64,000 bases of DNA from Parcubacteria group bacterium (lineage in GTDB: Bacteria > Patescibacteriota > Minisyncoccia > Moranbacterales > UBA2206), in contig JBAZUU010000002.1 in assembly GCA_041661275.1 (NCBI GenBank), forward strand, positions 33,206-97,205. Direction: 5' to 3'. This document shows, piece after piece, positions 1 through 64,000 of this stretch (positions are counted from its first letter, which is position 1; every line of letters begins with the position of its first letter). The notes beneath the pieces were generated by a model. That model saw nothing but the letters and a program-made list of their open reading frames with translations. It was not told the origin of the DNA and ran no database searches. Both the position numbers and the translations under genes were made by a program.

Positions 1-615
1 ATCTTCACGGGAAAATTTTATAGCGCTTCGTTTTATTTCTTCCAGAGAAAATATGTCGAAAATTTCTCCGGTAGTGACAATTATTTTATCCCCATCTTCA
101 AGGCGTCCGCTCACCACTTCCTGAAAAGTTTTGAGAGGATTAGGATCCTCATTCTCTCCTCCTTCACTGATGTTGACCAGCGCTTTGGAGCGCAGAAGAA
201 GAGCGCAGGCTGATCCAGTCTGGGTCAGGTGGATGTTATTTTTTTCAGTTACGGCGCAAATGGCATTGATTTTTCCGATCCAGCTGATATGATCATGCTC
301 GGCCAGTTTCGAAAGCGCCAAATTAGCTTTGTGGAGAGCGGCTTCAAAACTTTCGATCGTTCCACGTTTAACATTGGAAAAAAATTCTTTTTTGATAACA
401 GAAATAAGGTAGTTTACCACATAAGAGGAATCGGGAGATTCGTCATTTATTTCCAAGACGCCAAAAAGCGTGCCCAGATTTTGCTGGAAAACATTTTCCG
501 GTTCATGCACAAAAACTTCCATATATGGCCTGGCATTTTTGGGTTTGCAAACCAAAATTTCCCTGAAACTTGGCTCAAGGAAAACTATGTTTTTATCCGG
601 TTTTTTTCTGGACAT
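1..615 (-). CDS. Hypothetical protein, 3'-partial in window (runs off the left edge). Possibly PP2C/SpoIIE-like, uncertain.
   Basis: Manual reverse translation from ATG (complement of 613-615) gives an open frame to position 1: MSRKKPDKNIVFLEPSFREILVCKP...QQNLGTLFGVLEINDESPDSSY... The listed + ORF 229..717 is its antisense shadow. Confidence 0.35.
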   Translation of the reverse strand, partial: MSRKKPDKNIVFLEPSFREILVCKPKNARPYMEVFVHEPENVFQQNLGTLFGVLEINDESPDSSYVVNYLISVIKKEFFSNVKRGTIESFEAALHKANLALSKLAEHDHISWIGKINAICAVTEKNNIHLTQTGSACALLLRSKALVNISEGGENEDPNPLKTFQEVVSGRLEDGDKIIVTTGEIFDIFSLEEIKRSAIKFSRED

Positions 616-737
616 AGTGTTTGTTCCATTATAGCAATAAATGCAAAGATAGGAAAGCGGGCGGAAAGTCTAACGGCCATATTTCCTTGGCAATTCAGGA
701 TAAACTTGGTAGAGTAAATAGTAGCAATATCCTTAGG

Positions 738-813
738 CCGCGTTCGTCTAGTCCGGTCCAGGACGCCAGGTTCTCATCCTGGAAATCATGGGTTCAAATC
801 CCATACGCGGTAC
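738..813 (+). tRNA. tRNA-Glu, anticodon CUC
   Basis: Cloverleaf read by eye: acceptor GCCGCGT/ACGCGGT, D-arm GTCT-AGTCCGGTCCA-GGAC (Glu-like TCTAG..GGAC), anticodon stem CCAGG/CCTGG with loop TTCTCAT, T-arm ATGGG-TTCAAAT-CCCAT. CCA is not encoded. Confidence 0.75.
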
Positions 814-868
814 AGAAAATTATATCAAGAAAATTGTATTAAATGATGCGATATGCTAAAATAATCCT

Positions 869-1168
869 ATGAATATCGAAGAAATCAAGCAAAAAATTAC
901 CCCCGTTCTCGACCGCTATGGTGTCAAGCGAGCGGATGTTTTTGGTAGTGTGGCGCGCGGGGAAGAACGGTCTAATAGTGACATTGATATTTTGGTAGAA
1001 TTTAAGAAGGCTCCCAGTCTTGTTCGTTTCATCAAGATGGAAAATGAGTTGCAGGAGGTTTTGAATAAAAAAGTGGACATTGTTGTTAAGGGATCGGAAA
1101 AACCTCTAATTCGACCCTTTATTTATAAAGATCTAGTCAACTTATATGAACAGAGACTTGCAATATAG
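869..1168 (+). CDS. mntA: Minimal nucleotidyltransferase (MntA-type antitoxin)
   Basis: GSVARGEERSNSDIDILVEF matches the GSxxRGxxxxxSDIDxxV nucleotidyltransferase motif. ~100 aa. Overlaps the downstream HepT gene. Confidence 0.75.
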   Translation: MNIEEIKQKITPVLDRYGVKRADVFGSVARGEERSNSDIDILVEFKKAPSLVRFIKMENELQEVLNKKVDIVVKGSEKPLIRPFIYKDLVNLYEQRLAI

Positions 1169-1472
1169 GCAGGATATTCTGGAAGCCATAGAAAAAATTT
1201 GGCATACCGTGGAAAATATGAGTTACGATGATTTTTTGCGAAACGTGGACGCATACGATGCGTGCGTTCGTCGCTTGGAGATTATCGGTGAAGCCGTGAA
1301 AAGACTCTCCCCAGAGTTGAAAACTACGAAATCGCATATTCCCTGGAAGGAAATTGCCGGTTTTCGCGATAAAGCCATACACGACTATGCCAGCTTAAAC
1401 ACATCAATTGTCTGGGAAACTATAAAAAATGATCTACTATCTTTGTATCAGGTGCTAAAGCAGGATAAATAA
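1146..1472 (+). CDS. hepT: HepT (HEPN/DUF86) toxin of a HepT/MntA type VII toxin-antitoxin pair
   Basis: C-terminal RDKAIHDY fits the HEPN Rx4-6H motif. ~108 aa. 23-nt overlap with mntA. Confidence 0.75.
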   Translation: MNRDLQYRQDILEAIEKIWHTVENMSYDDFLRNVDAYDACVRRLEIIGEAVKRLSPELKTTKSHIPWKEIAGFRDKAIHDYASLNTSIVWETIKNDLLSLYQVLKQDK

Positions 1473-1676
1473 TTTGATTATGGTCACCGAAGTCAGCGCT
1501 TGAATCGCTGTTTTTTGTTTGCTCCGGACGCAAAATCGCGCGACTTCGGCGGAGCGGAAGATTTGATAAAAAAGACATATTTTGATACTATTTCGAATAT
1601 GGAAATCAGGATAGTGAGCTTGCTAAAGTTTAATAGTATCGATTTATAACGATAGATAATTTACGAAATAACTTTT

Positions 1677-2750
1677 ATGGAAGCTATTGAACTTCTCGAA
1701 AAATATAAAAAACGGGTGGATGCGCGGCTAAAAGAGTATTTTGCCAAAAAAGTCAAAGAAGCGCGCCAGAATAATTACCTGACAAAGGAGGCGATAAAGA
1801 TGATCGCTGATTTTACCATGAAGGGTGGAAAAAGGATCCGACCGGCAATTGTTTATTATGCCTATCTCGCCAGTGGCGGAAAAGATGAGGAAAAAATCGT
1901 CGATGTTTCTATGAGTATAGAGCTGACCCACACTTTTCTTCTTATTCACGATGACATAATCGACAAAGACGAGAGGCGGCACGGCGGATCAACTATTCAT
2001 GAACAGTATAAGAAAATAGGAAAACGGCTGAATCGCAAAAAAGACGAAGTCCATTTTGGAAACTCCATGGCCATGCTGGCTGGCGATATGGCGGCGGCTA
2101 TGGCTAATGAAATAATTTTCGGGAGCACATTCGCGCCGGAAATAATCATCAAAGCCCTTGATCAGCTACGGAAAATTGTCTACACCATCGTTCCGGGAGA
2201 AATGCTGGATGTGGTTTTGGAAACTCGCGGCAATGCCACAGAAAAAGAGATCCTGGATATGTATCAGGGAAAAACTTCCAGCTATAGTTTTGAAGGTCCC
2301 TTGCATCTTGGAACCGTTTTTGCCGGAGCGGAAGGAAAGAAGATTTTTGCCAATTATTCCCGGTACGCTTCACCTCTCGGCAAAGCATTTCAAATCAGAG
2401 ACGATATTTTGGGAGTTTATGGTGACGAGAAAAAAATAGGGAAACCGGTAGGATCGGATATCATTGAGGGAAAACAAACTTTAATTATCATAAAAGCGCT
2501 TGAACTAGGAGATAGAGAACAAAAAGAAGTTATCAACAAATACCTGGGCAAAAAAGATCTGACAAAAAAAGAATTAGAAAAAATTAGGGAGATCATTGAA
2601 AAAACAGGATCCTTGGAATATTCTCAAAAATTATGTCAGAAATTAATAGGTGAATCTTTAGAGGCGCTCAAAAAAATAGATATCAAAAACCAGGAAGCGC
2701 GCATTTTTTTGGAAGGGATTGCTCAATATATGGTAAAGAGGGAAAAATGA
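1677..2750 (+). CDS. Polyprenyl diphosphate synthase (IspA/GGPPS family)
   Basis: First Asp-rich motif LIHDDIIDKDERRHG and second motif FQIRDDILGVYGD...GKPVGSD. Confidence 0.85.
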   Translation: MEAIELLEKYKKRVDARLKEYFAKKVKEARQNNYLTKEAIKMIADFTMKGGKRIRPAIVYYAYLASGGKDEEKIVDVSMSIELTHTFLLIHDDIIDKDERRHGGSTIHEQYKKIGKRLNRKKDEVHFGNSMAMLAGDMAAAMANEIIFGSTFAPEIIIKALDQLRKIVYTIVPGEMLDVVLETRGNATEKEILDMYQGKTSSYSFEGPLHLGTVFAGAEGKKIFANYSRYASPLGKAFQIRDDILGVYGDEKKIGKPVGSDIIEGKQTLIIIKALELGDREQKEVINKYLGKKDLTKKELEKIREIIEKTGSLEYSQKLCQKLIGESLEALKKIDIKNQEARIFLEGIAQYMVKREK

Positions 2751-2832
2751 GCCCCGTTAGAAACAAACACATATTTTCTTATCTAAAAATTTAATTAATA
2801 GCATATAACAATATTGTTTAAAATAATGTTTT

Positions 2833-3252
2833 GTGTTTATTTCTAACGGGGTGAAACAAGTCATTGTTTTTGGAACTTTTGATATCTTTCACAAAGGACA
2901 TATGAGTTTTTTGCGCCAGGCTAAAAAATATGGCGACTTTTTATTGGTGGTCATTGCGAGAGATAGGATTGTCAAAAAAGTAAAAAGGAAATTACCCAGG
3001 AATAATGAAAAAAATCGGCTAAAAACAGTGGAGAATTCAGGATTAGCGGATGAGGTGGTTCTTGGACATCTGCGCGATATGTACGCTTTTATTAAAAAAT
3101 ATAAGCCTGATGTGATAGCCTTAGGCTACGACCAGACGGCCTTTGTGGATAAATTGGAAGAAAAACTTTTGTCCATGGATATGAAAAGTGTTAGAATTAT
3201 AAGGCTGAAAAGCTATCGGCCGAACATATATAAATCCTCTAAATTGATTTGA
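2833..3252 (+). CDS. Cytidylyltransferase-like nucleotidyltransferase (RibL/TagD-like, HxGH family)
   Basis: VFGTFDIFHKGHMSFL contains GxFDxxHxGH. True start probably internal to the listed ORF. Confidence 0.6.
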   Translation: MFISNGVKQVIVFGTFDIFHKGHMSFLRQAKKYGDFLLVVIARDRIVKKVKRKLPRNNEKNRLKTVENSGLADEVVLGHLRDMYAFIKKYKPDVIALGYDQTAFVDKLEEKLLSMDMKSVRIIRLKSYRPNIYKSSKLI

Positions 3253-3355
3253 TTATTTTTATAAATTAAGTTAACATTCATTTGATTGCCGGAATATCCG
3301 GTTTGTTGATGTTTTATTTTTGGGATATTATTTCTTTTTTTAATATTTTCATACT

Positions 3356-4069
3356 ATGGAAAAAGAACTGGAAAATGTGCCAGCTCACGTAGCGATCATT
3401 CCCGATGGCAACCGCCGCTGGGCGAGAGGCAAGGGAATGAAGCCGTGGGAAGGGCACGAAGTGGGAGCGAAAAATTTTGAAGTTCTGATAAAGCATTCGC
3501 TTAAAAAAGGCATAAAGTGTCTGACTATTTGGGGTTCGTCCATAGACAATCTGACTAAACGTCCATTTGATGAAAAGCGGGCCCTTCTTGATATATATAG
3601 TCGGTATTTTAAAAGGCTGTTGGATGGCAACGAGATCCATGAAAATGAAGTGCAAGTGAATGTCATTGGTCGGTGGGAAGAACAGTTTCCGGAGTCGCTC
3701 AAAAAAATAATCTATGAAGCCATGGAAAAAACCAGGCACTACAAGAAAAGGATGCTTAATTTTCTTTTGGCTTACAGTGGAACTGATGAAATGATTTTGG
3801 CAATCGAGTGTATTAGCAGCAAGTATGAAAAAGGCGTGAAAATTACGCCGGAGCTGATAAAGGAAAACCTTATGACCAGGGGTTTACCACCGGTCGACTA
3901 TTTGGTGCGTACCGGTGGAGAACCGCATAACAGCACAGGATTTATGATGTGGGATATCGCTGACGCTCAATACTATTTCTCGCCCGAACTTTTTCCGGAC
4001 TTTGATGACAAAAAATATGAAGAAGCGTTGGAAGAATACGCGAGACGTCAGAGGAGATTTGGAGGCTGA
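3356..4069 (+). CDS. uppS: Undecaprenyl diphosphate synthase (cis-prenyltransferase)
   Basis: HVAIIPDGNRRWA signature and overall UppS-like sequence. Confidence 0.9.
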   Translation: MEKELENVPAHVAIIPDGNRRWARGKGMKPWEGHEVGAKNFEVLIKHSLKKGIKCLTIWGSSIDNLTKRPFDEKRALLDIYSRYFKRLLDGNEIHENEVQVNVIGRWEEQFPESLKKIIYEAMEKTRHYKKRMLNFLLAYSGTDEMILAIECISSKYEKGVKITPELIKENLMTRGLPPVDYLVRTGGEPHNSTGFMMWDIADAQYYFSPELFPDFDDKKYEEALEEYARRQRRFGG

Positions 4070-4185
4070 ATAAAATTTTCAATTTGAAATTTTAAATTTA
4101 AAATCAAATCTTAATTTAAAATTTTAAATTAAATCATTAAAAATTTATTTCAAATTTCAAATTAAAAATTTAAAATTTTAATCAC

Positions 4186-4500
4186 ATGGCTCAAGAATTT
4201 ACAGACAATAACTTCGAACAAGAGGTATTAAAATCAGAAAAACCCGTTCTTGTCGACTTCTGGGCGCCTTGGTGTGGCCCATGTCAGGTCATGGGGCCGA
4301 TAATAGAAGAACTAGCCAGAGAAGTCGAAGGAAAAATAAAAATCGGAAAAATGAATGTTGATGAAAACCCCCGCATTGCTGAAGAATACGCGATTATGTC
4401 CATACCATCTCTCAAAGTTTTCAAAGGTGGAAAAGTGGTAAGGGAATTTGTCGGGTTGCAAGCCAAGGAAACGCTCAAAGAAGAATTAAATAAGATATGA
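4186..4500 (+). CDS. trxA: Thioredoxin
   Basis: WAPWCGPCQ active site. 104 aa. Confidence 0.9.
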   Translation: MAQEFTDNNFEQEVLKSEKPVLVDFWAPWCGPCQVMGPIIEELAREVEGKIKIGKMNVDENPRIAEEYAIMSIPSLKVFKGGKVVREFVGLQAKETLKEELNKI

Positions 4501-5417
4501 ACGAAATTTACGATCTAATAATCATTGGCGCGGGACCGGCCGGTTTTGCTGCGTCTATTTATGCTGCGCGCTACAAACTAAACCATTTGATTTTTGGCAC
4601 TACAGCGGGTGGTCAGATTTCAGAAATTCATAACCTGGAAAATTATCCCGGCATTTTGAAAATTTCCGGCGCCGAGCTTATTGCCAAACTCAATGAACAG
4701 ATAGAAAATCTGGGTGTGCGGCTGACCAAAGAATCTGTTTCTGCCATCACAAAGAACGGCGATGTTTTTACCGTTGAAACAACCGGAAAAAAATACCAGT
4801 CTCGTGCGATAATCCTGGCTATGGGGACGGAATACAAGAAAATCAATATTCCCGGAGAAAAAGAATTTACGGGGAGAGGAGTTTCGTATTGTCCAACTTG
4901 CGACGCGTTTTTCTTTCGCAATAAAACCGTTTGCGTCTTGGGCGGAGCCAATAGCGCGGCTTCTGCGGCATTGGAGCTGGCCGAAGTGGCGGAAAAAGTA
5001 TATATGATTTTTCGCCGCGACAAAATGACTGCTGAACCTATGTGGGTGGAAAAAATTATGAATCATTCCAAAATTGAGCTCGTGAGTGGAACGAATGTCA
5101 TTGAAATAAAGGGGGATAAAAAAGTAGAAAAGGTGATTTTAGATAAGGCCAAAGGTGACCAGAATCATCTTGATGTGGACGGAGTTTTTGTAGAAGTCGG
5201 ATCCGATCCAGGAGCTGCTCTGGCTACTAAATTGGGTGTCAAAACAGATGAAGATAACTACATCATCGTCAATCCTGATATGAGTACCAATATCCCTGGC
5301 ATATACGCTGCTGGCGACATCACTACCGGTTCCAACAAATTCCGCCAGATCGTCACCGCCACCGCCGAAGGCGCGATCGCTGCTGCGAGTGTGTATAAGC
5401 TTTTGAAGTTAAAGTAA
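4497..5417 (+). CDS. trxB: Thioredoxin reductase
   Basis: IIGAGPAGFAASIYAAR FAD motif, redox-active CPTCD, AGDIT. Confidence 0.9.
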   Translation: MNEIYDLIIIGAGPAGFAASIYAARYKLNHLIFGTTAGGQISEIHNLENYPGILKISGAELIAKLNEQIENLGVRLTKESVSAITKNGDVFTVETTGKKYQSRAIILAMGTEYKKINIPGEKEFTGRGVSYCPTCDAFFFRNKTVCVLGGANSAASAALELAEVAEKVYMIFRRDKMTAEPMWVEKIMNHSKIELVSGTNVIEIKGDKKVEKVILDKAKGDQNHLDVDGVFVEVGSDPGAALATKLGVKTDEDNYIIVNPDMSTNIPGIYAAGDITTGSNKFRQIVTATAEGAIAAASVYKLLKLK

Positions 5418-5423
5418 AAACGT

Positions 5424-5497
5424 CTTCCTCCTCTCCCTTCGGGAGAGGATGTCAGCCAAATTTTTTCTTAAAAATTTTGGCTGACAGGAGAGGGGAC
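5424..5497. repeat. GC-hairpin palindromic repeat unit (family 1): CCTCTCCC-loop-GGGAGAGG, then a TGTCA...TGACA hairpin, then GGAGAGGG
   Basis: cctctcccttcgggagagg hairpin followed by tgtcagccaaa...tttggctgaca hairpin and ggagagggg. Near-identical units are at 9663-9726 and (in inverted orientation) 26625-26673. Confidence 0.7.
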
Positions 5498-6667
5498 TCG
5501 CCAATACATATAAAACCTATGAAAAGTCAAGTAAAAAAGACAGAGCATCCATCCATCCTGCTCTCAAAAAAACTCGGAGGGAAAGTGGAAATTAGAAGCA
5601 AAGTTAAACTAACAAAAGATAATTTAAAGGTTTTGTATACTCCGGGTGTGGCGGAGGTTTCCAAAGCTATCGCCAAGGATAAGAAACTTTCGAAAATTTA
5701 TACCATTCGCAAAAATACCATTGCTGTCATTTCTGATGGCAGCGCGGTGCTTGGTCTTGGTAACATCGGACCGGAAGCAGCTATGCCAGTTATGGAAGGA
5801 AAGTCACTGTTATTTAAAGAATTAGGCAATGTTGATGCTTTTCCCATTGTTCTTAATACTCAGGATACGGAAGAAATAATAAAAATAGTAAAAGCCTTGG
5901 AACCGAGTTTTGGCGGGATAAATTTGGAAGATATTTCCGCGCCAAGATGTTTTGAGATCGAAGAACGTCTCAAAAAAGAAATGAATATTCCTGTCATGCA
6001 TGACGACCAGCATGCCACAGCGGTAGTGATTTTGGCCGGGCTTATCAATGCTTTGAAAGTGGTGAAAAAGGATATTAAAAATATAAAAATAGTTATTTCC
6101 GGAGTCGGAGCGGCTGGAATCGCTACGGCCAAACTTCTTTTGAAATATGGAGCGAAAAATATAATAATGGTCGATTCTTCCGGAACTATATATAAAGGCC
6201 GGGACAATATGAATCCGGTAAAAGTTAAATTAGCAGTGATAACAAATAAAGGCATGATTAAGGGTGGCGTACGCGACGCACTGAAAAATTCCGATGTTTT
6301 TATCGGTCTTTCCGCGCCTAACATTTTGACTGAAGAAGACATCAGATGTATGAATAAGGACGCGATCGTTTTTGCCATGGCCAATCCTGTTCCGGAGATT
6401 ATGCCGGAGAGAGCCAAGGCTGGCGGAGCCAGAATTATTGCTACTGGCCGTTCTGACTATCCCAATCAGATCAATAATGTCCTGGTCTTCCCGGGAATTT
6501 TTAGAGGAGCGCTCGACAATAATATCAAAAAAATTACTGATAATCATAAACTTGCGGCCGCTCGCGCTATTGCCGGATTGATAAAAAAACCAAAGAGTAG
6601 TAAAATAATACCAGAAGCATTGGATCCACGAGTAATGAAAGCTGTGGCACGCGTGTTTAAAAGATAA
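5477..6667 (+). CDS. NAD(P)-dependent malic enzyme (small type)
   Basis: YTPGVAEV, ISDGSAVLGLGNIGPEAAMPVMEGK, ISGVGAAGIA Rossmann motif. Listed start is TTG inside the repeat; the real start is probably ATG at 5519 (MKSQVKK). Confidence 0.85.
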   Translation: MADRRGDSPIHIKPMKSQVKKTEHPSILLSKKLGGKVEIRSKVKLTKDNLKVLYTPGVAEVSKAIAKDKKLSKIYTIRKNTIAVISDGSAVLGLGNIGPEAAMPVMEGKSLLFKELGNVDAFPIVLNTQDTEEIIKIVKALEPSFGGINLEDISAPRCFEIEERLKKEMNIPVMHDDQHATAVVILAGLINALKVVKKDIKNIKIVISGVGAAGIATAKLLLKYGAKNIIMVDSSGTIYKGRDNMNPVKVKLAVITNKGMIKGGVRDALKNSDVFIGLSAPNILTEEDIRCMNKDAIVFAMANPVPEIMPERAKAGGARIIATGRSDYPNQINNVLVFPGIFRGALDNNIKKITDNHKLAAARAIAGLIKKPKSSKIIPEALDPRVMKAVARVFKR

Positions 6668-6671
6668 AAAA

Positions 6672-7112
6672 ATGAAAATACATAGAAAAAAAATAGAAAT
6701 AAAAAGTACGGCGCAGATAGAATTTTTGGATATCACCGAAAAAGTCAATGAAGTAGTTGCTGATTCCGGCATCCGCGAAGGGCAAGTGACTATCTATTCT
6801 CCCCACACAACGGCGAGTGTTATGATCAACCACAACGAAACGATGCTCCTTCAGGATTTTATGCGGACGCTATATAAATTAGTGCCAATTTCTGACCGCT
6901 ATTCGCACGACCTTTTTGAACTTAACCGCGAAAAAGCTTCGGACGGCAGGAGTAACGGCCATTCCCATTGCAAGGCGATACTTCTTTCTGCCAGCGAAAA
7001 TATTCCGATCGAAAAAGGACATATGATACTTTCTCCAACGCAAAGCGTATTCGTGGTAGAGATGGATGGAGCGAGAACCCGCGACATTGTCGTTCAGGTT
7101 ATGGGGTTATAA
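6672..7112 (+). CDS. YjbQ/UPF0047 family protein
   Basis: SPHTTASVMINHNE...LFELNREKASDGRSNGHSHCKA resembles the YjbQ family. Confidence 0.7.
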   Translation: MKIHRKKIEIKSTAQIEFLDITEKVNEVVADSGIREGQVTIYSPHTTASVMINHNETMLLQDFMRTLYKLVPISDRYSHDLFELNREKASDGRSNGHSHCKAILLSASENIPIEKGHMILSPTQSVFVVEMDGARTRDIVVQVMGL

Positions 7113-7746
7113 CAAATTTATGAGTAAGCTGGTTAATGAGTTGATAAAACAGGGATATCTTAAGTCCGACCTGATTATTGACGCCTTTTCTGAGATCAGC
7201 CGGGTTGAATTTGTTCCGCATGAATTGGAAAAGGAAGCAGAAGCGAACATCGCCCTCCCTATCGGTTATGGGCAAACCATTTCTCAGCCATTGACAGTGG
7301 CGTTTATGCTGGAACTTCTTGATCCAAAAAGAAGCCAAAATGTCCTGGACATTGGTTCCGGTTCTGGCTGGACAACCGCCCTTCTTTGCTATATAGTTGG
7401 GCGACATGGAAAAGTTACGGCTATTGAGCGAAAAGAGGAGCTTAAAAAAATGGGAGAAAAAAATACCGATAAATATGGATATCTCCGAAACGGAAAAGAT
7501 GGCATCGCTGAATTTTTTGTAGGCGATGGGACAAAAGGATTCAAAAAAAACGCGCCGTATGATAGGATTCTTGTATCTGCTTCGACTGAATGCGTCCCCA
7601 ACGATCTCAAAGAACAATTAAAAGTTGGAGGAAAGATGGTTGTCCCGCTTCGTCATAGTATTTGGTATATGGAGAAGAAAGGGGATAATGATTTTTACAA
7701 AGAAGAATATCCTGGGTTTGAGTTTGTACCGCTCATCGAAGACTAA
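7066..7746 (+). CDS. pcm: Protein-L-isoaspartate O-methyltransferase
   Basis: GYGQTISQP, VLDIGSGSGW and PYDRI motifs. Probable true start at 7120 (MSKLVNEL). Confidence 0.8.
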   Translation: MEREPATLSFRLWGYNKFMSKLVNELIKQGYLKSDLIIDAFSEISRVEFVPHELEKEAEANIALPIGYGQTISQPLTVAFMLELLDPKRSQNVLDIGSGSGWTTALLCYIVGRHGKVTAIERKEELKKMGEKNTDKYGYLRNGKDGIAEFFVGDGTKGFKKNAPYDRILVSASTECVPNDLKEQLKVGGKMVVPLRHSIWYMEKKGDNDFYKEEYPGFEFVPLIED

Positions 7747-7854
7747 AATTTGTAATTAGAAATTTTTAATTTTTAATGAATTTCTAATTACTAAATTTTA
7801 AAATTTTAAATTCAATAAAAATTTCAAATTAAAAATTAAAAATTACGAGTAAGG

Positions 7855-8865
7855 ATGGCTAGGACACAAAAAATAATAATAGTATCAGTTTTGCTTCTAA
7901 TAGCTGTAGGAGCTTTTTTGTTTTTCCGCTACGAGGTCTATTATTCTCACGGCTCAAACAAGAAAACAGTGATTTTCAAGATAGAAAAAGGGGAGGGCAA
8001 TGGCCAGGTGGCCAAAAATCTCGAGCATGAAAAAATTGTTTCCGGGCAATGGTATTTCTACTATTATCTTCGCTCGCACGGAATGCTCAACAAGATCCTG
8101 CCTGGAGAATACGAGCTTTCCGGCAGCCTCACCATTCCGGAAATTGCCCAAACCATAACAACCAAGAAAGAAAAATTCGTCAAAGTCACTTTTCCAGAAG
8201 GCTGGGATTCGAAAAAGATGGCAGCGAGGCTTACGGAAAATAATCTTCCTGGCGATGAGTTTTTGAAATTAGTAAACGACCCAGGAGATCTCAAAAAAAG
8301 ATATGATTATCTTAATAACAACAATGTGACAACCCTGGAAGGTTTTCTTTTCCCTGATACTTATTTTTTCAAACCGGAAACTGAAGCCAAAAATATCGTC
8401 GGGCGGATGCTGGATACTTTTGACGAAAAAATAAATTCTGCAGGACTCCGAGGAAATTTGGCTGATAAAAATATAAAAATTAAAGACGCAGTTATTATGG
8501 CCAGTGTTTTGGAAGGGGAAGTGAAAAGCGAGGCGGATAGAAAAATAGTCAGCGGGATATTTTGGAAAAGGATCGATGCTGGAATGCCGCTACAAAGTTG
8601 CGCGACTCTGGCCTATATACTCGGAAAAAACAAAGATCAATATACGCTGGCCGACACCCAGGTGAAATCGCCGTATAACACATACACCAATAAAGGGCTT
8701 CCGCCCGGACCGATAAATAATCCGGGAATTATTACTCTTTCTGCCGCGGCCAATCCCCAAGATAGCCCGTATCTATTTTTTCTGACCGACCCGAAGACGG
8801 GGGAAACTATCTTTTCCAAAACTGCAGAAGAGCACAGTCAGAACAAGGCAAGAGTAGGGCTGTAA
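7855..8865 (+). CDS. mltG: Endolytic murein transglycosylase MltG (YceG-like)
   Basis: N-terminal transmembrane segment. FPEGW motif. YceG-like length and composition. Confidence 0.8.
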   Translation: MARTQKIIIVSVLLLIAVGAFLFFRYEVYYSHGSNKKTVIFKIEKGEGNGQVAKNLEHEKIVSGQWYFYYYLRSHGMLNKILPGEYELSGSLTIPEIAQTITTKKEKFVKVTFPEGWDSKKMAARLTENNLPGDEFLKLVNDPGDLKKRYDYLNNNNVTTLEGFLFPDTYFFKPETEAKNIVGRMLDTFDEKINSAGLRGNLADKNIKIKDAVIMASVLEGEVKSEADRKIVSGIFWKRIDAGMPLQSCATLAYILGKNKDQYTLADTQVKSPYNTYTNKGLPPGPINNPGIITLSAAANPQDSPYLFFLTDPKTGETIFSKTAEEHSQNKARVGL

Positions 8866-8904
8866 TTCCCTTTCCTAAAACCGGGTTTTAGGATTCTATA
8901 TAAT

Positions 8905-8936
8905 GCCGGTTGTCGTGCTTGACAACCGGCTTTTTA
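8905..8936 (+). terminator. Rho-independent terminator after mltG
   Basis: gccggttgtcgtgcttgacaaccggc stem followed by ttttta. Confidence 0.75.
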
Positions 8937-8995
8937 TTTGCTATAATGGACTATCGTAGTTTGAAAATTGGCAGGTGAATTGTGGCTTGTTTAAG

Positions 8996-9075
8996 CCCGG
9001 TGGCACAACTTTGTAATAACAGCTTAAGTCAAATATAGGGGCTTGCTAAATAAATTCTTAAGTTGTGCCACCGGG
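8996..9075. repeat. Perfect 16-bp inverted repeat (cccggtggcacaactt / aagttgtgccaccggg) enclosing 48 nt. MITE-like or structured leader.
   Basis: Exact reverse complement arms read directly in the sequence, between mltG and a small ORF. Confidence 0.6.
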
Positions 9076-9259
9076 TAAGCCATCTGGTCGACATATGCTT
9101 TTTACGGTTCTGTCCGTGAGTTCTGCTCAAAACTCCCTCCTTAGTTTTGCGCGGGTAAAAATGTATTTTTTTGTGATATTTCATGGAAAGATGCTACTCT
9201 TGCGGATGGAATTGTGAAAGGCATTTTTTAATCGACAACATTCATGAACATGAAGGAGT

Positions 9260-9505
9260 ATGATTATGGATCTGGTATCTGTCGTTTTGTTTTCAATTGT
9301 TATATTGTCGGTAGTTTTTGGGATCGGCCAAAATTTTGGCGAACGATTGCTCAAAAAGAAATTAACCAAGGAGATATCCCGGCCTTACCGGGATGATGAT
9401 CCGATGCGCAACGAACATCGGATAGAAGTAAGAGTAGTCAGGCGCGGGAACAAAATTCGATACATCGGTCTCGTGCCCGGATCAACAAGGCAAATTTACG
9501 ATTAA
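9260..9505 (+). CDS. Small hypothetical membrane protein (81 aa)
   Basis: Strong ribosome-binding site (aaggagtatgattATG). N-terminal hydrophobic segment. No recognisable domain. Confidence 0.4.
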   Translation: MIMDLVSVVLFSIVILSVVFGIGQNFGERLLKKKLTKEISRPYRDDDPMRNEHRIEVRVVRRGNKIRYIGLVPGSTRQIYD

Positions 9506-9564
9506 AATAGCTGCGGCTGGGAGCGTCATTCCTGGCCGCGGTTTTTGTTTTGGCTTTTAGTATT

Positions 9565-9726
9565 CCCTCTCTCCCCTTGGGAGAGATGTCACGATTCTTA
9601 TCGTGACAGAGAGGGTGCTATGTAAAACGGAAAAATTAAAGTTTTGTGAATTTAATTTAGAACCCTCTCCTGTCAGCCAAAATTTTAAGAAAAATTTAGG
9701 CTGACATCCTCTCCCGAAGGGAGAGG
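9565..9726. repeat. Composite family-1 element: two hairpin-pair units in inverted orientation flanking ~47 bp
   Basis: Left unit ccctctctccccttgggagagatgtcacgattcttatcgtgacagagaggg. Right unit ccctctcctgtcagcc...ggctgacatcctctcccgaagggagagg is near-identical to the reverse complement of the 5424-5497 unit. Confidence 0.7.
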
Positions 9727-9739
9727 AGGAAGAATGAGG

Positions 9740-10306
9740 CTAAATTAATTTTTCAATTTCTTTTAGAACACCACTATACATTTCTTCTATTTTCTCTAAT
9801 TCTTCTCCTGAAAAGTTTTGCAAAACGAAATCGGCGGGTTCGATTTGAGAACGCAAATTTTCCGTGGCGATGCCGATGCGGATACGTTGGAATTCTTTAG
9901 TCCCCAGCTTAGTTATAATATCCTCGACACCATTATGCCCGGCAGAGCCGGACTGAGTCGCGATTTTGTATTCGCCCAGAGGCAAGTCGATGTCGTCGTG
10001 AATGACAATAATATCCTCCGGCGATAATTTATAAAAATCCAAAATAGTCCGGACGGAATCTCCAGAGTTGTTCATGAATGTTTGGGGCTTTAATAATAGG
10101 AATTTTGAATTTTGAATTTTGAATTTTGAATCCAGCAATCTTTCAGAAATTTCACTGTTAAACTTTTTATTTAATGTAAAATCGGGAAAATCGTATTTTT
10201 CCTTGATTCTATCCACCATCATAAACCCGACGTTGTGGCGGGTGTTTTCGTACTGTTTGCCAGGATTGCCCAGGCCGATTATTAATTTCATAAATGTCTG
10301 AACCAC
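9740..10306 (-). CDS. pth: Peptidyl-tRNA hydrolase
   Basis: MKLIIGLGNPGKQYENTRHNVGFMMVD N-terminal signature. Probable start at 10288. Confidence 0.85.
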   Translation of the reverse strand: MVQTFMKLIIGLGNPGKQYENTRHNVGFMMVDRIKEKYDFPDFTLNKKFNSEISERLLDSKFKIQNSKFLLLKPQTFMNNSGDSVRTILDFYKLSPEDIIVIHDDIDLPLGEYKIATQSGSAGHNGVEDIITKLGTKEFQRIRIGIATENLRSQIEPADFVLQNFSGEELEKIEEMYSGVLKEIEKLI

Positions 10307-10372
10307 AGATTATCACTGAATGCACTGATTCCACTGAGTTAATAATTCATGTGTAATCAGGATAATCATGTG

Positions 10373-11836
10373 CTAATCAGTGGTTCTGAATTCCGTATAG
10401 TTATTCGCGTCCTCGCTTTTATTATACTCCTCAAACGAATCTTCTTCCATGCTATATTTTTCAACTATATCAGAACCCAGAATGAGTACCAAGTCTGCGG
10501 AAATATTTTCAGTGTTTTTTTTGTATATTTCCGGCATATTTTCTTTGGCGGCGGCGGGAATTTTTTTGACGATTTCATCCATCGTGAAAGGGATATTTTT
10601 TTTACCCAGATCGTAGCCAATTGTTACTGGCTCGACATATTTATCAAAATTTTTGATAACCGTCACGTTTTTATAATCAAAATTATCGTTCAATAGCTTT
10701 TTAATTTTCCCTTCGAGCGCGGAATCTCCACTTTTATTGATGATAACGATCGATGCGTCTTCCTTGGCGATTTCCTCTTTTCTCCGCTTGATTTTTTCCA
10801 GATCAAAGGCATTTTGCGCCAGTTCTTGCGTTTCACTCCAATTGCCCACGCGAGGAACCAGAATAAAAGCCCGCCCATTCGAAGTTTCAAGGTGGGAAAC
10901 TTTCAGGAGACTATCTTTGTTCCAGGCATCAATAACGACAGTATTCATATTATTGACATCCGTTTTTTTAGCCAGTTCGTAAAAACTTTCAAACTCCGCA
11001 GGAGTCACATCGGTCTTAATATTGTCACCCAGGGCGTTGAAAATTTCATTAACGGCAAAAAGATTTATCATCGTACCGGCCGAGAAAACCTTATTCTTGG
11101 TAGCTTGCATAATCTGTTGTTGACGTTTGGCCCGGCCGAAATCACCATCAGGATCATTGTGTCTTTCGCGAGCATATTTCAAAGCAATCACACCATCTAG
11201 TTGATGAAATCCCTTTTTTAGTTCAAAAGTTTCGTAGGAATAATTAGAGCCGGGATATCGAGCGTCATAGATATCACGTTCGTTCATAATGTTTATCCCG
11301 TCGACCGTGTCAATAATTTTGATAAATCCGTCAAAATTCAAAATTACATAATAGTTTATATCAAGCCCAGTAATATCAGAAACGATGGCCTTTACTGTTT
11401 CAGCGCTTTTTTTCTCATCGCCATTGGAATTATTAATGCCATATTGATAAGCGGAATTTATTTTCATTCCAATTCCAGATTCGGGAATCTTAACAAAAAG
11501 ATCACGTGGCAAAGATATGAATGCCGCCTGGTTGGTTTTAGGGTCAACGCTGGCTACCATGATAGTGTCAGTCAGATTTTGTCCGGGCTTGCCTTTGCCG
11601 GCAATTCCCAGAAGAAGAATATTTATCCGACCACCTTCGACACCTTTCAAATTCGGTTGATTACCAGAGGAAAGATTTTTTATAGTGTCCAAGAGGCTAT
11701 TTTTTTTGTCAAAAGTTATCTTATTGCCAACATAGTTAGTTTTATAGATAAAAAAAGACAGATAGCCAATACCAAAAAGTAAGAGAAGGGTGAAAAGAAT
11801 CAGAGAAAATTTAACTAAATAACTCTTTAATGGCAT
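10373..11836 (-). CDS. LytR-CpsA-Psr (LCP) family cell-envelope protein
   Basis: N-terminal transmembrane segment. LLLGIAGKG...NLTDTIMVASVDP and RDLFVKIP LCP core motifs. C-terminal LytR_C-like region. Confidence 0.8.
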   Translation of the reverse strand: MPLKSYLVKFSLILFTLLLLFGIGYLSFFIYKTNYVGNKITFDKKNSLLDTIKNLSSGNQPNLKGVEGGRINILLLGIAGKGKPGQNLTDTIMVASVDPKTNQAAFISLPRDLFVKIPESGIGMKINSAYQYGINNSNGDEKKSAETVKAIVSDITGLDINYYVILNFDGFIKIIDTVDGINIMNERDIYDARYPGSNYSYETFELKKGFHQLDGVIALKYARERHNDPDGDFGRAKRQQQIMQATKNKVFSAGTMINLFAVNEIFNALGDNIKTDVTPAEFESFYELAKKTDVNNMNTVVIDAWNKDSLLKVSHLETSNGRAFILVPRVGNWSETQELAQNAFDLEKIKRRKEEIAKEDASIVIINKSGDSALEGKIKKLLNDNFDYKNVTVIKNFDKYVEPVTIGYDLGKKNIPFTMDEIVKKIPAAAKENMPEIYKKNTENISADLVLILGSDIVEKYSMEEDSFEEYNKSEDANNYTEFRTTD

Positions 11837-11837
11837 A

Positions 11838-11949
11838 CCCGGTAGTGAAACTTCGACTTTTATGTAAATGTATAAATAAGTGAAGCTTTATATTATGTCT
11901 AATTGTACTTTATGCTCCGGTTTTATTGAGTCGAAGTTCTACTACCGGG
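11838..11949. repeat. Near-perfect 20-bp inverted repeat (cccggtagtgaaacttcgac / gtcgaagttctactaccggg) flanking ~72 bp, directly upstream of the LCP start codon
   Basis: Arms read directly, 18/20 complementary. Shares the CCCGGTRG...ACCGGG termini with the 8996-9075 inverted repeat. Confidence 0.55.
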
Positions 11950-12088
11950 CATAATATTAAAAACTGCTGGTATTACTAAAGCAGGTTGTATGTATAGTAA
12001 CTCTTTTCGTTACTCAAGTCAAATTTTGGCTTAAATAAGGGCAAATACCCTCTTGCCAAAACAATAATTTTCTGATAGCATTAAGGTC

Positions 12089-12727
12089 ATGACAGAGGAA
12101 AAAATAGAAGAAAAAAAGGAGAATGAACTAGTTGGTGAGCGTTATGCCGGAGTAGGCAGTTTTGTTCTGGAAATCATAAAAATTGTCATCCTGGCTTTCG
12201 TTATAATCGTCCCAATAAGGGTGTTTTTGTTTCAACCGTTTTTTGTCCAGGGAGCATCAATGGAACCCAATTTTGAGAATGGAGAATATTTGATCATTAA
12301 TGAGCTGGGATATAAAAGAACAAGTCTTGACATTAGCAATGCCAATCTTTTTACCGTAAAGCCGTGGAAAGAAGTAGCTCGTCAGGAGCCGGTCGTCTTT
12401 CGATATCCGCTTGATCCAAGCAAATTTTTCATCAAACGCGTAATTGGTCTTCCTGGAGAAAAAATTGAGATAAAAAACAGCCAAATAACGATATATAACG
12501 ACAGTCATCCTGATGGTTTTGTCCTTGATGAAAGCGCTTATCTTGCCAGTTCGGTAAAAACCAGTTCGGAAACAACGATATCACTAAAAAGCGACGAATA
12601 TTTCGTGATGGGAGATAATCGGCCATATAGTTCTGATTCTCGATCATGGGGACCGGTTCCTGAGAGAGATATTATTGGTAAGGTGGCAGTGAGAGCCTGG
12701 CCGCTAAACCGAATGTCATCGTTTTAA
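12089..12727 (+). CDS. lepB: Signal peptidase I
   Basis: GASMEPNF (SMEP box) and GDNRPYSSDSRSWG. Confidence 0.85.
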   Translation: MTEEKIEEKKENELVGERYAGVGSFVLEIIKIVILAFVIIVPIRVFLFQPFFVQGASMEPNFENGEYLIINELGYKRTSLDISNANLFTVKPWKEVARQEPVVFRYPLDPSKFFIKRVIGLPGEKIEIKNSQITIYNDSHPDGFVLDESAYLASSVKTSSETTISLKSDEYFVMGDNRPYSSDSRSWGPVPERDIIGKVAVRAWPLNRMSSF

Positions 12728-12846
12728 ATGAAAAATGTAAATCTCAAAATGAAAAATGACAATGCAAAATAAAAAATTTATAAATTCCCATTTTTAATTT
12801 TAATATGTCATTTTGATTTTTACTTTTTTATTTTTGATTTATTTTT
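12728..12846. repeat. AT-rich inverted-repeat element (family aaatctcaaaatga..aaaatgacaa / ttgtcatttt)
   Basis: Left arm aaatgtaaatctcaaaatgaaaaatgacaatgcaaaat, right arm atgtcattttgatttttac. A related copy is at 22126-22228. Confidence 0.5.
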
Positions 12847-12847
12847 T

Positions 12848-14215
12848 ATGGTTAAACCTAAAAAAACTAAGAAGCTGACAAAAAAGAAGCTGCCTATAAA
12901 AGCGGAAGAGCCTGTTGAGCCGCTTATTCTCCAGACTATCCGTGGGATGAAGGATATTTTGCCGGAAAACCAGCCATATTGGGAGCAGATAAGACGTGTG
13001 TCAGAAAGACTGGCGCGAGATTATGGTTTTTCCCGGATTGATACTCCCATTGTTGAATATACTAATCTTTTTGTCAGGAATATTGGAAAAGGGACGGACA
13101 TTGTGGAAAAAGAAATGTATAGTTTTGTGACCCGAGGCGGGGACAAAGTAACATTGCGCCCGGAACTGACGGCGGGGATTTGCCGCGCTTTTATCCAGCA
13201 TGGGATGCATCTTATGCCTAAGCCCTTGAAACTTTTTTCGACAGGTCCTGTCTATCGCTACGATCGTCCGCAGGAAGGAAGATATCGGGAACATTTTCAG
13301 ATAAATTATGATGCTTTCGGCGAGGAAGATTCAATTCTCGACGCGCAGGTGATCCAGATCGCCCACCGGATAATTCAAAATTTGGGAATCAAGTCTATCC
13401 AGATCCAGGTAAATTCTATCGGCTGTCCGACCTGTCGCCGCGACTACATTGAACTTCTGACCAATTATCTGGAATCAAAGAAAAATAAACTGTGTCAGGA
13501 CTGCAAAAGAAGGATGGAAGTCAATCCGCTGCGCGTTCTTGATTGCAAGGAAGATAAATGTATGCAAGTGGCTGCTTCCGCTCCGCAATCAGTTGATCAT
13601 CTCTGTGAAGAATGTCGCGTGCATTTTAAATCTCTTTTGGAATATCTGGACGAGCTTGATCTGCCCTATATCATCAATCCTCGTCTGGTGCGAGGCCTTG
13701 ATTATTATACTAAAACAGTTTTTGAGATCTGGTCTGGACTGGAAAATGGCAAAAAGAACGCCTTGGGCGGTGGAGGACGTTATGACCGACTTATCAAGAT
13801 GATGGGTGGAGAAGATACTCCGGCTATCGGTTTTGCTTTCGGGATAGAGAGATTGATTTTGGAGATGAAAAAAGTGCAAGCCAAACCCTATCGTCCGGCG
13901 CGACCAAAAGTATTTTTGGCGCAATTGGGAAACTTAGCTAAAAGAAAAAGCTTGAAACTATTTTCTGAACTGGAAAAAAATGGAATACTTCTGGCTGAAA
14001 GTTTTGGCCGAGGAAGCCTGAAATCCCAGCTTAAAGTGGCAAATAAACTGGGAGTGGAACTGACGCTTATTCTCGGACAAAAAGAAACCCTTGACGGCAC
14101 AGTGATTGTCAAAAATATGACCACTGGTGTCCAGGAAACAGTGGCGGCTGACAAGTTGGTGGACACGATAAAAAAGAAACTAAAAGCGGATAATGTGGTT
14201 ACTTATCATAACTAG
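12848..14215 (+). CDS. hisS: Histidyl-tRNA synthetase
   Basis: RGMKDILP, LRPELTAGI, GGGRYD class II motifs. C-terminal anticodon-binding region. Confidence 0.9.
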   Translation: MVKPKKTKKLTKKKLPIKAEEPVEPLILQTIRGMKDILPENQPYWEQIRRVSERLARDYGFSRIDTPIVEYTNLFVRNIGKGTDIVEKEMYSFVTRGGDKVTLRPELTAGICRAFIQHGMHLMPKPLKLFSTGPVYRYDRPQEGRYREHFQINYDAFGEEDSILDAQVIQIAHRIIQNLGIKSIQIQVNSIGCPTCRRDYIELLTNYLESKKNKLCQDCKRRMEVNPLRVLDCKEDKCMQVAASAPQSVDHLCEECRVHFKSLLEYLDELDLPYIINPRLVRGLDYYTKTVFEIWSGLENGKKNALGGGGRYDRLIKMMGGEDTPAIGFAFGIERLILEMKKVQAKPYRPARPKVFLAQLGNLAKRKSLKLFSELEKNGILLAESFGRGSLKSQLKVANKLGVELTLILGQKETLDGTVIVKNMTTGVQETVAADKLVDTIKKKLKADNVVTYHN

Positions 14216-14279
14216 TTAAACTGGTTAAACTAGTTTTCTAGTTGGCAAAATAAAGACTAAGAATTATTTAACAACTAGG

Positions 14280-14675
14280 TTGCTTGGATCAACTAGAAAA
14301 CCAGACAACCAGTTCAACCAGTCTATGTGTATTTTTTGCAAAATAATCAAAAAAGAGGTACCGGCAGTAGTTGTTTATGAAGATAGCGATATTTTAGCCT
14401 TTAAGGACGTGCGGCCCTTGGCGCCGGTGCATATTTTGATTATTCCCAAAAAACACATTGAGTCAGTTAATGATTTCGAAGATACGGATGCGGAACTTGT
14501 AGGCCGGATGGTGATTGCGGCTAAAAAGATTGCGACGGACTTTGACATTTCGCCAAAAGGGTATAAACTATTATTTCGGGTAGGAGAGTGGGGCGGACAA
14601 GAAGTGCCGCATGTTCACCTTCATCTTATAGGTGGCGCCAAGCTTCATGAGAATATCCACCCGGATATGAAATAA
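14280..14675 (+). CDS. HIT family protein (histidine triad nucleotide-binding)
   Basis: HVHLHLIGG histidine triad. Probable real start at 14326 (MCIFCKI). Confidence 0.8.
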   Translation: MLGSTRKPDNQFNQSMCIFCKIIKKEVPAVVVYEDSDILAFKDVRPLAPVHILIIPKKHIESVNDFEDTDAELVGRMVIAAKKIATDFDISPKGYKLLFRVGEWGGQEVPHVHLHLIGGAKLHENIHPDMK

Positions 14676-14690
14676 GAGAGGAGGTTTTCT

Positions 14691-14948
14691 ATGATAGAAG
14701 TTAAAAAAAAGGATCGAGAGTCATCAGAAAGTTTAATCAGGAGATTCGGCCGCCGGGTTCAGCAAAGCGGTGTTTTAGTGCAGGCCAGACGTGGAAGATT
14801 TCTCGTTGACGAAAAGACCAGAAGAGAAAAAAGAGAAGGGGCGATGTATAAGGAAAAAGTGAAAAAAGTCGTCAACCGCCTCAAAAAAATGGGCAAATTT
14901 GACGAAGAAAACTTCAGAAACACCAAGAAGAAACTAATTAAAAAATAA
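14691..14948 (+). CDS. rpsU: 30S ribosomal protein S21
   Basis: MIEVKKKDRESSESLIRRFGRRVQQSGVLVQARRGRF matches the bS21 pattern. Basic C-terminus. Confidence 0.8.
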   Translation: MIEVKKKDRESSESLIRRFGRRVQQSGVLVQARRGRFLVDEKTRREKREGAMYKEKVKKVVNRLKKMGKFDEENFRNTKKKLIKK

Positions 14949-14953
14949 GTCTT

Positions 14954-15406
14954 ATGTCGATCAAACAAAAAATATCAGATGATTTGAAATCAGCCATGAA
15001 GGCAGGGGAAACTGAAAAGCGTGATGTTCTGCGGATGCTTGATTCCATGGTCAAGAACACGGAAATTGAAAAAAAGAAACGAGAAGAAGGGCTAACAGAC
15101 GAAGAGGTTATTGAAGTTGTCACACGTGCCGTAAAACAAAGAAAAGATAGTATCGCCCAATATGAATCCGGTGGACGGCCAGAGCTGGCTGAAAAAGAGC
15201 AAAAGGAAATAGATATCCTCATGGCCTATATGCCCGAGCAGATGGGAGAGGAAGAGGTACGAAAAATCGTGAAAGAGGTAATTTCCGAAACAGGAGCCCA
15301 GGGTGCCGCCAGTATCGGCAAAGTAATGGGTCCGGCCATGGCACGCCTCAAAGGCAAAGCTGACGGGACTCTCGTGAAAAAGATCGTTGAGGAAGAATTG
15401 AAATAA
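14954..15406 (+). CDS. GatB/YqeY domain protein
   Basis: Typical YqeY layout and sequence (LKSAMKAG...IAQYESGGRPELAEKEQKEI). Confidence 0.75.
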   Translation: MSIKQKISDDLKSAMKAGETEKRDVLRMLDSMVKNTEIEKKKREEGLTDEEVIEVVTRAVKQRKDSIAQYESGGRPELAEKEQKEIDILMAYMPEQMGEEEVRKIVKEVISETGAQGAASIGKVMGPAMARLKGKADGTLVKKIVEEELK

Positions 15407-15486
15407 ATCAAAACCTTTTAAGACAGCCCCGACGTTATGTCGGGACTGTTTTTATAACCGGGAACATTGTTATATAATGGAACCAT

Positions 15487-15924
15487 ATGAAACTAACTGT
15501 CGAAATAAATAATAAATCCGGCGAAAGGGTAAAAAATGATTTTTTCGCCGATATTATAAAAAAGACACTAAAACTGTCTGGTTTTAAATTTTTAGAAAAA
15601 AAGAATGTTTCTGTCAGTATTGCACTGGTAGACGAAAAAGAAATCAAGAAGCTAAACAGGATCTATCGGAAAAAGGATACTGTTACGGACATTTTATCTT
15701 TTGCGGAATATAAAAATATCGAAGCGATAAGGAAAAATAAGGAAGCAACTATATTTCTTGGCGAGTTGGTAGTATGCTATAATGATATTAGAAAATTTGC
15801 CGAGAAAAATAAAATAGATCCAAAAAAGGAGTTGGCAGAAGTGATTTCTCACGGCGCGCTTCATCTTTTAGGGATGAAACATGACCGGATAATGTTCGCC
15901 ATTCAAAATAAAATCAATGAATAG
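15487..15924 (+). CDS. ybeY: rRNA maturation endoribonuclease YbeY
   Basis: HGALHLLGMKHD metal-binding motif. Confidence 0.85.
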   Translation: MKLTVEINNKSGERVKNDFFADIIKKTLKLSGFKFLEKKNVSVSIALVDEKEIKKLNRIYRKKDTVTDILSFAEYKNIEAIRKNKEATIFLGELVVCYNDIRKFAEKNKIDPKKELAEVISHGALHLLGMKHDRIMFAIQNKINE

Positions 15925-16285
15925 ACTTGTTCAATTTAGAAAAAGCTTTTCCTATGCCATTCGGGGGCTACGCTATGTCGTCAATCATGAAAAAAACTTT
16001 CAAAACCAGCTCCTGGCTGCTTTTTTGATTGTAATAATTATGATATATTTGCAAGTTACGAGAGCAGAGGCGGTTGTTCTCATTTTGGTAATTGCGGGAG
16101 TTCTGATTATGGAGCTTTTTAATACTGTCATGGAGAGAGTAGTGGATATTCTGAAGCCCAGAATCCATCCTTACGCGCGACTTATTAAAGACCTGATGGC
16201 CGCTAGCGTGCTTCTGGCATCGCTTCTGGCTATCTTCATTGGAATCTTGATTTTTTATCCATATATTTCAAAGCTACTAGGTTGA
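15917..16285 (+). CDS. dgkA: Diacylglycerol kinase (DgkA family)
   Basis: Three transmembrane helices with IRGLRYVVNHEKNFQ...ELFNTVMERVVD, DgkA-like. Confidence 0.7.
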   Translation: MNRLVQFRKSFSYAIRGLRYVVNHEKNFQNQLLAAFLIVIIMIYLQVTRAEAVVLILVIAGVLIMELFNTVMERVVDILKPRIHPYARLIKDLMAASVLLASLLAIFIGILIFYPYISKLLG

Positions 16286-16340
16286 GGAATAGTTAAGTTT
16301 ATTGTATAATTCAAAGGACAACTAATTATTTATATCCGTC

Positions 16341-17597
16341 ATGTCGAAAAAAGACATTGTTGTTGGTGTTGACGTCGGATCGTCTGCCATAAAAACTGTT
16401 ATTACCCAGCTTATCTCTACCGAGGAAAAACCGAGGATTATCGGAGTGGGAGTCGCGCCATCATCAGGCGTCAGGCGTGGAGTGATAGTTGATCTGGAAG
16501 AAGCGACAAAAGCCATCAGTGCTTCCATTGCGGAAGCAGAAAGGATGGCTGGTTTCGATGTTGATCGGGCGATAATAAGTATCGGCGGAAATCATATATG
16601 TTCTCAATATTCAAAGGGAGTGATTGCGGTCGGTCGGGCGGACGGAGAAGTGACGAGCGACGACATCGAAAGGGTGATCGGCGCCGCGCAAGCTATTTCT
16701 GTCCCGGCCAACAAGGAAATTATTCATATAATACCAAAAGATTATTCACTTGATGATCAGAAAAAAATAAAAGATCCTATTGGAATGAATGGAGTGCGGC
16801 TGGAAGTGGACGCGATGATCATAGAGGGATCCACCCCTTTTATTAGAAATCTCACCAAATGTGTGGAGCAAGCAGGAATTGGCATTGAAAGTTATGTCCT
16901 TTCTCCACTGGCGGCGGCTCAATCCACGCTTTCCAAGAGACAAAAAGAACTCGGAGTTATTCTTGTTGATATAGGTGGTGGATCAACATCTATTGCTGTC
17001 TTTGAAGAAAATGACCTTTTGCATACTTCAGTTATTCCTGTTGGTGGCGGTCACATAACAAATGACATCGCCATCGGTCTTCGGACTTCAGTGGACGTGG
17101 CCGAACAGGTGAAATTGGAATTTGGAAATGCTATGCCGAGTGAAATTGGAAAAAAAGAAGACATTGATCTGTCGCAAATAGATCCACAGGAAGAAGGAAT
17201 GGTTTCCCGGTTTCATGTGGCACAAATTGTGGAAGCGCGACTGGAAGAAATTTTTTCCATGGTCAACAAAGAGTTAAAGGTTATAGGAAAGGACAAGCTT
17301 CTCCCAGCTGGAGTAATTCTGACCGGTGGAACGGCTAAACTTCCAGGGTGTGTCGATCTGGCTAAAAATACGCTTGGGTTACCAGCGCAAACCGGTTTTC
17401 CTATGCCTTTGGGAGGGCTCGTTGATAAAGTTGATGAACCGACCTACGCTACTGTTATTGGCCTTGTCCTATGGGGTCTGGAGAGCGCCTATTCTAAGAG
17501 CGTAATGGCTAAAAGTGGTATAATACAGACTATTCCGGGCAATGTGGGTGAAACAGTGACCAGCATCAAAAAGTGGTTGGGGAAGTTTTTGCCGTAA
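16341..17597 (+). CDS. ftsA: Cell division protein FtsA
   Basis: VVGVDVGSSAIKTV actin-like phosphate-1 motif, ILVDIGGGSTSIAVF, GGGHITNDIA. Confidence 0.9.
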   Translation: MSKKDIVVGVDVGSSAIKTVITQLISTEEKPRIIGVGVAPSSGVRRGVIVDLEEATKAISASIAEAERMAGFDVDRAIISIGGNHICSQYSKGVIAVGRADGEVTSDDIERVIGAAQAISVPANKEIIHIIPKDYSLDDQKKIKDPIGMNGVRLEVDAMIIEGSTPFIRNLTKCVEQAGIGIESYVLSPLAAAQSTLSKRQKELGVILVDIGGGSTSIAVFEENDLLHTSVIPVGGGHITNDIAIGLRTSVDVAEQVKLEFGNAMPSEIGKKEDIDLSQIDPQEEGMVSRFHVAQIVEARLEEIFSMVNKELKVIGKDKLLPAGVILTGGTAKLPGCVDLAKNTLGLPAQTGFPMPLGGLVDKVDEPTYATVIGLVLWGLESAYSKSVMAKSGIIQTIPGNVGETVTSIKKWLGKFLP

Positions 17598-17903
17598 AGC
17601 CAAAACTGCTAATAGATCCTTCGCATATCGGCTAATGCCGATATTGCTCAGGATGGCGGATTTTCCGCCAATTTGACACGAGTGCAACTTGTATGATAGA
17701 TTTATATATCAGATAGGGAAAATGGGCTAAAAATCATATTCTGACAAGTTGTCGGCCGAACCGAAAAAATCTAAACTGATTTTCAAAAAACAAAAAACTC
17801 AAAAATAAAAATATACAAAGATAACGCATATCTCTTTTCTTTGTAGTTTGATTTTTGAGTTTATTTTTTTAACAGATCTAAAATCTTATTTATATAAAAT
17901 TAT

Positions 17904-19103
17904 ATGGCTGAAATAAAACCACCGGTTGAAACATTCGCGCGGATAAAAGTTGTGGGAGTTGGAGGATCAGGAGGAAACGCGATTTCCAGGATGATCGAAG
18001 CAAAATTAAAAGGAGTGGAATTTGTGGCGATCAATACTGACGCGCAAGCTCTTCATCATAATAAAGCTGCAGAGAAAGTACACATTGGAAAAAACCTGAC
18101 CAAAGGTCTTGGAGCCGGAATGAATCCTGATGTTGGCCGACAAGCGGCTGAAGAAAATCGCGATGAAATCCAGGAAGTGCTCAAGGGTTCTGATATGGTT
18201 TTTGTCACTTGCGGTCTTGGTGGTGGAACAGGAACTGGTGCGGTTCCGATCGTAGCAGAAACGGCCAAAGAATTAGGAGCGCTCACTGTGGCTGTAGTGA
18301 CTAAGCCTTTCACCTTTGAAGGCGCTCAGAGAAGATCGATCGCTGATGAGGGGCTGGAAAATCTTCGAGAGAGGGTAGATACTCTCATTACCATTCCTAA
18401 TGATAAATTACTGCAAATTATCGATAAAAAAACCACTCTTATTAACTCTTTCAAGATTGTAGATGATGTTCTCAGGCAAGGTGTTCAGGGAATTTCCGAT
18501 CTCATAACAAAGCCTGGCGTGGTGAACGTCGACTTTGCCGATGTAAAAGCCATTATGTCCAATAGCGGTTCAGCTCTTATGGGAATCGGCCTTGGATCCG
18601 GAGAAAACCGAGCGGCAGAAGCGGCGAGAGCGGCTATCAACAGTCCACTTCTCGAGTTGTCTATTGACGGTGCCAAAGGCGTGCTATTTAATGTTTGTGG
18701 CTCTACTGACCTGACTATGCTTGAGATTAATGAAGCGGCGAATGTTATTACTGAATCTATTGATCCTAATGCCAAAGTGATTTTCGGAGCGGTAGTTGAT
18801 GAAACTTTGAAAAAAGGAGAGGTGCAAATTACAGTGGTAGCCACTGGATTCAATGAAGAAAAAGTTATGGAAAACCCGATCGAAAAATTGTCGAGAATTT
18901 CCATCAACGAATCGAGAAAAAAAGAATCATCTCCCGAGATGAAAATAACTTATCCGGAAAAATTCGAACCGAAGATGATTATTGACGAGCGAATTCCTCC
19001 GAAACCGGCAAAGATCAATCCTACTCCAAAGGAAAAAGAATTGAGCGATGATGATGACGAACTGGAAATCCCAGCTTTCATTAGGAGAAAGATGGGAAAG
19101 TAG
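17904..19103 (+). CDS. ftsZ: Cell division protein FtsZ
   Basis: [10 protein letters not shown] and [14 protein letters not shown] tubulin signature. Confidence 0.95.
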
Positions 19104-19108
19104 AAAAG

Positions 19109-19173
19109 TTATCCACCCCGTAAAGTCGCCGAAGCGGCGACAACGGGGCAAGCACCCTAAAAAGTTATCCACA
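19109..19173 (+). promoter_or_regulatory. Two DnaA-box motifs (TTATCCACC at 19109-19117, perfect TTATCCACA at 19165-19173), each preceded by AAAAG, upstream of nrdR
   Basis: Exact 9-mers read in the sequence. The repeated 13-mer aaaagttatccac occurs twice, 56 bp apart. Confidence 0.5.
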
Positions 19174-19192
19174 GGTATATAAAAAATCCCGT

Positions 19193-19218
19193 AAAACCCG
19201 CCACTTGGCGGGTTTTTT
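19193..19218 (+). terminator. Rho-independent terminator after ftsZ
   Basis: aaaacccgccacttggcgggtttttt. Confidence 0.8.
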
Positions 19219-19224
19219 GACTTG

Positions 19225-19233
19225 TGGTATAAT
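19225..19233 (+). promoter_or_regulatory. Extended -10 promoter element (TGGTATAAT) for nrdR
   Basis: TGnTATAAT read at 19225-19233. The upstream TTGACT is only 5 nt away, so it is probably not a functional -35. Confidence 0.5.
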
Positions 19234-19244
19234 GACATATACAT

Positions 19245-19260
19245 ACACAATATGTTGTAT
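19245..19260 (+). promoter_or_regulatory. Putative NrdR box (ACACAATATGTTGTAT) overlapping the nrdR 5'UTR
   Basis: 14/16 match to the published NrdR-box palindrome acaCwAtATaTwGtgt. Located between the -10 and the nrdR start. Confidence 0.45.
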
Positions 19261-19268
19261 ATAATTCT

Positions 19269-19718
19269 ATGAATTGTCCATTTTGTAACAATCAAGAAAC
19301 AAAAGTAGTAGATTCACGGGATACTAGTGATGGAAAAATAACCCGCAGACGTCGTGAATGCTTCAAATGCACTGCCCGGTTTTCCACTTATGAAGAAATA
19401 GAGCTTTTACGACTGGCCATCGTCAAAAAAGACGGTTCAAAAGTTGATTATGATAAGTGTAAAATCGAAGCGGGGATAAAAAAAGCATTGGAGAAGCGGC
19501 CAATCACTCAAGAAAGATTTGCCAAACTCATGGGAGACATCGAATATGATATGCGGTCGATGGAAAAGCCGGAAATAACCACCAGAGAAATCGGAAAAAT
19601 GGTGCTCAAAAAACTGAAAGAACTCGACGAAGTCGCTTATGTGCGATTTGCGAGCGTCTATAAATCATTCGGATCGATAGAGAGTTTCAAGAAAGAATTA
19701 GATACGTTTGACAAATAG
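19269..19718 (+). CDS. nrdR: Transcriptional repressor NrdR
   Basis: MNCPFCNNQETKVVDSRDTSDGKITRRRRECFKC zinc ribbon plus ATP-cone. Confidence 0.9.
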   Translation: MNCPFCNNQETKVVDSRDTSDGKITRRRRECFKCTARFSTYEEIELLRLAIVKKDGSKVDYDKCKIEAGIKKALEKRPITQERFAKLMGDIEYDMRSMEKPEITTREIGKMVLKKLKELDEVAYVRFASVYKSFGSIESFKKELDTFDK

Positions 19719-19722
19719 AAGA

Positions 19723-19837
19723 TAGTTGATTGGAAAATAGAAAATAGTTCAGGAAAAAAGAAATAGGAGAATGGAAAATCAAATTTCTAATTTCCACTTT
19801 CTTAAGCCATTTTCCTTTTTCTATTCAACTAATTTCT
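19723..19837. repeat. Imperfect palindromic intergenic element, family 'agttgattggaaaatag...gttcaggaaa...ccattttc...tattcaactaatttc' (copy 1)
   Basis: Related copies at 28201-28330 (opposite orientation) and 46171-46286. Arms are partially self-complementary. Confidence 0.65.
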
Positions 19838-19871
19838 TTATAATATTTTTTAATAATCTAATTTAATTGTT

Positions 19872-22067
19872 ATGATGGCAAAACAAAAACACAAATTGGG
19901 GGCGGCAATGGGGGGCGACCGGAAAAAGAAAAAGAAAATTACTAACAAGATCACAAAAATTGTGAAGCGCGACGGAACGGTGGCGGACTTCAGTCAGAAA
20001 AAGATTGTGGAAGCGGTTTACAAAGCTTTTTGCGAAACGGACGAAGCGGGTTTGAAGGAAGCGCGGATGGTGAGTGAAAAAGTCGTGTCTATGATGAACA
20101 GAAAAGCTATCCCTGATATTATTCCTAGCATCGAACAGATCCAGGACTTGGTGGAAAAAGTGCTGATGATCATGGATTTTGACGAAACGGCCAAGGCCTA
20201 TATTCTCTATCGTGATAAGCGGGCCAAGATCCGCGATACCGAAGCTTCACTCACTGAAGCAGTCGACTTAATTGAAAAATATATCCAAGAAATTGACTGG
20301 CAGGTGAAAGAAAATGCCAATATGGCTTACTCCTTACAAGGTCTTAACAACTACATTTCTTCTATTGTCAGCTCCAAATATTGGATGGATAGGGTTTATC
20401 CTAAATCTATTAAACGGGCTCACGAAGAAGGGGATTTCCATATTCATGACCTGGACAAGATCGCCGCCTATTGCTGCGGGTGGGACTTGCAGGATCTTCT
20501 GACGCGCGGTTTTACCGGAGTTTCCGGAAAACTTTCCTGCAAACCGCCAAAACACTTGCGAAGCGCTCTTGGACAGGTGGTGAACTTTTTCTACACTACT
20601 CAAGGCGAAACAGCTGGCGCGCAGGCCTTTTCCAATTTTGACACGCTTCTTGCTCCATTTGTGAGGTATGACAAGCTAAATTATGAATCAGTGAAGCAGG
20701 CGATGCAGGAATTTATTTTTAACCTTAATGTTCCAACCAGGGTCGGATTCCAGACACCATTTACTAATCTGACCATGGATCTCAATTGTCCTTCGACATA
20801 CAAAGATCAGAACGTTATTATTGGTGGGGTGCCGCAAAAAGAAAAATATTCTGATTTTCAAGAGGAGATGGATGTTATCAACCGCGCTTTTGCCGAAGTG
20901 ATGAGCGCTGGAGACGCTTCTGGCAGGGTGTTCACTTTTCCCATCCCAACTTATAACATTACTAAAGATTTTAAGTGGGACAATCCCAACCTTGATAAAG
21001 TTTGGGAAATGACTGCCAAATTTGGTATTCCATATTTTGCCAACTTCATCAATTCCGATATGAACGCGGATGACGCGCGCTCAATGTGTTGCCGATTGCG
21101 CCTCGATAACCGCGAACTGCATAAGCGGATGGGCGGGCTTTTTGGTGCGGCGCCTCTCACCGGATCGGTGGGGGTGGTGACACTTAATATGCCACGCCTT
21201 GGGTATCTGGCCAAAGACAAAAAAGATTACTTCAAGCGTCTTGACGATCTTATGGATTTGGCGAAAGAGAGTCTCGAGATGAAAAGAAAGATAATTGAAA
21301 ATTATACGGTCGGAGGCCTATATCCATACTCCAAATATTATCTGGACAACATTTTCAAGCGTCGCGGATCGTATTGGGGCAATCATTTTTCCACTATCGG
21401 ACTTCTCGGGCTCAATGAATCGCTGGTTAATTTCATGGGAGAAAGCATCACCTCGAAAAAGGGCCAGAAATTTGCCGAAGAGGTGCTAGAACATATGAGA
21501 GACAGGATGATAAAGTATCAGGGAGAAACGGGAAATCTATATAATCTGGAAGCGACACCGGCCGAAGGAACGAGTTACCGTCTGGCGCTCAAAGACAAAA
21601 AACGATTTCCTAAGATGATATTTGCCAATAATGGCGCGGTAGAAAAAGGCGCAGAGCCATACTATACTAATTCTTCACAGCTTCCAGTGAGTTATACCGA
21701 TGATATTTTTGAAGCGCTAGATCTTCAGGATAAGTTGCAAACTAAATACACTGGCGGAACGGTACTTCATGGATTTTTAGGAGAGCGGATCTATGATATA
21801 GAAACGACCAAAAAACTAGTGAAAAAGATCGCTTCCAACTATTCTTTGCCATATTTCACTCTTTCACCGACATTTTCCATCTGTCCTAATCACGGTTACA
21901 TCGAGGGTGAACATGCCACCTGTCCTAAATGCGTGGTAGAACAAAAATGTGAAGTTTATTCCAGGATAGTCGGTTATATCCGACCGATCGAACAATGGAA
22001 CGCCGGCAAAGCGCAAGAATTCATCGATAGGAAAGAATATAGGGTGAAGGCAAAGGTGGCAAAATAA
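19872..22067 (+). CDS. nrdD: Anaerobic ribonucleoside-triphosphate reductase (class III)
   Basis: N-terminal ATP-cone, C-terminal Zn ribbon CPNHGY...CPKC and glycine-radical motif SRIVGYIRP. Confidence 0.9.
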   Translation: MMAKQKHKLGAAMGGDRKKKKKITNKITKIVKRDGTVADFSQKKIVEAVYKAFCETDEAGLKEARMVSEKVVSMMNRKAIPDIIPSIEQIQDLVEKVLMIMDFDETAKAYILYRDKRAKIRDTEASLTEAVDLIEKYIQEIDWQVKENANMAYSLQGLNNYISSIVSSKYWMDRVYPKSIKRAHEEGDFHIHDLDKIAAYCCGWDLQDLLTRGFTGVSGKLSCKPPKHLRSALGQVVNFFYTTQGETAGAQAFSNFDTLLAPFVRYDKLNYESVKQAMQEFIFNLNVPTRVGFQTPFTNLTMDLNCPSTYKDQNVIIGGVPQKEKYSDFQEEMDVINRAFAEVMSAGDASGRVFTFPIPTYNITKDFKWDNPNLDKVWEMTAKFGIPYFANFINSDMNADDARSMCCRLRLDNRELHKRMGGLFGAAPLTGSVGVVTLNMPRLGYLAKDKKDYFKRLDDLMDLAKESLEMKRKIIENYTVGGLYPYSKYYLDNIFKRRGSYWGNHFSTIGLLGLNESLVNFMGESITSKKGQKFAEEVLEHMRDRMIKYQGETGNLYNLEATPAEGTSYRLALKDKKRFPKMIFANNGAVEKGAEPYYTNSSQLPVSYTDDIFEALDLQDKLQTKYTGGTVLHGFLGERIYDIETTKKLVKKIASNYSLPYFTLSPTFSICPNHGYIEGEHATCPKCVVEQKCEVYSRIVGYIRPIEQWNAGKAQEFIDRKEYRVKAKVAK

Positions 22068-22125
22068 TATACAATCGAGATTTGATAGGGGTGACTTCTT
22101 TTTTAGAGGTCGCTCCTTTAGTTAA

Positions 22126-22228
22126 TGTAAAAATCAAAAATCAAATCTCAAAATGACAAATCAAAATTAAAAAATGATTAAAATTTTGCATTTTACATTG
22201 TCATTTTTATTTTTGAGATTTTCATTTT
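22126..22228. repeat. AT-rich inverted-repeat element (same family as 12728-12846)
   Basis: aatgtaaaaatcaaaaatcaaatctcaaaatgacaaatc / ttgtcatttttatttttgagattttc arms. Confidence 0.5.
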
Positions 22229-22239
22229 AATTTTTTATT

Positions 22240-22941
22240 ATGAACATTGCTGGTTTCCAAAAACTAACCCTTATAGATTATCCGGGAAAACTGGCCACTA
22301 CTGTTTTCACGGTTGGTTGTTCTTTTCGTTGTCCATTTTGCCATAATCCGGAACTGGTTGATCGTGGATCATGGAATGTAGAACAAGACAGCAAAGAAAA
22401 AGAATTTTTTAAATTCCTGAAAATGAGACGGGGAACACTGGATGGAGTTTGCATCACGGGAGGGGAACCGACTATCCAGCCGGATATTATTGATTTTATA
22501 AAAAAGATAAAAAAAATGGGATTTGCCGTAAAGCTAGATACTAATGGTACTCGTCCAGACGTTCTGCGAAAGATAATCCGGGAAAAATTGGTGGATTTTA
22601 TCGCGATGGATATCAAAAATCATCCGGGGAAATATGACAAAACGACGGCCACCAAGGGAGATATTGACCGCATTAAATTAAGTGTGGAGTTGATTCGAAA
22701 CAGCGGCATTGATTATGAATTCCGAACAACAGTAGTTCCCGGTCTTCATGTTAAAGAAGACTTCAAAAAGATTGCTAAATGGCTCAAGGGTGCGAAATCA
22801 TATTGGCTGCAACGCTACCGCCAGTCCAAAATCCTTGACCCGACTTTGCCTAGCCGAGTCATAAAAGATAAGACTTTGGATTTGGAAAAAATATTAGAAA
22901 ATTTAACCCCGCATTTTGAGAATGTGGGGATAAGAGAATAG
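22240..22941 (+). CDS. nrdG: Anaerobic ribonucleotide reductase activating protein (radical SAM)
   Basis: CSFRCPFCHN CxxxCxxC radical-SAM cluster motif. Directly downstream of nrdD. Confidence 0.85.
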   Translation: MNIAGFQKLTLIDYPGKLATTVFTVGCSFRCPFCHNPELVDRGSWNVEQDSKEKEFFKFLKMRRGTLDGVCITGGEPTIQPDIIDFIKKIKKMGFAVKLDTNGTRPDVLRKIIREKLVDFIAMDIKNHPGKYDKTTATKGDIDRIKLSVELIRNSGIDYEFRTTVVPGLHVKEDFKKIAKWLKGAKSYWLQRYRQSKILDPTLPSRVIKDKTLDLEKILENLTPHFENVGIRE

Positions 22942-22949
22942 TCTTCATA

Positions 22950-22982
22950 TAAGCCTTTAAAACCGGATTATTGCCGGTTTTT
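22950..22982 (+). terminator. Rho-independent terminator after nrdG
   Basis: aaaccggattattgccggttttt stem-loop plus T-run. Confidence 0.7.
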
Positions 22983-23397
22983 GTTTACCAAAATATGGAT
23001 AACTGCTATAATAATACGGCTAATAATTAAAATTAAATTATTGGGCAATATTAGAAAACACTTGGTTAGTATCATAGTTTTTGGCATCAATCTGATCCTT
23101 ATGGGAGTCGGATTTTTGTTTATCAAGAATAGCGATGAGGCGAAAAAGAAAAATTTAGCGGATGAAAATATAACTGAAGGAACACTTACTGAAAGTGAAG
23201 TGACTGCGAGAAATAACGTTGAAATCCCGGTTTCTAAAGAATCGGCAAGCGTTACTCGGAAAAATGTTGCACCAGACACTAAAAATATCTCGTCTTCTAC
23301 CGCGCCAGCTATAAGCACTGCAACTTCTGGTAGCGCTAACGCAAACACAAATAATACTTCCACTAAAAAAAGCTCGGCGACAACAAAGACCTCGTAA
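22981..23397 (+). CDS. Hypothetical membrane-anchored Ser/Thr-rich protein (start uncertain)
   Basis: Hydrophobic N-terminus, low-complexity S/T/N-rich C-terminus, no domain recognised. The listed start lies inside the upstream terminator, so the true start is probably further downstream. Confidence 0.3.
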   Translation: MFTKIWITAIIIRLIIKIKLLGNIRKHLVSIIVFGINLILMGVGFLFIKNSDEAKKKNLADENITEGTLTESEVTARNNVEIPVSKESASVTRKNVAPDTKNISSSTAPAISTATSGSANANTNNTSTKKSSATTKTS

Positions 23398-23402
23398 TTT
23401 TT

Positions 23403-24317
23403 ATGAAAATAAACTTCAAAGCTCTTGGCACGGATATTTCTATCCAGATCATTTCTGATAATATTTCCAATGGTTTAGAAGAAGAGATAAAGAATTTCTA
23501 TTGCGAAAAAGAAAAAACATTCAGCCGGTTTGATAAAAATAGCAAATTAAGCACTCTTAATAATAATCTTGGCAAGTACAATACTGCTTCATCTGATATA
23601 ATAGAAGTGGCCGGGAAATGTTTGGAATATAATAAAGATACGGATGGTTATTTTGATCCAAGAATTATTGAAGTTTTAGAGAGTATCGGATATGACAAAG
23701 ATTTTCGTAAAATCAATTCCGAGGAAATAAAAAAAGAATCCTTAGACATCAAATGTCTAAGTGATGATTTGGGTAGCGATTTGAAAATTGACGGCGATAA
23801 AATTTATTTCAGATGCCGGATGGATTTTTCCGGCATTGCCAAGGGATATATAACAGATAAGTTAGCTAATTATTTACAAGAAAGGGGATATACCAATTTT
23901 TTGATAGATTCCGGCGGGGATATCCGTATTTCAGGAAAAGATGAAAACGGGGAAAATTGGAAAATTTCCCTGGAAGGTGTGGCGGAGGAAAAAATACTTC
24001 TGGAATTAAACAATAATTTTCCGGCCATTGCCACTTCCGGCATAACACGAAGAAAGTGGGAAAATGAATCTGGGAAATTCCATCATCTAATTAATCCTAA
24101 AAGTCCCGGAGAGTTTAATTTCAATCTCAAATCAGCAACGGTTGTAGCCAGGACTTGCGAAGAAGCTGATATCTGGGAAAAAGTTTTGTATCTTATGGGG
24201 AAAGAAAACGGAATACAATTTTCGGAAGAAAAAAATATAAAAAGTTTATTTTTGGATTATAAAGGGAATATTCAAGTTTCTGGAGTTATGAAAAATAATA
24301 TAAATATCAATGGGTGA
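23403..24317 (+). CDS. apbE: FAD:protein FMN transferase (ApbE family)
   Basis: ApbE-like length and motifs (FSGIAKGY, IDSGGDI). Confidence 0.75.
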   Translation: MKINFKALGTDISIQIISDNISNGLEEEIKNFYCEKEKTFSRFDKNSKLSTLNNNLGKYNTASSDIIEVAGKCLEYNKDTDGYFDPRIIEVLESIGYDKDFRKINSEEIKKESLDIKCLSDDLGSDLKIDGDKIYFRCRMDFSGIAKGYITDKLANYLQERGYTNFLIDSGGDIRISGKDENGENWKISLEGVAEEKILLELNNNFPAIATSGITRRKWENESGKFHHLINPKSPGEFNFNLKSATVVARTCEEADIWEKVLYLMGKENGIQFSEEKNIKSLFLDYKGNIQVSGVMKNNINING

Positions 24318-24906
24318 AAATTTCTTTTGGTATCTGACCAGATCAAGCGCCCTAGTAGGTTATTTTTTGCTTTGGATTTCTATCTTTTTGGGTCTTTCCA
24401 TCAGAACGCCGCTTTTAAACAGGATTATAAAACCAATTTATTCCTATAAAGTTCACTGTTGGATTTCGCTTCAAGCGCTTATTTTTGTGCTTATTCATGG
24501 GTTGAGTCTTTTAGGGGATAAGTATGTTGGTTTTACCCTAGGAAACATATTCATTCCTTTTTTCCCGCAAACAGCGCTAGGTGTTGATATGTCGTTTTTG
24601 GCTCTTGGAATAATCAGTTTTTATATAATGCTCATTTTGGTAGTGACGTCATATTTTAGAAATAACTTGTCTCACTCGCTTTGGCGAGGTGTGCATTTTC
24701 TAAATATTGGGCTTTTTGTCATCGTTTTTATTCATGCGCTTTACCTCGGAACGGATATGAAAAGCGGTCTGATCCGGTTTGCGTTTATTTATGCCAATGT
24801 TTTTTTGGCTATTCTTTTTATAATTAATTTAATAGCGAGAACGATAAAAACTTTTCAAAAAAATGAGAATTTACATCAAAGTGACTCCGAGGTCATCGAA
24901 GAATGA
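24310..24906 (+). CDS. Ferric-reductase-like transmembrane heme protein (YedZ/MsrQ-like)
   Basis: Six-transmembrane-like hydrophobicity with conserved His pairs (LIHGLSL, HALYLG). Adjacent to apbE. Confidence 0.5.
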   Translation: MGENFFWYLTRSSALVGYFLLWISIFLGLSIRTPLLNRIIKPIYSYKVHCWISLQALIFVLIHGLSLLGDKYVGFTLGNIFIPFFPQTALGVDMSFLALGIISFYIMLILVVTSYFRNNLSHSLWRGVHFLNIGLFVIVFIHALYLGTDMKSGLIRFAFIYANVFLAILFIINLIARTIKTFQKNENLHQSDSEVIEE

Positions 24907-25084
24907 AGTGACCAAAATGTCAGAAGGGGAATATAAAGTGCGAATCACAGCGCCGCCGGTTGATGGCAAAGCCAATGAAATGCTGATTGGGGTTTTATCT
25001 GACCACTTTAAGGTGGCCAAGTCCAACATTTCAATTGTTGGTGGCAAAAGCGCAAGGACGAAAATAGTAGACATTTTATTTTAA
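24863..25084 (+). CDS. DUF167 / YggU family protein
   Basis: ITAPPVDGKAN motif typical of DUF167. Confidence 0.7.
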   Translation: MRIYIKVTPRSSKNEVTKMSEGEYKVRITAPPVDGKANEMLIGVLSDHFKVAKSNISIVGGKSARTKIVDILF

Positions 25085-25088
25085 GGAG

Positions 25089-26684
25089 GTGACCAAATCA
25101 AAAGTATTTTTTATTTTATCATTGGGTTTTATCGGGGGTGTTTTTAGTGCCTCTTTTTATTATCCCAGTCTGATTGATAATTATTATTTATTAATTTTAG
25201 TTTTGCTAGCTGTTATAATTCTAGCTATTTTTTACAAAAAACCGGCGATGATGGCCGGATTTTTTATATTATTTTTTATTTTTGGTATACACTTGACGGA
25301 AAAAAGACTGGAAGTGGTGAAAAATATAAAAGAAGATGATTTTTCGGGGGAGGTTGTGGTAATAGGCGAGCCAACAATATCAGGCAGGCAACAAAGAATG
25401 GTTGCTTTTCCCAAGATCCAACCTTTGGAGCAGCTCCCAAGGTTGAACCTTGGAACTGATTCAAGATTTTTAATAACCGCTGGAATTTTTCCTGAATATA
25501 AATATGGAGATGTTTTGAGAGTTGATTGTAAATTGGAAATTCCAAAGAATTTTGGACGAGGTCCTTCGACTGCGTCCGACTTGCGGTCGGACTCCGCTCA
25601 GGACGAATCCTCCGGATTCGATTACAAAATGTATCTAGCCAAAGACGGGATTTATTATCTTTGCAATAATCCTAAAATAGAAGATCTTAATAGAAACGAA
25701 GGAAATAAATTTTACGCGGCGATATTGAATATTAAAAATAAATTTAATGACAATATAATGAAGCTGATGCCGTCGCCGCAGTCGGGGTTGCTTTCGGGAT
25801 TATTAATCGGAGGATCGGGGCTACTTTCTAAAGACTATCAAAATTATTTTTCTCTCACCGGCACAACGCACATCGTAGCAGTGTCCGGATACAATGTAAC
25901 AATTGTCGCGGAATATCTGATGCTTCTGGGACTTTTTATCGGTCTCTGGCGGCAGCAAGCCTTTTGGTTTGCGGCTATTGGAATAATTTTTTTTGTAATT
26001 TTAACCGGCATGCCGTCTTCGGCCGTTCGGGCGGGAGTGATGGGGATTCTTCTCATTTGGGCGATGAAGAACGGGCGATTGGCTAACGCGCAAAATGCTA
26101 TCATATTTGCGGCGGGAGTTATGCTATTGGCAAATCCATTGTCATTGCGTTGGGATGTCGGATTTCAACTGTCATTTTTGGCGACACTGGGGATCGTTTA
26201 TGTTTATCCGATATTTAATGAATATCTTATGAAATTAGACGCGATGAATCGCGTCTCTACGATTGCGGAAATATTATTTCTTACACTATCGGCGCAGGTT
26301 TTTGTTTTGCCGATATTGATGATTAATTTTGGAAAATTGTCTCTCATTTCACCTCTGGCTAACGTCCTGATTTTGCCCATTATTCCGCTCACGATGCTCA
26401 CCGGATTTATAGCTATCCTTTTTAGTTTTATCATTCCGCCCATCGGTCAAGTCTTCGCCTGGTTGGCCTTTTTGCCGTTGAAATATGAAACGATGGTAAT
26501 AAAATTTTTGGCCAGTCTAAAATATTCCTCGGTGGAAATTTCCAATTTTTCGTGGATTGGAGTGGTTTTGTGGTATATAATTTTAGGAGGAGGGGTAGTT
26601 TTGATTAAAAAGAAAATAACAAATCCTCCTCTCCCCTTGGGAGAGGATGCCGAGTCTTCGAGGCAGGAGAGGGCTCCTAATTAA
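25089..26684 (+). CDS. comEC: ComEC/Rec2 competence channel protein (DUF4131 + competence domains)
   Basis: Multi-pass membrane protein. GYNVTIVAEYLM and competence-domain similarity. Last 19 codons and the stop are contributed by repeat element C. Confidence 0.8.
   Translation: MTKSKVFFILSLGFIGGVFSASFYYPSLIDNYYLLILVLLAVIILAIFYKKPAMMAGFFILFFIFGIHLTEKRLEVVKNIKEDDFSGEVVVIGEPTISGRQQRMVAFPKIQPLEQLPRLNLGTDSRFLITAGIFPEYKYGDVLRVDCKLEIPKNFGRGPSTASDLRSDSAQDESSGFDYKMYLAKDGIYYLCNNPKIEDLNRNEGNKFYAAILNIKNKFNDNIMKLMPSPQSGLLSGLLIGGSGLLSKDYQNYFSLTGTTHIVAVSGYNVTIVAEYLMLLGLFIGLWRQQAFWFAAIGIIFFVILTGMPSSAVRAGVMGILLIWAMKNGRLANAQNAIIFAAGVMLLANPLSLRWDVGFQLSFLATLGIVYVYPIFNEYLMKLDAMNRVSTIAEILFLTLSAQVFVLPILMINFGKLSLISPLANVLILPIIPLTMLTGFIAILFSFIIPPIGQVFAWLAFLPLKYETMVIKFLASLKYSSVEISNFSWIGVVLWYIILGGGVVLIKKKITNPPLPLGEDAESSRQERAPN
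25437..25453. repeat. REP-like palindrome CCAAGGTTGAACCTTGG inside the comEC reading frame
   Basis: Identical palindrome flanks the RAYT gene at 49526-49550 and 50232-50258. Here it encodes ...LPRLNLGT... in frame. Confidence 0.7.
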
Positions 26685-26773
26685 ATTCGCAAAACTATAA
26701 GCTTGTTACTGTTTCACCAAGAGCCCTCTTTGTCACGATAAGAATTGTGACATCTCTCCCAGGGGGAGAGAGG
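26625..26773. repeat. Composite family-1 GC-hairpin element (two inverted units) spanning the comEC stop
   Basis: cctcctctccccttgggagagg...gagaggg and ccctctttgtcacgataagaattgtgacatctctcccagggggagagagg. The right unit is nearly the reverse complement of the 9565-9615 unit. Confidence 0.7.
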
Positions 26774-26980
26774 AAAGAAAAAAGACAATAAAAAAATCCC
26801 CGATTCTTAACCGCGGCGGCGGCGAAAGTCGGGGGCTAATCCCACCATGGATCGTTCCAGATCAGATGGGCGATGATATGAAAAATAATGTCACTTAGAT
26901 TGTATATCATATCATGATTTCACTAAAAAATCAAGCGCTCTCATACGATAAGCTAAAATTCTCCTTAACCAAGCCAAAAT

Positions 26981-27811
26981 ATGCCTAATCGAAAAGCCCT
27001 ATATTTAATCCTCCTGACTCTTGCTATCATTGCCGCTATTTTGGCGGGGATTATTTGGTATCAGCAAAAACAAGAAATGAAAGTGGTTTTTTTTGATGTG
27101 GGACAAGGGGATTCCATTCTGATTGAGCAGGGAAGTAATCAGATTTTGATTGATGGTGGACCGGACGGAAAAAAAGTAATGGAAAAATTGGGCGAATATG
27201 TACCGTTTTGGGATAGGAATATAGAAGTGGTGATAGCGACTCATCCGGACGAAGACCATATTGACGGGCTCATTGATGTCATGGAAAATTACAATATTGG
27301 TGAAATAATCGATAATGGAGCTGATGTAGACAGTCAGGTTTATAAAAAATATCAGGACGTAATCTCGCAAAAAAATATCAATCGTATCGAGGGAAAATCG
27401 GGAATGGAAATAAAACTGGCGGATAATACAAAACTTTCTATTTTATCTCCTGATGGAACGCAAGACAAAAATAACCCGAAAGATACAAATCTTTCGAGCA
27501 TCGTTTCTAAACTAACTTTCGGTGAAAATAGTTTTTTATTTACTGGCGATTTTCCGACAGAAGGCGAGCAAGATTTATTTAGTAAAAATATCGATTTACG
27601 CGCGCGAGTGCTGAAAGTAGCTCATCATGGGTCAAAATATGCAACAAGTGACGAATTTCTAGATAAAGTTAACCCACAAGAGGCAGTAATATCCGTTGGG
27701 AAAAACAATAGATATGGACACCCGGCAGAGGATGTGATAAGCAGATTGGAAGCGCATAAAATTAATATAAAAAGAACCGATGTATCCGGAGATATCGAGT
27801 ATCAATTTTAA
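26981..27811 (+). CDS. Metallo-beta-lactamase fold protein, ComEC C-terminal-like (ComEC/Rec2-related)
   Basis: N-terminal transmembrane helix. FFDVGQGDSILIE, HPDEDHIDGL, LKVAHHGS MBL motifs. Confidence 0.75.
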   Translation: MPNRKALYLILLTLAIIAAILAGIIWYQQKQEMKVVFFDVGQGDSILIEQGSNQILIDGGPDGKKVMEKLGEYVPFWDRNIEVVIATHPDEDHIDGLIDVMENYNIGEIIDNGADVDSQVYKKYQDVISQKNINRIEGKSGMEIKLADNTKLSILSPDGTQDKNNPKDTNLSSIVSKLTFGENSFLFTGDFPTEGEQDLFSKNIDLRARVLKVAHHGSKYATSDEFLDKVNPQEAVISVGKNNRYGHPAEDVISRLEAHKINIKRTDVSGDIEYQF

Positions 27812-27912
27812 ATTTGAAATTTTAAATTTGAAATGAATTTTAAATGACTAAATTTGAAATTAAAGCATTAAAAATTGATTAAAAATTTTAAATTAAAAAT
27901 TAAAAATTACAG
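27812..27912. repeat. AT-rich 'aaatttgaaat(g)a' repeat element (family shared with 4076-4185, 7747-7851, 58365-58500)
   Basis: aatttgaaatgaattttaaatgac and terminal aaattaaaaattaaaaattac(g)ag shared with the copy at 7747-7851. Confidence 0.5.
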
Positions 27913-27990
27913 AACCAAATATTCTTGCCAAATTGATAATATGGTGATAAGCTGTACTTTGTTGTATAATAAATATAAGAATTCAAATTT

Positions 27991-28194
27991 ATGCCAGTAG
28001 CCAGACAAAGACATACCAAAGCCAGACGCGACAGAGCGAGAGTGTTTTACAAGCTAAAACCGAAAAGTCTTGTGGAATGTTCCAATTGTAGCGCTATGAT
28101 CATTGCCCATACCACTTGCCCAAAATGCGGATTTTATAAGAAAAAAGAAGTGGTGGACACGATGAAGAAAGCGACAAAAAAAGCGAAAAAGTAG
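27991..28194 (+). CDS. rpmF: 50S ribosomal protein L32
   Basis: MPVARQRHTKARRDRAR...ECSNCS...CPKCGFYKKKEV matches the bL32 pattern with a zinc-ribbon Cys pair. Confidence 0.7.
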   Translation: MPVARQRHTKARRDRARVFYKLKPKSLVECSNCSAMIIAHTTCPKCGFYKKKEVVDTMKKATKKAKK

Positions 28195-28200
28195 TTTTTA

Positions 28201-28330
28201 GAAATTAGTTGAATAGAAAAAAGAAAATGGTTTAAGAAATAGGAAATAGGAAATAAGAAATTAGATCATATCTTTTTTCCAACTTCTTCTTTCCTGAACT
28301 ACTTTCCATTTTCCAATCAACTATTTTCCA
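28201..28330. repeat. Imperfect palindromic intergenic element, family 'agttgattggaaaatag' (copy 2, inverted relative to copy 1)
   Basis: gaaattagttgaatagaaaaaagaaaatggtttaagaaatagg ... cctgaactactttccattttccaatcaactattttcc. Confidence 0.65.
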
Positions 28331-28337
28331 ATTTTCT

Positions 28338-28835
28338 ATGGCCAACCGACATCTTTCACGCTCAATCGCCATGCAATCACTCTATGAGTGGGATTTTAAC
28401 GGACGCAAAAAGGAAAGTGTTGATGAGATAGTTGAAAAGAATATCAAAGAATTCGGACCAGGAATGGACGACACTAGTTTCGTAGAAAACCTTGTTAAAA
28501 GTACCATCAAAAATCAGGACAAAATTGATCCACTTATTGAAAAATGCGCTCCGGAATGGCCACTAGACCAAGTGACGATCGTTGACCGGAATATTTTGCG
28601 TTTAGGGATAAATGAACTGCTTTTTGGCAACTATGAAGAAGTGCCTCCTAAGGTGGCGATAAACGAAGCAATCGAGCTGGCCAAATCCTTTGGTGGGGAG
28701 AGTTCCGGAAGATTTGTCAATGGAGTTCTGGGAACGATATACAGGGAGTTGGGCGAGCCGATGAAGGATGATGACTCGAAAAAGCGCAAGGAAATAAGAG
28801 AGAAGGAAAAGGAGAATAAAAAAGAAGAAAAATAA
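28338..28835 (+). CDS. nusB: Transcription antitermination factor NusB
   Basis: [13 protein letters not shown]..., [28 protein letters not shown]-rich C-terminal tail. Confidence 0.85.
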
Positions 28836-28945
28836 TTAATTTTAAAATCACAAATTCAAAATTACAAATCCCAAATAAATTAAAAAATTACAATATTAAA
28901 ATTCAAAACAGTTTATAATTTTGGATTTTAGCCATTGTAATTTAT

Positions 28946-29665
28946 TTGGAATTTGAGATTTTGTATTTGGTGCTTATGGCATTTATGACATCCGATCTAT
29001 CAAAAAAACTGGGAGTAAAATTCAATAATCCCGAACTTTTGCAACAAGCCGTAACTCATCGTTCATACCTTAATGAGCATCGGAGTTATAAACTTGATCA
29101 TAATGAGCGTCTTGAATTCCTGGGAGACGCGGTTTTGGAGTTGGCAGTGACGGAATATCTATATAACAATTATGAAAATCCGGAAGGCGAACTGACCAAC
29201 TGGCGAGCAGCTCTTGTTAATGGAGAAATGCTGGCCAAAATTTCCAAAAAATTGGGCGTGGAAGAATTTCTTATGATGAGTCGTGGAGAAACCAAAGATA
29301 CCGGGCGCGCGCGCCAATACCTTTTGGCCAATGCTTTTGAAGCCATCACCGGTGCTATTTATCTTGACTCCGGTTATGACACGGCCAAGGATTTTATTAT
29401 GAAAAACGTAGTAATCTATCTTGACGAAATAATCGAGAAAAAACTATTCCTAGATCCCAAAAGTCGTTTTCAGGAGGAAGCGCAGGACAAAGTCGGTACT
29501 ACACCGTCCTATCGCGTTTTGGAAGAAGCGGGACCTGATCACGACAAGAAATTTGTCGTTGGAGTATTTTTAGACTCGGAAATGATCGCCAAGGGCGAGG
29601 GGCCGTCCAAGCAGGAAGCTCAAAGGCAGGCGGCAGAGAAGGGATTGGAAGTGAAGAGTTGGTAA
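28946..29665 (+). CDS. rnc: Ribonuclease III
   Basis: ERLEFLGDAVLELAV RNase III signature plus a C-terminal dsRBD. Confidence 0.85.
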   Translation: MEFEILYLVLMAFMTSDLSKKLGVKFNNPELLQQAVTHRSYLNEHRSYKLDHNERLEFLGDAVLELAVTEYLYNNYENPEGELTNWRAALVNGEMLAKISKKLGVEEFLMMSRGETKDTGRARQYLLANAFEAITGAIYLDSGYDTAKDFIMKNVVIYLDEIIEKKLFLDPKSRFQEEAQDKVGTTPSYRVLEEAGPDHDKKFVVGVFLDSEMIAKGEGPSKQEAQRQAAEKGLEVKSW

Positions 29666-29678
29666 ACAAAAACAAAAA

Positions 29679-32048
29679 ATGTTTCTCAAACGCCTAGAAA
29701 TTAACGGCTTCAAATCATTTGCCTCCAAAACCACTTTGGATTTTTTGATTGACTCTGAAAACCACAAGACTCATGGGATAACAGTAGTGGTCGGACCAAA
29801 TGGAAGTGGCAAATCCAACATTGCCGATTCTTTGCGTTGGGTGATGGGGGAGCAATCAATGAAACATCTGCGCGGAAAAAAATCAGAGGACATTATTTTT
29901 GCCGGAAGTGGAAAAAAAGCGCGTTTAGGGAGTGCCAAAGTAACTTTATATCTAGACAATTGTGACCAAAAAATTCCCATTGATTTTTCCGAAGTTACCA
30001 TTGCCAGAAAAATTAACCGTTCTGGCGAGGGAGAATATTTTATCAATGGTTCGCGTGTCCGTCTTCAGGATATTACCGATCTTTTGGCCAAAGCTGGCGT
30101 AGGAAAAGAAAGTTATGCCATTATCAACCAGGGAATGGCCGATGCTATTCTTGCCGCCTCGCCACTGGAACGCCGGACGATCATTGAAGATGCAGCCGGA
30201 GTGAAACAATATCAGATCAAAAAAGAAAGGTCTATCCGAAAACTGGATTCAACTCGGGAAAATTTGGAGCGAGTGAAAAGTTTAGTAGAAGAAATAAAGC
30301 CGCATCTTCGAATGCTCAAAAGACAATCGGACAAAGCGGCTAAGAGTGAGGAAATATTTACGAGTCTTAAAGAAAAGCAGATAAAACTTTTCAGTCATCT
30401 TTGGCATAATTTTCGAGACGAGAAACAAATTTTTGATGAAAAAAAAGACGAATTGGGACGAGAGATGATGAATATGCAACGCGAAGTAGATAAACTTTTA
30501 GACGCAATAAACGCGGAAGAAAAGAACAATAAGGAAAATGAGACTCTCGCCGGATTGGAAAAAGATTCTAGGGAAGCTCGGGTGAAATATAATACTCTCG
30601 AGCGAGAGCTGATCATAACAGAGGGACGATTGGAAATTGAAAAAGAGAAGCAAGCTAGCCGGCAAGTCTTGGAGGAGATAAAAATAACCAGTATTCCTGT
30701 CGATTCTCTTTATGTCAAAAAAATAGTGGAAGAAATCCGGATCGACCAGGAAAGGTTGATAGAAAAATTACAAAAAGTGGAAAAGATTGAAGAACTCCAA
30801 GATATCAAAGAATTTGCCCGAGCGATCCAACAAAGACTATTTGAGCTCAAAGCAGATATTGAAAAAGGGAAAAAGGAGCAGAATTCCGAGAGCGAGGCTC
30901 TCGGAGCCGCTCCAAGAGCCTCGCTCTCGGATGCTTCTGAAATTAAGAAAGACAACTCGGTAATTTTAGAATTGCAAAATAAATTAGTCCAGTTGAGAAA
31001 GGATATAAAGGATCTGGAAAACAAAATTAGAGAAATCGATGAATCGAGAGAAAAAGAAATAACGGAAGACAGAAATCGACGCCAGAAATTTTTTGAGATT
31101 GAAAGAAAAATGAGGACAAAGCAGGATGAACTGGGAAAACTGAAAGATCAATTCAATGATGCCAAAATTTCTTTGGCGCGCGTGGAAGTGCGAGAGGAAG
31201 ATTTGAGGACGGATGTAAAATCAGCGCTCAAAATAGAACCCGAGGAACTTTCAAAAAATAATGAAGAAATCAATCGGGAAGAGTTGGAGCGAGAAGTGGC
31301 GCGTCTGAAAATCCAACTGGAACAGATCGGCGGAATAGATCCGATGGTGATAGATGAATATAGGGAAACTCAAAAACGTTTTGATTTTCTCTCCACTGAA
31401 TCAGAAGATCTGGAAAAAGCTATTGGTAGTCTTCGGGAGATAATAAAAGAAATGGAGCAAAAAATTTCTAAGGAATTTGAGCTGGCTTTCACCGAGATCA
31501 ACAAAGAATTCACCAAATACTTCAAAATAATTTTTGGTGGCGGCGCAGCGCATCTGACAAAAGTTAAGGTAAAAAATCGGAAGTTTAAGATTAAAAAAAC
31601 CGAAGAAGAATCAGATTTAGAAACTGAAAATATAGAGCAAAACGGTGATGACAATGTAGAAGATGTGGAAAATGAAAAGGATGAGATCGGAATCGATATC
31701 TTTGCTTGTCCGCCAGGAAAAAGAATAACCAGCCATGCTATGCTTTCGGGAGGTGAACGGTCACTTACTTCTCTGGCTCTTCTCTTTGCTGTCATTGCCC
31801 ACAACCCACCACCATTCTCTATTTTGGATGAAGTAGAGGCGGCACTTGATGAAGCTAATTCCAGACGTTTTGGCCGGATACTTTCAGAGCTTTCCAAAAA
31901 CACTCAATTTGTCATTATCACTCATAACCGTGAAACCATGCGCCAGGCGTCGATGCTCTATGGGGTGACGATGGGGGAAGACGGAATTTCCAAACTTCTT
32001 TCGGTGAGATTAGACCAAGTAGGACAAGGAGGGAAAATTATAAAATAA
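29679..32048 (+). CDS. smc: SMC-like chromosome segregation ATPase (short form, 789 aa)
   Basis: N-terminal Walker A GPNGSGKSN, long coiled coil, C-terminal LSGGERSLTSLALLFA signature and Walker B ILDEVEAALD. Confidence 0.8.
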   Translation: MFLKRLEINGFKSFASKTTLDFLIDSENHKTHGITVVVGPNGSGKSNIADSLRWVMGEQSMKHLRGKKSEDIIFAGSGKKARLGSAKVTLYLDNCDQKIPIDFSEVTIARKINRSGEGEYFINGSRVRLQDITDLLAKAGVGKESYAIINQGMADAILAASPLERRTIIEDAAGVKQYQIKKERSIRKLDSTRENLERVKSLVEEIKPHLRMLKRQSDKAAKSEEIFTSLKEKQIKLFSHLWHNFRDEKQIFDEKKDELGREMMNMQREVDKLLDAINAEEKNNKENETLAGLEKDSREARVKYNTLERELIITEGRLEIEKEKQASRQVLEEIKITSIPVDSLYVKKIVEEIRIDQERLIEKLQKVEKIEELQDIKEFARAIQQRLFELKADIEKGKKEQNSESEALGAAPRASLSDASEIKKDNSVILELQNKLVQLRKDIKDLENKIREIDESREKEITEDRNRRQKFFEIERKMRTKQDELGKLKDQFNDAKISLARVEVREEDLRTDVKSALKIEPEELSKNNEEINREELEREVARLKIQLEQIGGIDPMVIDEYRETQKRFDFLSTESEDLEKAIGSLREIIKEMEQKISKEFELAFTEINKEFTKYFKIIFGGGAAHLTKVKVKNRKFKIKKTEEESDLETENIEQNGDDNVEDVENEKDEIGIDIFACPPGKRITSHAMLSGGERSLTSLALLFAVIAHNPPPFSILDEVEAALDEANSRRFGRILSELSKNTQFVIITHNRETMRQASMLYGVTMGEDGISKLLSVRLDQVGQGGKIIK
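30887..30930. repeat. Palindromic element (family 2: GAGCGAGGCTCTCGGAGCCGCTCCNAGAGCCTCGCTC) in frame inside smc
   Basis: cgagagcgaggctctcggagccgctccaagagcctcgctctcgg encodes SEALGAAPRASLS. A second copy is intergenic at 33731-33773. Confidence 0.7.
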
Positions 32049-33713
32049 ATGTTCTCTCGTAATAAAAACTTTCTATTTAAAGCACTTATAATCCTGATAA
32101 TTGCAGGCGGTGTTTTTATTCGTTTCTGGCATCTCGATTCCATTCCGCCCGGCATTCATTATGATGAAGCGTATAATGGAGTGAATGCGCTTACTGCCAA
32201 TGAAACGCACAACTGGAAAATATTTTATGAAGACAACACGGGTCGCGAGGGATTGCATATCAACGTCATTGCTTTTTTTATTTCCATTTTTGGTAATAAT
32301 AATTTTGGCCTAAGATTTGCCAATGCTCTTTGGGGGTCGCTCACTCTCATCGGTTTTTATTTTTTGCTAAAAGAACTGAAATTTTCTCATCTTTCCCGGG
32401 CTATCGGAACCTTTATGATTGCCACTTCGTTTTGGCATCTGGTTTTTTCGCGCACCGCCTATCGCGCTATCATGGTTCCGCTCATCTTAGTCTGGCTTTT
32501 CTATTTTTTCTGGAAAGCGGTGGACACACCTAAGTACCGAACCCGATACTTCATCATTTCCGGACTTCTTTTGGGAATAGGGTTTCACACTTACATTTCT
32601 TTCCGCATTGCCCCTGTCATAATTCTGGCGGTTGCCCTTTCTTTTGTTCTCACAAGACCTGGTTTTCTGGCGCGCCATTGGAAATCCGGTCTTATTTTTG
32701 CCATCGCCGCGCTTCTGGCTGCTCTTCCTATTTTTATTTTCTTTTCTGACCATTTCAAAGATTTCGTTTCCAGAAGTGAAGCCGTTTCTGTTTTTAACGC
32801 GCCCAATATGACTTTTTGGCAAGCATTTGGAAAGAGTCTCGGCAGGCATCTCTGGGCATTTTTTGTTATCGGTGATCATAACTATAGGCATAATTTTAAC
32901 AACCAGCCGCTTCTTCCGGCGGCCTGGTCAGTGCTTTTTGCCATCGGATTTATTATTTCCATAAGAGAAATTGGCAAAACGGCGATAAATTTAATAAAAA
33001 ATAGCCGGGAAAATCCAGGAGAAAAATCGATCCTGGCCACCAGATGGTTCAATGTTTCGGTACTGGCCCAGTCTATTTTTTGGATAATGATCTTGCCGGG
33101 AACTTTCAGTATCGAAGGGATTCCGCATTCACTGCGTATCATCGGCACTATTCCGGCCGTGTTTATTTTTTGCGTTTTGCCTTTTGAGTATATTACTAGT
33201 CTTTTTACCGCTACCAAGGAAATTTCTATATCCGCCACCACTCCATCAAGAGATAGTCGATCACTTACAGTCTTTATCGGCCTCATCGCTATGGTGGTTT
33301 TGGGCGGACTGTCGCAGGTATATATTTATTTCAATCTTTGGGCAACCGATCTGGCCACTATGGGCGCTTATGAACGGAAACTTTATGATTTCGGCCTTAT
33401 GACCAAAGATCTTCCGGTGCGCAACAATAACTATATAATGACTGCCTGGAATACTGCCATTTATTCCGACAGACATCAGTCCAGTCTCAAAACTTTGGAA
33501 TATTTGGCATATCCTAACATCAAAAAATATCTATTTTATAGGCCGACCGATGGAATCGGACAGATAAATTGCGATGATCCGCAAATAGTATTTTTGGAAT
33601 CAGATCAATGGCTTCGCGATCAATACAAAAATAATTGTCCGAGTTTACAACAAAAAAGATATCTTTATAATAATGGGAAATATACTTTTTGGGTGATGAG
33701 TAATAATCCCTAG
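32049..33713 (+). CDS. GT-C fold glycosyltransferase (ArnT/PMT family 39-like)
   Basis: Multi-pass membrane N-terminal half with DEAYN-like loop (HYDEAYNGV). Dolichyl-phosphate-mannose/ArnT-like architecture. Confidence 0.65.
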   Translation: MFSRNKNFLFKALIILIIAGGVFIRFWHLDSIPPGIHYDEAYNGVNALTANETHNWKIFYEDNTGREGLHINVIAFFISIFGNNNFGLRFANALWGSLTLIGFYFLLKELKFSHLSRAIGTFMIATSFWHLVFSRTAYRAIMVPLILVWLFYFFWKAVDTPKYRTRYFIISGLLLGIGFHTYISFRIAPVIILAVALSFVLTRPGFLARHWKSGLIFAIAALLAALPIFIFFSDHFKDFVSRSEAVSVFNAPNMTFWQAFGKSLGRHLWAFFVIGDHNYRHNFNNQPLLPAAWSVLFAIGFIISIREIGKTAINLIKNSRENPGEKSILATRWFNVSVLAQSIFWIMILPGTFSIEGIPHSLRIIGTIPAVFIFCVLPFEYITSLFTATKEISISATTPSRDSRSLTVFIGLIAMVVLGGLSQVYIYFNLWATDLATMGAYERKLYDFGLMTKDLPVRNNNYIMTAWNTAIYSDRHQSSLKTLEYLAYPNIKKYLFYRPTDGIGQINCDDPQIVFLESDQWLRDQYKNNCPSLQQKRYLYNNGKYTFWVMSNNP

Positions 33714-33730
33714 CAGAAATATTTGTTCTC

Positions 33731-33773
33731 CTGGAGCGAGGCTCTCGGAGCCGCTCCCAGAGCCTCGCTCCAG
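33731..33773. repeat. Family-2 palindromic element, intergenic copy
   Basis: ctggagcgaggctctcggagccgctcccagagcctcgctccag. Confidence 0.7.
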
Positions 33774-33783
33774 GACGGGGTTC

Positions 33784-33812
33784 TTGACATAGAAAAGATG
33801 CGTGTGTATACT
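33784..33812 (+). promoter_or_regulatory. Sigma70-type promoter (TTGACA, 17-nt spacer, TATACT) upstream of rpsP
   Basis: ttgaca at 33784-33789 and tatact at 33807-33812, spacer exactly 17 nt. Confidence 0.55.
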
Positions 33813-33848
33813 GTATTAGTAATATTTAAGACGATTTAGGCACGCTGA

Positions 33849-34307
33849 GTGTCCAAGTTTAGTACTACAAAAATGCTGACAATGAGAATGGCCCGCGTAG
33901 GGAAAAGAAATAAGGCTCAATTTAAAATAATGTTGCAGGAATCTACCGTTGCTCCGGGAGGGAAGCACGTGGAAGTTTTGGGTTCCTACGATCCGCATCA
34001 AAAGGCGGCTGTATTAAAAGAAGAAAGAATAAAATACTGGCTGGCGCAAGGTGCCCAAGCTTCTGATACAGTTTATAACTTACTAGTTTCAAAAGGTTTG
34101 ATTTCTGACAAAAAAAGAGCAGTGAAATTACCGAAAAAAGCGGAACCTGCCTCACCGGCAGGCGAGGAGCCAAAAGCTGAAGAGACTAAAACTGAAAAAA
34201 AGACCGAAGATATAAAAGAAGAAGTTAAAGTTGAGGAAAAAATTGAAGAAGTAAAAAAAGAGGAAAAACCAGAAGAGCTAAAGCAAGAAGATGTAAAAAC
34301 TGAATAA
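33849..34307 (+). CDS. rpsP: 30S ribosomal protein S16 with K/E-rich C-terminal extension
   Basis: MRMARVGKRNKAQFKIML...GSYDP matches the bS16 N-terminus. Real start probably ATG at ~33876-33885. Confidence 0.8.
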   Translation: MSKFSTTKMLTMRMARVGKRNKAQFKIMLQESTVAPGGKHVEVLGSYDPHQKAAVLKEERIKYWLAQGAQASDTVYNLLVSKGLISDKKRAVKLPKKAEPASPAGEEPKAEETKTEKKTEDIKEEVKVEEKIEEVKKEEKPEELKQEDVKTE

Positions 34308-34415
34308 TTTAATATATTTTTCCGCAGACAATGGGCACTAAAATAAGACCCATCGAGGAAATGAAAGTCTGGAACTTTTATTTTATGTCTGCTGGAATGC
34401 AGATTTTTTAATTTT

Positions 34416-34931
34416 ATGCAAACACGTAACCAAAAAAAAGAAATAGTCAAGAATTTGACCAAGGAGATAAAAGACTCAAAAGCTGTTGTGTTTTCTGACT
34501 ATAAAGGACTAACTGTCAAAGATATGACTGCTATGAGGAAAGAACTTCACTCTCAAGGAGTTGATCTCCGAGTAGTTAAGAAAACTCTCATTAACATTGC
34601 CCTAAAAGATGCCGGAATAGAATTAGACGCCGAAAAAATGGAAGGTCAGATCGCTCTGGCAATTTCCAGGGAAGATGAAGTAGCAGCTGCTAAAATTATC
34701 GCCAAAGTAGCCAAAGCCAATGAAAATCTGAAAATTGTAAGTGGAATCCTGGGTAAGGATGTTCTTGGAAAAGACGAAGTTATGGCTCTTGCGAAACTTC
34801 CATCCAAGGAAGAACTGCTGGCCAAATTTGTCGGAACAATCAATGCTCCAATTTCAGGATTTGTGAATGTTCTGGCCGGAAACTTGAGGGGACTAGTCAA
34901 TGTTTTGAAGGCGATTGGTGATTCCAAATAA
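34416..34931 (+). CDS. rplJ: 50S ribosomal protein L10
   Basis: Typical uL10 N-terminus (KKEIVKNLTKEIKDSKAVVFSDYKGLTVKDMTAMRKEL). Upstream of rplL. Confidence 0.85.
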   Translation: MQTRNQKKEIVKNLTKEIKDSKAVVFSDYKGLTVKDMTAMRKELHSQGVDLRVVKKTLINIALKDAGIELDAEKMEGQIALAISREDEVAAAKIIAKVAKANENLKIVSGILGKDVLGKDEVMALAKLPSKEELLAKFVGTINAPISGFVNVLAGNLRGLVNVLKAIGDSK

Positions 34932-34971
34932 GATAATTAAATAATTTTATAAATAATTAATCATAAATTAT

Positions 34972-35382
34972 ATGACCGAAGAAAAAAAGGAAACTGTAGA
35001 AGTTCCGGAAAAATTTCAGAAGCTCGTTAGCGAAATTGAAAAAATGAGTGTCTTGGAACTTTCTGAACTGGTGAAGGTGCTCGAAGAAAAATTTGGAGTA
35101 TCAGCTGCCGCTCCAATGATGATGGGGGCGATCCCTGCTGGTGGCGGAGAAGTAGCAGCCGCCGAAGAGAAATCCGAATTTGATGTGGAAGTGACCGCGA
35201 GTGGCGCTTCTAAGATTAATGTTATCAAGGCTGTTCGTGAAGCCACAGGTCTTGGTCTTAAAGACGCCAAGGATCTGGTTGACGCCGCTCCAAAAGTGAT
35301 CAAGGAAAAAGTGACCAAAGCTGAAGCGGAAGAAATGAAGAAAAAACTGGAAGAAGCCGGAGCGACCGTAACTCTGAAATAA
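34972..35382 (+). CDS. rplL: 50S ribosomal protein L7/L12
   Basis: Ala/Gly-rich hinge and C-terminal [24 protein letters not shown]...GATVTLK. Confidence 0.9.
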
Positions 35383-35399
35383 TACCGGAAATTTCATAA

Positions 35400-35435
35400 T
35401 AAAAACCCTGGAATAAAATTCAGGGTTTTTATTTT
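35400..35435 (+). terminator. Rho-independent terminator after rplL
   Basis: aaaaaccctggaataaaattcagggtttttatttt. Confidence 0.8.
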
Positions 35436-35446
35436 GCTAAATCTTT

Positions 35447-35644
35447 TTATAATCCATAAGCCGTGGTCATAGTTTTTAGCATCCAGGGAATAGCAATGAG
35501 AAGTCCGATGAGCGGCAGGACGATAGTGACCACGGTGATAATAAGAGTCCAGAGAAAATATTTTCTCGTCTTTTCCACGGACTTATAAATGTCGTCAATC
35601 TTTTTCTCTTGCTCTTCTAATTTTTTCAAAAGTTCTTGATCCAT
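35447..35644 (-). CDS. Small hypothetical membrane protein (65 aa)
   Basis: Coiled-coil-like N-terminus and a single transmembrane helix. No similarity recognised. Confidence 0.3.
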   Translation of the reverse strand: MDQELLKKLEEQEKKIDDIYKSVEKTRKYFLWTLIITVVTIVLPLIGLLIAIPWMLKTMTTAYGL

Positions 35645-35656
35645 AGAATTTATTTA

Positions 35657-36214
35657 TTATTTTTTATAATTCCCACCAATAATGGGCATATTTTTTTCAG
35701 GCCAATTGGTCAGGGCGATAGTAATTTCACTCTCAAGCGGAATTGATAGATCTGGCAAAGCCAAAGCGCAGGCGCGATGCATGCCCTCAATAAGAATGAT
35801 TTTATCCTGCCATATAAGTCCGGTAAGCATAGTTTTGGCAGGGAAATTTTTTTTAATATCAATAATCTTTTGATTGGCTTTTATTATTGGCAGATTGAGA
35901 ATATCTTTTAGTTGCATAGTGATTTTTCCATCGTATGCTTTTTCTATCCAGGAATGTGACGGAACGCCATAAATTTCCGGAAATTCTTTCAGTGGTTCAT
36001 TAATTTTATACAAAAACCATCCTAATTTTTCCGGGTTCAATGGAGCGGCATAAGCTTTCCGCCACTCGTCCCAGGAATCAAAGTCACGTTCTTCCCAGTG
36101 TTTTTTCCATGATTCCTGATGAGCCTCACCTTGTCGCCAGGTATCGAAAATTTTGTCCCAAGTTATAGAATCAATTAATTCTAAGGATGTGTATTGATCA
36201 GGTATTGTTAACAT
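35657..36214 (-). CDS. Hypothetical protein with possible ParB/sulfiredoxin-like GxHR motif
   Basis: Trp-rich N-terminal half. IILIEGMHRACALAL resembles the ParB-like DGHHR core. Weak. Confidence 0.35.
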   Translation of the reverse strand: MLTIPDQYTSLELIDSITWDKIFDTWRQGEAHQESWKKHWEERDFDSWDEWRKAYAAPLNPEKLGWFLYKINEPLKEFPEIYGVPSHSWIEKAYDGKITMQLKDILNLPIIKANQKIIDIKKNFPAKTMLTGLIWQDKIILIEGMHRACALALPDLSIPLESEITIALTNWPEKNMPIIGGNYKK

Positions 36215-36466
36215 TAGTTAAATTATAGCATTAAAATTGATACAAGAAAAAATCCATTCTGTATGTTACTTCAATCTATGGGGACAAAAGGAAGCATTCC
36301 AATCGGTCAGACTACAATGACCACACGACAGATTTTCTTCTCAAAGTAACTGTCGAAACCCCCGGGAAATGACAAAATAATAGCCCCGCGACTCCAAAAG
36401 AGCGGCGGGGCGTTTTTATTTCTAGATTCTTGTGTTTATGTCGGGATTTTTAGTGCAGTTGTCCTG

Positions 36467-36910
36467 TTAATCGACATGGAACTCCTCGCGGCACTCTATT
36501 ACGAAAACAAGATGATTGTCCCCGATGGCGTCTAAAACTTCTTTGGTCTGCTTTTTCCAGCGAGGATCGCAGTGCCGGTATTTCCTTGCCCGTAGACATT
36601 TCCGGGCCTTATTCTCGTCAAGGAAAAGGGCTACCACGGGTGTAGTATGACCACCATGTCTGTTATCATTCACTTCATAGTAAGTTGGACGTTTTTCGCC
36701 TTCGGTCCAGTGAGCGCTATAGAGGCCAATTCCCCCTGGTGTCACGGCTACCAAATTGCCATTGCGCAACATCATTCCGACAGCCATTTCGCTAGTCGTT
36801 CCTTCGCGTAAAGCAATTTTTTTGACAGTCGGAAAATGCTCTTTATTTTTCTCTTCGGACACCAGATACAGAGACGTTAGGGTTACAACAAAGAACTGAT
36901 GTAAATGCAT
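36467..36910 (-). CDS. Hypothetical protein (147 aa)
   Basis: Open frame with reasonable composition. No domain recognised. Confidence 0.35.
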   Translation of the reverse strand: MHLHQFFVVTLTSLYLVSEEKNKEHFPTVKKIALREGTTSEMAVGMMLRNGNLVAVTPGGIGLYSAHWTEGEKRPTYYEVNDNRHGGHTTPVVALFLDENKARKCLRARKYRHCDPRWKKQTKEVLDAIGDNHLVFVIECREEFHVD

Positions 36911-37085
36911 ATCCTCCTCCTCAAGAGATAATCTATGGTTATCAATAAATCCGTCTTTTCTTTATTGCACCTTAACATCGGCTAAGATTTTGGTCAACAG
37001 GGGGTAGGGATGAAAGATCCAGGTGCTTTCTTTCACAATTTGTGTTACGTAACAATGTAAGTAATTAAATACTTACACGGAATTG

Positions 37086-37157
37086 TTGGGCCGGCAGGAT
37101 TCGAACCTGCGCATGGTGGAGCCAAAACCCACTGCCTTACCGCTTGGCTACGGCCCA
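37086..37157 (-). tRNA. tRNA-Gln, anticodon UUG
   Basis: Reverse complement folds as TGGGCCG acceptor (U1-A72, typical of bacterial tRNA-Gln), D-arm GCC-AAGCGGTAA-GGC, anticodon stem GTGGG/TCCAC with loop TTTTGGC, T-arm GCAGG-TTCGAAT-CCTGC. Confidence 0.75.
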
Positions 37158-37167
37158 AAATATTATT

Positions 37168-38754
37168 CTATTCTACTATCTTCCCACCCATAATCTCCAT
37201 CGCGGAGCTTAAAAGGGGATCTTGCGTCGATTCTTTTTTTTCTTCAACTTCCTTTTTAGCTAGATTCTTATCGGCAACAATCATTATCCGCACCGGACAT
37301 TCCAAAATCTTACCAAAAACTTCTTCTACAGTCAACCGATTGCCGTTTTCGTTCAGTCGCTCTTTATAAAAATCATACGGAGTGGCGATGGTGATTTCAT
37401 TGCCCGTGACTTTTGTCACCTGGCAATTCAGAAGCAATGCTTTCAGGGAATGGTTGTATGGTTGAATGTCAATTAATAATTTATCCCATTTGGATTGGAC
37501 GGTGAAAATGTCTAGTGGCGTGTTTTTATCTATTTTTTTTAACCTGTCCTCATCTTCCGCGGGAGCAACCTTTGTTGGTTCAGGTTTTTGGCTGGAAATG
37601 ACAGATGGACTGGCTGGCGTTATGCTTGGCGCGCTATAGCTTATATTTTCTGCTTTTATAGATGGAAACGTCTGTGTCGCTTTGATAATGGCGATTTCCA
37701 ATGGCAATTGCGGCAATATATATGAAGCGATTTTGCCTTGAGCTTCAAGTAACAAATTTATCGTGATAATAATTTTTACTAGCTCTGCTTTTTCTGCCAG
37801 AGCCTTCAGCTCGACCATTTGTTCTCTGGTCATTTCATAGGAAAAATACTTGTCCAGCTTATCGTTTATTTTTACCAGCATCACCTGGCGGAAATAGTTG
37901 ATGAGCGCCTTGTTAAACACTTGCAAATCATAGCCATCATTCAACAGATCGTTCACTTTGGAAATGGCTTTGGTGCTATCTTGCTCAATAATCAATCGGG
38001 CTATTTCGCTATATATTTTCCGATCGGTCGTTCCTAAAATTTCTTCAACCTCCTTGGCAGTGATATTTTTGTCTTCCAATGATATGATTTGACCCAAAAG
38101 CGATTCAGCGTCACGCATTCCGCCTTCTGCTGAAATAGCGATCATTTCCAACGCTTCTTTTTCAATTTTCACTTTTTCGGCCTTGGCGATGATAGATAAT
38201 TTTTCAATGATATTAGCCACAGGAAGCCTGGAAAAATCAAAACGTTGGACACGCGACAAGATCGTATCTGGGACTTTGTGAATTTCCGTGGTAGCGAGAA
38301 TAAAAATGACGTGAGTTGGCGGTTCTTCTAGGGTTTTGAGAAGCGCGTTGAAAGCGCCACTCGAAAGCATATGCACTTCATCAATAATATATACCTTGTA
38401 TTTTAGAGAAGTTGGTGGGAGAGCGACAGTTTCTCGCAATTCGCGAATATTGTCCACGCCAGTGTTGGACGCGGCGTCAATTTCAATGATGTCCAAAGAT
38501 CTCGCGGAATTAATAATCTGGCAAGCCGAACATTTTTCGCAGGGCGTAGAATCTTTTAATTTCTCGCAATTAATCGTTTTGGCCATTATCCGAGCCAAAG
38601 ATGTTTTTCCTGTTCCGCGAGGACCGGTGAAAAGATAGGCGTGGCCAATGCGTTCGTGTTTTATAGCATTAGAAAGAGTGCGGACAATATGTTGTTGTCC
38701 GATAACTTCATCGAAATTTTTCGGCCGGTATTTTCTGTATAAACTCTCGCTCAT
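37168..38754 (-). CDS. dnaX: DNA polymerase III subunit gamma/tau
   Basis: YRPKNFDEVIGQQHIVRTLSNAI, Walker A GPRGTGKTS, Zn module CEKCSAC, sensor motifs. Confidence 0.9.
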   Translation of the reverse strand: MSESLYRKYRPKNFDEVIGQQHIVRTLSNAIKHERIGHAYLFTGPRGTGKTSLARIMAKTINCEKLKDSTPCEKCSACQIINSARSLDIIEIDAASNTGVDNIRELRETVALPPTSLKYKVYIIDEVHMLSSGAFNALLKTLEEPPTHVIFILATTEIHKVPDTILSRVQRFDFSRLPVANIIEKLSIIAKAEKVKIEKEALEMIAISAEGGMRDAESLLGQIISLEDKNITAKEVEEILGTTDRKIYSEIARLIIEQDSTKAISKVNDLLNDGYDLQVFNKALINYFRQVMLVKINDKLDKYFSYEMTREQMVELKALAEKAELVKIIITINLLLEAQGKIASYILPQLPLEIAIIKATQTFPSIKAENISYSAPSITPASPSVISSQKPEPTKVAPAEDEDRLKKIDKNTPLDIFTVQSKWDKLLIDIQPYNHSLKALLLNCQVTKVTGNEITIATPYDFYKERLNENGNRLTVEEVFGKILECPVRIMIVADKNLAKKEVEEKKESTQDPLLSSAMEIMGGKIVE

Positions 38755-38860
38755 AAATACTAATTAATTAGAGTACCAAATTTGGTACCCCTTGTGTCTT
38801 TATTATATATCTGAAAAAGGACAGACACAAGGTCTGCCCCTACGTAAGATTTTTGATAAA

Positions 38861-39499
38861 TTATTTCTTAAAAACAATAAATTTATATCCGATAAAGTTC
38901 CAGGCCAAACCAGCAATTGATCCGGCAGCCGCTCCGATTAGCCCAGCTTGATCGGCGGAAAAACCGGAAATAGCTCTGAAAACCAGGGAAGCGACGATAA
39001 CATTGACCAGAAAACCAATCATACTAACTATAAAAAACTGGATGAATTCTGTGCTTTTTCCACCTTCGACGTTAAATGTCCAGTGTTTATTCCAAAAATA
39101 ACTGTTAATATTGGCAATGATAAACGAAAGGGATTTATAAAGGGAATAATAAGTCAAAAAAGAAAACAAGATCGTTTTTGAATCGATACCAAGATATGTC
39201 CGAAAAGCAAAGGTGATGAGCGACAAAAATCCGAGATCGACAAGGACGTTGAGCACGCCAGTTACTCCGAATTTTCCCAGTTGCCAGATGACAGCTATTT
39301 TTCGACTAATCATATGAGCAATGACGAGGCCAAACGGCACGGCTAGGAAGAAAAAGGGAATAATAAACAAATTAATTTTACTATAAATATCCGGTTTGGC
39401 GGCAGAAAGGACTGGTAAAAATAAAAGACCGATAAGAAGTCCGGCAAGAAATGCAAGATAGTAGTCTTTTTTGTTCATGGGTTGTGTAGTATTTTCCAT
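38861..39499 (-). CDS. GtrA-family polysaccharide-synthesis membrane protein (tandem GtrA-like halves)
   Basis: WNFIGYKFIVFKK C-terminal GtrA signature. Four to six transmembrane segments. Confidence 0.65.
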   Translation of the reverse strand: MENTTQPMNKKDYYLAFLAGLLIGLLFLPVLSAAKPDIYSKINLFIIPFFFLAVPFGLVIAHMISRKIAVIWQLGKFGVTGVLNVLVDLGFLSLITFAFRTYLGIDSKTILFSFLTYYSLYKSLSFIIANINSYFWNKHWTFNVEGGKSTEFIQFFIVSMIGFLVNVIVASLVFRAISGFSADQAGLIGAAAGSIAGLAWNFIGYKFIVFKK

Positions 39500-39624
39500 T
39501 TTGTTTTGATGTTGGTCTTTACTAATTACTAATCAAATACCAATATACTAATCCGTAGCGTTTTAGAGGTTAAGCCTCGGACAAGTCATTGGTATATTAG
39601 TAGAAAATTCGTAATTCGTAAAGA

Positions 39625-40341
39625 CTACCTATCTTCTTCTAATTCCTTCTTTAATTTTTCCATATCCGGCGCCCATTCGTCCAGAATGGAATCGCTGTTG
39701 TCCTTTTTTTCTGTCATTGTCTTTTCTGGTTCTGGCGCTGGTTTTTTCTTATCAGCAATAAGTTCATCAATATCCATTGGAGGGGATGATATATAATTTT
39801 TGTTATCCCGCGATTTTTGCAGAACGTTTTCAATGGCTGCCCAATCCGAATCGATGTCGCGAGAGGCGACCATCGTTACTTCATCGCCCGGCTCCACTTT
39901 GAAATAGGTGATAGAGGCGAGAAGAACTTTATAGGCTTTTCCTTCGGCGGCGACAAAATAGTTACCGTCAGCGTCTTGCGAAACTGATCCGATGAGTCTT
40001 TTCCGCTCGACCGGTCCAATTTGTTTATAAATAAAAGACCCGTCTGGCGTAATGGTCAGTTTGAGCATGTCGCCTTCGACTAATTTTGATTTAGAAGCAT
40101 AATTGGCCGGCACCGGATATTGCTTTCCGTCCGTGCCGATCATAATTTGTCCGTCAAAAGTGCCTTCAATAACTTTGCCGTCTTCTTCATTGCCGTCACT
40201 CTTTCTTTTTCGTCCAACTTTTTTCTTTCCTTCGAGTTGCAAAAGCATAGCCTTTGCCCCCTGCAAAGTTTTTTCAGCGTTATAGATCATCTCACGCAAC
40301 GCCTGAACCTTTTCGTTAGTTTTATCGTTCTTTTCCTCCAT
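39625..40341 (-). CDS. Hypothetical protein with internal duplication and acidic/basic termini
   Basis: Two related ~60-aa segments (GTFDGQIMIGTDGKQYPVP... / NYFVAAEGKAYKVLLASITYFKVEPGDEV...). No family recognised. Confidence 0.4.
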   Translation of the reverse strand: MEEKNDKTNEKVQALREMIYNAEKTLQGAKAMLLQLEGKKKVGRKRKSDGNEEDGKVIEGTFDGQIMIGTDGKQYPVPANYASKSKLVEGDMLKLTITPDGSFIYKQIGPVERKRLIGSVSQDADGNYFVAAEGKAYKVLLASITYFKVEPGDEVTMVASRDIDSDWAAIENVLQKSRDNKNYISSPPMDIDELIADKKKPAPEPEKTMTEKKDNSDSILDEWAPDMEKLKKELEEDR

Positions 40342-40571
40342 TTTTATTTATTTTTTTATTTGTGTTGTAACCTTATCTAAATTATACAATCACAAATATT
40401 AATTAGCAAGTGGGTATAACCATACCAATGTTTATTACACTTAAAAACACTTTTTATTTACAAATGAAATATAGACGTACGCCATTTGTATCTATAATAA
40501 GCAATAAATTAAAAAACAAATCAGACCCCTTGTATATTTTACGATTAAAAATTACTTAGGGACGCAAAAAC

Positions 40572-41135
40572 ATGTACACAAAAAAAGACTATTCGCGCCT
40601 CCTCGGAACACCAGGCTTTTCGGAAAAAGCCCTGGAAACGCATTTTGCCCTTTATGAAGGATATGTGACTAATACTAATAGAATTTTGGAAGAACTAGGG
40701 GAATATAAAGGCGATTCTATCCAATACGCAGAAATGAAAAGAAGATTGGGCTGGGAATTTGATGGTATGCGGCTCCATGAATATTATTTCGATTCAATGG
40801 GTGGAAACAAGGAGCTCGATAAAAACAGCAAATTATATCAAACGCTGGAAAAAGAGTTTGGCAGTTTCGAAGAATGGCAGAACGATTTTATCTCTACCGG
40901 AAAAATGCGCGGCATCGGCTGGGTCATTCTCTATCAGGATCCGACCAATAACAAATTGATGAATTTCTGGATCAATGAACATAACGACGGCCATCCAACA
41001 GGACTTAATCTGATTCTAAATATGGATGTTTTCGAACACGCTTTTATGATTGACTACGGAAAAGATAAGGCGAGTTATATTGATGCCTATATGAAAACGA
41101 TCAATTGGGAAGAGGTGGAAGAAAGGCTGAAGTAG
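40572..41135 (+). CDS. Fe/Mn superoxide dismutase family protein (divergent)
   Basis: C-terminal GWVILYQD...DVFEHAFMIDYG (SOD DVWEHAYY-like, with D and H ligands) and N-terminal ...LHEYYF. The N-terminal His pair is degenerate. Confidence 0.55.
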   Translation: MYTKKDYSRLLGTPGFSEKALETHFALYEGYVTNTNRILEELGEYKGDSIQYAEMKRRLGWEFDGMRLHEYYFDSMGGNKELDKNSKLYQTLEKEFGSFEEWQNDFISTGKMRGIGWVILYQDPTNNKLMNFWINEHNDGHPTGLNLILNMDVFEHAFMIDYGKDKASYIDAYMKTINWEEVEERLK

Positions 41136-41204
41136 GTTACGGGATTGCTATTTATAGCCGATGGGTTACAATTAAATAAGCTTATGTCCTGGGGGTAAAA
41201 AACC

Positions 41205-41642
41205 ATGGACGCGCGTCGGATCATCGCTCATATCTGGATGTTTATCCTAATAATGTTAGGGGTGGTGTCGGCTTTTTTGTTTGTTCCATCGATTGTTCTT
41301 CTCTCCCGACAAAACAGTTATTATCTAAGCTTAATATTCGTTCCTTTTGTTGCCTTTGTTCTCTATAATTTTGTCAGCGCTTTTTATTATCGTTTGAAAT
41401 CGCACATCAATTCCGATAATTTAGAAAAGTTGTCTGGAGAGAAGGCTTTCGGTCGGATGGTTCATCCCACTTGCACTACTTTAGCGATTCTCTCTTGGGG
41501 CGCTTTCATTTATTTTCCAAACTTAAAAATATTTATGGCTAATGTTTGGATATCTGTGGTGGTTTTTTCCTGGATAAAAATGGAAAAAAACGCGTATTCT
41601 GAAAGACCTAGTCGATCGATAAATGACACTTCGGGGCCATAG
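41205..41642 (+). CDS. Hypothetical integral membrane protein
   Basis: Four hydrophobic segments. No motif recognised. Confidence 0.4.
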   Translation: MDARRIIAHIWMFILIMLGVVSAFLFVPSIVLLSRQNSYYLSLIFVPFVAFVLYNFVSAFYYRLKSHINSDNLEKLSGEKAFGRMVHPTCTTLAILSWGAFIYFPNLKIFMANVWISVVVFSWIKMEKNAYSERPSRSINDTSGP

Positions 41643-41724
41643 AGTTGCTTTTTATTAATTTTTATGCTAGGCTTAACTTTAGTTTTGCTAACATTTCTGC
41701 TGAACTTCAGCAGTTTTTATATTT

Positions 41725-43509
41725 ATGCAGATACGTAACATTGCTATTATTGCTCACGTCGACCATGGGAAAACCACTCTGACTGATGCCATTATGAAGG
41801 AGACCGGCATCTCAAAGGAAGGGGCGACTATGGATTCCAACGCTCTAGAACAAGAGCGTGGTATTACGATTTACGCTAAAAATACTTCTATCTTCTACAA
41901 AGATACAAAGATTAATATCGTGGACACTCCCGGGCACGCTGATTTTGGTTCGGAAGTAGAGCGGGTTTTGCGATCGATTGATTCGGTAGTTCTGGTTGTG
42001 GACGCCCAGGAAGGCCCGATGCCACAAACACGATTTGTTCTCAAAAAATCCTTGGAGTTGGGATTGAAACCGATTGTTGTTATAAACAAAATCGATAAAC
42101 CAGCGGCTGATCCCGACTGGGTCCAGGAAAAAGTTTTTGAGCTGTTCTTGGATCTGGGCGGAAACGATGAGCAACTAGACTTCACTACTGTCTATGCTAT
42201 TGCCAAGCAGGGGATAGCCAAGATGCACCTGGATGATGAATCAACTGATCTCACGCCGCTTCTAGATACAATTCTCGCGCATGTTGCGCCAGCGCCGGAC
42301 AACAGTGAAATGCAGCTGCGCGCGCAGCCGTTCAATCTTGGATATGATAATTTTTTGGGACGCCTCGCAGTATCTCGAATTTATGAAGGAAAAATAAAAG
42401 TCGGAGATAATTTGACGATAAAAAATCCGGACGGAAACACCAGGATCGGACGAGTGACAAAATTATATATTTTTCACGGTATTGAAAAAAAGGAAGTGGA
42501 AGAGGCGCTGGCTGGAGACATCGTGATGATTGCCGGATTTCCGGATATCGAGATCGGCGAAACTTTTTGCGCGGACGCATCACAGGAGGCATTGCCGGCC
42601 ATTTCTATTGATGAGCCGACGATAACTTTGCGATTTTTGGTGAATGATTCTCCTTTTGCCGGGCGAGAAGGAAAATTTGTGACCGGACAACAGATTCGTG
42701 AAAGATTGCAAAAAGAATTGGAAATAAATGTAGGGCTGAAAGTAGATTTTTCATCGAATGATCATTTGACAGTTTCAGGACGAGGAGAATTACACATCGC
42801 GATACTTCTGGAGAATATGCGACGCGAGGGATATGAAGTTCAGGTGTCACAGCCAAAAGTTATTATCAAAGAAATTGATGGAAAAAAACACGAGCCATTC
42901 GAAGAAGTGACTATCGATGTGCCAAGTTCAGTCAGTGGCACGGTCATTGAAGCTCTTGGAACAAGAAAGGGCATTATGACTAATATGGAAACCAAAGGCA
43001 GTCAGACGAGAATCCTGTTCGAAGCGCCGACGCGCGGACTTCTTGGATATCGCGGACAATTCATGGTGGAAACAAAAGGCGAAGGAATTTTGTGTTCACG
43101 CATGAACGGTTTTCGGCCATATGTGGGCGAAATTAAGAGAAAAGATGTCGGTTCGATGGTTTCTATGGCGACAGGAAAAGCTTTGGGATTTTCTCTGGCT
43201 AACCTTCAAGAAAGAGGCGTTCTATACATCAACGCCGCCGAAGAAGTTTATGAAGGAATGGTTATTGGAAACGTCACCAAAGGAAATGAAATGGCCGTCA
43301 ATCCTATCAAAGGAAAACAAATGAGCAATATGCGTTCTTCCGGCGCAGATGCCGCTATCCATCTCACTCCGCCGATGACAATTTCCATTGAACGGGGATT
43401 GGAAGTGATGAATGAAGATGAATATCTAGAAGTTACTCCCGGATCAGTCCGCCTTCGAAAACAGTATCTTACCGAGAACGACAGAGTAAAAGCGGCGAGG
43501 AAAAAATAA
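41725..43509 (+). CDS. typA: Translational GTPase TypA/BipA
   Basis: [18 protein letters not shown]1, DTPGHADF G3, NKID G4. ~600 aa. Confidence 0.9.
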
Positions 43510-43637
43510 TCACTTAGACATTCGATGTCTAAGTAGAGATGTCTAAGCAAAAAATAAATCTTTTAGAAAAAATTAAAATCCCAGAGAGGAATAGATCCTT
43601 CCGGGATTTTTTATTTGTGTTTGAAATACTACACCAA

Positions 43638-43937
43638 CTATATGACCTCGTAGACGTGCCTCTCAGGGGTTGAATAATCCAACTCCCTGAGTTTTTGATT
43701 GAGATTTAAATCTTTGGCCACCCGTTCGGGTTGCCATTGATTACCATCTTCAGTTTGAAACAGGGGAACACCGGAAAATTTTTCCGCCCTTAGTTTCAGG
43801 GAAATCATCTGTTTGCTGTTGCCCTGCGGACGGAATATCCGGGCGCGGGGGATTATTTGCAGTTCATTCTTGTAGATGCAAACAATGTCCCCTTGTGCCA
43901 GTGACGAAAGTTGGTCATCAGGCAGATATATGAGCAT
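43638..43937 (-). CDS. Hypothetical protein (99 aa), divergent from mraZ
   Basis: ORF only. No motif recognised. Confidence 0.3.
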   Translation of the reverse strand: MLIYLPDDQLSSLAQGDIVCIYKNELQIIPRARIFRPQGNSKQMISLKLRAEKFSGVPLFQTEDGNQWQPERVAKDLNLNQKLRELDYSTPERHVYEVI

Positions 43938-44217
43938 AGATCTTCTCCTTTTGGCCTCTTTAGGCTCGTATGTGGTTAACGTTTTTTCAGGTACGAAGCA
44001 TAATCTTATATCAATTTTTACAAAAAGTCAAGCCGTTGTGGATACAGTGTGTATAACTTTTCCGTTGGTGGCTTATCTAAGCCATTTTTTGTTTTTTTAA
44101 AATTAAAGCAAAAGTGTTGACGGCTGTATCTTGGTGGGATAGAATAGAGAGGTAGTAAATAAAAGTGGGGGGAAGTGGTAAATTAAAAATACAAGCACCT
44201 CCGCCTTTTGCGTCCTT

Positions 44218-44652
44218 ATGTTTATAGGCGAATACCAGCATTCTATCGATCCGAAAAAAAGATTGGCTTTGCCATCACGTTTTCGGGGTGAGCTGAAAAA
44301 TAAAGTTGTTGTCACTCGTGGATTGGATAAGTGTCTGTTCGTATATCCTTTAAAAGTGTGGGAAGAGATTGCTGGAAAACTGGGAACACTGCCGGTCGGA
44401 GAATCAGCGACAAGAAGCTTTATCCGCCTGCAACTCTCCGGAGCGATCGATTGTGAAATTGACAAGCAGGGGAGGATTCTCATTCCAGATTTTCTCAAAA
44501 ATTATGCCGGACTCGATAGGGAAATTATAGTTGCCGGAGTATATAATCGTTTGGAAATTTGGGATGAGAAGAAATGGGCTGAGTATAAAAATAATGCAGA
44601 GAAAAATTCTGACGAAATAGCGGAACAACTCGGGAAATTGGGAGTTTATTAA
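44218..44652 (+). CDS. mraZ: Transcriptional regulator MraZ
   Basis: Duplicated DxxxR-type halves (SIDPKKRLALP / EIDKQGRILIP). First gene of the dcw cluster. Confidence 0.85.
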   Translation: MFIGEYQHSIDPKKRLALPSRFRGELKNKVVVTRGLDKCLFVYPLKVWEEIAGKLGTLPVGESATRSFIRLQLSGAIDCEIDKQGRILIPDFLKNYAGLDREIIVAGVYNRLEIWDEKKWAEYKNNAEKNSDEIAEQLGKLGVY

Positions 44653-44659
44653 AAATATT

Positions 44660-45676
44660 ATGACGAAACACACGCCAGTATTGCTTGGGGAGGCAATAAG
44701 GCAACTCAACTTAAAAGGGGGCGATGTGGTTATTGATGCAACACTAGGCGGCGGCGGACACAGCTACGAAGTCCTTAATAAAATAGGTAGAGAGGGAACT
44801 CTGATTGCATTTGATCTGGATATTGAAGCGATAAAGAGGTTCGCGGAAATCCCAAGTACCAAATCCCAAACACCAAACCTTGCCTACCGGCAGGCAGGTA
44901 AATCACAATCCGTCAGCTGGCGGACAAATCCCAAAATCCAAAAAGTAGGAAATGCATATTTGGTAAATGAGAATTTTGCGGAGCTGAAGAATGTCTTAGC
45001 TGAAATCGGAATTGAAAAAATTGATGCGATTTTGGCGGATTTAGGATGGAGCTCTGATCAGATAGAAAATCCTGAATTTGGAATGAGTTTTATGCGGGAG
45101 GGAGTACTGGATATGCGATATGACAGAAATCAGGAACTGACGGCGAAGAAAATAGTCAATGAGTATTCGCAAAAAGATTTGGAAAAAATAATCGAAAGAT
45201 ACGGGGAAGAAAGGTTTGCCAAAAATATTGCTAAAAGAATAATTGAATACAGAAAAAACCATACTATTGAGACAACTACCCAGCTGGCAGATATTGTGAA
45301 AAACGCCGTTCCTCCGAAAAATAGGTACGGAAAAATTGATCCAGCGACCAGAACTTTTCAAGCGTTGCGGATAGAAACGAACAAAGAATTAGAAAATTTA
45401 GAAAAATTCATACCGGTGGCAATCGACATACTAAATCCGGAAGGACGACTGGCCATTATCACATTTCATTCATTAGAGGACAGAATAGTTAAAAGTATAT
45501 TTCGGGAAAACGCAGGGGGATGTGTTTGCCCGAGTGATTTTCCGCAATGTGTGTGCGGAAAAAAGCCGAAAGTTAAGCTAATAACAAAAAAGCCAATAGC
45601 GCCGGAAAGCGAAGAGGTGTTTTCCAACCCTCGCGCCCGGAGCGCTAGATTGAGAGTGGTAGAAAAAGAAAAATAA
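44660..45676 (+). CDS. rsmH: 16S rRNA (cytosine1402-N4)-methyltransferase RsmH
   Basis: HTPVLLGEA...DATLGGGGHS SAM motif and DLGWSSDQ. Contains a ~30-aa low-complexity insertion. Confidence 0.85.
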   Translation: MTKHTPVLLGEAIRQLNLKGGDVVIDATLGGGGHSYEVLNKIGREGTLIAFDLDIEAIKRFAEIPSTKSQTPNLAYRQAGKSQSVSWRTNPKIQKVGNAYLVNENFAELKNVLAEIGIEKIDAILADLGWSSDQIENPEFGMSFMREGVLDMRYDRNQELTAKKIVNEYSQKDLEKIIERYGEERFAKNIAKRIIEYRKNHTIETTTQLADIVKNAVPPKNRYGKIDPATRTFQALRIETNKELENLEKFIPVAIDILNPEGRLAIITFHSLEDRIVKSIFRENAGGCVCPSDFPQCVCGKKPKVKLITKKPIAPESEEVFSNPRARSARLRVVEKEK

Positions 45677-45724
45677 ACAAAAAATCTAAATTAGTAAATT
45701 AATTTTCAGGGGGACTGGGAATTA

Positions 45725-46159
45725 ATGTCCAGAATTATTACAGCCAATAGCTTTAGTTTTAACGTTGCGGGCAGTTCTGACCTCAAAATGAGAAAGAGGG
45801 TAAGATCAAGCGGCCGCGTTTTGACCATGAACGGCAAAAAAACAACCAGGACGATGGGAACAAATTTGGGCGACGCAGGACGAAGCCTTATTAGTGTTTG
45901 TTTTATTCTGACGGTCGGGGTTGTGATGCTCGGAGCATACTATCTCTATCAAGTGAATGATCTGGCTACCAAAAGTTATGAGATGAAAGATATGGAAGTA
46001 AGAATTCAGCAGTTGCAAAAAGAGGGCAAAAAGATGCAGATTAGAGAAGTGGAACTGCGCTCGATGTATAATCTGGAAAAAGCAACCGAAAATCTCGATC
46101 TGGTCAACGCCCAGAATGTTATATATTTAGAAATGAAAAGTCCGGTGGCTATGAAATAG
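45725..46159 (+). CDS. ftsL: Cell division protein FtsL-like (start probably internal)
   Basis: Single transmembrane segment followed by a coiled coil. Position between rsmH and ftsI. Confidence 0.5.
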   Translation: MSRIITANSFSFNVAGSSDLKMRKRVRSSGRVLTMNGKKTTRTMGTNLGDAGRSLISVCFILTVGVVMLGAYYLYQVNDLATKSYEMKDMEVRIQQLQKEGKKMQIREVELRSMYNLEKATENLDLVNAQNVIYLEMKSPVAMK

Positions 46160-46170
46160 ATTAAATTAGA

Positions 46171-46286
46171 AAATAGTTGATTAGAAACTGGAAAATAGTT
46201 CAGGAAAATGGAGATTAGAAAATAGATATCCTGTTTCCAATTTCTTTTTTCTTAAACCAATTTCTATTTTCCATTCAACTAATTTC
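46171..46286. repeat. Imperfect palindromic intergenic element, family 'agttgattggaaaatag' (copy 3)
   Basis: tagttgattagaaactggaaaatagttcaggaaaatggagattag ... cttaaaccaatttctattttccattcaactaatttc. Confidence 0.65.
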
Positions 46287-46299
46287 TAAAACGAAAGAG

Positions 46300-48195
46300 A
46301 TGCCTAGAGCGATTAAAAACGGCAAAAATAATCGCGGCCGAGAATCCAAGGATACGGATTGCCAAAATTCCAGCCCGAGAATCAGTATTCTGGCTTTTTT
46401 TATTTTCGCGGTAACCGTTACTATTCTGGGCAAACTATATTTCCTGCAGGTAGTGTCATATTCTTCCTATCGGGCGCTGGCGGACGAACAACATTCTCTG
46501 TTCAAAAAACTAGTTCCAAAACGTGGAGAGATATATCTCCGTGATAAAAATAGCCTTTACCCGGTAGCGCTTAATCGAGATATCAAGATGGCCTATGCCG
46601 TTCCCAAAGAAATTGAAAATTCTGGCGAAGCGACGGATAAAATTTCTCGGATCCTCGGGCTTGACTACGGTGAAACATATCAGAAACTTAACCAGCCGGA
46701 GGATATGTATGAGGTTCTAAAACATAAACTGTCTGATGAAGAAGCAGAAAATATAAAAAATACTAAAATTAAAGGAATATATCTGACGGACGAAACTTTC
46801 CGTTATTATCCGGCCGGAGAATTGGCTTCACACGTCTTGGGTTTTGTCGGCTGGAAAGACAATGAATTTGGTGGACGATATGGTTTGGAAAAATATCTGG
46901 ATTCGGAACTGCGAGGACGTGAAGGAAATATTTTTACCACGAAAGATAATTCCGGACGCCATATAACACTAGGAGAAAAGGAAATCGATTATGCCAAAGA
47001 CGGAGATTCTCTGGTTTTGACCATAGATCATATCGTTCAATATGAAACGGAAAAGATCCTAAAAAGTGCCGTTTCTAAATTCGAAGCCCAAAGAGGAACG
47101 ATGATAGTGATGGAGGCAGGTACGGGAAAAATTTTGGCTCTGGCCAGTTACCCGAGCTTTAATCCTAATGATTTTGGAACAGTGGACAATATGGAAGCTT
47201 TCAGGAATCTGGCAGTTTCTGACGCCTATGAACCCGGATCCGTTTTCAAGACTTTTACTCTGGCTTCGGCTATTGACGCGGGAAAGATAAATCCCGACAC
47301 TACTTATGTCGATACTGGTACCGTCACCGAAGCTGGTTATTCTATAAAAAACTCCGATCTGAAAGCCAATGGTACACAGACAATGACTAATGTTTTGGAA
47401 AAATCATTAAATACCGGGGTGATTTTTGCTGAAAAAGCTTTGGGCAATAAAAATTTTGCTGACTATATGGAACGTTTTGGTTTTGGAACTCCAACTGGAG
47501 TGGATATGTTTGGAGAAGCGACAGGAAATATCAATAATTTAAAAAACCTGAAAAGCAATATTCAGTTTTTTACCGCCGCGTTTGGACAGGGGATAACAGT
47601 GACGCCGATCCAGTTAATTGCCGCCTATAATTCCATTGCCAGTGGTGGAGTATTGTATAAACCACAAATTATAGATAAAATAATCCATCCGGATGGATCC
47701 GAAGAAGATGTCCAACCGCAGGAGGTACGAAGGGCGATCTCGACCGAAACTGCCTATACGGTCGGAAAGATGTTGGAAAGCGTTGTGGTTAATGGCCACG
47801 GAAAAAGAGCGGGCGTTCCCGGATACAGGGTGGGAGGAAAAACCGGAACGGCGCAAGTGGCCAGCAGTTCATCAAAGGGTTACGAAGACGGAAAAAGCAT
47901 CGGGTCATTTGCCGGATATGCTCCTGTAGATAATCCGAAATATACTATTCTCATTAGAATGGATGATCCCAAAACTGTCGAATGGGCGGAATCAAGCGCC
48001 GCGCCGGCCTTTGGGGAACTAATGAAATTTTTGCTGGATTATGGCGGAATAGAACCAACTGAAAACTATACCCAGAAAGATATTGATGTTTGGAACGCGA
48101 CACATACCCTGAAAGCTGATTTTGCCAAAAAAGAAGAAGCAAGAAAGGAAGAAGAGAAGAAGAACGAAGAAAAAAATAAGGATAAAAATAATTAG
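46300..48195 (+). CDS. ftsI: Penicillin-binding protein (FtsI/PBP2 transpeptidase)
   Basis: N-terminal transmembrane segment, SVFK (SxxK), SxN and KTGTAQ transpeptidase motifs. Confidence 0.85.
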   Translation: MPRAIKNGKNNRGRESKDTDCQNSSPRISILAFFIFAVTVTILGKLYFLQVVSYSSYRALADEQHSLFKKLVPKRGEIYLRDKNSLYPVALNRDIKMAYAVPKEIENSGEATDKISRILGLDYGETYQKLNQPEDMYEVLKHKLSDEEAENIKNTKIKGIYLTDETFRYYPAGELASHVLGFVGWKDNEFGGRYGLEKYLDSELRGREGNIFTTKDNSGRHITLGEKEIDYAKDGDSLVLTIDHIVQYETEKILKSAVSKFEAQRGTMIVMEAGTGKILALASYPSFNPNDFGTVDNMEAFRNLAVSDAYEPGSVFKTFTLASAIDAGKINPDTTYVDTGTVTEAGYSIKNSDLKANGTQTMTNVLEKSLNTGVIFAEKALGNKNFADYMERFGFGTPTGVDMFGEATGNINNLKNLKSNIQFFTAAFGQGITVTPIQLIAAYNSIASGGVLYKPQIIDKIIHPDGSEEDVQPQEVRRAISTETAYTVGKMLESVVVNGHGKRAGVPGYRVGGKTGTAQVASSSSKGYEDGKSIGSFAGYAPVDNPKYTILIRMDDPKTVEWAESSAAPAFGELMKFLLDYGGIEPTENYTQKDIDVWNATHTLKADFAKKEEARKEEEKKNEEKNKDKNN

Positions 48196-48198
48196 CCT

Positions 48199-49521
48199 AT
48201 GAATGATAAACCAAAAAAATTAGTATATCTGGAAAAAATCCTTCGTCTGATGGCTGTTTTGGTGTTGAAAAAATACCACCCTCGCATCATTGGTATCACC
48301 GGATCAGTGGGAAAAACTTCAGCCAAAGAAGCTATTTTCACAGTTTTAGCGAGTCATGGAAGTGTCAGAAAGAATGAAAAAAACTACAACAATGAAATAG
48401 GCCTGCCACTGACTATTATCGGGACAGAAACAGGCGGAGATTCTCTGGCTGGTTGGATGAGAGTATTTTTGAAATGGACCGGTCTTGTTGCATACCCTGC
48501 AAAATATCCGGAATTTCTGATTTTGGAAATTGCCGCTGACCGGCCAGGCGATGTTAAGTATCTGGTTGATTTTGTGAAACCTGAACTTGGTGTTATCACC
48601 GACATATCCGGAAGCCATTTGGAATTTTTTAAAACTTTGGAAGGAATAACAAAAGAAAAAGGATATCTGGCCAAAAATGTAAAAGAAAATGGCGCGGCTA
48701 TTCTTAATATCGACAATCCTCAACTGAAAAAATTGAAAAACGAAACAAAATCGAGAGTGCTAACATTTGGATTTGGAGAGGAAGCGGATATTCGAGCCAC
48801 TGATGTTCTGTATAACTATGCGTCCAATGAGCAAAACGGAAATAGAGAATTGAAAGGATTGAGCTTTAAGTTAAATTACAAAGGAACATCAATGCCGATG
48901 CGGCTCAATAATATTTTGGCGGAACACAGCATCTATTCGGCTCTGGCCGGAGTGGCCGTGGGGATTGAGATGGGTTTGAATCTTGTGGAAATAGGGAAGG
49001 CTCTCGAAAATTTTTCTTTGCCGTCGGGTCGCATGAATCTTATCCGCGGAATAAAAAACACTATTCTTATCGACGATACCTATAATGCATCTCCGGTTTC
49101 CACTGCGGCGGCTCTTAAAGTTTTCAAAAGCATTGAAGCTAAAAGAAAAATCGCAGTTCTCGGCGATATGCTGGAACTGGGAATAAACACTGAACCAGGG
49201 CACAGGGAAGTGGCCAGGGAATTCTTGGCGTCTGGCGGAAATATTTTTATGGCAGTAGGCCGTCGAATGGAGCAGGCAATAGACGAACTCAAAAAACATA
49301 ACATCGATGAAAACAGAATTTTCCATTTCAGATCGCCAATGGAAGCCGGACTTAAACTTCAAGAAATCATGCATGAGGGTGATTTAATCCTGATTAAAGG
49401 GTCGCAGGGAATGAGAATGGAAAAGATCGTGGAAGAGGTGATGGCCGAACCTCTACGCGCTCCGCAACTTCTTTGTCGTCAGGATGAGAAATGGAGGAAG
49501 AAGGAGTGGAAGGAAGTCTAA
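48199..49521 (+). CDS. murF: UDP-N-acetylmuramoyl-tripeptide--D-alanyl-D-alanine ligase
   Basis: GITGSVGKTS P-loop, DDTYNASP (MurF-type) motif. 3' end abuts the REP/RAYT insertion. Confidence 0.8.
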   Translation: MNDKPKKLVYLEKILRLMAVLVLKKYHPRIIGITGSVGKTSAKEAIFTVLASHGSVRKNEKNYNNEIGLPLTIIGTETGGDSLAGWMRVFLKWTGLVAYPAKYPEFLILEIAADRPGDVKYLVDFVKPELGVITDISGSHLEFFKTLEGITKEKGYLAKNVKENGAAILNIDNPQLKKLKNETKSRVLTFGFGEEADIRATDVLYNYASNEQNGNRELKGLSFKLNYKGTSMPMRLNNILAEHSIYSALAGVAVGIEMGLNLVEIGKALENFSLPSGRMNLIRGIKNTILIDDTYNASPVSTAAALKVFKSIEAKRKIAVLGDMLELGINTEPGHREVAREFLASGGNIFMAVGRRMEQAIDELKKHNIDENRIFHFRSPMEAGLKLQEIMHEGDLILIKGSQGMRMEKIVEEVMAEPLRAPQLLCRQDEKWRKKEWKEV

Positions 49522-49525
49522 AGCT

Positions 49526-49550
49526 ACTTCCAAGGTTGAACCTTGGAAGT
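49526..49550. repeat. REP-like palindrome ACTTCCAAGGTTGAACCTTGGAAGT (left flank of RAYT)
   Basis: Perfect 25-nt palindrome directly after the murF stop. Confidence 0.8.
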
Positions 49551-49564
49551 GAGAATTTTATTAT

Positions 49565-50233
49565 ATGCAAAGAAAAATACCATTTATCAATGGGGAGTTT
49601 CATCATATTTATAATCGCGGAGTAGATAAACGCGAAATTTTTCTAGATAGAGATGATTATGAAAGGTTTTTTATTTCTATGTATTTTTTAAATACCAAGG
49701 AAAATGATCTGATAAGCAAGTGGTTAGATTTTAAGAAATTTAATCCCAAGGTTCAACCTTGGGAGTTTAAAAAAATAAAGTCGGAAGATAAACTCGTTGA
49801 GCTTAATTGTTATTGTCTAAATGATAATCATTACCACTTTATTATAAAACAACTTCGAGATAGAGGTATTGAAATATTTATGCAGAAACTGGGAACGAGT
49901 TACACTATGTATTTTAATAAGAAGTATGACAGAAGCGGATCATTGCTTCAGGGAAGGTTTAAGTCGGCTTATATTGACTCCGATGATAAATTGCTCTATT
50001 TGTCAGCGTATGTGAATAAAAATCATTCTATCCATGGGTATAAAGAGGGTGATAATTGGCAATATTCAAGTTTGAATGAATACCTGAATAAAAGCAAAAC
50101 TTTTTGTCTTTGCAATAAAAGTCCGATCATTGATCAATTCAGGGACATAAAGGAGTATCAAAACTATATAAATGTGAATGCGCTACAGATGAGAGAAAGT
50201 AAAGAAATGGAAAAAATGGCATTGGAATTTTAA
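49565..50233 (+). mobile_element. IS200/IS605-like HUH-Y1 transposase of REP-associated type (RAYT)
   Basis: YHIYNRG first-strand motif, HuH motif NDNHYHFII, Tyr motif LYLSAYVNKNH (compare E. coli TnpA-REP DYIYINPVKHG). Flanked on both sides by the same palindrome. Confidence 0.75.
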
Positions 50234-50258
50234 CTTCCAAGGTTGAACCTTGGAAGTT
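50232..50258. repeat. REP-like palindrome AACTTCCAAGGTTGAACCTTGGAAGTT (right flank of RAYT)
   Basis: Perfect palindrome. Immediately followed by a diverged copy of the murF 3' end (50259-50313). Confidence 0.8.
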
Positions 50259-50399
50259 ACTTCTCTGTCGGCAAGACGCAAAATGGAAAAGAAAGCCGTG
50301 GAAGGAAGTTTAGTGTAAGATTATTTTTAGAAATAGTAAAACCCCTGGCGGAATACCGGCCAGGGGTTTGTTGTTTATACCTCCTTGTAGCTATAGCAG

Positions 50400-51578
50400 C
50401 TACAGTTTTTTTACCTCGTTTTTGTGGTAAATACGGACAAAAAACATGCAGCCGTCTTTATAGATCCAGTCAACCCGGATCTTCGGAATCAGCCAGTCGT
50501 GGATGTATCCGTCAACTTCCAGTTTCCTGGATTTTTGCGAGTTTCTGTTTGGATCGAAACTTGCGAGCTTTTTTCTGATCACTTTCTGATGCTTATCCGG
50601 AAATTTAAAGAATCTGTTCATGAACTTTTCCGAATAAAGCATGGCCATATTAGTGGCTTGGCAGAAAGTGGGCAACTCGTCTGTCGCTGTTGCCACAACC
50701 AGATCCAGCTCGCTTGGCTCTGTCTCTAGAGCCAATCCGGATCCTGCATTGTCATTCTCCTGCGACAATGACAATACTTCCGCAGAAAGAAAATTCTTGA
50801 ATTTCTCCAAAATCTTTTCTTCGCCGGATCTTTCCAGGGCGCTGATCCGATTCTGAAGTCGAGTTGTTTCAATGCTGTGCTCACGGAGCAGATTGCCGAT
50901 CTTTTGATCTCTGGCGTTCAATTGCTCCGTCAGATCCTTGTTGTTCTGATAGAGCTTGCGGTACTCTGCCGCTTGAGTGTTCAAGCCTCTTTCCAGCTCC
51001 ATTATCTTGGAAATCGATTCTCCCAGCCGCTTATCACGGTCGTTAGTCTCTTTTTTCAGAGCCGAATTGCTATCCGTAATAATACGGTTCCGCTCTTCCA
51101 ACACTCTATTAGCATTTGAAAAAAAATCAACTTCTTCCAGCAGTTCCAACTCTCTTTTTCTAGACGATTCAAGGGCTGGAAGAGATATATTGGTCAATTC
51201 CTGAACCAAGTTAGGGAAGATGTGACAGAACGTTGTGGACATTTCCTGAATAGCGTCGTTTGCATTTTTAATCTTGACGTAAATTTCAAGACCGGGAATG
51301 TCCATGCTTGTTGCTGGCGGGATTATCGTTTCTTTTGGAATCTCTTCCATTTTCTCTGAAACTTCTTCCGGAATCGCTTCTGACACTTCCAGCGTTTCGT
51401 TTTTTGTCTGTTTTGACCGCAGTTCCTCTAGCTTCTCTCGAGTAGTGATGCCATCGGCCTTCAGGCATTTGATGCCCAGGAAAAATATGGAGGAATTCTT
51501 AAGAGAATTGATATAGTCTTCGATTTCCTTCCGACCCTTCTCTTTTGAATTCAGCCATTGCCAGGAAAGCTGGAGCAT
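50400..51578 (-). CDS. Coiled-coil protein with C-terminal RelE/ParE-like toxin-fold domain
   Basis: Last ~80 aa MAMLYSEKFMNRFFKFPDKHQKVIRKKLASF...IRVDWIYKDGCMFFVRIYHKNEV fits the RelE/ParE pattern (...YRIIYRI..vyvLRIGHRKEVY). The N-terminal ~300 aa is heptad-rich and acidic. Confidence 0.5.
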   Translation of the reverse strand: MLQLSWQWLNSKEKGRKEIEDYINSLKNSSIFFLGIKCLKADGITTREKLEELRSKQTKNETLEVSEAIPEEVSEKMEEIPKETIIPPATSMDIPGLEIYVKIKNANDAIQEMSTTFCHIFPNLVQELTNISLPALESSRKRELELLEEVDFFSNANRVLEERNRIITDSNSALKKETNDRDKRLGESISKIMELERGLNTQAAEYRKLYQNNKDLTEQLNARDQKIGNLLREHSIETTRLQNRISALERSGEEKILEKFKNFLSAEVLSLSQENDNAGSGLALETEPSELDLVVATATDELPTFCQATNMAMLYSEKFMNRFFKFPDKHQKVIRKKLASFDPNRNSQKSRKLEVDGYIHDWLIPKIRVDWIYKDGCMFFVRIYHKNEVKKL

Positions 51579-51818
51579 CTTAATTGTCGTCCTTACAACA
51601 CCCTTGCCTACACTTACCCCATGTTCTTCGAGAAGTGTTTCCGATACCCATTCCTGAAAATCTGATTCTGTCGCATCTTTGTCTGGATAGATGAAGTCAT
51701 CGTGTAGTTGACTTGCTATTCATGTGATGTTTTCTGTTTTGATTTTTCTTCCCTTATAACCTGTTTGGGAAGTAATCTCGACAAAGTTTGGTGAATGTAA
51801 GAGAAAATTTTCGGCCAT
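51579..51818 (-). pseudogene. In-frame upstream fragment (ATG 51816-51818, TGA 51720-51722) of the coiled-coil/RelE-like gene: possible disrupted N-terminus or separate small ORF
   Basis: Manual translation: MAENFLLHSPNFVEITSQTGYKGRKIKTENIT-TGA-IASQLHDDFIYPDKDATESDFQEWVSETLLEEHGVSVGKGVVRTTIK-M(50400..51578 ORF), all in one frame. Confidence 0.4.
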
Positions 51819-51980
51819 AGCCCCTTCCTTTCGGTTTTCGGGTTTAAAACAAGTTTTTAATGACCTTTCCAGTGCAACTAAACCTAGCATAAAACAGCTA
51901 AAAAGTCAATAGTAGCTTTACTTTTTACCCCCACAATATTATACTAGAAGCAGTAAATAACGGGGGTAAATAATAAAAAT

Positions 51981-52580
51981 ATGTCAGAGTTACTGGAAAA
52001 TCTTTTTGGTTCAAAGGAGAGAGCGAGACTTTTGCGGTTTTTTCTGCAAAATCCCGACCAGTTGTATGAATTTTCTGACGTGGTCAGAAAAAACATGCTC
52101 AAAAACACGAATACAAGAAGAGAGCTTCAAAATCTTGTCAGGATAAAGTTTGCTATAAAAAGAACAAAGCAGGGAAAAAATTTCTACCAACTCAACCAGG
52201 ACTTCAATTTTTATCCGGAACTAAAGAACCTTATCGCCAAATCTAATGTCTATCCGCAGTGTATGAGTCTCGGAAAGATTTCCAAGATCGGCAACATAAA
52301 ACTGGCAGCCATTTCCGGTGTTTTCATCAACTACCAAAAAAGTAAGGCCGATATGATCCTGGTGGGGGACGCCATTTCCAAAGCTAAACTGAAAAATCTT
52401 ATGAATAATTTGGAGGCGGAAATTGGCCGGGAAATAAATTTTGTGCTTATGACTATGGACGAATTTAAATACCGATTGAACATGCTTGATAAATTCGTTT
52501 TGGAATTTCTGGAAGGTCCGCATGAAGAGGTGATAAACAAGATCCAGGGACTTAAGCAGCTTATAGCAAATCGGAAATAA
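51981..52580 (+). CDS. Hypothetical protein, possible N-terminal winged-helix
   Basis: ERARLLRFFLQNPDQLYEFSDVV resembles a wHTH recognition region. The rest is unassigned. Confidence 0.4.
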   Translation: MSELLENLFGSKERARLLRFFLQNPDQLYEFSDVVRKNMLKNTNTRRELQNLVRIKFAIKRTKQGKNFYQLNQDFNFYPELKNLIAKSNVYPQCMSLGKISKIGNIKLAAISGVFINYQKSKADMILVGDAISKAKLKNLMNNLEAEIGREINFVLMTMDEFKYRLNMLDKFVLEFLEGPHEEVINKIQGLKQLIANRK

Positions 52581-52584
52581 AGGT

Positions 52585-52680
52585 TACGAAATACGAAATT
52601 AATACGAAATACGAAAATACGAAAAAGGGAGACAAGACGTTTCGTATTTCGCTCGTTTTGTATTTCGTAAAACATAACCA
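52585..52680. repeat. Nested inverted repeats of ACGAAATACGAAA (hairpin/terminator region)
   Basis: ttacgaaatacgaaattaatacgaaatacgaaaatacgaaa ... tttcgtatttcgctcgttttgtatttcgtaa. Confidence 0.6.
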
Positions 52681-53765
52681 TGCTTTATTTATTAATAGGA
52701 ATAATAATAATACTCGCGGCCATCATTTGGCTTTTTTTGGATATGAAAAATAAATTAGGAAACGGGCAGGACGGCGAAAAGATGGTGGCGGTTTTGGAAC
52801 GGCTCAATATGCTTTCCCAGCAAAATGAGCATATGCGTCAGACTATGGATTCCAAGCTTTCTGAAACGCACCGGACAACGCAAGAGCAAATGAATCAAAC
52901 TATAAGGACTGTTCAAGGTATTTCCGGCCAATCGGCTAAGCAGATCGCTGATGTGGTGGCGGGGCTGACTAAGCTCGAAGAGACTAACAAGCAAGTGGTC
53001 AATTTTTCGGCGCAACTGCAGAATTTGCAGGATATTTTGAAAAATCCAAAGCAAAGAGGGGTGCTTGGCGAATATTTTTTGGAAGAAACCCTAAAAAATG
53101 TGTTGCCACCCAATTCCTATCAGATGCAATACAAATTCAAAGACGGTATCATTGTTGACGCGGTGGTGTTTGTGGCCAAAAAAATTGTTCCTATTGATTC
53201 AAAATTTTCCCTGGAGAATTACGAAAGAATCTTGAATGCTAAGGATAGCGAGGAAAGAGAAACGTGGGAAAAATCATTCAAGCAGGATCTCAAAAATCGG
53301 ATCGATGAAACTTCCAAATATATTAGACCGGAAGAAGACACCCTCGATTTTGCCTTTATGTTCATTCCGTCGGAAGCGATATATTATGACTTGCTCATTA
53401 ATAAAGTTGGCGCGGTGCAAGTGAATACTCGCGATCTCATAGAATACGCTTTTTGCGAGAAAAAGGTGATTATTGTTTCACCAACATCTTTCTTGGCCTA
53501 TCTTCAGACAGTTTTGCAGGGATTGCGCGCTCTGCAGATAGAAGAAAGCGCCAAAGAGATCCGTTCCAACGTGGAAAAACTAGGAAGGCATATAGTTTCC
53601 TTCGAGGAATTTATGAAAAAAGCAGGTGGAAGCCTGGGGACGACAGTCAGTCATTTCAACAGCGCTTACAAGGAATTTGGAAAAATTGACAAAGACGTGG
53701 CTAAAATTACCGAAGGGGAAAAGCAGATTGAGGTATTGGCTCTCGAAAAACCGACACTGGAATAA
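52680..53765 (+). CDS. rmuC: DNA recombination protein RmuC
   Basis: N-terminal transmembrane segment, long coiled coil and C-terminal RmuC nuclease-like region (FAFMFIPSEAIYYDL...VIIVSPTSFLAYLQ). Confidence 0.8.
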   Translation: MLYLLIGIIIILAAIIWLFLDMKNKLGNGQDGEKMVAVLERLNMLSQQNEHMRQTMDSKLSETHRTTQEQMNQTIRTVQGISGQSAKQIADVVAGLTKLEETNKQVVNFSAQLQNLQDILKNPKQRGVLGEYFLEETLKNVLPPNSYQMQYKFKDGIIVDAVVFVAKKIVPIDSKFSLENYERILNAKDSEERETWEKSFKQDLKNRIDETSKYIRPEEDTLDFAFMFIPSEAIYYDLLINKVGAVQVNTRDLIEYAFCEKKVIIVSPTSFLAYLQTVLQGLRALQIEESAKEIRSNVEKLGRHIVSFEEFMKKAGGSLGTTVSHFNSAYKEFGKIDKDVAKITEGEKQIEVLALEKPTLE

Positions 53766-53777
53766 ATCCTAAAAGAT

Positions 53778-54191
53778 ATGGAGATAAAGAGGGGAGATAA
53801 TCAGAAAGAGCGGAAAAGCTTGACGGGAAAGTTCAAGCTTTTTTTCAAAGGGCCGTTTCTTGGCGATAAAATTAATCTTTGGTTATTAATCATAACTTTA
53901 GTAGTGAATATTATTAACTGGCTCATTCTTCTAATTTTTCTAAAGCCGGCTACGGAAAATATAATTTTGCATTATAATGTTTATTTTGGAGTGGATATGA
54001 CAGGGAAAAGAATTTTGGCATTTATACTCCCGGCCATCGGACTGCTTCTCATCATAATCAATTCATATCTTGCCAAATATTTTCATCGCAACAACGAAAC
54101 CATTGCCGGGTACATTCTTCTTATCGCGGCTCTCATGGCGCAACTGTCCTTGATTATCGCGTCATTCAGTGTTATAATCATAAACTACTAA
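53778..54191 (+). CDS. Hypothetical membrane protein
   Basis: Four hydrophobic helices. No motif. Confidence 0.4.
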   Translation: MEIKRGDNQKERKSLTGKFKLFFKGPFLGDKINLWLLIITLVVNIINWLILLIFLKPATENIILHYNVYFGVDMTGKRILAFILPAIGLLLIIINSYLAKYFHRNNETIAGYILLIAALMAQLSLIIASFSVIIINY

Positions 54192-54194
54192 ATT

Positions 54195-55886
54195 ATGTAT
54201 AGTTTTCCCGATCCCAAAACTAAAGATCCTAAAGAACGCCGAATGCAAAGAATGTTGGAAATTATTCCCGGCTCGCTGACCTGGCTGACGCTCATCGGTA
54301 TGTTTTTGCTGTCGTTTTTGGTTCCTATCTGGGTGGCCTATTTCATTATTGCCTTTGACATCTATTGGATTTTGCGTACTATTTTCATCGCTTATTATTC
54401 CGTCCAGGGATTCAGGAAACTAAAAGAAGGAAAGAAGATCAATTGGTGGGAAAGATGCCAGAATATTCGTGAGCCTAAAAAATATGCCGATTCTTTGCAT
54501 TTAAGATACAAAGAATTCAAGGAAGCTATAGCCGCGGGGGAGATAACCGACCGAAAAGAAATTAAACTGCTCAAAGAAGAAGCCAGGCGTCAGAAGAAAT
54601 ATATAAAAGAAGTTAATAAATTGGAAGATATAAAAGACCAAATAATGGACTGGCGGGAAATTATTCATGTGGTGATGTTGCCCACAGCCAATGAACCGGC
54701 CGATGTTATCGAGCCGTCTATCCAGGCAATAGCTGACGCCAATTTTCCCAACCAACAATTTATAATTCTTTTGGCAACAGAAGAACGGGAGCCGGAGGAG
54801 CAGAGGCTCCAGAAGGTAAATTATCTCAAAAATAAATTCGACGGAGTTTTTCGGGATTTCATCGTTACCGCTCACAGGGTAACGGACGTTGAAATGAAAG
54901 CTAAGGGGTCAAACGCCACTTATGCTGCCAAAGAACTGGTCGCATATCTGTCCGAACGAAAAATAGATTTCAAAAAAGTTATATTTTCCAACTTTGATTG
55001 TGATTCCGTGGCTCATCCTCAATATTTTGCCGCTCTGACTTATGAGTACATCACTGATCCCAAAAGGCTGCAGAGATCCTATCAGCCGCTGCCGATGTAT
55101 CACAACAATCTTTGGGATACCAACGCCTTTGTCCGGGTGATCGTTACTGGATCCAGTTTCTGGCATATTTTTCAGAGCACCAGAGGAGAGGGGATGGTCA
55201 CTTTTTCTTCGCATTCTGAACCGTTTGATACGCTTTGCAAAGTTGATTTTTGGCCAGTCAATATGATCAGCGAAGACTCGGTGATTTTCTGGAAATGTTA
55301 CGCTTATTTTAATGGTGATTATAGAGTGAAACCGGTTTATCTTCCAATATCTCTCGATGCCGTTTTGGCGGAAACTTATTGGAAAACCATCAAAAACCAA
55401 TACAAGCAAAAAAGACGTTGGGCTTATGGCATAGAAAATTTTCCGGTGATCACAAGAGCCATCATTCCGAACAAAAAAATGAAATTCACCAAGAAATTCA
55501 AGGCTATTTTCGAAATGCTCGAAGGTCATCATTCATGGGCCACTTCCTCCATAATTCTGGCCATTCTGGGATGGTTGCCGCTCATTATCGGTGGAGAAGT
55601 GTTCAATCAAAGTGTCCTGGCGCACAATTTGCCCTTTATTACCCGCTATCTTATGACAATTGCCATGTTTGGACTCATCGTTTCCATGTCATTGAGTTTT
55701 CTTCTTATGCCGCCGCGTCCGGCTAAATATTCCAAATGGCGCAATTTATACATGCTTCTTCAATGGGTGCTGGTTCCCATCATCGCGCCGTTTCTTGGAT
55801 CTATGCCTGCCATAGAATCCCAAACACGAATAATGCTGGGAAAATATTTTGGAGAATTTTGGGTGACGGAAAAAATGAGAAAATAA
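54195..55886 (+). CDS. Processive family-2 glycosyltransferase (cellulose/chitin-synthase-like, QxxRW)
   Basis: QKRRWAYG (QxxRW) motif, DxD-like FDCDSV, ED motif ISEDSV. N- and C-terminal transmembrane segments. Confidence 0.7.
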   Translation: MYSFPDPKTKDPKERRMQRMLEIIPGSLTWLTLIGMFLLSFLVPIWVAYFIIAFDIYWILRTIFIAYYSVQGFRKLKEGKKINWWERCQNIREPKKYADSLHLRYKEFKEAIAAGEITDRKEIKLLKEEARRQKKYIKEVNKLEDIKDQIMDWREIIHVVMLPTANEPADVIEPSIQAIADANFPNQQFIILLATEEREPEEQRLQKVNYLKNKFDGVFRDFIVTAHRVTDVEMKAKGSNATYAAKELVAYLSERKIDFKKVIFSNFDCDSVAHPQYFAALTYEYITDPKRLQRSYQPLPMYHNNLWDTNAFVRVIVTGSSFWHIFQSTRGEGMVTFSSHSEPFDTLCKVDFWPVNMISEDSVIFWKCYAYFNGDYRVKPVYLPISLDAVLAETYWKTIKNQYKQKRRWAYGIENFPVITRAIIPNKKMKFTKKFKAIFEMLEGHHSWATSSIILAILGWLPLIIGGEVFNQSVLAHNLPFITRYLMTIAMFGLIVSMSLSFLLMPPRPAKYSKWRNLYMLLQWVLVPIIAPFLGSMPAIESQTRIMLGKYFGEFWVTEKMRK

Positions 55887-55893
55887 TTATCTT

Positions 55894-56916
55894 ATGATAA
55901 AATTTCTTATCCCATTCATAACTTCTTTTCTATCGACTGTCATTTTGATAGCACTCCTGATATTGATAGCGAAAAGAATCAAATGGAGAAAAAGAATTTC
56001 GGATAGACATATTCATAAAGATGGGGTTTATAGGATAGGGGGCATAGCCATGGCGCTAGCTTTTAATATTGCTATCATAACAAATCGCGACCTCACAATA
56101 ACCCCAGAACTTTGTGGACTTTCAATAGGAACGCTGGCTATAATGATCTTTGGATTTTGGGATGATCTCAAAGAGCTCTATTGGAAGATACAATTAGCTT
56201 GCCAGATCGGAGTAGCTATTTTCATTTTTATTTTAGGTGTGAGAATTTATTACATCACTAATCCGATAACGGGTGGAATAATTTCTTTGGATTATGGCTT
56301 AGGAGTGATCATCGCCACGCTTATGGTTCTATTTTGGATAGTTCTTGTTATGAACGCGATCAACTGGTTGGACGGCGTAGACGGCCTTTCTGGAGGCGTA
56401 ACTGCCATAACGACTGTGACTATTTTTTTCTTGAGTCTTCATCCGGATGTTAATCAACCGCCGATAGCTATTATTTGTGCCGCCCTTTTCGGAACGGTTT
56501 TGGGCTTTATAATATTTAATTTTTATCCTTCACGTATCCTAGCCGGTACATCCGGCTCAATGTTTATGGGATTGGCACTGGCGGTCCTTGCGGTTTTTGC
56601 CGGAACAAAAATTGCTACCGCTCTTTTGGTGCTTTCCATTCCCATTATTGATCTAGCCTGGGTAATCGGGGAAAGGATCAAGTCAGGAAAGTCAATTTTT
56701 AAGCCAGATAAAAAACACCTTCATTACAGACTTTTGGATCTGGGCTGGTCGCAAAAAAAAGTAGCTTGGTTTTATTATATCTTTACTGCAATAATTGCTA
56801 TTATCGCACTTAACACCAGAGTAATCGGGAAAAGCATTACTATTGTCCTGGTTCTGGTTTTTATGGTGATCATATACTTCACAATAAGAAAAAAATGTCG
56901 AAAGAAAAACAAATAA
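55894..56916 (+). CDS. MraY/WecA-family (GT4) polyprenyl-phosphate N-acetylhexosamine-1-phosphate transferase, WecA/TagO-like
   Basis: NAINWLDGVDGL, FWDDLKEL (DD), SMFMG, KKHLHYRLLDLGW. YRIGG resembles the WecA/TagO PRLGG motif rather than MraY GTPTMGG. Confidence 0.7.
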   Translation: MIKFLIPFITSFLSTVILIALLILIAKRIKWRKRISDRHIHKDGVYRIGGIAMALAFNIAIITNRDLTITPELCGLSIGTLAIMIFGFWDDLKELYWKIQLACQIGVAIFIFILGVRIYYITNPITGGIISLDYGLGVIIATLMVLFWIVLVMNAINWLDGVDGLSGGVTAITTVTIFFLSLHPDVNQPPIAIICAALFGTVLGFIIFNFYPSRILAGTSGSMFMGLALAVLAVFAGTKIATALLVLSIPIIDLAWVIGERIKSGKSIFKPDKKHLHYRLLDLGWSQKKVAWFYYIFTAIIAIIALNTRVIGKSITIVLVLVFMVIIYFTIRKKCRKKNK

Positions 56917-56917
56917 A

Positions 56918-57349
56918 ATGAAAAAACAAATTATCATAATTACAATTATCTTTGTGGTTTTAATTCTTTCTGGTTTATATTATTTTTTCCAAAAAAATCA
57001 AAAATCAGCTGAAATTAACGGTCATAAGTTTAAATTGGAGCTGGCTATAAGCAGAGAGGAAAAAGAAAGAGGGCTTTCTGGAAGAGATGGTTTATGTCAG
57101 GAATGCGGTATGCTTTTTATTTTTCCCCAAAAGGGAATCGATAATTTTTGGATGAAAGATATGCAATTTGATCTGGATATTATTTGGATAAGTGACGGGA
57201 GGATTGTGTATTTAGCGAAAAATATAGCTTATGATAATAAAATAACGATAAAGCCTGGAAAGCCAGCCGATCAAGTCTTGGAAATAAATGCCGGATTATC
57301 TGACAGATATGGCTTGAAAGAAGGGGATAAGGTAACAATGTCATATTAA
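56918..57349 (+). CDS. DUF192 family protein
   Basis: N-terminal transmembrane segment. CGMLFIFP...FWMKDMQFDLDIIWISDGRIVYL resembles DUF192/COG1430. Confidence 0.6.
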   Translation: MKKQIIIITIIFVVLILSGLYYFFQKNQKSAEINGHKFKLELAISREEKERGLSGRDGLCQECGMLFIFPQKGIDNFWMKDMQFDLDIIWISDGRIVYLAKNIAYDNKITIKPGKPADQVLEINAGLSDRYGLKEGDKVTMSY

Positions 57350-57356
57350 CCGCCAA

Positions 57357-57392
57357 CAAAAACTCCCCGCCAATATGGGCGGGGAGTTTTTT
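57357..57392. terminator. Bidirectional rho-independent terminator between convergent genes
   Basis: aaaaactccccgccaatatgggcggggagtttttt, with an A-run and a T-run on either side. Confidence 0.8.
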
Positions 57393-57471
57393 ATAAAAAA
57401 TCTTGAGATTTTCTAAATAAAGAACAGTAGAATTTTATTTTGTTTCTGCATCTGCACAATAGCTCTTACTC

Positions 57472-58125
57472 TCATGAAAACGAAGCTACTCTTACTGAAT
57501 ACTTGTGAAGATTCTGGAGTTGTTTGTCATTAAGATTCTTGGATTTGCTTATGGCTTCCTGGATCAGGCCTTTTTCGAATTCTACTGAAGTTCCGATACG
57601 AACAGTGCCTTTTTTAGCTACTCTTTTCCGCAAATAGTCTTCAATATAGATCTTGTGTTCAGCAGTCAACGCTGAATCAGGGTTTTTTTCCAAATAATTA
57701 GCCAAAGCGCGTCTGGCTAATTTTGTGGTTCCGTCGCCTCTTGAGGCAGTTTCTACAAAAGACTTATCAGTTTCCTGGCTGGTAGCGGATGAGGTTACCT
57801 GGTCGGCTGGTTTGCTTTGAACAGCTTGCTGGTTGCTGGTAGTTCCATTGCTTTCTTCAGCGGCTTTACCCGATTCTTCATTGGTGGCACCTTCTTCCTT
57901 GTTGTCACTAGTTCCGGCGATCTGTTCTAAGACATTGCCTTGGTCGTTATTTCCTGCGAGTTCCGGAGTAGCTGATCTCTTAGAATAAGAATAAATTCCA
58001 CCAGCGATAACAACGACGATCAGTACGCTGATAATTATTCTCAAGTTGTCCCTTAGCCATTGTTTTGCACCTCCTTCTTCGAAATCTTCATTGAAATCTT
58101 CATTCTTTGGTTCTTGGTTTTCCAT
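57472..58125 (-). CDS. Hypothetical membrane-anchored protein with low-complexity linker
   Basis: Acidic N-terminus, one transmembrane segment, S/T/E-rich linker, structured C-terminal ~90 aa. No family recognised. Confidence 0.4.
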   Translation of the reverse strand: MENQEPKNEDFNEDFEEGGAKQWLRDNLRIIISVLIVVVIAGGIYSYSKRSATPELAGNNDQGNVLEQIAGTSDNKEEGATNEESGKAAEESNGTTSNQQAVQSKPADQVTSSATSQETDKSFVETASRGDGTTKLARRALANYLEKNPDSALTAEHKIYIEDYLRKRVAKKGTVRIGTSVEFEKGLIQEAISKSKNLNDKQLQNLHKYSVRVASFS

Positions 58126-58551
58126 TTGTTCACCTTCCTTTCTAGAGGATCCGCCTAATTTTTTTCAAGCAAAGCTCGAAAAAATTTTGGCGGAAAAATA
58201 AATTATTAAGGTGCTTACGTTGAAGCTTGCGGCTCTTGCGAGCGTCTCATATTAAATTCTAACAAAATCTGAACTGACGTCAACTAGACAAGCGGGTTAA
58301 AATAGGGCTTAATATGGGACATAGCACAGAATATTGGCGCCTAGGAAAGTTCCAGCTTCTTCGGAGTAATAATTTAAAATTTGAAATTTATAATTTGAAA
58401 TGAATTTGAAATGATTTAATTTTAAATTTAAAATTAAGATTTGATTTAAAATTATAAATTCTAAATTTAAAATTATTTTGAAATATTTTTTTCTGGTTGT
58501 GGTATTATCTTATGTTTTAGTTCTTTTTGAAAAAATATTTTTGAAAAAAAG

Positions 58552-58560
58552 TTATCCACA
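58552..58560 (+). promoter_or_regulatory. Perfect DnaA box TTATCCACA (with the same AAAAG prefix as the nrdR-upstream boxes) inside an ~800-bp AT-rich non-coding region
   Basis: aaaaagttatccaca read directly. The surrounding 58126-58922 has no convincing CDS. Confidence 0.5.
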
Positions 58561-58922
58561 GCAAAAAAAATAAATTTTTCTATTGCGTAAATATCATATT
58601 GGTATATAATTAAGTATAGAAAAATATTTTTCAAAATATTTTTTAAAACAAATGGTCGAAAACAAAAAAAGGATAAACGTATCCTATTAAAATAATTTAA
58701 ATTCCGCTTAAAATTTTTCGCGGAAAAATTAGAAAGGAAGGTGGAACCAAAATGGCTAAGAAAAAAAAGGCAGCAAAGAAGAAAAAAGCTACCAAGAAAA
58801 AGAAGAAACGATAGTCTTTTTTCTTGATATATTCTCGTTTGGCGCACAATTTTGCACCAGGGAGATACAAAAAACCCGTTCCGCTAAGCGTGATCGGGTT
58901 TTTTGCTTTTTATAAGCCAAAA

Positions 58923-59873
58923 TTATAGCTCAATTTTTGCTACGCGCCATCTTCCGGAAAGATCTTTGATAAAATTTATCTTGCATTTTGGAAGATATTT
59001 TTTTGCCATTTTTTCTATTTTATTTTTTTGTTCCGGACTGATTTCTAAAATAGTATATGGTATTTTGTATCTAGTATCTCGTATGATATTTTCGATCTGG
59101 ATAAATAATCTTTCATAGTGATCTAGCCCGTCCCTACCGGAAAGAAGGGCAGCTCCTGGTTCGAAATTTTTTACATCAGGTAGAGTGGAATTATAAATTT
59201 TTTTAGAGAGATAGGGAAGGTTGGCAACGATGATACAGCGACCAGTAATCAAGGAGCAATGATCAATAAAATATTTGATTAGATCTGTTTTAATAAATTT
59301 TATTTTATTTTGTAAATTATATTTTTTTGCATTCTTTCTGGCTATCACCAAAGCGTCTAAAGAAATATCCGTAGCATAATAATTTATTTTATCGTTCTTT
59401 GTTCTTTGTTTTTTGTTTGCTGCGAGCGAGATGATGATATTTCCACTTCCGGTTCCAATATCGATTACGTTTATGTTCTTAGGATTAAGCTTAATAATTT
59501 CTTCAACTAAGAGCTCTGTTTCCGGTCTGGGGATAAGTGTGTTTTTGTCCACTTTGAAATCCAAACCGTAGAATTCCTTGTGGCCGAGGATATACGCCAG
59601 GGGCTCATGGCTTTTTCGGCGACTTATGAAACTATCAAATTTAGCCTTTTGTGCTTTATTCAAAGATATTTCCGCCCCATCACCAAAAAATTTTTTAATA
59701 TTTTTCCTTCCATTGACATATTTTTTCGTTTTTTTGTTAGTTATTTTGGTGACGGGGTAAAGATGCGTCAAAACATACTCTCTTGACTTTTGGAGAATAT
59801 GGGCTAAGATTAGTTCTTGTTCGAAAGGGGGGAGTCTGAAATCGGACTTTCGGGGGGAGTTCTTTTTTTTCAT
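58923..59873 (-). CDS. prmC: Release-factor glutamine N5-methyltransferase (PrmC/HemK)
   Basis: VIDIGTGSGNIIISLA SAM motif and IVANLPY (NPPY-like) catalytic motif. Downstream of prfA on the same strand. Confidence 0.8.
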   Translation of the reverse strand: MKKKNSPRKSDFRLPPFEQELILAHILQKSREYVLTHLYPVTKITNKKTKKYVNGRKNIKKFFGDGAEISLNKAQKAKFDSFISRRKSHEPLAYILGHKEFYGLDFKVDKNTLIPRPETELLVEEIIKLNPKNINVIDIGTGSGNIIISLAANKKQRTKNDKINYYATDISLDALVIARKNAKKYNLQNKIKFIKTDLIKYFIDHCSLITGRCIIVANLPYLSKKIYNSTLPDVKNFEPGAALLSGRDGLDHYERLFIQIENIIRDTRYKIPYTILEISPEQKNKIEKMAKKYLPKCKINFIKDLSGRWRVAKIEL

Positions 59874-60236
59874 AGAAAGGATGAGAAAATGCCTAGAAAG
59901 GATCTAAGTAAGAAATTGGTAGCAAGCCTCCTTTCCAATTCAGAGGGAATAATGGGGAGGTTTTTTGAAAGGGTGGAGCGTATCGGTGGCTCATATAAAT
60001 CGGGTCACATCAAGTACAAGATTTTTCCAAAGGAGAGTGTGATATTTTCCTCTGACGCTCTTTACAGAGGGTTTGCCGATTTCTTCAGAGATTTAAATTA
60101 CATAGTTGATTACGAGGAATTTCAGGGAGATATCGAAGGAATGTTTATTGCTTGTGGTGGCAATACTATTTTCTTTCATATTGAACTGGATAGTAACCAA
60201 CTTGAGCTGGAATTGAACGCCTGGCTAAGAGACTAG
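59817..60236 (+). CDS. Hypothetical protein (start probably at 59889 MPRKDL...)
   Basis: Fills the 420-bp gap between prmC and prfA on the opposite strand. Followed by a bidirectional terminator. No motif. Confidence 0.35.
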   Translation: MFERGESEIGLSGGVLFFHRKDEKMPRKDLSKKLVASLLSNSEGIMGRFFERVERIGGSYKSGHIKYKIFPKESVIFSSDALYRGFADFFRDLNYIVDYEEFQGDIEGMFIACGGNTIFFHIELDSNQLELELNAWLRD

Positions 60237-60252
60237 GCGTGCGGCTTACACT

Positions 60253-60294
60253 AAAAAACTCCGGCAAAAATTCTTGCAATTCCGGAGTTTTTTC
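60253..60294. terminator. Bidirectional rho-independent terminator (serves prfA on the minus strand and the small + ORF)
   Basis: aaaaaactccggcaaaaattcttgcaattccggagtttttt. Confidence 0.75.
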
Positions 60295-61357
60295 ATTTCC
60301 CAATTCTTCTTTTCGTATCCTCTTCTTTCAAAAGTTCAATAATTTCATCCAAATTGCCGTTCAAAATATTCCCAATATTACTCCAACTTTGTTTGATGCG
60401 ATGATCGGTGATTCTATCTTGTGGAAAATTATATGTTCTGATTTTTTCACTTCTGTCTCCGGTTCCGATTTGACTCCTTCTGGCATCTCCTAATTCTTTG
60501 GCTTGTTCCTCTTCTTTTAACTGCAAAAGCCTTGAACGAAGCACTTTCATAGCCTTTTCCTTGTTTTTCAGCTGGGATTTTTCGTCCTGACAAGATACGA
60601 TAAGGCCAGTTGGGATGTGAGTGATGCGTACGGCTGATTTCGTAGTATTGACTGACTGTCCACCAGGACCAGACGAACAAAATGTGTCTATTCTAATGTC
60701 TTTTTCTTCAATTTTCAATTCCACCTCTTCTGCTTCCGGGAGGACTGCCACTGTGGCAGTGGAGGTGTGAATGCGACCATTTTTTTCTGTTTCTGGCACT
60801 CTTTGCACGCGGTGCACTCCTGATTCATATTTCATCTTGCCATAAACTCCACGACCGTTTATTTCAAAAACAACTTCCTTAAATCCGCCGATGCCAATGG
60901 TACTGGAGTTCAGCAGATGCGTTTGCCAGCCGTTTTTTTCGGCATAATGGGAATACATTCGGAAAAGTTCAGCGGCAAAAAGCGCCGATTCGTCTCCGCC
61001 GGCGCCAGCGCGAATTTCCATGATAATATTTTTCAAATCATTCGGGTCTTTTGGGATAATTGCCGCTTCCAATTCTTTTTCCAATTTTTCCTTATCTATC
61101 GATAACTTCATATTTTCATCCATAGCCATCTGTTTTAGTTCGGCGTCTTCATCCTTTCCGTTGATGATTTTGGCGTTTCCGGCCATAACATCTTCTATTT
61201 TTTCAAGATTAGTGATTTTTCCCATAACTTCGGACAATTCTGCCTGTCTCTTGCCTAGTTCGGCCATTTTTTTAGGATCGGAAAAAACGCCCGGATCGTT
61301 CAATTGGGCGGAAATCTCCTCGTATTCCTTTTTAATACTGTCAATTTGTTCGCGCAT
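60293..61357 (-). CDS. prfA: Peptide chain release factor 1
   Basis: GGQ motif ([12 protein letters not shown]). RF1-type sequence. Followed on the same strand by prmC. Confidence 0.9.
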
Positions 61358-61413
61358 AATTGTATTAATTTAGCTATTCTATTGTATAATTAACTCGTAT
61401 TTTAATCAAATTT

Positions 61414-61689
61414 ATGAAAAAATCGTTTAGTGATAAAGTAATACAACTGGTTTCCAAAATTCCTCGTGGGAAAATTTTGACCTATCTTGAAGTGGCCAAA
61501 GGTGCCGGAAATCCAAAAGCCGCCAGAGCAGTTGGCAATATTTTGAATTTGTATTATAAAGAATGCGTGCAAAACAAAAAACCAACCATTCCGTGCCACA
61601 GGGTCGTTAGAAATGATGGGAAAGTCGGTGGCTATGCCCTGGGTAGCAAAAAGAAAAAAGAACTGCTAGAATTAGAAGGTAAAAAATAA
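61414..61689 (+). CDS. MGMT-family DNA-binding domain protein (methylated-DNA--protein-cysteine methyltransferase-like)
   Basis: IPCHRVV active-site-type motif. ~90 aa. Confidence 0.75.
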   Translation: MKKSFSDKVIQLVSKIPRGKILTYLEVAKGAGNPKAARAVGNILNLYYKECVQNKKPTIPCHRVVRNDGKVGGYALGSKKKKELLELEGKK

Positions 61690-61699
61690 TCTTTTTAAT

Positions 61700-62629
61700 A
61701 TGAAGAAAATACTTATTTTAGGCGCCAAGGGGATGCTTGGTCAGGAACTGGTCAAGACATTTAGAAAAGATAGTGATTATAAGGTAATAGGTTGGGATAG
61801 GGAAGATATTGATATCGCTAGCGAAAAAGAAGTGTCAAAGAAAATTGGCATTATTAAGCCATCAATTATCATCAACGCGGCGGCGTATAATGCGGTGGAT
61901 AAGTGTGAGGAAGACAAGAAAGAGTTCGAGCTAGCTAAAAAAATAAACGGTCTGGCGCCGGGATATTTGGCGAAAGTCGCCAAAAAACTGAAAGCGACTC
62001 TGGTTCATTATTCAACAGATTATGTTTTCAATGGCCAGCCGGAAATTAATGAGCCGCAAGGATGCACGCATGTTTGCGCTACCTGTTCGCTTCATGGAGG
62101 CGAGCCGGAAGTTGGATTTTGTGAGGATGATAAGCCGGATCCAATAAATAAGTATGCTGAAACTAAATTGTTAGGCGAAAAAGAAGTACAAAAAAATTTA
62201 AAGAATTATTATATTATTCGTCTATCTTGGCTTTTCGGAAAACCGGCAATTTCTAAAAATGCTAAAAGGAGTTTTTTTGATATCATGCTAGAATTGGGCG
62301 GAAAAAATAAAGAAGTCCGAGCAGTAGATGATGAAACAGGACAATTTACATATGCACCTGATTTAGTTATAAAAACCAAGGAAATTATCGATTCTAAAAA
62401 ACCTTTTGGTATATATCACGTCACAAATTCCGACCCTTGCAGCTGGTACGAAGCCGCGATAGAATTATATAAGCAGGCGGGTTTGAAGACTAAAGTCATT
62501 CCCGTGACTGGCGATGCTTTTCCACGTCCTGCCAAAAGACCTTTTTATTCGGTTTTGGTGAACACCAAGCTCAATCCAATGAGAAGTTATAAGGAAGCTT
62601 TGAAGGAATATTTAAAGGGAATTAAATAA
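61700..62629 (+). CDS. rfbD: dTDP-4-dehydrorhamnose reductase
   Basis: ILILGAKGMLG Rossmann, IINAAAYNAVDKCE, YxxxK (NKYAETK). Contains a Cys-rich ~25-aa insertion. Confidence 0.8.
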   Translation: MKKILILGAKGMLGQELVKTFRKDSDYKVIGWDREDIDIASEKEVSKKIGIIKPSIIINAAAYNAVDKCEEDKKEFELAKKINGLAPGYLAKVAKKLKATLVHYSTDYVFNGQPEINEPQGCTHVCATCSLHGGEPEVGFCEDDKPDPINKYAETKLLGEKEVQKNLKNYYIIRLSWLFGKPAISKNAKRSFFDIMLELGGKNKEVRAVDDETGQFTYAPDLVIKTKEIIDSKKPFGIYHVTNSDPCSWYEAAIELYKQAGLKTKVIPVTGDAFPRPAKRPFYSVLVNTKLNPMRSYKEALKEYLKGIK

Positions 62630-62648
62630 TTAAAATAAACCAAATAAT

Positions 62649-63917
62649 ATGGATGTACAAAAAAATCTGGAAATGCTAAAACAAAATGATCCAGATGTCT
62701 ACAATGCTATAAAAGGAGAAGAGGAAAGAGAGTGTAAGGGAGTGGAATTAATTCCATCGGAAAATTATACTTATCCGGAAGTTTTTGCGGCTAATGGATC
62801 AATTTTGACTAATAAATATGCAGAAGGGTATCCCGGCAAGCGATATTATGGAGGGCAGGAGTTTACAGATAAGGTTGAAGAATTGGCGCGGGAACGAGCA
62901 AAAAAACTGTTTCGCTGTGAGCATGCCAATGTACAACCGCTCTCTGGATCACCAATGAATCAAGCGGCATATCTGGCTTTTCTTAAGCCAGGAGATACTG
63001 TTTTAGGGATGGATCTTTCACATGGAGGACACTTGACTCATGGCGCACCCGTTTCTCATATGGGAAAGATTTTTAATTTTGTGCGGTATAAGACCCACTC
63101 AGATGAAAATGGCAGAATCGATTTTGAAGAACTAATGAAAGTAGCCAAAGAAACAAAACCGAAGATAGTATTATGCGGCTATACTTCTTATCCGAGAGAT
63201 TATGATTATGCCGACTTTAAAAAGGTGGCTGATGAAGTCGGCGCTATAACCATGGCTGATATCGCCCATATTGGAGGGTTGGTCGCAGCCAATGTAATGA
63301 GAAATCCTTTTGATTATGGATTTGACATTGTTACTACTACCACTCATAAGACTTTGCGTGGGCCAAGGGCAGGGATGATCATGTGCAAAAAGGAATATGC
63401 GGAGGCAATAGATAAGTCAGTCTTTCCAGGTCTTCAAGGCGGGCCACATATGAATACTATTTCTGCTATTGCCGTAGCGCTCGGAAAGGCTATGCAACCG
63501 GAGTTTAAGGAATATGCCGAGCAGATATTAAAAAATTCCAAAGTTTTATCCAAAACTTTGATGGACAATGGTGTGAAACTAGTTACAAACGGAACAGATA
63601 ATCATATGATGGTGATGAATACCCAGGAGAGTTTTGGAATTAATGGAAAAGTAGCCGAGGAAACATTGGACAAAGTTTCTATTACAGTAAATAAACAGAT
63701 CGTTCCCGATGATCCATTTAATCCTCTAAAACCAAGCGGAATAAGATTGGGAACACCTTGCGCGACTACCAGAGGAATGAGAGAAGGGGATATGGAAAAA
63801 TTAGGGAAATGGATAATTGAAGCGTTGAAAAATAATGCTGATGAAAAAAAGCTGGAAGAAATTAAAAAAGAGGTGGAATCATTCTGTTCGAAATTCCCAG
63901 TTCCAGGGATAAATTAA
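62649..63917 (+). CDS. glyA: Serine hydroxymethyltransferase
   Basis: TTTTHKTLRGPR PLP-lysine region. Full-length SHMT-like. Confidence 0.9.
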   Translation: MDVQKNLEMLKQNDPDVYNAIKGEEERECKGVELIPSENYTYPEVFAANGSILTNKYAEGYPGKRYYGGQEFTDKVEELARERAKKLFRCEHANVQPLSGSPMNQAAYLAFLKPGDTVLGMDLSHGGHLTHGAPVSHMGKIFNFVRYKTHSDENGRIDFEELMKVAKETKPKIVLCGYTSYPRDYDYADFKKVADEVGAITMADIAHIGGLVAANVMRNPFDYGFDIVTTTTHKTLRGPRAGMIMCKKEYAEAIDKSVFPGLQGGPHMNTISAIAVALGKAMQPEFKEYAEQILKNSKVLSKTLMDNGVKLVTNGTDNHMMVMNTQESFGINGKVAEETLDKVSITVNKQIVPDDPFNPLKPSGIRLGTPCATTRGMREGDMEKLGKWIIEALKNNADEKKLEEIKKEVESFCSKFPVPGIN

Positions 63918-63934
63918 AAATTTATAAATAATTT

Positions 63935-64000
63935 ATGAAAGGCATTATTCTTTCCGGCGGGACGGCCACACGTCTTTTCCCGCTGACAGCCACCACGTCA
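63935..64000 (+). CDS. rfbA: Glucose-1-phosphate thymidylyltransferase, 5' partial in window
   Basis: MKGIILSGGTATRLFPLT matches the RmlA N-terminal GGxGTRL motif. Runs off the right edge. Confidence 0.7.
   Translation, partial: MKGIILSGGTATRLFPLTATTS

Follow-up and report, generated by a model that had tools for sequence, protein, structure and literature searches.

Probable class II intrastrand triplex repeats with a hairpin in the second loop at gene junctions of a Parcubacteria genome

Five repeat units in the window

The window, i.e. the whole 64,000-nucleotide stretch of Parcubacteria DNA analysed here, carries five copies of a short GC-rich unit, labelled A to E, each between genes or at a gene end as had been predicted. 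Copy A is located between the trxB stop codon and the start of a gene for malic enzyme. Copies C and B lie together between two convergent genes, a small plus-strand ORF with a terminator-like hairpin (9509-9543) directly before copy C, and pth, the stop codon of which is at 9740-9742. Copies E and D separate the two ORFs of a split comEC, the first encoding the DUF4131 and Competence domains and the second the metallo-beta-lactamase domain. Copy E itself encodes the last ~19 codons of the Competence-domain ORF, being translated in frame (..PLPLGE..) into the ComEC C-terminus, and the stop codon follows just after the copy.

The core CTCTCCCNNNGGGAGAG (CTCTCCC-N3-GGGAGAG) was read at 5431, 9569, 9709, 26629 and 26754, which places all five units where the original prediction had put them. 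Dinucleotide shuffles of the window give an expectation of 0.06 occurrences, and a sixth core copy was not found in the 64 kb even when two mismatches were allowed. With the strand of a copy set by its G-rich strand, copies A, C and E are on the plus strand and copies B and D on the minus strand, confirming that both orientations occur.

The layout of the unit, read off the sequence, comprises a C-tract/G-tract hairpin with a 3-nt loop (hairpin 1, P1), one base, a second hairpin (P2) and a distal G-tract. P2 starts with TGTCA in the window copies, with the exception of copy E (TGCC). A leader, TCTTCC, is common to the units and starts at 5423 for copy A. The distal 3' tract mirrors the purine arm of hairpin 1, with G opposite G and either A or T opposite A. 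In the following list the pyrimidine (Y) arm, the purine (R) arm and the distal tract, entered as the putative reverse-Hoogsteen (RH) strand, are given for each copy, together with the number of positions that follow this mirror relation (mirror triplets).

5429-5494, plus strand: copy A, solo, long type, 9/9 mirror triplets; Y arm TCCTCTCCC 5429-5437, loop 1 5438-5440, R arm GGGAGAGGA 5441-5449, loop 2 (hairpin P2) 5450-5485, RH strand AGGAGAGGG 5486-5494
9568-9615, plus strand: copy C, short type, 8/8 mirror triplets; Y arm TCTCTCCC 9568-9575, loop 1 9576-9578, R arm GGGAGAGA 9579-9586, P2 9587-9607, RH strand AGAGAGGG 9608-9615
9663-9727, minus strand: copy B, long type, 9/9 mirror triplets; Y arm 9727-9719, loop 1 9718-9716, R arm 9715-9707, P2 9706-9672, RH strand 9671-9663, leader to 9733
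26627-26673, plus strand: copy E, long type, 9/9 mirror triplets; Y arm 26627-26635, loop 1 26636-26638, R arm 26639-26647, loop 2 26648-26664 (weak 4-bp P2, TGCC/GGCA), RH strand AGGAGAGGG 26665-26673
26724-26771, minus strand: copy D, short type, decaying, 7/8 mirror triplets; Y arm 26771-26764, loop 1 26763-26761, R arm 26760-26753, P2 26752-26732 with one pair broken, RH strand AAAGAGGG 26731-26724 with one mismatch
9547-9733: composite dimer 1; T-rich leader, short copy C (plus), 47-nt spacer, long copy B (minus), tail to tail
26618-26802: composite dimer 2; long copy E (plus), 50-nt spacer, short copy D (minus), T-rich leader

The two dimers, each an inverted pair of the short and the long subtype, are themselves related, dimer 2 being the reverse complement of dimer 1. 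The stretch containing C and B (9530-9745) aligns with the reverse complement of that containing D and E (26610-26815) at 82% identity over ~200 nt. As this alignment includes the spacer, the two sites represent one composite short-plus-long dimer that is present twice, and the five units are consequently not independent. Copy A is in turn an inverted copy of B, to which it is 95% complementary.

Both hairpins fold as RNA as well as DNA, as described in the original prediction. In the minimum-energy fold of the single-stranded DNA, all five copies have P1 directly abutting P2 and leave the 3' G-tract unpaired. For copy A, in which P1 and P2 are formed and the tail is free, this fold has z = -6.6, whereas copy D folds weakly (z = -1.6 as RNA and -3.3 as DNA).

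A three-strand sequence rule across phyla

A search of one genome per GTDB species with the pattern CTCTCCC-N3-GGGAGAG-N0-1-ATGTCA retrieved copies well beyond the window, i.e. at least 107 stretches from about nine phyla, with several copies per genome. The carriers among the matches listed are Moraniibacteriota and other Patescibacteria, Ignavibacteriales, Zixibacteria, Phycisphaerales, Hyphomicrobium, Clostridia, Eggerthellaceae, Flavobacteriaceae and Bdellovibrionales, and the copies most similar to those of the window come from Moraniibacteriota MAGs. Contrary to what had been supposed, the family is thus not particular to one lineage. Among the same matches the consensus is CCTCTCCC-N3-GGGAGAGG-A-TGTCA[variable stem-loop]TGACA-GG(T/A)GAGGG, and the cross-phylum consensus element reads CCTCTCCCTCTGGGAGAGGATGTCACGAAGTGACAGGTGAGGG. 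The pattern prescribed hairpin 1 and ATGTCA, which in part explains why hairpin 1 is invariant; conservation also extends to the remainder of the element, which the pattern left unspecified. Stems measure 7-9 nt, and loop 2 ranges from 12 to 54 nt across the family and from 17 to 36 nt in the window.

The mirror relation of the 3' tract holds throughout. In the family this tract does not repeat the purine arm directly, nor does it complement the C-tract well. The window copies follow the rule over 8-9 positions, four of them perfectly and copy D with one mismatch, compared with 0.045 such mirror motifs in shuffled windows. The relation was quantified on 229 perfect, non-mirror-symmetric pyrimidine/purine hairpins from the loci, among the matches listed, with the tail sought within 80 nt. 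A perfect mirror tail in which A faces A or T accompanies 190 of the 229 hairpins. The figure falls to 49/229 when A may face A only, and the control in which A may face A or C gives 53/229. Direct-repeat tails (21/229) and Watson-Crick partners of the Y arm, i.e. the C-tract (14/229), are rarer still. Among the tails tallied for the stem families and the long copies, the positions facing A hold A or T, never C, wherever the tail is intact.

The relation is also retained when the stem changes. The long purine arm GGGAGAGG is paired with the tail GG(T/A)GAGGG, and the short arm GGGAGAG with GAG(A/T)GGG. The covarying stem families, drawn from the same set of genomes as the scan loci, add stems that lie outside the search pattern: GGGAGAAGG with tail GGATGAGGG (40/43), GAGGAAGG with GGAAGGAG, GGGGGAGG with GGTGGGGG, AGGGGAG with GAGGGGT, and GGGGAGGGG with GGGGTGGGG, the last with a connector of only 3-5 nt. 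The counts for the individual stem families are lower bounds that omit hairpins with an all-pyrimidine loop, including the window copies. The mirror relation is accordingly kept by at least five different stem sequences. Length covaries in the same manner, the extra basal C-G pair of the long type co-occurring with an extra 5' tail G in 89 of 90 long copies among the matches listed; these copies were chosen on hairpin 1 and ATGTCA only, and their tails are GGTGAGGG in 68 cases and GGAGAGGG in 8. A mirror tail with A or T opposite A is what an antiparallel purine-motif triple helix, composed of a Y arm, an R arm and a reverse-Hoogsteen strand, would demand. That the three-strand rule is kept while the stems change may serve as comparative evidence for selection on the fold itself.

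P2 varies in a different way. Across the family the five basal pairs (TGTCA/TGACA) keep their sequence, and the inner part covaries. In a 64-sequence alignment 4 of 7 P2 pairs change on both sides (pair 32-60, for instance, is CG in 38 sequences, UA in 13 and GC in 9). Among the matches listed there are 37 distinct P2 inner sequences, 33 of which lengthen the pairing, as compared with 27% of shuffles. The compensatory divergence of the inner stem proposed in the original prediction is hence borne out for the family, but not for the window copies on which it was based. The supposed third variant, cgataagaattg, corresponds to the second type read as its reverse complement, with one pair-breaking substitution, so that the window contains three inner stems (A/B, C/D and E) and not a set of compensatory variants. 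Between A/B and C/D the stem has been exchanged as a whole, and the substitution that separates D from C disrupts a pair.

The distal tract had originally been given a role in RNA, with the single C-tract pairing with either the adjacent or the distal G-tract; the element would then act as a terminator/anti-terminator switch or as a 3'-end stabiliser. In the window this alternative pairing is physically possible. In all five copies the C-tract finds a complement in the distal tract (GGAGAGGG, GAGAGGG), and the RNA fold of copy C makes use of the distal pairing. Copies A, B, C and E are moreover sense-oriented directly past stop codons, a placement that speaks against the triplex reading in so far as it would also suit a 3'-end role in RNA. 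All five window copies carry A-type tails. As such tails also permit Watson-Crick pairing with the C-tract, the window copies alone cannot separate the two pairings, and the triplex reading for the window lineage rests on the wider family. Here the alternative helix is not conserved; its central pair is standard in only 11 of 64 distinct copies and T.T in 53, and an 8-nt Watson-Crick partner lies within 200 nt of the T-type tail in only 2 of 70 copies. The element is not followed by a T-run on its 3' side, and the terminator scan does not call it in its own orientation. Among 192 elements from the matches listed, for which gene calls were crude (longest ORFs) and the counts are lower bounds with the same omission as above, 29 are sense and 32 antisense in co-directional contexts, while 44 lie between convergent and 17 between divergent genes. 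This preference for gene ends is REP-like and has no tie to the transcribed strand. Further copies occur inside ORFs, and the E. coli PIT elements, which share the architecture of the present unit (see below), showed neither promoter nor terminator activity (Hoyne and Maher 2002, cited in PMC4666352). In combination, these observations argue against the proposed terminator/anti-terminator function and make an RNA-level switch of any such kind quite unlikely.

A second RNA-based reading takes the element for a small structured RNA, non-coding and of the Whalefall-1 type, in which the two hairpins and the conserved 3' tail would act as RNA. At the gathering threshold, Rfam returned only tRNAs and the L10 leader from the window and 18 other loci, the element itself falling into no family. 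Still, Whalefall-1 (RF01762) is the only bacterial Rfam family whose model aligns with the element over its full length (positions 1-56 of 56). Weinberg et al. (2010, PMC2864571) described it from whale-fall metagenomes as a likely non-coding RNA that has two hairpins and is known from uncultured bacteria only; a triplex is not mentioned. Its consensus, UCuCuCC-loop-GGaGaGA-hairpin-GGuGAGG, matches the element, with near-identical blocks (a CUCUCC hairpin, a second variable hairpin and GGUGAGG), and the P2 covariation would suit an RNA. However, the scores of copy A (15.8 bits) and of an Ignavibacteriales/Zixibacteria-type copy (13.7 bits) are far under the gathering threshold of 37, and by Rfam's criterion the window copies are not members. 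The hairpin covariation is equally expected of a DNA hairpin, and secondary structure alone does not explain a mirror tail with the A/T rule. The element is also multi-copy, stands in either orientation to genes and recurs inside ORFs. An RNA of the Whalefall-1 type is on these grounds very unlikely. Conversely, the Whalefall-1 consensus itself fits the mirror rule over six positions, and Whalefall-1 may therefore be a DNA element, in which case at least one Rfam 'RNA' motif would really be a DNA structure.

Relation to BoxC-type triplex repeats

Work on intrastrand triplex repeats has been confined almost entirely to E. coli and to short loops. Earlier work on the BoxC/PIT elements is said to go back to Bachellier in the 1990s and to Hoyne and Maher in 2000 and 2002. 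BoxC, PIT elements and TM_ECO denote the same repeat, 5'-CCCTCNCCC-N3-6-GGGNGAGGG-N3-GGGNGAGGG, which Holder et al. (2015, PMC4666352) place among the class II purine-motif intrastrand triplexes. According to the same study, a BoxC/TM_ECO oligonucleotide forms a very stable triplex as judged by CD and NMR and the element stops polymerase in vitro, while in vivo DMS footprinting gave no triplex signal. BoxC elements are intergenic, show no strand bias and form inverted pairs that always consist of two subtypes; their surroundings vary more between strains than control sites do, and TM_ECO has been reported only in Proteobacteria, in 262 genomes (PMC4666352).

The units described here share this architecture, with a pyrimidine arm, a 3-nt loop, a purine arm, a connector and a mirror purine strand in which T or A faces A. 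The window stems correspond to the E. coli pair GGGAGAGGG/GGGTGAGGG minus one G, the equivalent being GGGAGAGG/GG(T/A)GAGGG. Like BoxC, the element is intergenic and multi-copy, lacks strand bias, forms inverted two-subtype pairs and, in the flanks clustered (see below), has no linked transposase. Consequently, the family is not undescribed with regard to its architecture, contrary to the original prediction. Literature searches with element sequence strings returned only unrelated primer matches. The differences concern the stems, which are 9 nt in BoxC and 7-9 nt here, the host range, which here covers Patescibacteria and about eight other phyla among the matches listed, and above all the second loop. 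The latter is 3 nt in BoxC, whereas here it is a hairpin of 12-54 nt with a TGTCA/TGACA base, a variable sequence and conserved pairing. Neither the window nor any of 131 loci contains a match to the strict TM_ECO pattern, and a second loop of 6 nt or less was found in only 12 of 198 elements among the matches listed. Since loop 2 is a long hairpin, published triplex searches, with loops of up to 6 or 10 nt, would miss this variant, and current catalogues built on such limits miss most elements of this kind.

Compared with the conventions of these searches, the order Y arm, R arm and RH strand on one strand, which defines class II, is found in all five window copies. The stems are perfect over 8-9 bp, within the 6-15 nt that ITxF uses for a Watson-Crick paired homopurine arm, and the third strand is antiparallel with at most one mismatch, four copies being perfect and D having one. 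Loop 1 (3 nt) is equally within range. Loop 2 (17-36 nt) exceeds the limits of both ITxF (1-6 nt) and Hoyne (0-10 nt) (PMC4666352). These loop lengths are a search convention and not a physical requirement; judged from sequence, the compatibility of a 17-36 nt hairpin in loop 2 with a triplex is putative.

Taken together, we assign the units to the class II purine-motif triplex type of DNA repeat with a probability of about 0.7, as regards their structural identity. The simplest reading is that they belong to the BoxC/PIT/TM class as non-coding, non-autonomous DNA repeats, the second loop of which has turned into a hairpin. The proposed fold would form on a G-rich strand freed from its complement, whether during DNA uptake, within a transcription bubble or at a replication fork. 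In it, (T)CCTCTCCC as the pyrimidine arm and GGGAGAGG(A) as the purine arm would pair into a Watson-Crick hairpin of 8-9 bp, and the TGTCA...TGACA hairpin would serve as the turn. The 3' strand, (A)GG(A/T)GAGGG, would then run back along the purine arm in the major groove, antiparallel to it, via the reverse-Hoogsteen triplets G.G-C, A.A-T and T.A-T. The geometry of the units fits such a course, the tail starting at the base of hairpin 1 and heading towards its loop, antiparallel to the purine arm. Formation of a triplex by this hairpin-looped variant is suggested by comparison with BoxC. The element would likewise probably act as DNA rather than as RNA, purine-motif triplexes being stated to be impossible in RNA (PMC4666352).

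As to biological role, the element would spread non-autonomously and serve mainly as an obstacle to polymerases and a source of local rearrangement, not as a gene regulator; this functional part is proposed tentatively, at somewhat less than even odds. The elements are also assembly break sites and possibly genome rearrangement sites, and genome-reduced Patescibacteria carry them at gene junctions, including that between the split comEC halves.

For the same E. coli motif, written as GGGAGAGGG-TTA-GGGTGAGGG, a quadruplex/hairpin switch has been proposed (Kaplan et al. 2016, PMC5100583). Applied to the present units, the G-rich strand would alternate between G-quadruplex, hairpin and duplex. 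The strand does contain four G-runs (GGG, GG, GG and GGG), and BoxC-type sequences gave ion-dependent, quadruplex-like CD spectra (Kaplan et al., PMC5100583). The canonical G-quadruplex pattern (G3+ N1-7) is not attained, as only two of the runs reach 3 G and the central 'loop' is 17-36 nt long. Furthermore, a quadruplex requires neither a mirror relation or A/T rule at non-G positions nor covariation of the C-rich arm, and the 18 imino signals in the NMR spectrum of BoxC fit a triplex rather than a quadruplex (PMC4666352). We consider such a switch most improbable.

Returning to the triplex, the covariation of stem and tail may be read more broadly as evolutionary evidence that intrastrand triplexes are selected in vivo, within a pan-bacterial superfamily of hairpin-looped elements. 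Such a superfamily would include Whalefall-1 and the very abundant CCTTCTCCC/GGGAGAAGG/GGATGAGGG family, and would have some cellular partner or copying mechanism. This joint reading is a possibility that we rate below an even chance. The interest of the element increases if the comparative signal is accepted as evidence of triplex selection in vivo; the variant spans very distant phyla and reaches even into one protein-coding gene.

Signs of mobility and genomic context

The trxB/malic-enzyme gap is 101 nt in the window, 72 of which are copy A and its leader, as compared with a 5-nt gap or an overlap in the relatives L111 and L112, whose TrxB proteins are 63% identical to that of the window. 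The site of copy A is hence empty at the orthologous position of these two relatives, i.e. presence and absence are observed at one site. A third relative, L110, has a TrxB 91% identical to that of the window, yet the region downstream is altogether different. At the C/B site, the adjacency of pth and yceG is retained by no relative in the metagenome set. The empty trxB site, the 95% likeness of A and B and an in-frame copy in flavobacteria (see below) are signs of mobility.

REPs are simple imperfect palindromes that are recognized by RAYT transposases via a flanking GTAG. The present element resembles REPs, BIMEs and REPINs in its short, GC-rich, intergenic palindromic units, in the inverted dimers with a spacer and in the preference for convergent genes. 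The earlier description of a structured, interspersed REP/BIME-like family is borne out. The units differ from REPs in their third, mirror-symmetric strand; GTAG is absent, and a RAYT-like gene was not found in the flanks of the loci searched. In a search for linked genes, ORFs of at least 120 aa were clustered from ~107 retrieved stretches of up to 8 kb each. No ORF family was common to more than 7 of these ~107 loci and no transposase-like family appeared; the largest clusters (7 loci) are housekeeping-like as judged by sequence only, e.g. an ABC-type ATPase and ATP synthase. The element was present in 1 of 2.9 million viral contigs and gave no plasmid match, although the BLAST low-complexity filter may hide some matches of the latter kind. 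Terminal inverted repeats are absent apart from the internal hairpins, and the only candidate for a target-site duplication at site A is a weak and unconvincing TAAAA(A)C repeat (5415-5421 and ~5509-5515).

These data also bear on the idea that the element is an ordinary REP/MITE-like mobile repeat, the conserved blocks being sites for a protein such as a transposase and the mirror symmetry incidental. The interspersed and intergenic distribution, the inverted dimers as in BIMEs and REPINs, the near-identical copies at unlinked sites and the empty site in relatives all suit this idea, as does a copy in frame within a coding gene. The lack, in the flanks clustered, of a transposase-like or other ORF family common to more than 7 loci, the single viral contig, and the absence of plasmid matches, of terminal inverted repeats and of a convincing target duplication do not. 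To our knowledge, proteins recognize inverted or direct repeats, not mirror repeats, and the covariation of tail and stem over different stems indicates a nucleic-acid contact. An ordinary protein-recognized repeat with incidental symmetry is therefore unlikely. The idea does not exclude the class II triplex assignment, since a protein might nonetheless mobilise an element of the triplex type.

Other candidates were dropped. The copies contain no RYYYAAC/GTTRRRY as in an integron attC site, and self-cleaving ribozyme cores, a Xer/dif site and IS200/IS605 ends were discarded on reading the copies.

Insertion into coding sequence has a parallel in the Rickettsia palindromic elements (RPE; Ogata et al. 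2000), reportedly AT-rich, 100-150 nt long, confined to Rickettsia and without triplex architecture. The likeness lies in a small structured repeat carried in frame within genes, here the 3' end of comEC in the window and a flavobacterial gene of the alpha-2-macroglobulin family (~2,200 residues). In five Flavobacteriaceae species, the latter contains a 42-nt copy that is translated as SLPLGEMSQSDRVG. The residues fall in a loop, and 12 of 13 aligned homologues (48-75% identical) are without them. The copy nevertheless keeps hairpin 1 and a T-type mirror tail, and its hairpin 2 displays the compensatory changes CACAAAGTG, CAGGAACTG and CACGAAGTG.

Element copies within coding sequences

The competence gene comEC is split in the window, its two ORFs together spanning 25089-27811. 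Exactly between them lies the E/D element dimer, which consists of copy E, a spacer and copy D, and copy E itself supplies the last ~19 codons of the upstream ORF (..NPPLPLGEDAESSRQERAPN*).

25089-26684, comEC ORF 1, DUF4131 and Competence domains
26981-27811, comEC ORF 2, metallo-beta-lactamase domain

An in-frame copy of the element, 42 nt long, is likewise found in a gene of the alpha-2-macroglobulin family (~2,200 residues) from five species of Flavobacteriaceae (in the compared stretches L025, L027, L049, L070 and L091; e.g. L025:5937-5989, minus strand). The 42-nt copy is absent from 12 of the 13 aligned homologues, which are 48-75% identical, and hairpin 2 of the copy displays compensatory changes across species.

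Surroundings of copies A and C

Copy A lies between trxB and a malic-enzyme gene. In L002, a Logan contig encoding an identical TrxB, the sequence stops within copy A, 33 nt past the trxB stop codon, as if the assembly had broken at the repeat. The 91%-identical relative L110 carries another hairpin and another gene 3' of trxB (L110:1694-1760).

A strong terminator-like hairpin, which carries a T-run, directly precedes copy C on its 5' side. A perfect match to a sigma-70-type promoter (TTGACA-17-TATAAT, TG included) coincides in part with another terminator-like hairpin, which lies 5' of a 50-aa ORF.

8905-8947, promoter match and overlapping terminator-like hairpin
9509-9543, terminator-like hairpin 5' of copy C

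Additional repeat families

An additional triplex-type family, with the layout CCTTCTCCC-N3-GGGAGAAGG-T-[GSCC hairpin]-GGATGAGGG (read on the opposite strand as CCCTCATCC..GGGC..ACCTTCTCCC), is abundant in many of the genomes among L003-L109 (e.g. L003:4785-4840 and L082:4156-4200), where it and the first family, the CTCTCCC-N3-GGGAGAG element, are frequently arranged tail to tail.

Four other kinds of repeat were observed in the window.

4066-4182, 7740-7848, 27797-27908, 58364-58479, both orientations, AT-rich interspersed repeat of ~110 nt (AAATTTTAAATTTGAAATTT...)
19710-19851, 28186-28336, 46163-46291, palindromic repeat of ~140 nt, arms TAGAAAATAGTTGATTGGAAAATAG-like
25429-25459, 49522-49552, 49738-49768, 50229-50259, short palindrome CCCAAGGTTGAACCTTGGGA
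30885-30931, 33729-33775, GC-rich near-palindrome of 47 nt (TCCGAGAGCGAGGCTCTCGGAGCCGCTCC...)

At least the first three AT-rich copies fill intergenic spaces that separate called ORFs, and copies of the ~140 nt family are 81-86% alike. Three of the short palindromes fall in a stretch of <750 nt (~49.5-50.3 kb) and one lies within the comEC ORF. The two near-palindrome copies, 2.8 kb apart, are 85% complementary.

Follow-up and report, generated by a model that had tools for sequence, protein, structure and literature searches.

A probable DnaA- and NrdR-controlled promoter of an nrdR-nrdD-nrdG operon in a Candidatus Moranbacteria genome, with a DnaA box duplicated by a palindromic insertion

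Control of ribonucleotide reductase by DnaA and NrdR together is textbook knowledge for Escherichia coli, and the principle is not new. DnaA has been reported to control nucleotide synthesis, replication and repair in this organism, and DnaA ChIP-seq peaks lie at both nrdA and nrdD (PMC11317965). The boxes bound by E. coli DnaA share an extended form, gagTTATCCACAg at oriC and tggTTATCCACAg at DARS1. DnaA is found mostly on double boxes, 2 to 3 bp apart, which are its preferred binding unit, and it occupies lone consensus boxes in fewer than half of the cases (PMC11317965).

NrdR sites are likewise described as double, with two boxes 15–16 bp apart or about one helical turn more (PMC12051234, PMC13584703), and the key positions within a box are C4, A6, A8, T9, T11 and G13 (PMC13584703). 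E. coli NrdR binds paired boxes 530- to 1000-fold better than an isolated one (PMC12051234). The nrdRJ operon of Streptomyces coelicolor is named among the known systems (PMC13584703).

The locus described here lies in a 64-kb stretch of DNA, referred to throughout as the window, from the genome of an uncultured Candidatus Moranbacteria (Patescibacteria); the closest NrdR matches are MAGs from that group. Pfam searches identified ftsA, ftsZ, nrdR, nrdD and nrdG, all on the + strand, with 165 bp between ftsZ and nrdR (Table 1). The class III enzyme is the sole reductase seen within the window. An identical NrdR protein is also encoded on a 98-kb ENA contig, where the gene order is the same.

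An initial annotation of the ftsZ-nrdR spacer had claimed two DnaA motifs 56 bp apart, one of them perfect, with a GC hairpin between them, followed by the ftsZ terminator, an extended -10 and a 14/16 NrdR box right before nrdR. All of these elements were recovered where they had been placed. Taken together with the comparisons below, positions 19104–19262 probably serve as the regulatory region of an nrdR-nrdD-nrdG operon that is autoregulated through NrdR and also under DnaA control.

Table 1 Coordinates of genes and candidate regulatory elements in the window
Feature	Position	Strand	Sequence or basis
ftsZ	17904–19103	+	Pfam Tubulin and FtsZ_C; upstream neighbour, outside the regulatory module
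DnaA-box copy 1	19104–19117	+	AAAAGTTATCCACC; left copy of the duplicated target
GC-rich palindromic unit	19116–19153	+	CCCCGTAAA, inner stem, ACGGGG (19116–19148); 3' block CGGGGCAAGC (19144–19153)
DnaA box 2	19159–19174	+	AAAAAGTTATCCACAG; flanks A-G...G conserved
Intrinsic-terminator-like hairpin	19193–19218	.	AAAA, CCCGCC, ACTT, GGCGGG, TTTTTT
-35 hexamer	19205–19210	+	TTGGCG; promoter scan, 17-bp spacer
Extended -10, TRTG-type	19223–19233	+	TGTGGTATAAT; promoter scan, anchored profile
Single NrdR box	19245–19260	+	ACACAATATGTTGTAT; 14/16 to ACACWATATATWGTGT
nrdR	19269–19718	+	Pfam Zn_ribbon_NrdR and ATP-cone; first gene of the operon
nrdD (class III ribonucleotide reductase, N-terminal ATP cone)	19872–22067	+	Pfam NRDD and ATP-cone
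nrdG (radical-SAM activase)	22240–22941	+	Pfam Radical_SAM and Fer4_12

For comparison, 80 related Patescibacteria nrdR loci were taken from species-representative genomes, with NrdR identities of 53–86%; these loci are kin, and counts across them overstate the number of independent events. The closest relative (L001, NrdR identity 86%) also shares the ftsZ-nrdR arrangement. nrdD directly follows nrdR in 75 of the 80 loci, and none of the 80 carries an NrdR box in the nrdR-nrdD spacer, so the box before nrdR would be the sole NrdR site of the operon. ftsZ lies upstream of nrdR in just 10 loci, its place otherwise being taken by a lexA-like or another gene. We therefore rejected a functional tie between nrdR and ftsZ and, since the upstream gene varies in this way, assign the DnaA box to nrdR and not to ftsZ.

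The promoter of the window has its TATAAT at 19228–19233, preceded by TGTGG, and scores 10/12 with the TG motif. TTGTnnTATAAT also precedes other genes in the window, which makes it a general promoter form here. Fifty-nine loci have promoters that could be anchored on TGTGGTATAAT (Moranbacteria-type promoters), and their profile reads cc.CTTGGCag.t.TTT..aTTGTGGTATAAT...a......TACACtAtATaTaGTaTaaAa, with nothing conserved beyond it. CTTGGC stands at a fixed place in this profile, and the positions of the -35 and -10 are invariant.

The -35 lies inside the 3' arm of the terminator, whose T-run forms the promoter spacer, an overlap shared by about half of the 59 promoters. The stem CCCGCC-ACTT-GGCGGG with its T6 (19197–19218) folds at -17.8 kcal/mol (z = -4.6) and, being flanked by both an A-tract and a T-tract, looks bidirectional. 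Fourteen relatives with a tight hairpin form a 10-pair helix in which 100% of the cells are paired, against 40–62% in slid controls, and compensatory changes occur at four pairs (CCGCC/GGCGG, CTGCC/GGCAG, TCGCC/GGCGA); these 14 loci were picked by eye, a choice that favours structure.

All six key positions are present in ACACAATATGTTGTAT. The box is the only match at two or fewer mismatches in the 64 kb, where 0.02 are expected, and two of 100 shuffles give one such match; it thus survives comparison with shuffled sequence, a check that the initial annotation had proposed. At three or fewer mismatches 0.51 matches are expected, and the window-wide count alone is non-significant. In all 59 Moranbacteria-type promoters an 11-bp gap separates the -10 TGTGGTATAAT from the box, which retains C4, A6, T11 and G13. 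Should transcription start about 7 nt after the -10, the box would cover approximately +5 to +20.

This box appears to stand alone. Scanning the 59 anchored promoters at every offset between -70 and +70 brought up no partner; a box with the four key positions occurs at +31/+32, -31/-32 or ±42/43 in none of them, and their information-content profile contains no conserved partner box between -75 and +59. More distant Patescibacteria loci have NrdR pairs, 32–33 bp from start to start, which suggests that the single box is a derived feature of Moranbacteria-type promoters. Given that a partner is missing, repression by NrdR would here need a lineage-specific binding mode or a helper.

Two candidates for a second NrdR site were considered and set aside. 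TTGTGG before the -10 resembles a half-site, and is a general promoter feature of this genome. The NrdR-like ACTCAATATTTTGGCT, found in a few loci directly behind an inverted DnaA box, travels with that box and not with the NrdR operator.

Turning to the DnaA boxes, the 13-mer AAAAGTTATCCAC occurs at 19104–19116 and 19160–19172, 56 bp apart, with a third exact copy in the window at 58547. The 9-mer of copy 1, TTATCCACC (19109–19117), matches the DnaA consensus at 8/9 positions and that of box 2, TTATCCACA (19165–19173), at 9/9. The extended 12-mer AGTTATCCACAG is found twice without mismatch in the window, at 19163 (19163–19174) and 58550, and allowing one mismatch returns the same two only, where 0.19 are expected.

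Of the 80 loci, 68 have a perfect TTATCCACA, on either strand, in the 400 bp before nrdR. Its density upstream of nrdR is 2.17 per kb, compared with 0.051 per kb in the remaining 553 kb of the same 80 loci, a 43-fold ratio. Within the anchored set, 55 of 59 promoters have the perfect 9-mer no more than 220 bp from the -10. With the NrdR box at 59 of 59, both motifs are thus present at orthologous loci, the other check that had been suggested. In L056 and L057, where nrdD does not come after nrdR, both the DnaA box and the NrdR box are missing.

The consensus across loci is AG-TTATCCACA-G, an asymmetric motif, which fits a monomer-binding protein such as DnaA. Across loci, no adjacent second box was seen 2–3 bp from the conserved box, whose flanks are just A/T-rich. 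A tblastn search of the window and 83 loci with a B. subtilis DnaA query returned no dnaA match, and GC skew does not change sign within the 64-kb window.

The distance between box and promoter proved informative. With distances taken between the centre of a box and the first T of TATAAT, box 2 of the window is centred at -59, which places it about 70 bp before the probable start site. In inverted orientation, boxes occur at -55 (22 loci), -65 to -67 (9), -74 to -79 (10), -87/-88 (3) and -34 (1), while boxes in the forward orientation of the window fall at -57 to -59 and at -66 to -68. A period of 10.8 bp fits best (R = 0.91, n = 45), and with each value counted once R is 0.78 (p ~5e-4). Distant Falkowbacteria-like loci (L064–L080), in which the promoter differs (TTGACC, 17 bp, TGCTAAAAT) and the NrdR boxes form a canonical pair, place the DnaA box at -55, -66/-67 or -78. 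Because kinship inflates the counts, we give more weight to the ladder of distinct classes and to its recurrence in this second lineage. The rotational setting is thus kept and the distance is not, as expected if the bound protein must face RNA polymerase, and such phasing argues against a pure titration site.

Two claims of the initial annotation fare well in the comparative analysis. Co-regulation of nrdR-nrdDG by DnaA is supported by conservation of the box and its phased spacing, and autoregulation by NrdR is supported by the box fixed in all 59 Moranbacteria-type promoters, in each case as far as comparative genomics reaches.

The paired arrangement of DnaA boxes in the window has a separate origin. 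In the alignment with L001, which has a single box, the window carries a 56-bp insert exactly after AAAAGTTATCCAC, made up of the unit at 19116–19153 and of 19154–19172; L104 is of the same kind. The pair 56 bp apart is therefore no ancestral design, since a 56-bp insertion duplicated one box. An empty and a filled site can also be compared at lexA (L020 empty, L009 filled).

In order, the insert comprises CCCCGTAAA, an inner stem that varies, ACGGGG and then CA(A/G)GCAGG, followed by a short linker and a second copy of the target, 10–16 bp long and ending in TTATCCAC. In the window the hairpin gtcgccgaagcggcgac extends to CCCCGT...ACGGGG (19116–19148; -22.6 kcal/mol, z = -5.7). Units of this kind also adjoin DnaA boxes at lexA (L006, L009, L112, L125), recA (L099), tuf (L088, L120) and nrdR (L015, L104) promoters. 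In an unbiased locus set, four of five instances lie directly 3' of TTATCCAC; the fifth (L027) has no box. The palindrome (CCCCGTAAA...ACGGGGCARGCAGG) is present once in the 64-kb window and once per related locus, and no transposase or recombinase linked to it was seen. We interpret it as a small palindrome whose insertion duplicates the target. The second box made by the insertion is not conserved and may add a weak extra site.

Other identities for the hairpin were also considered. A metagenome pattern scan for box plus hairpin across phyla returned many high-GC soil contigs, which are unrelated: they are members of a multi-copy REP-like family that does not keep TTATCCAC, and the likeness therefore stems from the search pattern. 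Integron attC sites, CRISPR repeats and IS200/IS605 ends do not appear to fit in their core motifs. No Rfam family matched the GC palindromic unit; at gathering thresholds the window yields two tRNAs only, a permissive scan of 19050–19300 gave sub-threshold hits with the stronger ones on the terminator and promoter, and ten related loci gave nothing relevant.

The same boxes are found at further promoters. Of the perfect boxes found in other parts of the loci, approximately half precede a 222-aa lexA-like gene (Peptidase_S24 with a weak LexA DNA-binding match), with the box centre fixed at -36/-37 from the -10, which is itself embedded in a palindrome, GTGATATAATATCAC, a candidate SOS box. The recA gene of L099 has the same box arrangement. 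Relatives also carry boxes before tuf, a gene for a 1057-aa secreted protein and DUF3276. Within the window, a double box with 2-bp spacing, TTATACACA-ct-GTATCCACA (44037–44061), lies just upstream of a TTGACT -35. The best-conserved targets, those for nucleotide supply and the SOS genes, fit the targets reported for DnaA in E. coli.

From what was observed at the locus, namely the elements with their statistics, conservation, fixed or phased spacing and the indel, we infer which proteins bind the DnaA-type and NrdR boxes, where transcription starts and in which direction DnaA acts. In the mechanism we propose, the hairpin and T-run (19193–19218) would stop ftsZ transcripts, so that transcription from ftsZ ends at 19218. 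RNA polymerase would then use TTGGCG, the 17-bp spacer and TGTGGTATAAT, starting about 7 nt after 19233. NrdR, a sensor of the dATP/ATP ratio, would bind its box 11 bp downstream of the -10; when dNTPs are plentiful and dATP is high, the bound repressor may block initiation or promoter escape, a negative autoregulation of repressor and reductase together.

DnaA, for its part, would bind the high-affinity-type AGTTATCCACAG at about -70 and modulate initiation. As the box in relatives keeps a constant rotational setting towards the -10, DnaA most likely contacts RNA polymerase directly, possibly in the manner of a class I activator, so that the state of the replication initiator would feed into reductase expression. 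Activators that touch the alpha subunit of the polymerase typically bind upstream in a face-locked position, and we thus lean towards activation while leaving the sign open. Earlier work on E. coli had nrdA repressed by high DnaA-ATP. The gene is also described as positively regulated by DnaA (PMC11317965). The 56-bp GC-rich palindromic insertion would have landed immediately 3' of TTATCCAC, bringing with it the upstream 8/9 box and the hairpin.

Alternative explanations bear mainly on the protein at the conserved box and on its effect. The conserved AGTTATCCACAG could be the site of some other Patescibacteria transcription factor, as might be suspected from its presence before promoters without a replication role (tuf, the secreted protein, DUF3276) and from its being a lone site, unlike the double boxes of E. 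coli. However, its core is the exact, widely conserved DnaA 9-mer with flanks that match DnaA-bound E. coli sites, the motif is asymmetric where most other bacterial regulators bind palindromes or repeats, nrdR-nrdDG, lexA and recA as best-conserved targets fit the E. coli role of DnaA, and a double box of 2-bp spacing does exist at 44037–44061. We consider a different factor unlikely. Accepting DnaA as the bound protein, the boxes might still be titration or reactivation sites comparable to datA and DARS, or leftovers of a mobile element, with no effect on nrdR-nrdDG transcription. The first box clearly came with the insertion, copies of the DnaA box have been carried to several promoters by this palindromic unit, and some strong DnaA sites in E. 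coli are non-transcriptional (PMC11317965). Yet titration needs no fixed rotation, and the 11-bp ladder of distances is kept in two divergent lineages; the box is fixed at -36/-37 in the lexA and recA promoters, and is lost together with the NrdR box where nrdD does not follow nrdR. That the boxes are without effect on transcription thus seems quite improbable.

The segment 19104–19218 could also be a structured 3' UTR, or a small RNA derived from one, in which the apparent boxes are merely RNA sequence. It would be transcribed with ftsZ and contains two stable hairpins (-41.1 kcal/mol, z = -4.5), with a U-run behind the second. Against this, the best Rfam match reaches 23.5 bits where the gathering threshold is 43, with higher-scoring matches off the first hairpin; the composite of box, hairpin and box elsewhere follows unrelated genes or a separate terminator (e.g. 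L009); and most relatives have an inverted box with no ftsZ beside it, whereas an RNA element should keep its strand. An RNA origin of the motifs is accordingly rated as very remote, and a DNA control region bound by DnaA and NrdR is the reading that we carry forward.

If correct, this reading would extend the known link between replication and dNTP supply to the tiny Patescibacteria, with boxes kept across dozens of related genomes. Within a large radiation of uncultured bacteria with essentially no described transcriptional regulation, the coupling would be nearly universal and subject to geometric constraint. Among the papers searched, none names both ‘DnaA box’ and Patescibacteria, and searching by sequence strings returned unrelated primers only. 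The regulator repertoire of Patescibacteria is very small.

The single NrdR box in 59 related genomes challenges the two-box requirement established for E. coli and S. coelicolor NrdR, and makes the Moranbacteria-type operator a natural test case for the NrdR binding mode. New, too, is a short palindromic insertion that seems to duplicate DnaA boxes at several promoters. Together, the DnaA, NrdR and insertion findings may help to read regulons in genomes that cannot yet be cultured. As a broader and tentative picture, possible but on balance doubtful in all its parts at once, Patescibacteria DnaA would be a general regulator of replication and repair (nrdR-nrdDG, lexA, recA) acting from a lone, rotationally fixed upstream box, Moranbacteria NrdR would repress from a single operator, and the palindrome would insert specifically beside DnaA boxes, copy them and so rewire promoters.

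Set against known systems, the unit at 19116–19153 resembles REP and MITE elements in being a short GC-rich palindrome in an AT-rich genome, sporadic in intergenic regions and polymorphic for insertion. It differs from them in occurring once in the 64-kb window, in sitting at TTATCCAC and in being followed by a second target copy of 10–16 bp. The NrdR box likewise agrees with the canonical operator (Rodionov and Gelfand 2005; Rozman Grinberg, Sjoberg) as a 16-bp partial palindrome over the promoter or start site; the second box of that operator, at a spacer of 14–17 or 24–27 bp, is absent from 59 of 59 Moranbacteria-type promoters.

The overall layout is that of E. coli nrdAB and nrdDG, where one or more DnaA boxes lie upstream of the reductase promoter and an NrdR operator at or near the start site, and the bound boxes there have the same gTTATCCACAg form. 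Unlike in E. coli, where NrdR sites are paired and nrdR lies outside the reductase operons, the site here is single and nrdR is the first gene. In this last respect the locus is closest to S. coelicolor nrdRJ, in which nrdR also comes first, with an operator at its own promoter, and the repressor controls itself and the enzyme. That operon has two boxes with a 15-bp linker, encodes a class II enzyme and has no DnaA box described, whereas the Moranbacteria operon combines a single NrdR box and a class III enzyme with a conserved DnaA box.

Both intergenic spacers of the nrdR-nrdD-nrdG operon are predicted by folding to form long AT-rich hairpins, with energies of -33.3 kcal/mol (z = -3.6) between nrdR and nrdD and -40.4 kcal/mol (z = -6.7) between nrdD and nrdG. 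These hairpins could act as intra-operon processing, stability or attenuation elements. Related genomes carry similar low-complexity inverted repeats, but placed in a long nrdR leader instead. At two related loci (L056, L057), nrdR lies directly 3' of ftsZ and has no nrdD behind it; the region upstream of nrdR there lacks both the DnaA box and the NrdR box.

In many of the related loci L004-L047, the block TTTTGGCTTA(A/G)AAT is kept 10-11 bp past the inverted DnaA box, between that box and the -35. The block could represent a second promoter, with its own -35 overlapping the DnaA box; alternatively, it could pair with the -35 in a weak hairpin, of which it would be the 5' arm. The lexA-like genes of relatives (L002-L047) and recA (L099) have a common promoter, in which the -10 sits within a candidate SOS box of this lineage, the palindrome GTGATATAATATCAC, and the DnaA box centre is constant at -36/-37 relative to the -10. 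lexA is absent from the 64-kb window.

The GC hairpin unit, the GC-rich palindrome of the ftsZ-nrdR spacer, recurs in two comparison contigs (L109, ~3180-3300; L119, ~520-660), flanked by two copies of the glmS 3' end, each comprising the final 14 codons, VDKPRNLAKSVTVE, plus the stop. The two copies differ at synonymous positions only, and the 'TTATCCAC' beside the hairpin belongs to the glmS coding sequence (GTG GAT AAA). This layout resembles an integration in which the incoming DNA carried its own gene end. In a Patescibacteria-like contig (L107, ~7700-7837), a copy of the unit adjoins GC-rich 37-nt tandem repeats (...ccttcggactacggcgggcaagcg...).

High-GC contigs of soil bacteria among L084-L129 hold multiple copies of a REP-like palindromic repeat of ~110 bp, of the form ...CCGGT(T)A(T/C)CCACCCCG-loop-CGGGGCAGGC..., usually sited between convergent genes; no Rfam family matched it.

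Coordinates of operon hairpins, spacers, reading frames, promoter and repeat copies (window positions unless a locus is named)
Feature	Position	Strand	Details
nrdR-nrdD spacer hairpin	19719-19868		
nrdD-nrdG spacer hairpin	22068-22217		
99-aa ORF	43638-43937	-	served by TTGACT -35
mraZ promoter	44100-44217	+	TTGACG, 17 bp, TAGAAT; stretch includes the repeats downstream; opposite strand, spacer in common with double DnaA box
AT-rich spacer	58130-58750		620 bp; GC ~0.33
ORF MAKKKKAAKKKKATKKKKKR	58752-58814		20 aa, lysine-rich; strong ribosome-binding site in front
~110-bp repeat, L091	4162, 5745		
~110-bp repeat, L091	2651	-	

Within the window, the AT-rich spacer contains the third exact copy of AAAAGTTATCCACA (58547-58560), a promoter-like site TTGTGGTATTAT (58497) and the short repeats tttgaaat/tttaaaatt.

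Downstream of the mraZ promoter lie GTGGG-N5-GTGGT repeats, which look like MraZ boxes. The 99-aa ORF, for which a Pfam search returned zero matches, has a third DnaA-box-like site in its leader, and its TTGACT -35 lies 5 bp downstream of a double DnaA box (44037-44061, within the stretch 43971-44061 on the - strand), TTATACACA-ct-GTATCCACA, whose 2-bp spacing is that of an E. coli-type pair.

Follow-up and report, generated by a model that had tools for sequence, protein, structure and literature searches.

INTRODUCTION

Bacterial MITEs are elements of <200 bp with terminal inverted repeats (TIRs) that form long RNA stem-loops, are co-transcribed and show presence or absence between strains (PMC3184786; PMC2229807). 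ERIC/IRU is an imperfect palindrome of ~127 bp with TA termini, which occurs in transcribed intergenic regions in either orientation, is co-transcribed, varies in presence and absence, and forms a long RNA stem-loop (PMC3184786; PMC2229807). The Correia elements are MITEs of 104–157 bp with long TIRs, located near genes and co-transcribed, with hairpins that have been proposed as RNase III targets (PMC2229807). Palindromic repeats of 100–170 bp with long stem-loops are furthermore described for reduced or AT-rich genomes, including RPE in Rickettsia, RUP, BOX and SPRITE in pneumococcus, as well as bcr1, CIR and YPAL (PMC3184786; PMC2229807).

Here we report on a palindromic repeat, named family A, in a 64,000-nucleotide stretch of DNA (the whole of which is referred to below as the window) whose source is contig k141_670888 of ENA ERZ27249449 and whose host belongs to Candidatus Moranbacteria/Moraniibacteriota (CPR, Parcubacteria), with an NrdD that is 70–75% identical to those of named MAGs. 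Family A is alike ERIC/IRU with regard to size, whole-length palindromy, placement, use of both orientations, presence or absence and possible TA flanks, but differs by a ~7-nt periodicity, a purine-rich 5′ and a pyrimidine-rich 3′ arm, the host phylum and the lack of a demonstrable target-site duplication (TSD). No match was obtained in a blastn search (word 11, low-complexity filter on) of one copy, c1, against 5,426 complete E. coli genomes, or of family A against plasmids, and as judged by these comparisons family A is an analogue of ERIC and not a member of it.

As with Correia/NEMIS, a TA target is a candidate for family A too; Correia elements, however, have discrete TIRs of 24–26 bp, a non-palindromic core, an IHF site and promoters, whereas family A is palindromic throughout and has no promoter-like site. 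Both REP/REPIN-RAYT and family A are hairpin-forming intergenic repeats, and a palindrome-flanked RayT/IS200-like Y1 gene is found in the window, but the palindrome flanking that gene is a different one, and the family-A arms contain no short-REP doublets and no evident conserved REP head. The likeness to Correia, RUP and RPE is looser than that to ERIC/IRU, and RPEs are often found in frame within genes, whereas stops in all frames are present in family A. Cyanobacterial STRRs are tandem heptanucleotide repeats in intergenic regions. The TAACTGA repeats of Beggiatoaceae are reported to be intergenic tandem heptanucleotides as well (PMC4679880); on that description a 7-nt periodicity is common to STRRs, TAACTGA repeats and family A, with the former two being direct tandem arrays whereas family A has degenerate heptads in two complementary arms.

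RESULTS

Four copies of family A

An earlier note on this DNA had listed three copies of an imperfect palindromic element in intergenic spacers, and all three were found where it had placed them, including the end at 28330 to which it had corrected its second copy. Family A as counted here comprises four copies, three in the window and one in a JGI metagenome contig (L003):

19717–19837, + strand: family-A copy c1, between the nrdR stop (19716–19718) and nrdD, as assigned by sequence, fold and nhmmer (E 5e-34); left purine-rich arm ~19717–19775, apex ~19776–19778, right pyrimidine-rich arm ~19779–19837
28201–28328, − strand (inverted versus c1 and c3): family-A copy c2, between the rpmF stop (28192–28194) and the nusB ATG (28338); arms 28201–28261 and 28268–28328, with a longer apex
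46166–46289, + strand: family-A copy c3, between the stop of an FtsL-like gene (46157–46159) and the ftsI ATG (46300); arms 46166–46225 and 46231–46289
L003:4058–4180: fourth family-A copy, in the 5′ leader of hrcA

The window copies are solitary and 8–18 kb apart, with a unit size of 121–128 nt and an inserted length of 120–143 nt. Over the ~120-nt core, pairwise identities were 80.0–83.3% among c1, c2 and c3 and 80.7–85.7% between these and the L003 copy, with E-values of 3e-33, 5e-31 and 4e-25 when the latter was compared by BLASTN with the three window copies. The L003 copy lies between a perfect CIRCE operator (TTAGCACTC-N9-GAGTGCTAA) and the hrcA start codon, with grpE downstream. Counting the left-terminal 17-mer ATAGTTGATTGGAAAAT with ≤3 mismatches gave 7 matches versus 0.89 expected, which rules out chance similarity among the copies. 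The opposite orientation that the earlier note had given to c2 was borne out by the nhmmer family profile, which scored 112–117 bits in the assigned orientation versus 68–74 bits in the opposite one and thus made the call secure. A Logan assembly from another run (L002, SRR6484324) was 100% identical to the window over positions 27881–28874, with c2 included, and because of this base-for-base match in an independent assembly c2 is no assembly artefact.

The genes flanking the copies were, according to Pfam, NrdR and NrdD, L32 and NusB, and an unnamed 144-aa protein together with a class-B PBP transpeptidase, with the two genes of each pair being co-directional at all three window junctions. 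The 144-aa protein, encoded downstream of MraZ-RsmH, gave a sub-threshold NCBIfam match to FtsL (23 bits, cutoff 55), and its ‘FtsL’ label is positional. Elsewhere in the window, the ORF at 229–717 is likely to be no gene. Since promoter-like sites were found upstream of nrdR and none between nrdR and nrdD, we infer that the window copies sit within transcription units and would be co-transcribed with their neighbours.

Anatomy and predicted fold

The inverted repeat runs through the whole unit, with 30–31 of 40 positions being Watson–Crick matches in ungapped arms. The bounding termini of family A can be written as GAA(A/G)ATAGTTGATTGG...CCAATCAACTAT(T/C)TTC, with AGAA(A/G)ATAGTTGA pairing with TCAACTAATTTCT at the unit ends, and in alignments of the copies the conserved termini read ATAGTTGATT and ATTCAACTAATTTCT. 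The conserved parts are located as follows:

19722–19731, + strand: TIR core ATAGTTGATT in c1, formed by invariant alignment columns of the window copies and the L003 copy and by pattern matches
19823–19837: partner of that core in c1, ATTCAACTAAT(TTCT)
28315–28324 and 28201–28215: terminal cores in c2, inverted
46173–46182 and 46273–46287: terminal cores in c3
19745–19756, + strand: invariant internal block TAGTTCAGGAAA; its pairing partner, TTTCTTAA(G/A)C, is at 19797–19806

Each arm is a run of ~7-nt units (GGAAAAT AGAAAAT ...), with the arm autocorrelation peaking at lag 7 for c1, c2 and c3, and c2 has one extra terminal heptamer in addition to its longer apex. The GAAA(A) of the purine-rich 5′ arm pairs with the (T)TTTC of the pyrimidine-rich 3′ arm and, as the unit is palindromic, the purine-rich arm comes first on either strand.

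Folding, which the earlier note had proposed as a check, resulted in one long imperfect hairpin for each copy, with MFE values of the sense-strand RNA of −36.6, −36.0 and −38.0 kcal/mol for c1, c2 and c3, respectively (z = −5.4, −4.4 and −5.7 relative to dinucleotide shuffles). In the consensus structure, 43 pairs form helices of ~2–7 bp that are interrupted by symmetric internal loops of 1–3 nt every ~7 nt. Folds of the corresponding ssDNA were far weaker (−18.2, −15.9 and −18.3 kcal/mol; z = −2.9, −1.5 and −3.1), and this difference makes a selection or role at the RNA level possible. Copy c2 is transcribed in the worse-folding of its two orientations (−36.0 vs −47.3 kcal/mol). Compensatory changes were seen in 0 of the 43 consensus pairs, a count that comes from four similar sequences only and is hence uninformative rather than negative.

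In c1, c2 and c3 each of the three reading frames has a stop codon no more than ~20 nt from the sense 5′ end, and the family-A unit is non-coding. No sigma-70-like promoter or terminator-like site was found inside any window copy. When the window was scanned against Rfam 15 only two tRNAs reached the gathering score, with no family-A match, and a permissive Rfam scan of c1 gave 18–21 bits to plant miRNA hairpins having cutoffs of 70–211 bits.

The same junctions in relatives

Relatives with orthologous junctions were found through NusB (89–93% identity in local BLASTP, 87–90% full-length) and through the FtsL-like protein (81–88% identity). At rpmF|nusB the site was empty, with TAA followed directly by ATG in L085–L088 and with 1–9 nt in between in L013, L094, L024 and L049. 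The window spacer at this junction is 143 nt (28195–28337), nearly all of it being element, and the whole of this spacer is absent in relatives. The tight linkage that the earlier note had supposed for these genes in the absence of the element is confirmed in relatives, where rpmF and nusB are 0–3 nt apart. The nrdR|nrdD spacer in L085, L086 and L088 was an unrelated A+T-rich sequence of 38–54 nt, and comparison with the empty site placed the inserted block of c1 at ~19718/19719–19837/19838. As the 34 nt left between c1 and nrdD (TTATAATATTTTTTAAT...) match the ancestral spacer of L086 (shared TAATATTTTTTA), c1 is inserted directly behind the nrdR stop. The ftsL|ftsI spacer was 16 nt in L098.

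Other relatives carried different hairpins at the same places. In L096 and L097 the ftsL|ftsI junction had a different 121-nt hairpin (AAAGTTC/AAAGTGC), at rpmF|nusB, L095 had a hairpin of 108 nt (CGAATC/TACGAAT) and L035 one of 85 nt, and about 15 of the relatives' loci had differing hairpins at nrdR|nrdD. The hairpin at rpmF|nusB in L095 and that at nrdR|nrdD in L058 are visibly one family, found at different loci in different genomes. The nusB|rnc spacer contained a hairpin in all six loci measured.

Family-A copies were absent from about 60 Moranbacteria loci, including the syntenic ~15–20 kb of the closest relatives, and an nhmmer profile of the four copies found no further copy in about 110 loci, where the weak matches were other low-complexity hairpins. 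An exact gapped pattern for both termini had 0 matches among GTDB representative genomes and, in JGI metagenomes, found one true copy (that of L003) together with one chance match inside a CDS (L004). A shorter form of this pattern, with the right-arm terminus reduced to 11 nt, gave 9 matches in IMG/VR, all of them chance matches having no nhmmer signal. Absence from the relatives' loci and the GTDB representatives argues for a lineage-restricted family that has spread recently. With empty sites and unrelated hairpins at the same junctions of relatives, family A is, as far as sequence comparison can tell, a lineage-restricted insertion and not a conserved regulatory structure or feature of these operons. 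We infer insertion rather than loss by parsimony, over a handful of relatives and with no resolved phylogeny.

Insertion sites

The upstream genes at all three window copies end with TAG where those of the relatives end with TAA. TAG makes up 18 of the 66 stops in the window (27%), giving a P of about 0.02 for three TAG. The first paired bases of c1 overlap the TAG stop of nrdR, and in both c1 and c2 the G of TAG is the first base common to the copies. The TAG stops, with this G coinciding with the first base of the element, suggest insertion at or within the stop codon. A TA adjoins five of the eight element ends, including both ends in c2, at boundaries that are not single-nucleotide sharp and in a context of 60% A+T. 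No TSD was demonstrable when the filled and empty sites of c1–c3 were compared, these being A+T-rich and with loose boundaries.

A wider class of long hairpins

Long hairpins were defined as having ungapped 40-nt arms with ≥28 Watson–Crick matches and a loop of ≤40 nt. The window contains 13 such hairpins versus 0.1 in local shuffles, all of them intergenic, with family A accounting for three of the 13. In 68 CPR (Moranbacteria) loci, covering 1.13 Mb, there were 86 hairpins and 0 in shuffles, and 18 non-CPR loci obtained with the same NrdD query had 4 in 0.29 Mb. The arms of the class are heptad-periodic, with a mean autocorrelation of 0.47 at lag 7, 0.42 at lag 14 and ~0.28 at other lags, and with lag 7 being the best in 46 of 99 hairpins. 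As for placement, 74 of 100 hairpins were in co-directional spacers, 10 in convergent and 10 in divergent spacers, and 1 in a CDS; the hairpins nearly fill their spacers. Anchoring of the hairpins to the upstream stop was considered and rejected, as 10 of 13 were within 8 nt of it in the window but, class-wide and where there was slack, 21 were nearer the stop versus 22 nearer the start.

In the 74 co-directional hairpins from the window and the 68 CPR loci, the sense strand had 123 G·T vs 146 A·C oppositions (p = 0.18). With no G·T preference on the transcribed strand the palindromy looks strand-symmetric, which would fit a DNA-level feature or a young insertion. In the literature we found no description of such a hairpin class in CPR bacteria.

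A palindrome-flanked Y1 transposase gene

The sole transposase-like gene in the window is located 3.3 kb from c3:

49565–50233: Y1_Tnp (IS200/RayT-like) gene, 222 aa, Pfam PF01797 with 25.5 bits (cutoff 23)
49522–49552 and 50229–50259: perfect palindrome CTTCCAAGGTTGAACCTTGGAAG, one on each side of the Y1 gene

The encoded protein contains HYH as its HUH motif, and a Tyr within the sequence SAYVNKN, with an NCBIfam RayT match far below the cutoff (20 vs 80 bits). A Mur ligase gene precedes it, and a 54-nt duplicate of that gene's 3′ end brackets the Y1 gene too. The homologue found in L109, which occupies one constant locus across many samples, has TTCCAAGACTAAGTCTTGGAA on both sides. Both CTTCCAAGGTTGAACCTTGGAAG and TTCCAAGACTAAGTCTTGGAA resemble family A only in the hexamer GTTGAA. 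The Y1 gene is absent from the same slot in L096 and L098, and the ORFs that occupy this slot there were rejected as homologues of it. The protein family has >1365 homologues, mostly in Moranbacteria and Parcubacteria, with some of them named RayT. The locus has a REP/RAYT-like architecture with a palindrome that differs from family A, and a link to family A is possible.

DISCUSSION

Family A is probably a non-autonomous, MITE/ERIC-like palindromic mobile element, representing a new family of a known kind. Its units are smaller than 200 bp and have no coding capacity, and they are dispersed over four unrelated loci, with one copy inverted and with three empty sites in relatives. An autonomous element having family-A termini was absent from the ~75 kb of the source contig that was examined. 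The comparisons show that, in the lineage of this genome, a unit of ~120–140 bp, being an imperfect inverted repeat throughout, has reached four or more unrelated sites by copying, and that three of these are stop/start junctions of adjacent essential genes where relatives have 0–54 nt. Having no promoter or terminator of its own, the element would be co-transcribed with its host operon and in the mRNA would fold into a long, regularly interrupted hairpin, thereby bringing the upstream stop and the downstream start to within ~15–20 single-stranded nt of each other (c2 and c3). Insertion at such junctions in a compact genome is tolerated probably because of this folding together with the three-frame stops near each end. 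The effect on the host would most likely be neutral to mildly modulatory, perhaps by uncoupling translation or by placing an RNase III site or an exonuclease barrier within the operon, and the element would be no designed regulator. Candidates for the mobiliser are a TA-targeting DDE transposase elsewhere in the genome, or a Y1 (HUH) transposase like that encoded at 49565–50233.

The latter candidate leads to a REPIN-like reading, with family A moved by a RayT/IS200-type Y1 (HUH) transposase for which the hairpin would be the ssDNA substrate, and with copies, whether excised or replicated, joining new sites beside a short recognition motif and leaving no duplicated target. The nearness of the Y1 gene to c3, the lack of both this gene and family A in L096 and L098, the commonness of the Y1 family in a clade, Moranbacteria/Parcubacteria, that is also rich in hairpins, the failure to detect a TSD and the strand-symmetric palindromy (G·T vs A·C) all agree with such movement, but a different, short perfect palindrome flanks the Y1 gene, the sequence around the homologue in L109 is unlike family A too, the RayT match is far below its cutoff, neither family-A arm is itself a REP-like palindrome and the ssDNA hairpin is weak, and we therefore regard this reading as improbable. 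Membership in REPIN/REP-RAYT as such was rejected, since the repeat flanking the Y1 gene is not the dispersed family A, and so was, by inspection, a REPIN doublet of short (20–40 nt) REPs, as the ~58-nt arms are degenerate heptads with no internal REP-like palindrome. It is likewise unlikely, in our view, that family A is a cis-acting RNA selected by the host, serving as an intercistronic RNase III site, a 3′-exonuclease barrier or a translational uncoupler that tunes the adjacent cistrons. Such a role would suit copies that are all found in transcribed regions, just ahead of start codons, and have very stable RNA folds, much stronger than those of the ssDNA, in a genome with an RNase III gene (in the window at 28946–29665) and with a hairpin at nusB|rnc in every locus measured, and effects of this type are documented for ERIC and Correia (PMC2229807). 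Close relatives, however, have the same operons without any hairpin, c2 is transcribed in its worse-folding orientation, none of the consensus pairs is compensatory (in four similar copies only), the sense strands of the 74 wider-class hairpins have no excess of G·U over A·C, and the regular internal loops of 1–3 nt would make a poor canonical RNase III substrate.

An origin in situ, by heptamer slippage and hairpin-templated repair, with gene conversion accounting for the similarity between loci, could explain the ~7-nt tandem units of the arms and the lag-7 and lag-14 autocorrelation of the class, the extra heptamer and longer apex of c2, and the different hairpins at the same junctions in different lineages; we consider it very unlikely nonetheless, as 80–86% identity across ~120 nt between copies at four unrelated loci, with one copy inverted, would hardly arise unless whole units were copied, as the 0–3 nt sites of relatives offer no resident hairpin for conversion, and as the element has sharp boundaries against the ancestral spacer. 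The earlier note had proposed three roles, of which that of a MITE is the one that stood, with copies that are dispersed in both orientations, inverted repeats throughout, non-coding and matched by empty sites. Cleavage of the co-transcribed hairpin by RNase III or a similar enzyme, the processing that the earlier note had also named, is conceivable. An attenuator has against it that no terminator-like or promoter-like site is found in any copy and that the element is absent from the same operons in relatives, and a small-RNA gene that neither promoter, terminator nor Rfam match was found and that both orientations are used. A stable hairpin in a non-coding spacer would be compatible with an independent small-RNA gene or an intrinsic terminator/attenuator, but with an A+U-rich stem that lacks a G+C-rich base with a U-run behind it, with sub-threshold generic plant miRNA hairpins as the only Rfam hits, and with the points just given, the probability of either is close to negligible. 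Two further systems were considered and rejected. In an integron attC, which lies beside gene cassettes and an intI integrase, the order is 5′-RYYYAAC ... GTTRRRY-3′, whereas GTTGAWT ... AWTCAAC of family A is reversed versus this on both strands, family A flanks core housekeeping genes, and the Pfam-annotated genes examined include no integrase. A TIGR array is by definition a tandem one beside a Nop-domain tas gene, each unit having dual spacers and box C/D motifs (PMC12045711); the family-A units are solitary, form no tandem array and are without box C/D, and the Pfam lists hold no Nop-domain gene.

A broader view, which we put forward tentatively and hold to be rather less than even in its chances, is that family A represents a class of mobile hairpins, so far undescribed and spread across the clade of Moranbacteria and related Parcubacteria, ~80–130 nt long and with complementary degenerate-heptad arms, that would repeatedly and independently have colonised the stop/start junctions of essential operons, at targets of 0–3 nt. 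The RayT-like Y1 transposases, ubiquitous in the clade, might move such hairpins, or the hairpins might have been recruited as intercistronic RNA modules. The strong enrichment of heptad-periodic hairpins in a clade rich in RayT-like Y1 transposases gives a testable lead on their movement.

The usual description of CPR/Patescibacteria genomes, which are small and dense, is that they have little mobile DNA. Here, family A has split the translationally coupled essential pairs rpmF-nusB, nrdR-nrdD and ftsL-ftsI, with unrelated hairpins found at the same junctions in sister lineages. Elements of this kind are natural experiments in the tolerance of operon coupling towards a self-folding insert of 120 nt, and they provide practical strain-level markers as well as being a source of assembly breaks in CPR MAGs. 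In annotation, such spacers should not be taken for riboswitches, sRNAs or terminators. The part most worth following is the heptad-periodic, junction-filling hairpin class across Moranbacteria; if the class is what we tentatively propose, the supposedly streamlined CPR genomes would carry very active and specialised mobile DNA that targets gene junctions.

Long hairpins in the window and in related genomes

The window was found to hold 13 long A+T-rich intergenic hairpins, as compared to 0.1 expected (ungapped 40-nt arms with at least 28 Watson–Crick matches and a loop of no more than 40 nt). Besides family A, the hairpin repeat of about 120–130 nt, there were 10 such hairpins, among which at least two further repeat families, here called B and E, could be recognized by the heptads of their arms.

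Long A+T-rich intergenic hairpins of the window outside family A
2753–2850, hairpin
4066–4182 (4068–4183 in the scan), family B, AAATTTT/AAATTTG heptads
7740–7848 (7750–7841 in the scan), family B, AAATTTT/AAATTTG heptads
12728–12847 (12731–12829 in the scan), family E, AAAATGA heptads
17787–17870, hairpin
22129–22235, family E, AAAATGA heptads
27797–27905 (27807–27905 in the scan), family B, AAATTTT/AAATTTG heptads
28851–28969, hairpin
39513–39627, hairpin
58364–58479 (58368–58477 in the scan), family B, AAATTTT/AAATTTG heptads

A hairpin of similar type, built from ACGAAAT heptads, was also seen at 52581–52679 and fell below the scan threshold.

Long hairpins having arms with a 7-nt period were common in the intergenic spacers of Moranbacteria and Parcubacteria (loci L005–L059, L066, L071, L079, L081, L085–L088 and L094–L098): 86 were found in 1.13 Mb, whereas non-CPR loci gave 4 in 0.29 Mb. 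Corresponding gene junctions were empty in some lineages and occupied by unrelated hairpin families in others. The motif AATGA[CT][CT]AA was 26-fold enriched inside the hairpins (1.8/kb versus 0.068/kb), occurring in 15 of 100 hairpins across differing families and genomes, mostly immediately 5′ of the hairpin apex. Hairpins carrying it included one in the window (27845–27856) and others at loci L006, L007, L010, L013, L016, L045, L049 and L094, with none found in family A.

The Y1 transposase cassette

The RayT/IS200-like Y1 transposase gene at 49565–50233, within a cassette region spanning 49467–50312, is bracketed by perfect 23-nt palindromes, CTTCCAAGGTTGAACCTTGGAAG, at 49522–49552 and 50229–50259. 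Outside these palindromes, the Mur ligase gene that lies upstream has its 3′ end duplicated over 54 nt at 76% identity (49467–49520 and 50259–50312), and the cassette was missing from the corresponding slot in relatives. It looks as if the cassette entered the end of the Mur ligase gene, bringing a replacement end with it. Near-copies of the flanking palindrome (CCAAGGTTGAACCTTGG) were found within coding sequence at 25429–25459 and 49738–49768, respectively; one falls in a comEC-like gene, and the other codes for the residues NPKVQPWE of the Y1 transposase.

G+C-rich repeats and gene-poor stretches with predicted stable structure

Two copies of a 47-nt G+C-rich palindrome (TCCGAGAGCGAGGCTCTCGGAGCCGCTCC...), 85% identical, were found at 30885–30931 and 33729–33775; one appears to lie inside an SMC-like ORF (29679–32048), and the other follows a PMT-like gene. 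Two inverted repeat pairs, each with members kilobases apart, were G+C-rich stem-loops, exemplified by CTCTCCC-TTCG-GGGAGAG, and may be shared terminator modules.

Inverted repeat pairs
5423–5477 and 9679–9733, 55 nt, 95% identity
9537–9633 and 26706–26802, 97 nt, 78% identity

Unusually stable structures were predicted for the gene-poor stretches 8866–9259 (−155.7 kcal/mol, 410 nt folded) and 9506–9739 (−115.1 kcal/mol, 250 nt folded), neither of which matched Rfam at the gathering score.

The left end of the window carries a nucleotidyltransferase/HepT-like (MNT-HEPN) toxin–antitoxin pair (869–1472), and the contig just upstream of the window (L091:767–9747) holds several very large unannotated ORFs together with a TrwB/TraG-like ATPase.

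The nrdD gene and the family A copy at hrcA

The start of nrdD in the window is ambiguous (19872–19910). Because a Shine–Dalgarno-like GGGGG run at about 19897–19901 precedes the ATG at 19908, as such a run does about 8 nt 5′ of the nrdD ATG in many relatives, the true start may be 19908 and not 19872. The NrdD match spans 2.4–2.8 kb in many relatives (loci L013–L053) as compared to 2.2 kb in the window, a difference that points to inteins, or insertions of another kind, in the nrdD genes of the relatives.

In the metagenome contig carrying a fourth family A copy, an hrcA-grpE operon has this copy between a perfect CIRCE operator and the start codon of hrcA (L003:4018–4185), and the copy could therefore affect heat-shock regulation there.

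Follow-up and report, generated by a model that had tools for sequence, protein, structure and literature searches.

Among the described systems closest to the palindromes considered here are the REP/REPIN-RAYT systems, reportedly the subject of Nunvar 2010, Bertels & Rainey 2011 and Ton-Hoang 2012; they resemble the RAYT-like cassette described below in that a Y1 HUH transposase gene, itself single-copy, has a short hairpin repeat on either side, and they resemble the comEC case in having inverted doublets and copies at gene ends that supply stop codons. REPs lying wholly within open reading frames (ORFs) are also known, mostly as dimers encoding 20 to 30 amino acids, for which a location in flexible linkers or loops was suggested by Di Nocera et al. 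(2013, PMC3733652). CGTC-tagged REPs, which include the in-frame Rickettsia elements RPE-4 and RPE-6, are without a dedicated transposase, and their families have 8- to 9-bp stems starting with A/T pairs, a 4- to 5-nt loop and a CCA tail (PMC3733652). Rickettsia palindromic elements (RPEs) were presented by Ogata et al. (2000; summary in PMC3733652) as "selfish DNA in protein-coding genes", and the comEC inserts are like them in being palindromic, in frame in conserved functional genes, translated and tolerated, with several elements per gene and hosts with small, reduced genomes. Finally, mitochondrial genes of Nematomorpha contain coding perfect inverted repeats of up to 284 bp (PMC6649704), which share with the comEC inserts the translation of both arms within protein-coding genes, although they belong to animal mitochondria and, unlike the comEC case, are not known to be associated with a transposase.

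We analyzed a 64,000-nucleotide stretch of DNA from a Parcubacteria group bacterium (hereafter the window), in which comEC carries palindromic inserts. ComEC is a DNA-uptake channel. The source organism is a Moranbacteria-like CPR bacterium, ultra-small and with a reduced genome. The product is 100% identical to [quoted passage not shown] (P0001) and has N-terminal transmembrane helices, an OB-fold/DUF4131 region (Pfam DUF4131 at residues 32 to 156) and a Competence channel domain (Pfam Competence at residues 238 to 508), with no fused MBL domain. Despite its inserts, the gene stays intact, retaining both Pfam domains and every residue that is invariant in 64 orthologues. We consider it probable, at roughly 75%, that these inserts are tolerated in-frame selfish DNA of REP/REPIN type in permissive loops. 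The features are as follows.

comEC, host gene: 25089-26684, plus strand, intact 531-aa ORF with Pfam DUF4131 and Competence.
Site A, left unit: 25409-25430, no strand assigned, degenerate RAYT-associated REP, inverted, TCCCAAGATCCAACCTTTGGAG, 19/22 identical to 49744-49765.
Site A, right unit: 25434-25459, no strand assigned, RAYT-associated REP whose exact palindrome (25437-25453) encodes LPRLNLGT.
Site A, doublet (REPIN-like): 25411-25453, no strand assigned, one long imperfect hairpin, folding z -3.5.
Site B: 25560-25607, plus strand, long-form member of the GGTCCTTCG-[hairpin]-GCTCAGGACGAA repeat, encoding GPSTASDLRSDSAQDE.
Hairpin 2: 25574-25592, no strand assigned, GTCCGACTTGCGGTCGGAC, GTCCGAC-TTGCG-GTCGGAC, the variable inner hairpin of site B; L112 shows a compensated change here (GTCCGAT/ATCGGAC).
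Hairpin 3: 25604-25620, no strand assigned, CGAATCCTCCGGATTCG, CGAATCC-TCC-GGATTCG.
Site C: 26237-26260, minus strand, GTAG-tagged REP-type palindrome, GTAG-AGACGCGAT-TC-ATCGCGTCT, encoding LDAMNRVST.
Site D: 26624-26775, plus strand, structured repeat of ~150 nt whose first hairpin is at 26627-26647, TCCTCTCCCCTTGGGAGAGGA.
RAYT-like cassette: 49526-50259, plus strand, REP at 49526-49550, Y1 HUH transposase ORF at 49565-50233 (222 aa), REP at 50231-50259.

Classical RPE-1 elements exceed 100 bp, whereas the comEC units measure 17 to 60 nt, and these lengths argue against RPE membership; the units are probably unrelated to RPEs in sequence. RPEs are moreover without an associated transposase and reside in an alphaproteobacterium, whereas one comEC family flanks a RAYT-like gene and the host is a CPR bacterium. 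Sites A to C, at 20 to 60 nt and with no target duplication, also differ from MITEs, which are 70 to 300 bp long with terminal inverted repeats and a target-site duplication; site D is 150 nt long and begins and ends in a hairpin, but it was seen in only two full copies.

The sequence-only reading had placed hairpins in frame within comEC, and both site A and site B do sit in frame in the ORF. At site A, the palindrome that it had recognised from the RAYT flanks, CCAAGGTTGAACCTTGG, occurs exactly at 25437-25453, as it does at 49530-49546 and 50237-50253, and a version with the complementary centre base lies within the transposase ORF (49746-49762). Allowing up to two mismatches, this 17-mer has eight strand-matches in the window against 0.01 expected from shuffles. 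The comEC copy is identical to a RAYT-flank copy at 22 of 23 nt (25437-25459 versus 49530-49552) and to the reverse complement of the RAYT-internal copy at 20 of 20. What had been taken for a partial copy beside the 17-mer is present and can be identified more closely as a degenerate, oppositely oriented REP; because this inverted copy adjoins the exact 17-mer, site A is a REP doublet of the REPIN kind, and as DNA it folds at a dG of -11.4, which none of 200 shuffles equalled.

Alignment with 119 listed ComEC orthologues, a check that had been proposed with the first interpretation, revealed that the segments at both sites are insertions relative to most of them, at positions of variable length; typical orthologues have 485 to 495 aa against 531 aa here, and indels cluster at sites A to D. 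The LPRLNLG segment is found in 0/119 orthologues, so the site A insert is lineage-specific, whereas five of the 119 (P0005, P0016, P0021, P0025 and P0052), scattered over the tree, carry the site B segment at the same position; the observation that had been named as counting against insertion, the same segment in orthologues without RAYT/REP, is thus matched at site B in part, as regards the sharing, and at site A not at all. Codon alignments indicated that site A adds ~13 codons relative to insert-free orthologues, L112 and L114 being without an insert there. The inserts had been assigned to the linker between DUF4131 and Competence; their status as insertions holds, but site A lies inside the DUF4131/OB-fold match, in a modeled loop between strands 101-108 and 126-132 (pLDDT ~54).

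Wherever orthologue DNA was read, the palindrome at site A differs by lineage, being a hairpin with a 17-bp stem in L001, a 42-nt perfect palindrome in L007, and doublets in L006 and L113. L005 carries CTTAGACATCAAATGTCTAAG, which equals the palindrome at 23741 of the window. The 23741 palindrome itself is situated in ApbE, where no clear insertion was apparent against two orthologues. Folding at site A is strong in insert-bearing orthologues, with the exception of L003 and its non-palindromic insert, and is not strong in insert-free ones. In a neighbor-joining tree, filled and empty states are intermixed among close relatives; divergence between filled and empty sites is too great for insertion boundaries or target duplications to be set.

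The repeat of the right unit is a 17- to 29-nt perfect palindrome at 25437, 49526, 49744 and 50231. In the cassette, one REP lies 15 nt upstream of the transposase start and another overlaps the stop, while a third, at 49744-49764, is in frame inside the ORF and encodes NPKVQPWEF. The transposase scored 25.5 bits against Pfam Y1_Tnp (gathering threshold 23) and 20.2 bits against the curated RAYT equivalog NCBIfam NF047646, short of the cut-off of 80, and is thus, judged on its sequence, only a distant relative of curated RAYTs. Homologues with 33 to 40% identity are flanked by the 17-mer at five other CPR loci, and in an alignment with five REP-flanked homologues the transposase matches at the HUH (NHYH) motif and at a conserved motif containing Tyr. 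The REP at the transposase flanks, which reads gctACTTCCAAGG..., is without a GTAG or CGTC tag; in this the CCAAGGTTSAACCTTGG REP is unlike classical RAYT substrates, the 5'-GTAG on the minus strand of site C belonging to a separate palindrome. Its 17-mer is common to distant CPR classes (Saccharibacteria, Paceibacteria-type groups), whereas classical REPs are species-specific, and its copy number in the host genome appears low, also unlike classical REP systems. Within 75 kb of genome, comEC is the one locus outside the cassette that carries it, so that its dispersal in the host genome rests on one case; the 10.8-kb extension provided by an identical ENA contig contained no added copy of any palindrome family.

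Across species-representative genomes (596 Gb), 104 loci hold the 17-mer, at least 54 of them in CPR bacteria. Since this total is close to a rough chance estimate of ~70, only the CPR enrichment, the genomes with multiple copies and the RAYT linkage are meaningful. In the exact scan, the CPR genomes RYN_406, FW300_bin.23 and Taylorbacteria MHRY01 each had several separate loci, in some cases holding the repeat two or three times, and doublets with 8- to 28-nt spacers were observed at L010, L015, L031, L047 and L235. In CPR genomes the 17-mer is in frame within RVT_1, Dus, Fmt, ABC-F and IPPT (MiaA) genes, where the Pfam matches span the insert, and in a related genome REP doublets lie immediately 5' of comEC as well as at the comEC stop codon. 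An orientation rule for the RAYT flanks based on the centre base of the 17-mer (G or C) was rejected as inconsistent across loci. Our literature search found no paper pairing RAYT or REPIN with CPR names.

The two hairpins that had been noticed downstream of site A were confirmed, GTCCGACTTGCGGTCGGAC at 25574-25592 and CGAATCCTCCGGATTCG at 25604-25620, the latter pairing the 3' end of site B with conserved comEC codons for Phe-Asp; the 53-nt stretch containing both outfolds its shuffles (z -3.3, 1/200). Site B had been read as a further REP/MITE insertion, and its insertion relative to most relatives stands; it is not related to the RAYT REP and belongs to another, very widespread family, defined here by the arms GGTCCTTCG and GCTCAGGACGAA, which enclose a 4-nt core or, alternatively, a variable hairpin. 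Both conserved arms match exactly in the window at 25560-25607, and there are at least 133 matches in at least 120 metagenome loci; about 25 among the matches listed are long forms with the architecture of site B, and those listed are mostly on high-GC non-CPR contigs. On the minus strand, site B starts TTCGTCCTGAGC..., placing a CGTC motif beside a hairpin with a 5-nt loop as in CGTC-tagged REPs, but its stem is GC-rich and 7 bp long, there is no CCA tail, and conserved arms of 9 nt and 12 nt enclose the hairpin; stem length, stem composition and tail therefore place it outside that class. A target-site duplication, GGACGA, was considered at its flanks and dropped because it is not conserved in orthologues, and literature searches with site B sequence strings returned unrelated primer matches only.

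It is possible, though in our view doubtful, that the GRGPS...SAQDESS segment at site B is an old low-complexity linker of the ComEC clade that was never a mobile insertion, with an ancestral or coincidental likeness to the repeat and a distribution arising from loss in most descendants or from recombination of comEC alleles. Six orthologues, at 54 to 100% protein identity, have the segment at the identical position, and neither blastn against the window nor the 75 kb of genome yielded a second copy; as DNA-uptake machinery is encoded, allelic exchange would be plausible. Against such a linker, carriers and non-carriers are interspersed on the tree, and a disordered loop should outpace the core in divergence, yet third-codon-position identity is 0.58 to 0.79 in the insert and 0.43 to 0.55 in the conserved membrane core. 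The 9-nt and 12-nt termini, kept at the nucleotide level in L112, L113 and L114, exactly match a very abundant family, the variable inner hairpin reproduces its long-form architecture, and a smaller intergenic element at 17618-17653 likewise has CCTTCG and GCTCAGGA cores on either side of a hairpin.

The sequence-only reading listed only part of the comEC palindromes, two further in-frame ones being present at 26237-26260 (site C; folding z -4.0) and 26627-26647 (within site D; z -4.7). Orthologues contain other GTAG-tagged palindromes at site C, e.g., GTAG-GGACAGAC...GTCTGTCC, and the model places this site in a loop between helices 357-383 and 391-414. Site D, which matches 9566-9730 in reverse complement at 83% identity and has a partial copy at 5426-5451, supplies the final ~20 comEC codons together with the stop (~60 nt); orthologues are ~20 aa shorter at this end. 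The AlphaFold2 model has an overall pLDDT of 85.8, against 39 to 63 in the inserts, which form coil between secondary-structure elements; the only blocks where it drops under 70 are those of the inserts (111-120 and 151-180, with site B residues 157-174 below 50), the C-terminal tail (511-531; 46 to 64) and Competence residues 261-270 (63). The insert-encoded peptides are thus predicted to lie in surface loops or the tail.

Under the selfish-DNA reading, short non-autonomous palindromic repeats would have settled in comEC at four positions, namely in three internal loops and at the C-terminus; because the inserts are a multiple of three in length, stop-free and in a surface loop or tail, they would be translated as disordered peptide and tolerated, probably neutrally. 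At site A, single-stranded REP hairpin DNA was most probably cut and pasted, or copied, by the RAYT-like transposase, or else delivered by gene conversion from another REP copy, the target being a loop already tolerating or attracting palindromes. Site B would be an older or separately acquired element, spread by repeated entry at the same comEC position or by homologous recombination between lineages. Recurrent occupancy of one loop might also reflect one ancient insertion followed by divergence and loss. A wider proposition, which we consider unlikely, is that in-frame palindrome turnover is general in CPR/Patescibacteria, with different REP families returning again and again to a small set of permissive protein loops, since a hairpin already in place would itself be the preferred target; in its bolder version, the CCAAGGTTSAACCTTGG hairpin would also be a recognition tag, e.g., a DUS-like uptake or recombination signal. 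This hairpin is conserved across distant CPR classes and occurs in and around a DNA-uptake gene.

Compensated changes keep the hairpins paired, which could instead mean selection for structure and would speak against neutrality. The hairpins would then be functional nucleic-acid structures, acting in translation pausing at domain boundaries during membrane insertion, in transcript stabilisation or in recognition by proteins or the uptake system, and the peptides mere by-products. Consistent with this, hairpin 3 is 100% paired in four distinct orthologue sequences, with both partners altered in two pairs even though the residues encoded there vary (S/T/A, G/S), the site C helix is 97.5% paired with one compensated pair, hairpins persist in three loops over many lineages, and synonymous positions at site B are better conserved than the core. 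We nevertheless find a selected structure quite improbable, considering that about half or more of the orthologues are insert-free at each site and otherwise well conserved, that one site holds unrelated palindrome families that are also found intergenically, and that the covariation samples are tiny, with 8/500 and 99/500 shuffles matching the observed values. Correction of quasipalindromes by template switching can maintain arm complementarity without selection. Internal terminators at sites A to C were rejected, as a terminator scan found no hairpin followed by a T run. At the gathering threshold, Rfam detected only two tRNAs in the whole window, and in E-value mode only sub-threshold generic (miRNA-like) hairpin matches in 25300-26900 and five metagenome site B loci, so a known RNA family is not involved.

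That the palindromes arose by chance in an AT-rich genome, or through faulty assembly, is effectively refuted, for although single 7-bp hairpins are common (48 expected per 64 kb ignoring GC content), comEC has five perfect hairpins with a stem of ≥7 and arm GC of ≥0.5 against 0.11 expected (~45-fold; 0/300 shuffles) and the whole window 30 of this class against 5.3 (6-fold), the 17-mer is exactly common to comEC and the RAYT flanks, an independent ENA assembly is 100% identical across 24 kb of the window, and orthologues from unrelated metagenomes behave alike.

The comEC inserts are best read as a CPR example of the in-gene selfish DNA already known from Rickettsia RPEs and intragenic REPs, which extends to reduced CPR genomes a phenomenon whose documented cases come mostly from Rickettsia and a small number of REP-rich species, and identifies a RAYT-like transposase together with a REP common to distant CPR classes. 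For annotation, the peptides PRLNLG, KVQPW, GPST...SAQDE, VETRHCLVST and NPPLPLGE in CPR proteins are repeat-derived, and length variation among orthologues at repeat-bearing loops should not be taken for functional domain change. One ComEC loop repeatedly occupied by different palindrome families offers a tractable case for target choice by hairpin elements. If palindrome turnover were indeed general, REPs would be a major source of lineage-specific loop insertions in CPR proteins.

The comEC gene of the window is an intact reading frame whose product was 100% identical to the NCBI entry 'ComEC/Rec2 family competence protein [Parcubacteria group bacterium]', and its nearest relatives carry the label Candidatus Moranbacteria; the source is a Parcubacteria/Moranbacteria-like CPR bacterium. 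Since an independent ENA assembly matched the window at 100% identity across a 24-kb overlap, the sequence is no assembly quirk. The gene and its Pfam matches are as follows:

25089-26684, comEC, intact ORF of 531 aa
comEC aa 32-156, DUF4131 match
comEC aa 238-508, Competence match

In the window ComEC (25089-26684), no metallo-beta-lactamase nuclease domain is fused to the C terminus; Lactamase_B is encoded separately, ~300 nt downstream (26981-27811), an order that is syntenic in most orthologue loci reaching past comEC. GC-rich perfect hairpins (stem ≥7, arm GC ≥0.5) were enriched both in the window (30 observed versus 5.3 in shuffles) and in comEC (5 versus 0.11). Both short hairpins that the sequence-only reading described downstream of the first palindrome are present (25574-25592 and 25604-25620), and two of the five were new: AGACGCGATGAATCGCGTCT at 26237-26256 and TCCTCTCCCCTTGGGAGAGGA at 26627-26647. 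Elsewhere in the window, the ~870 nt at 8866-9740 contain no ORF of ≥100 aa, yet are rich in such hairpins (8873, 8905, 9376, 9568, 9587, and 9707).

Alignments of 25, 64, and 120 ComEC sequences revealed a usual length of 485 to 495 aa, compared with 531 aa in the window, with the differences clustered at aa ~107-126 (site A), ~155-176 (site B), ~383-391 (site C), and the C-terminal tail (site D). By alignment, the segments at sites A and B are both insertions with respect to most orthologues, as had been proposed: the LPRLNLG segment of site A was found in no other ComEC among the aligned orthologues, and the site B peptide GRGPSTASDLRSDSAQDESS was missing from the closest relatives (P0002, P0003, P0004, and P0006). 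The site B segment, however, also occurs in five scattered orthologues, namely, the sister of the window protein (P0005) and, in diverged form, P0016, P0021, P0025, and P0052, and its carriers were scattered among noncarriers in a neighbor-joining tree of the conserved core. The AlphaFold2 model of ComEC (pLDDT 85.8, pTM 0.82) was confident for nearly all residues, with low-confidence blocks at 111-120 (pLDDT 54), 151-180 (<50 at 157-174), and the tail (511-531), plus 261-270 within the Competence domain (pLDDT 63). In the OB-fold part, site A is predicted to be a loop joining strands 101-108 and 126-132; thus, the first palindrome falls inside the DUF4131 match rather than in the interdomain linker where it had been placed. 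Site B is modeled as a coil running from strand 141-150 to helix 179-184, and site C as a loop linking helices 357-383 and 391-414.

The site A palindrome is indeed the one that flanks the RAYT-like transposase gene, with exact copies of the 17-mer CCAAGGTTGAACCTTGG starting at 25437 (in frame in comEC), 49530, and 50237 and a further copy with the complementary center base at 49746, against 0.01 matches expected from shuffles. The two flanking copies are the cores of perfect palindromes (25 nt at 49526-49550 and 29 nt at 50231-50259) on either side of ORF 49565-50233, whose product gave a Pfam Y1_Tnp hit (25.5 bits; GA 23). The identity between the comEC copy and the upstream cassette flank reaches past the palindrome (22 of 23 nt); against the reverse-complemented copy within the transposase gene, the comEC copy is identical at 20 of 20 nt. 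The partial copy reported upstream proved real, being a degenerate REP unit in the opposite orientation (25409-25430; 19/22 identity), and both units fold into one long hairpin (z -3.5; 0 of 200 shuffles); therefore, site A is a REP doublet of REPIN type with one decayed arm. The transposase gene carries its own REP in frame (TCCCAAGGTTCAACCTTGGGA, 49744-49764), encoding NPKVQPWEF within a variable stretch from which the two closest aligned homologues (L107 and L070) lack 12 residues. In 75 kb of the source genome, comEC was the only locus outside the cassette with this REP. The 3'-terminal ~54 nt of the Mur ligase gene (48199-49521), stop codon included (49467-49521), recur directly downstream of the cassette at 50259-50312 with ~76% identity, as though the cassette had inserted near the Mur ligase 3' end, together with or beside a replacement 3' end.

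When one genome per species was scanned (596 Gb), CCAAGGTTSAACCTTGG was detected at 104 loci, a total that alone says little given a roughly estimated chance expectation of ~70. At least 54 of these loci were from CPR groups, including Saccharibacteria, Taylor-, Wolfe-, Niyogi-, Nomura-, Zambryski-, Kaiser-, and Moranii-bacteria, and Paceibacterota, and several CPR genomes gave many loci, often as inverted doublets with 8- to 28-nt spacers. Five loci encode homologues of the window transposase (33 to 40% identity; E values of 4e-32 to 2e-19), each REP flanked, with the HUH motif in alignment and a conserved motif containing Tyr; six CPR genomes show this palindrome family linked to a Y1 transposase. 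Moreover, the REP, mostly as a doublet, lies in frame within genes of other CPR genomes whose Pfam matches span the insert, including RVT_1 (L021), Dus (L027), Fmt (L031), an ABC-F ATPase (L084), and IPPT/MiaA (L034). Variant doublets (CTAAGGTTSAACCTTAG) occur just upstream of comEC and over its stop codon in L235, a Moranbacteria contig from an organism related to that of the window; the same contig carries, ~9 kb from comEC, a bAvd-like gene beside a reverse transcriptase gene (20900-21503), a layout typical of diversity-generating retroelements. In view of the REP-flanked homologues and in-frame doublets in other CPR genomes, the REP and its Y1 transposase behave like a REP/REPIN-RAYT system. 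The REP has no GTAG tag, and the window transposase scored only 20 bits against the curated NCBIfam RAYT model (cutoff, 80).

The hairpins at site B had been read, along with the first palindrome, as in-frame REP/MITE insertions; they belong to an element other than the RAYT-linked REP. Its termini, GGTCCTTCG and GCTCAGGACGAA, are kept to the nucleotide in the orthologue loci L112, L113, and L114, synonymous positions included, and the pattern GGTCCTTCG-N(3-33)-GCTCAGGACGAA matched at least 120 metagenomic loci. Among the matches listed, 106 were a compact 25-nt form, GGTCCTTCGACRRGCTCAGGACGAA, usually followed by CGG, and ~25 were long forms with a variable hairpin in place of the 4-nt core, exactly as laid out at window 25560-25607; most host contigs among them had 55 to 70% GC. 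The 25- to 28-nt motif GGTCCTTCGACRRGCTCAGGACGAA(CGG) is extremely frequent in high-GC environmental contigs (L115-L234) and often paired in inverted orientation ~40 to 65 nt apart, again among the matches listed; no name for it was found in Rfam or the literature searched. A smaller intergenic element downstream of ORF 16341-17597 (17618-17653; CCTTCG-[ATATCGGC-TAAT-GCCGATAT]-T-GCTCAGGA) has its CCTTCG and GCTCAGGA cores in common with the comEC insert, and a similar one occurs in L006. Third-position identity among the window, L112, L113, and L114 was higher in the insert (0.58 to 0.79, over just 19 codons) than in the conserved membrane core (0.43 to 0.55). The second hairpin (25604-25620) pairs the 3' end of the element with conserved Phe-Asp codons and remains completely base paired across four distinct sequences, two of its pairs having changed in both arms (8 of 500 shuffles reached the observed value). 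These data fit DNA-level constraint or acquisition more recent than the divergence of the gene, and are compatible with repeated insertion or with spread by homologous recombination between comEC alleles.

Site C of the window has the classical GTAG-tagged REP layout on the minus strand (GTAG-AGACGCGAT-TC-ATCGCGTCT), and five orthologues carry GGACAGAY-N5-RTCTGTCC there with GTAG preceding on the minus strand. Its helix showed one compensated pair, weak evidence of covariation, as 99 of 500 shuffles reached the observed value. At site D, the comEC stop lies within a structured repeat of ~150 nt:

26624-26775, full copy, over the comEC stop
9566-9730, minus strand, full copy, 83% identity to the first
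5426-5451, partial copy

The repeat contains four hairpins (TCCTCTCCC...GGGAGAGGA, AGAGGGCTC...GAGCCCTCT, TGTCACGAT...ATTGTGACA, and TCTCTCCC...GGGAGAGA), its DNA fold had a z of -4.7, and it had no match in Rfam; possible identities are a MITE and a small RNA gene.

Codon alignments that included the DNA of orthologues revealed that the same loops carry other palindromes in other lineages. Site A holds CTCCAGAGGCTCAACCT-CAG-AGGTTGAGCCTCTGGAG in L001, a 42-nt perfect palindrome of the same CCnAAGG...CCTTnGG flavor in L007, doublets of GGACAT...ATGTCC type in L006 and L113, ACTTGGACACGAAGTGTCCAAGT in L235, and CTTAGACATCAAATGTCTAAG in L005, the last being identical to the window palindrome at 23741-23761 and nearly identical to that at 43512-43534. 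The L003 insert is not palindromic, and L112 and L114 have neither insert nor hairpin at this site. At the protein level, ~45 of 120 orthologues have 5 to 18 extra residues at site A, often with palindrome peptide signatures (e.g., TSDV...GHxMSK), and carriers are interleaved with insert-free sisters. The palindrome found in L005 belongs to a third family, (A)CTTAGACAT-NNN-ATGTCTAAG(T), which in the window lies in frame in an ApbE gene (23741-23761) and directly after the stop of ORF 41725-43509 (43512-43534), and whose identical 21-mer fills site A of the L005 comEC (3001-4485).

Mobilization of single-stranded hairpin DNA is established for IS200/IS605 TnpA and for E. coli TnpA-REP, as Ton-Hoang et al. 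reportedly described in 2012. The Y1 enzyme would mobilize the REP in the same form, and insertions would survive only where their length is a multiple of three, they are free of stops, and the protein tolerates the loop; by inspection, five of the six frames of the 17-mer are open. The encoded peptides are probably neutral. Quasipalindrome correction during replication is an established mutational mechanism, and it, rather than selection, may keep the arms complementary.

Taken together, the overall observation of in-frame REP-like palindromes in comEC is confirmed, and its interpretation as insertions is supported, with corrections to the domain location, the identity of the second element, and the distribution of that element. 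Functional genes with palindromic repeats in frame are known from Rickettsia, where the repeats are called RPEs (as summarized in PMC3733652), and Di Nocera et al. (PMC3733652) described REPs lying completely inside ORFs of several species, most of them dimers encoding 20 to 30 residues, proposing flexible linkers or loops as their seat. The comEC inserts are likewise in-frame palindromic repeats, in a new host group; no article joining RAYT or REPIN with CPR names was found in the paper collection searched. Features of the CPR case are a non-GTAG REP common to distant CPR classes, a distant RAYT with an in-frame REP of its own, one gene with four elements of at least three families, and recurrent filling of a single loop by different families. 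The comEC inserts represent a clear case with good support, and a useful lesson for annotation, rather than a new kind of system.
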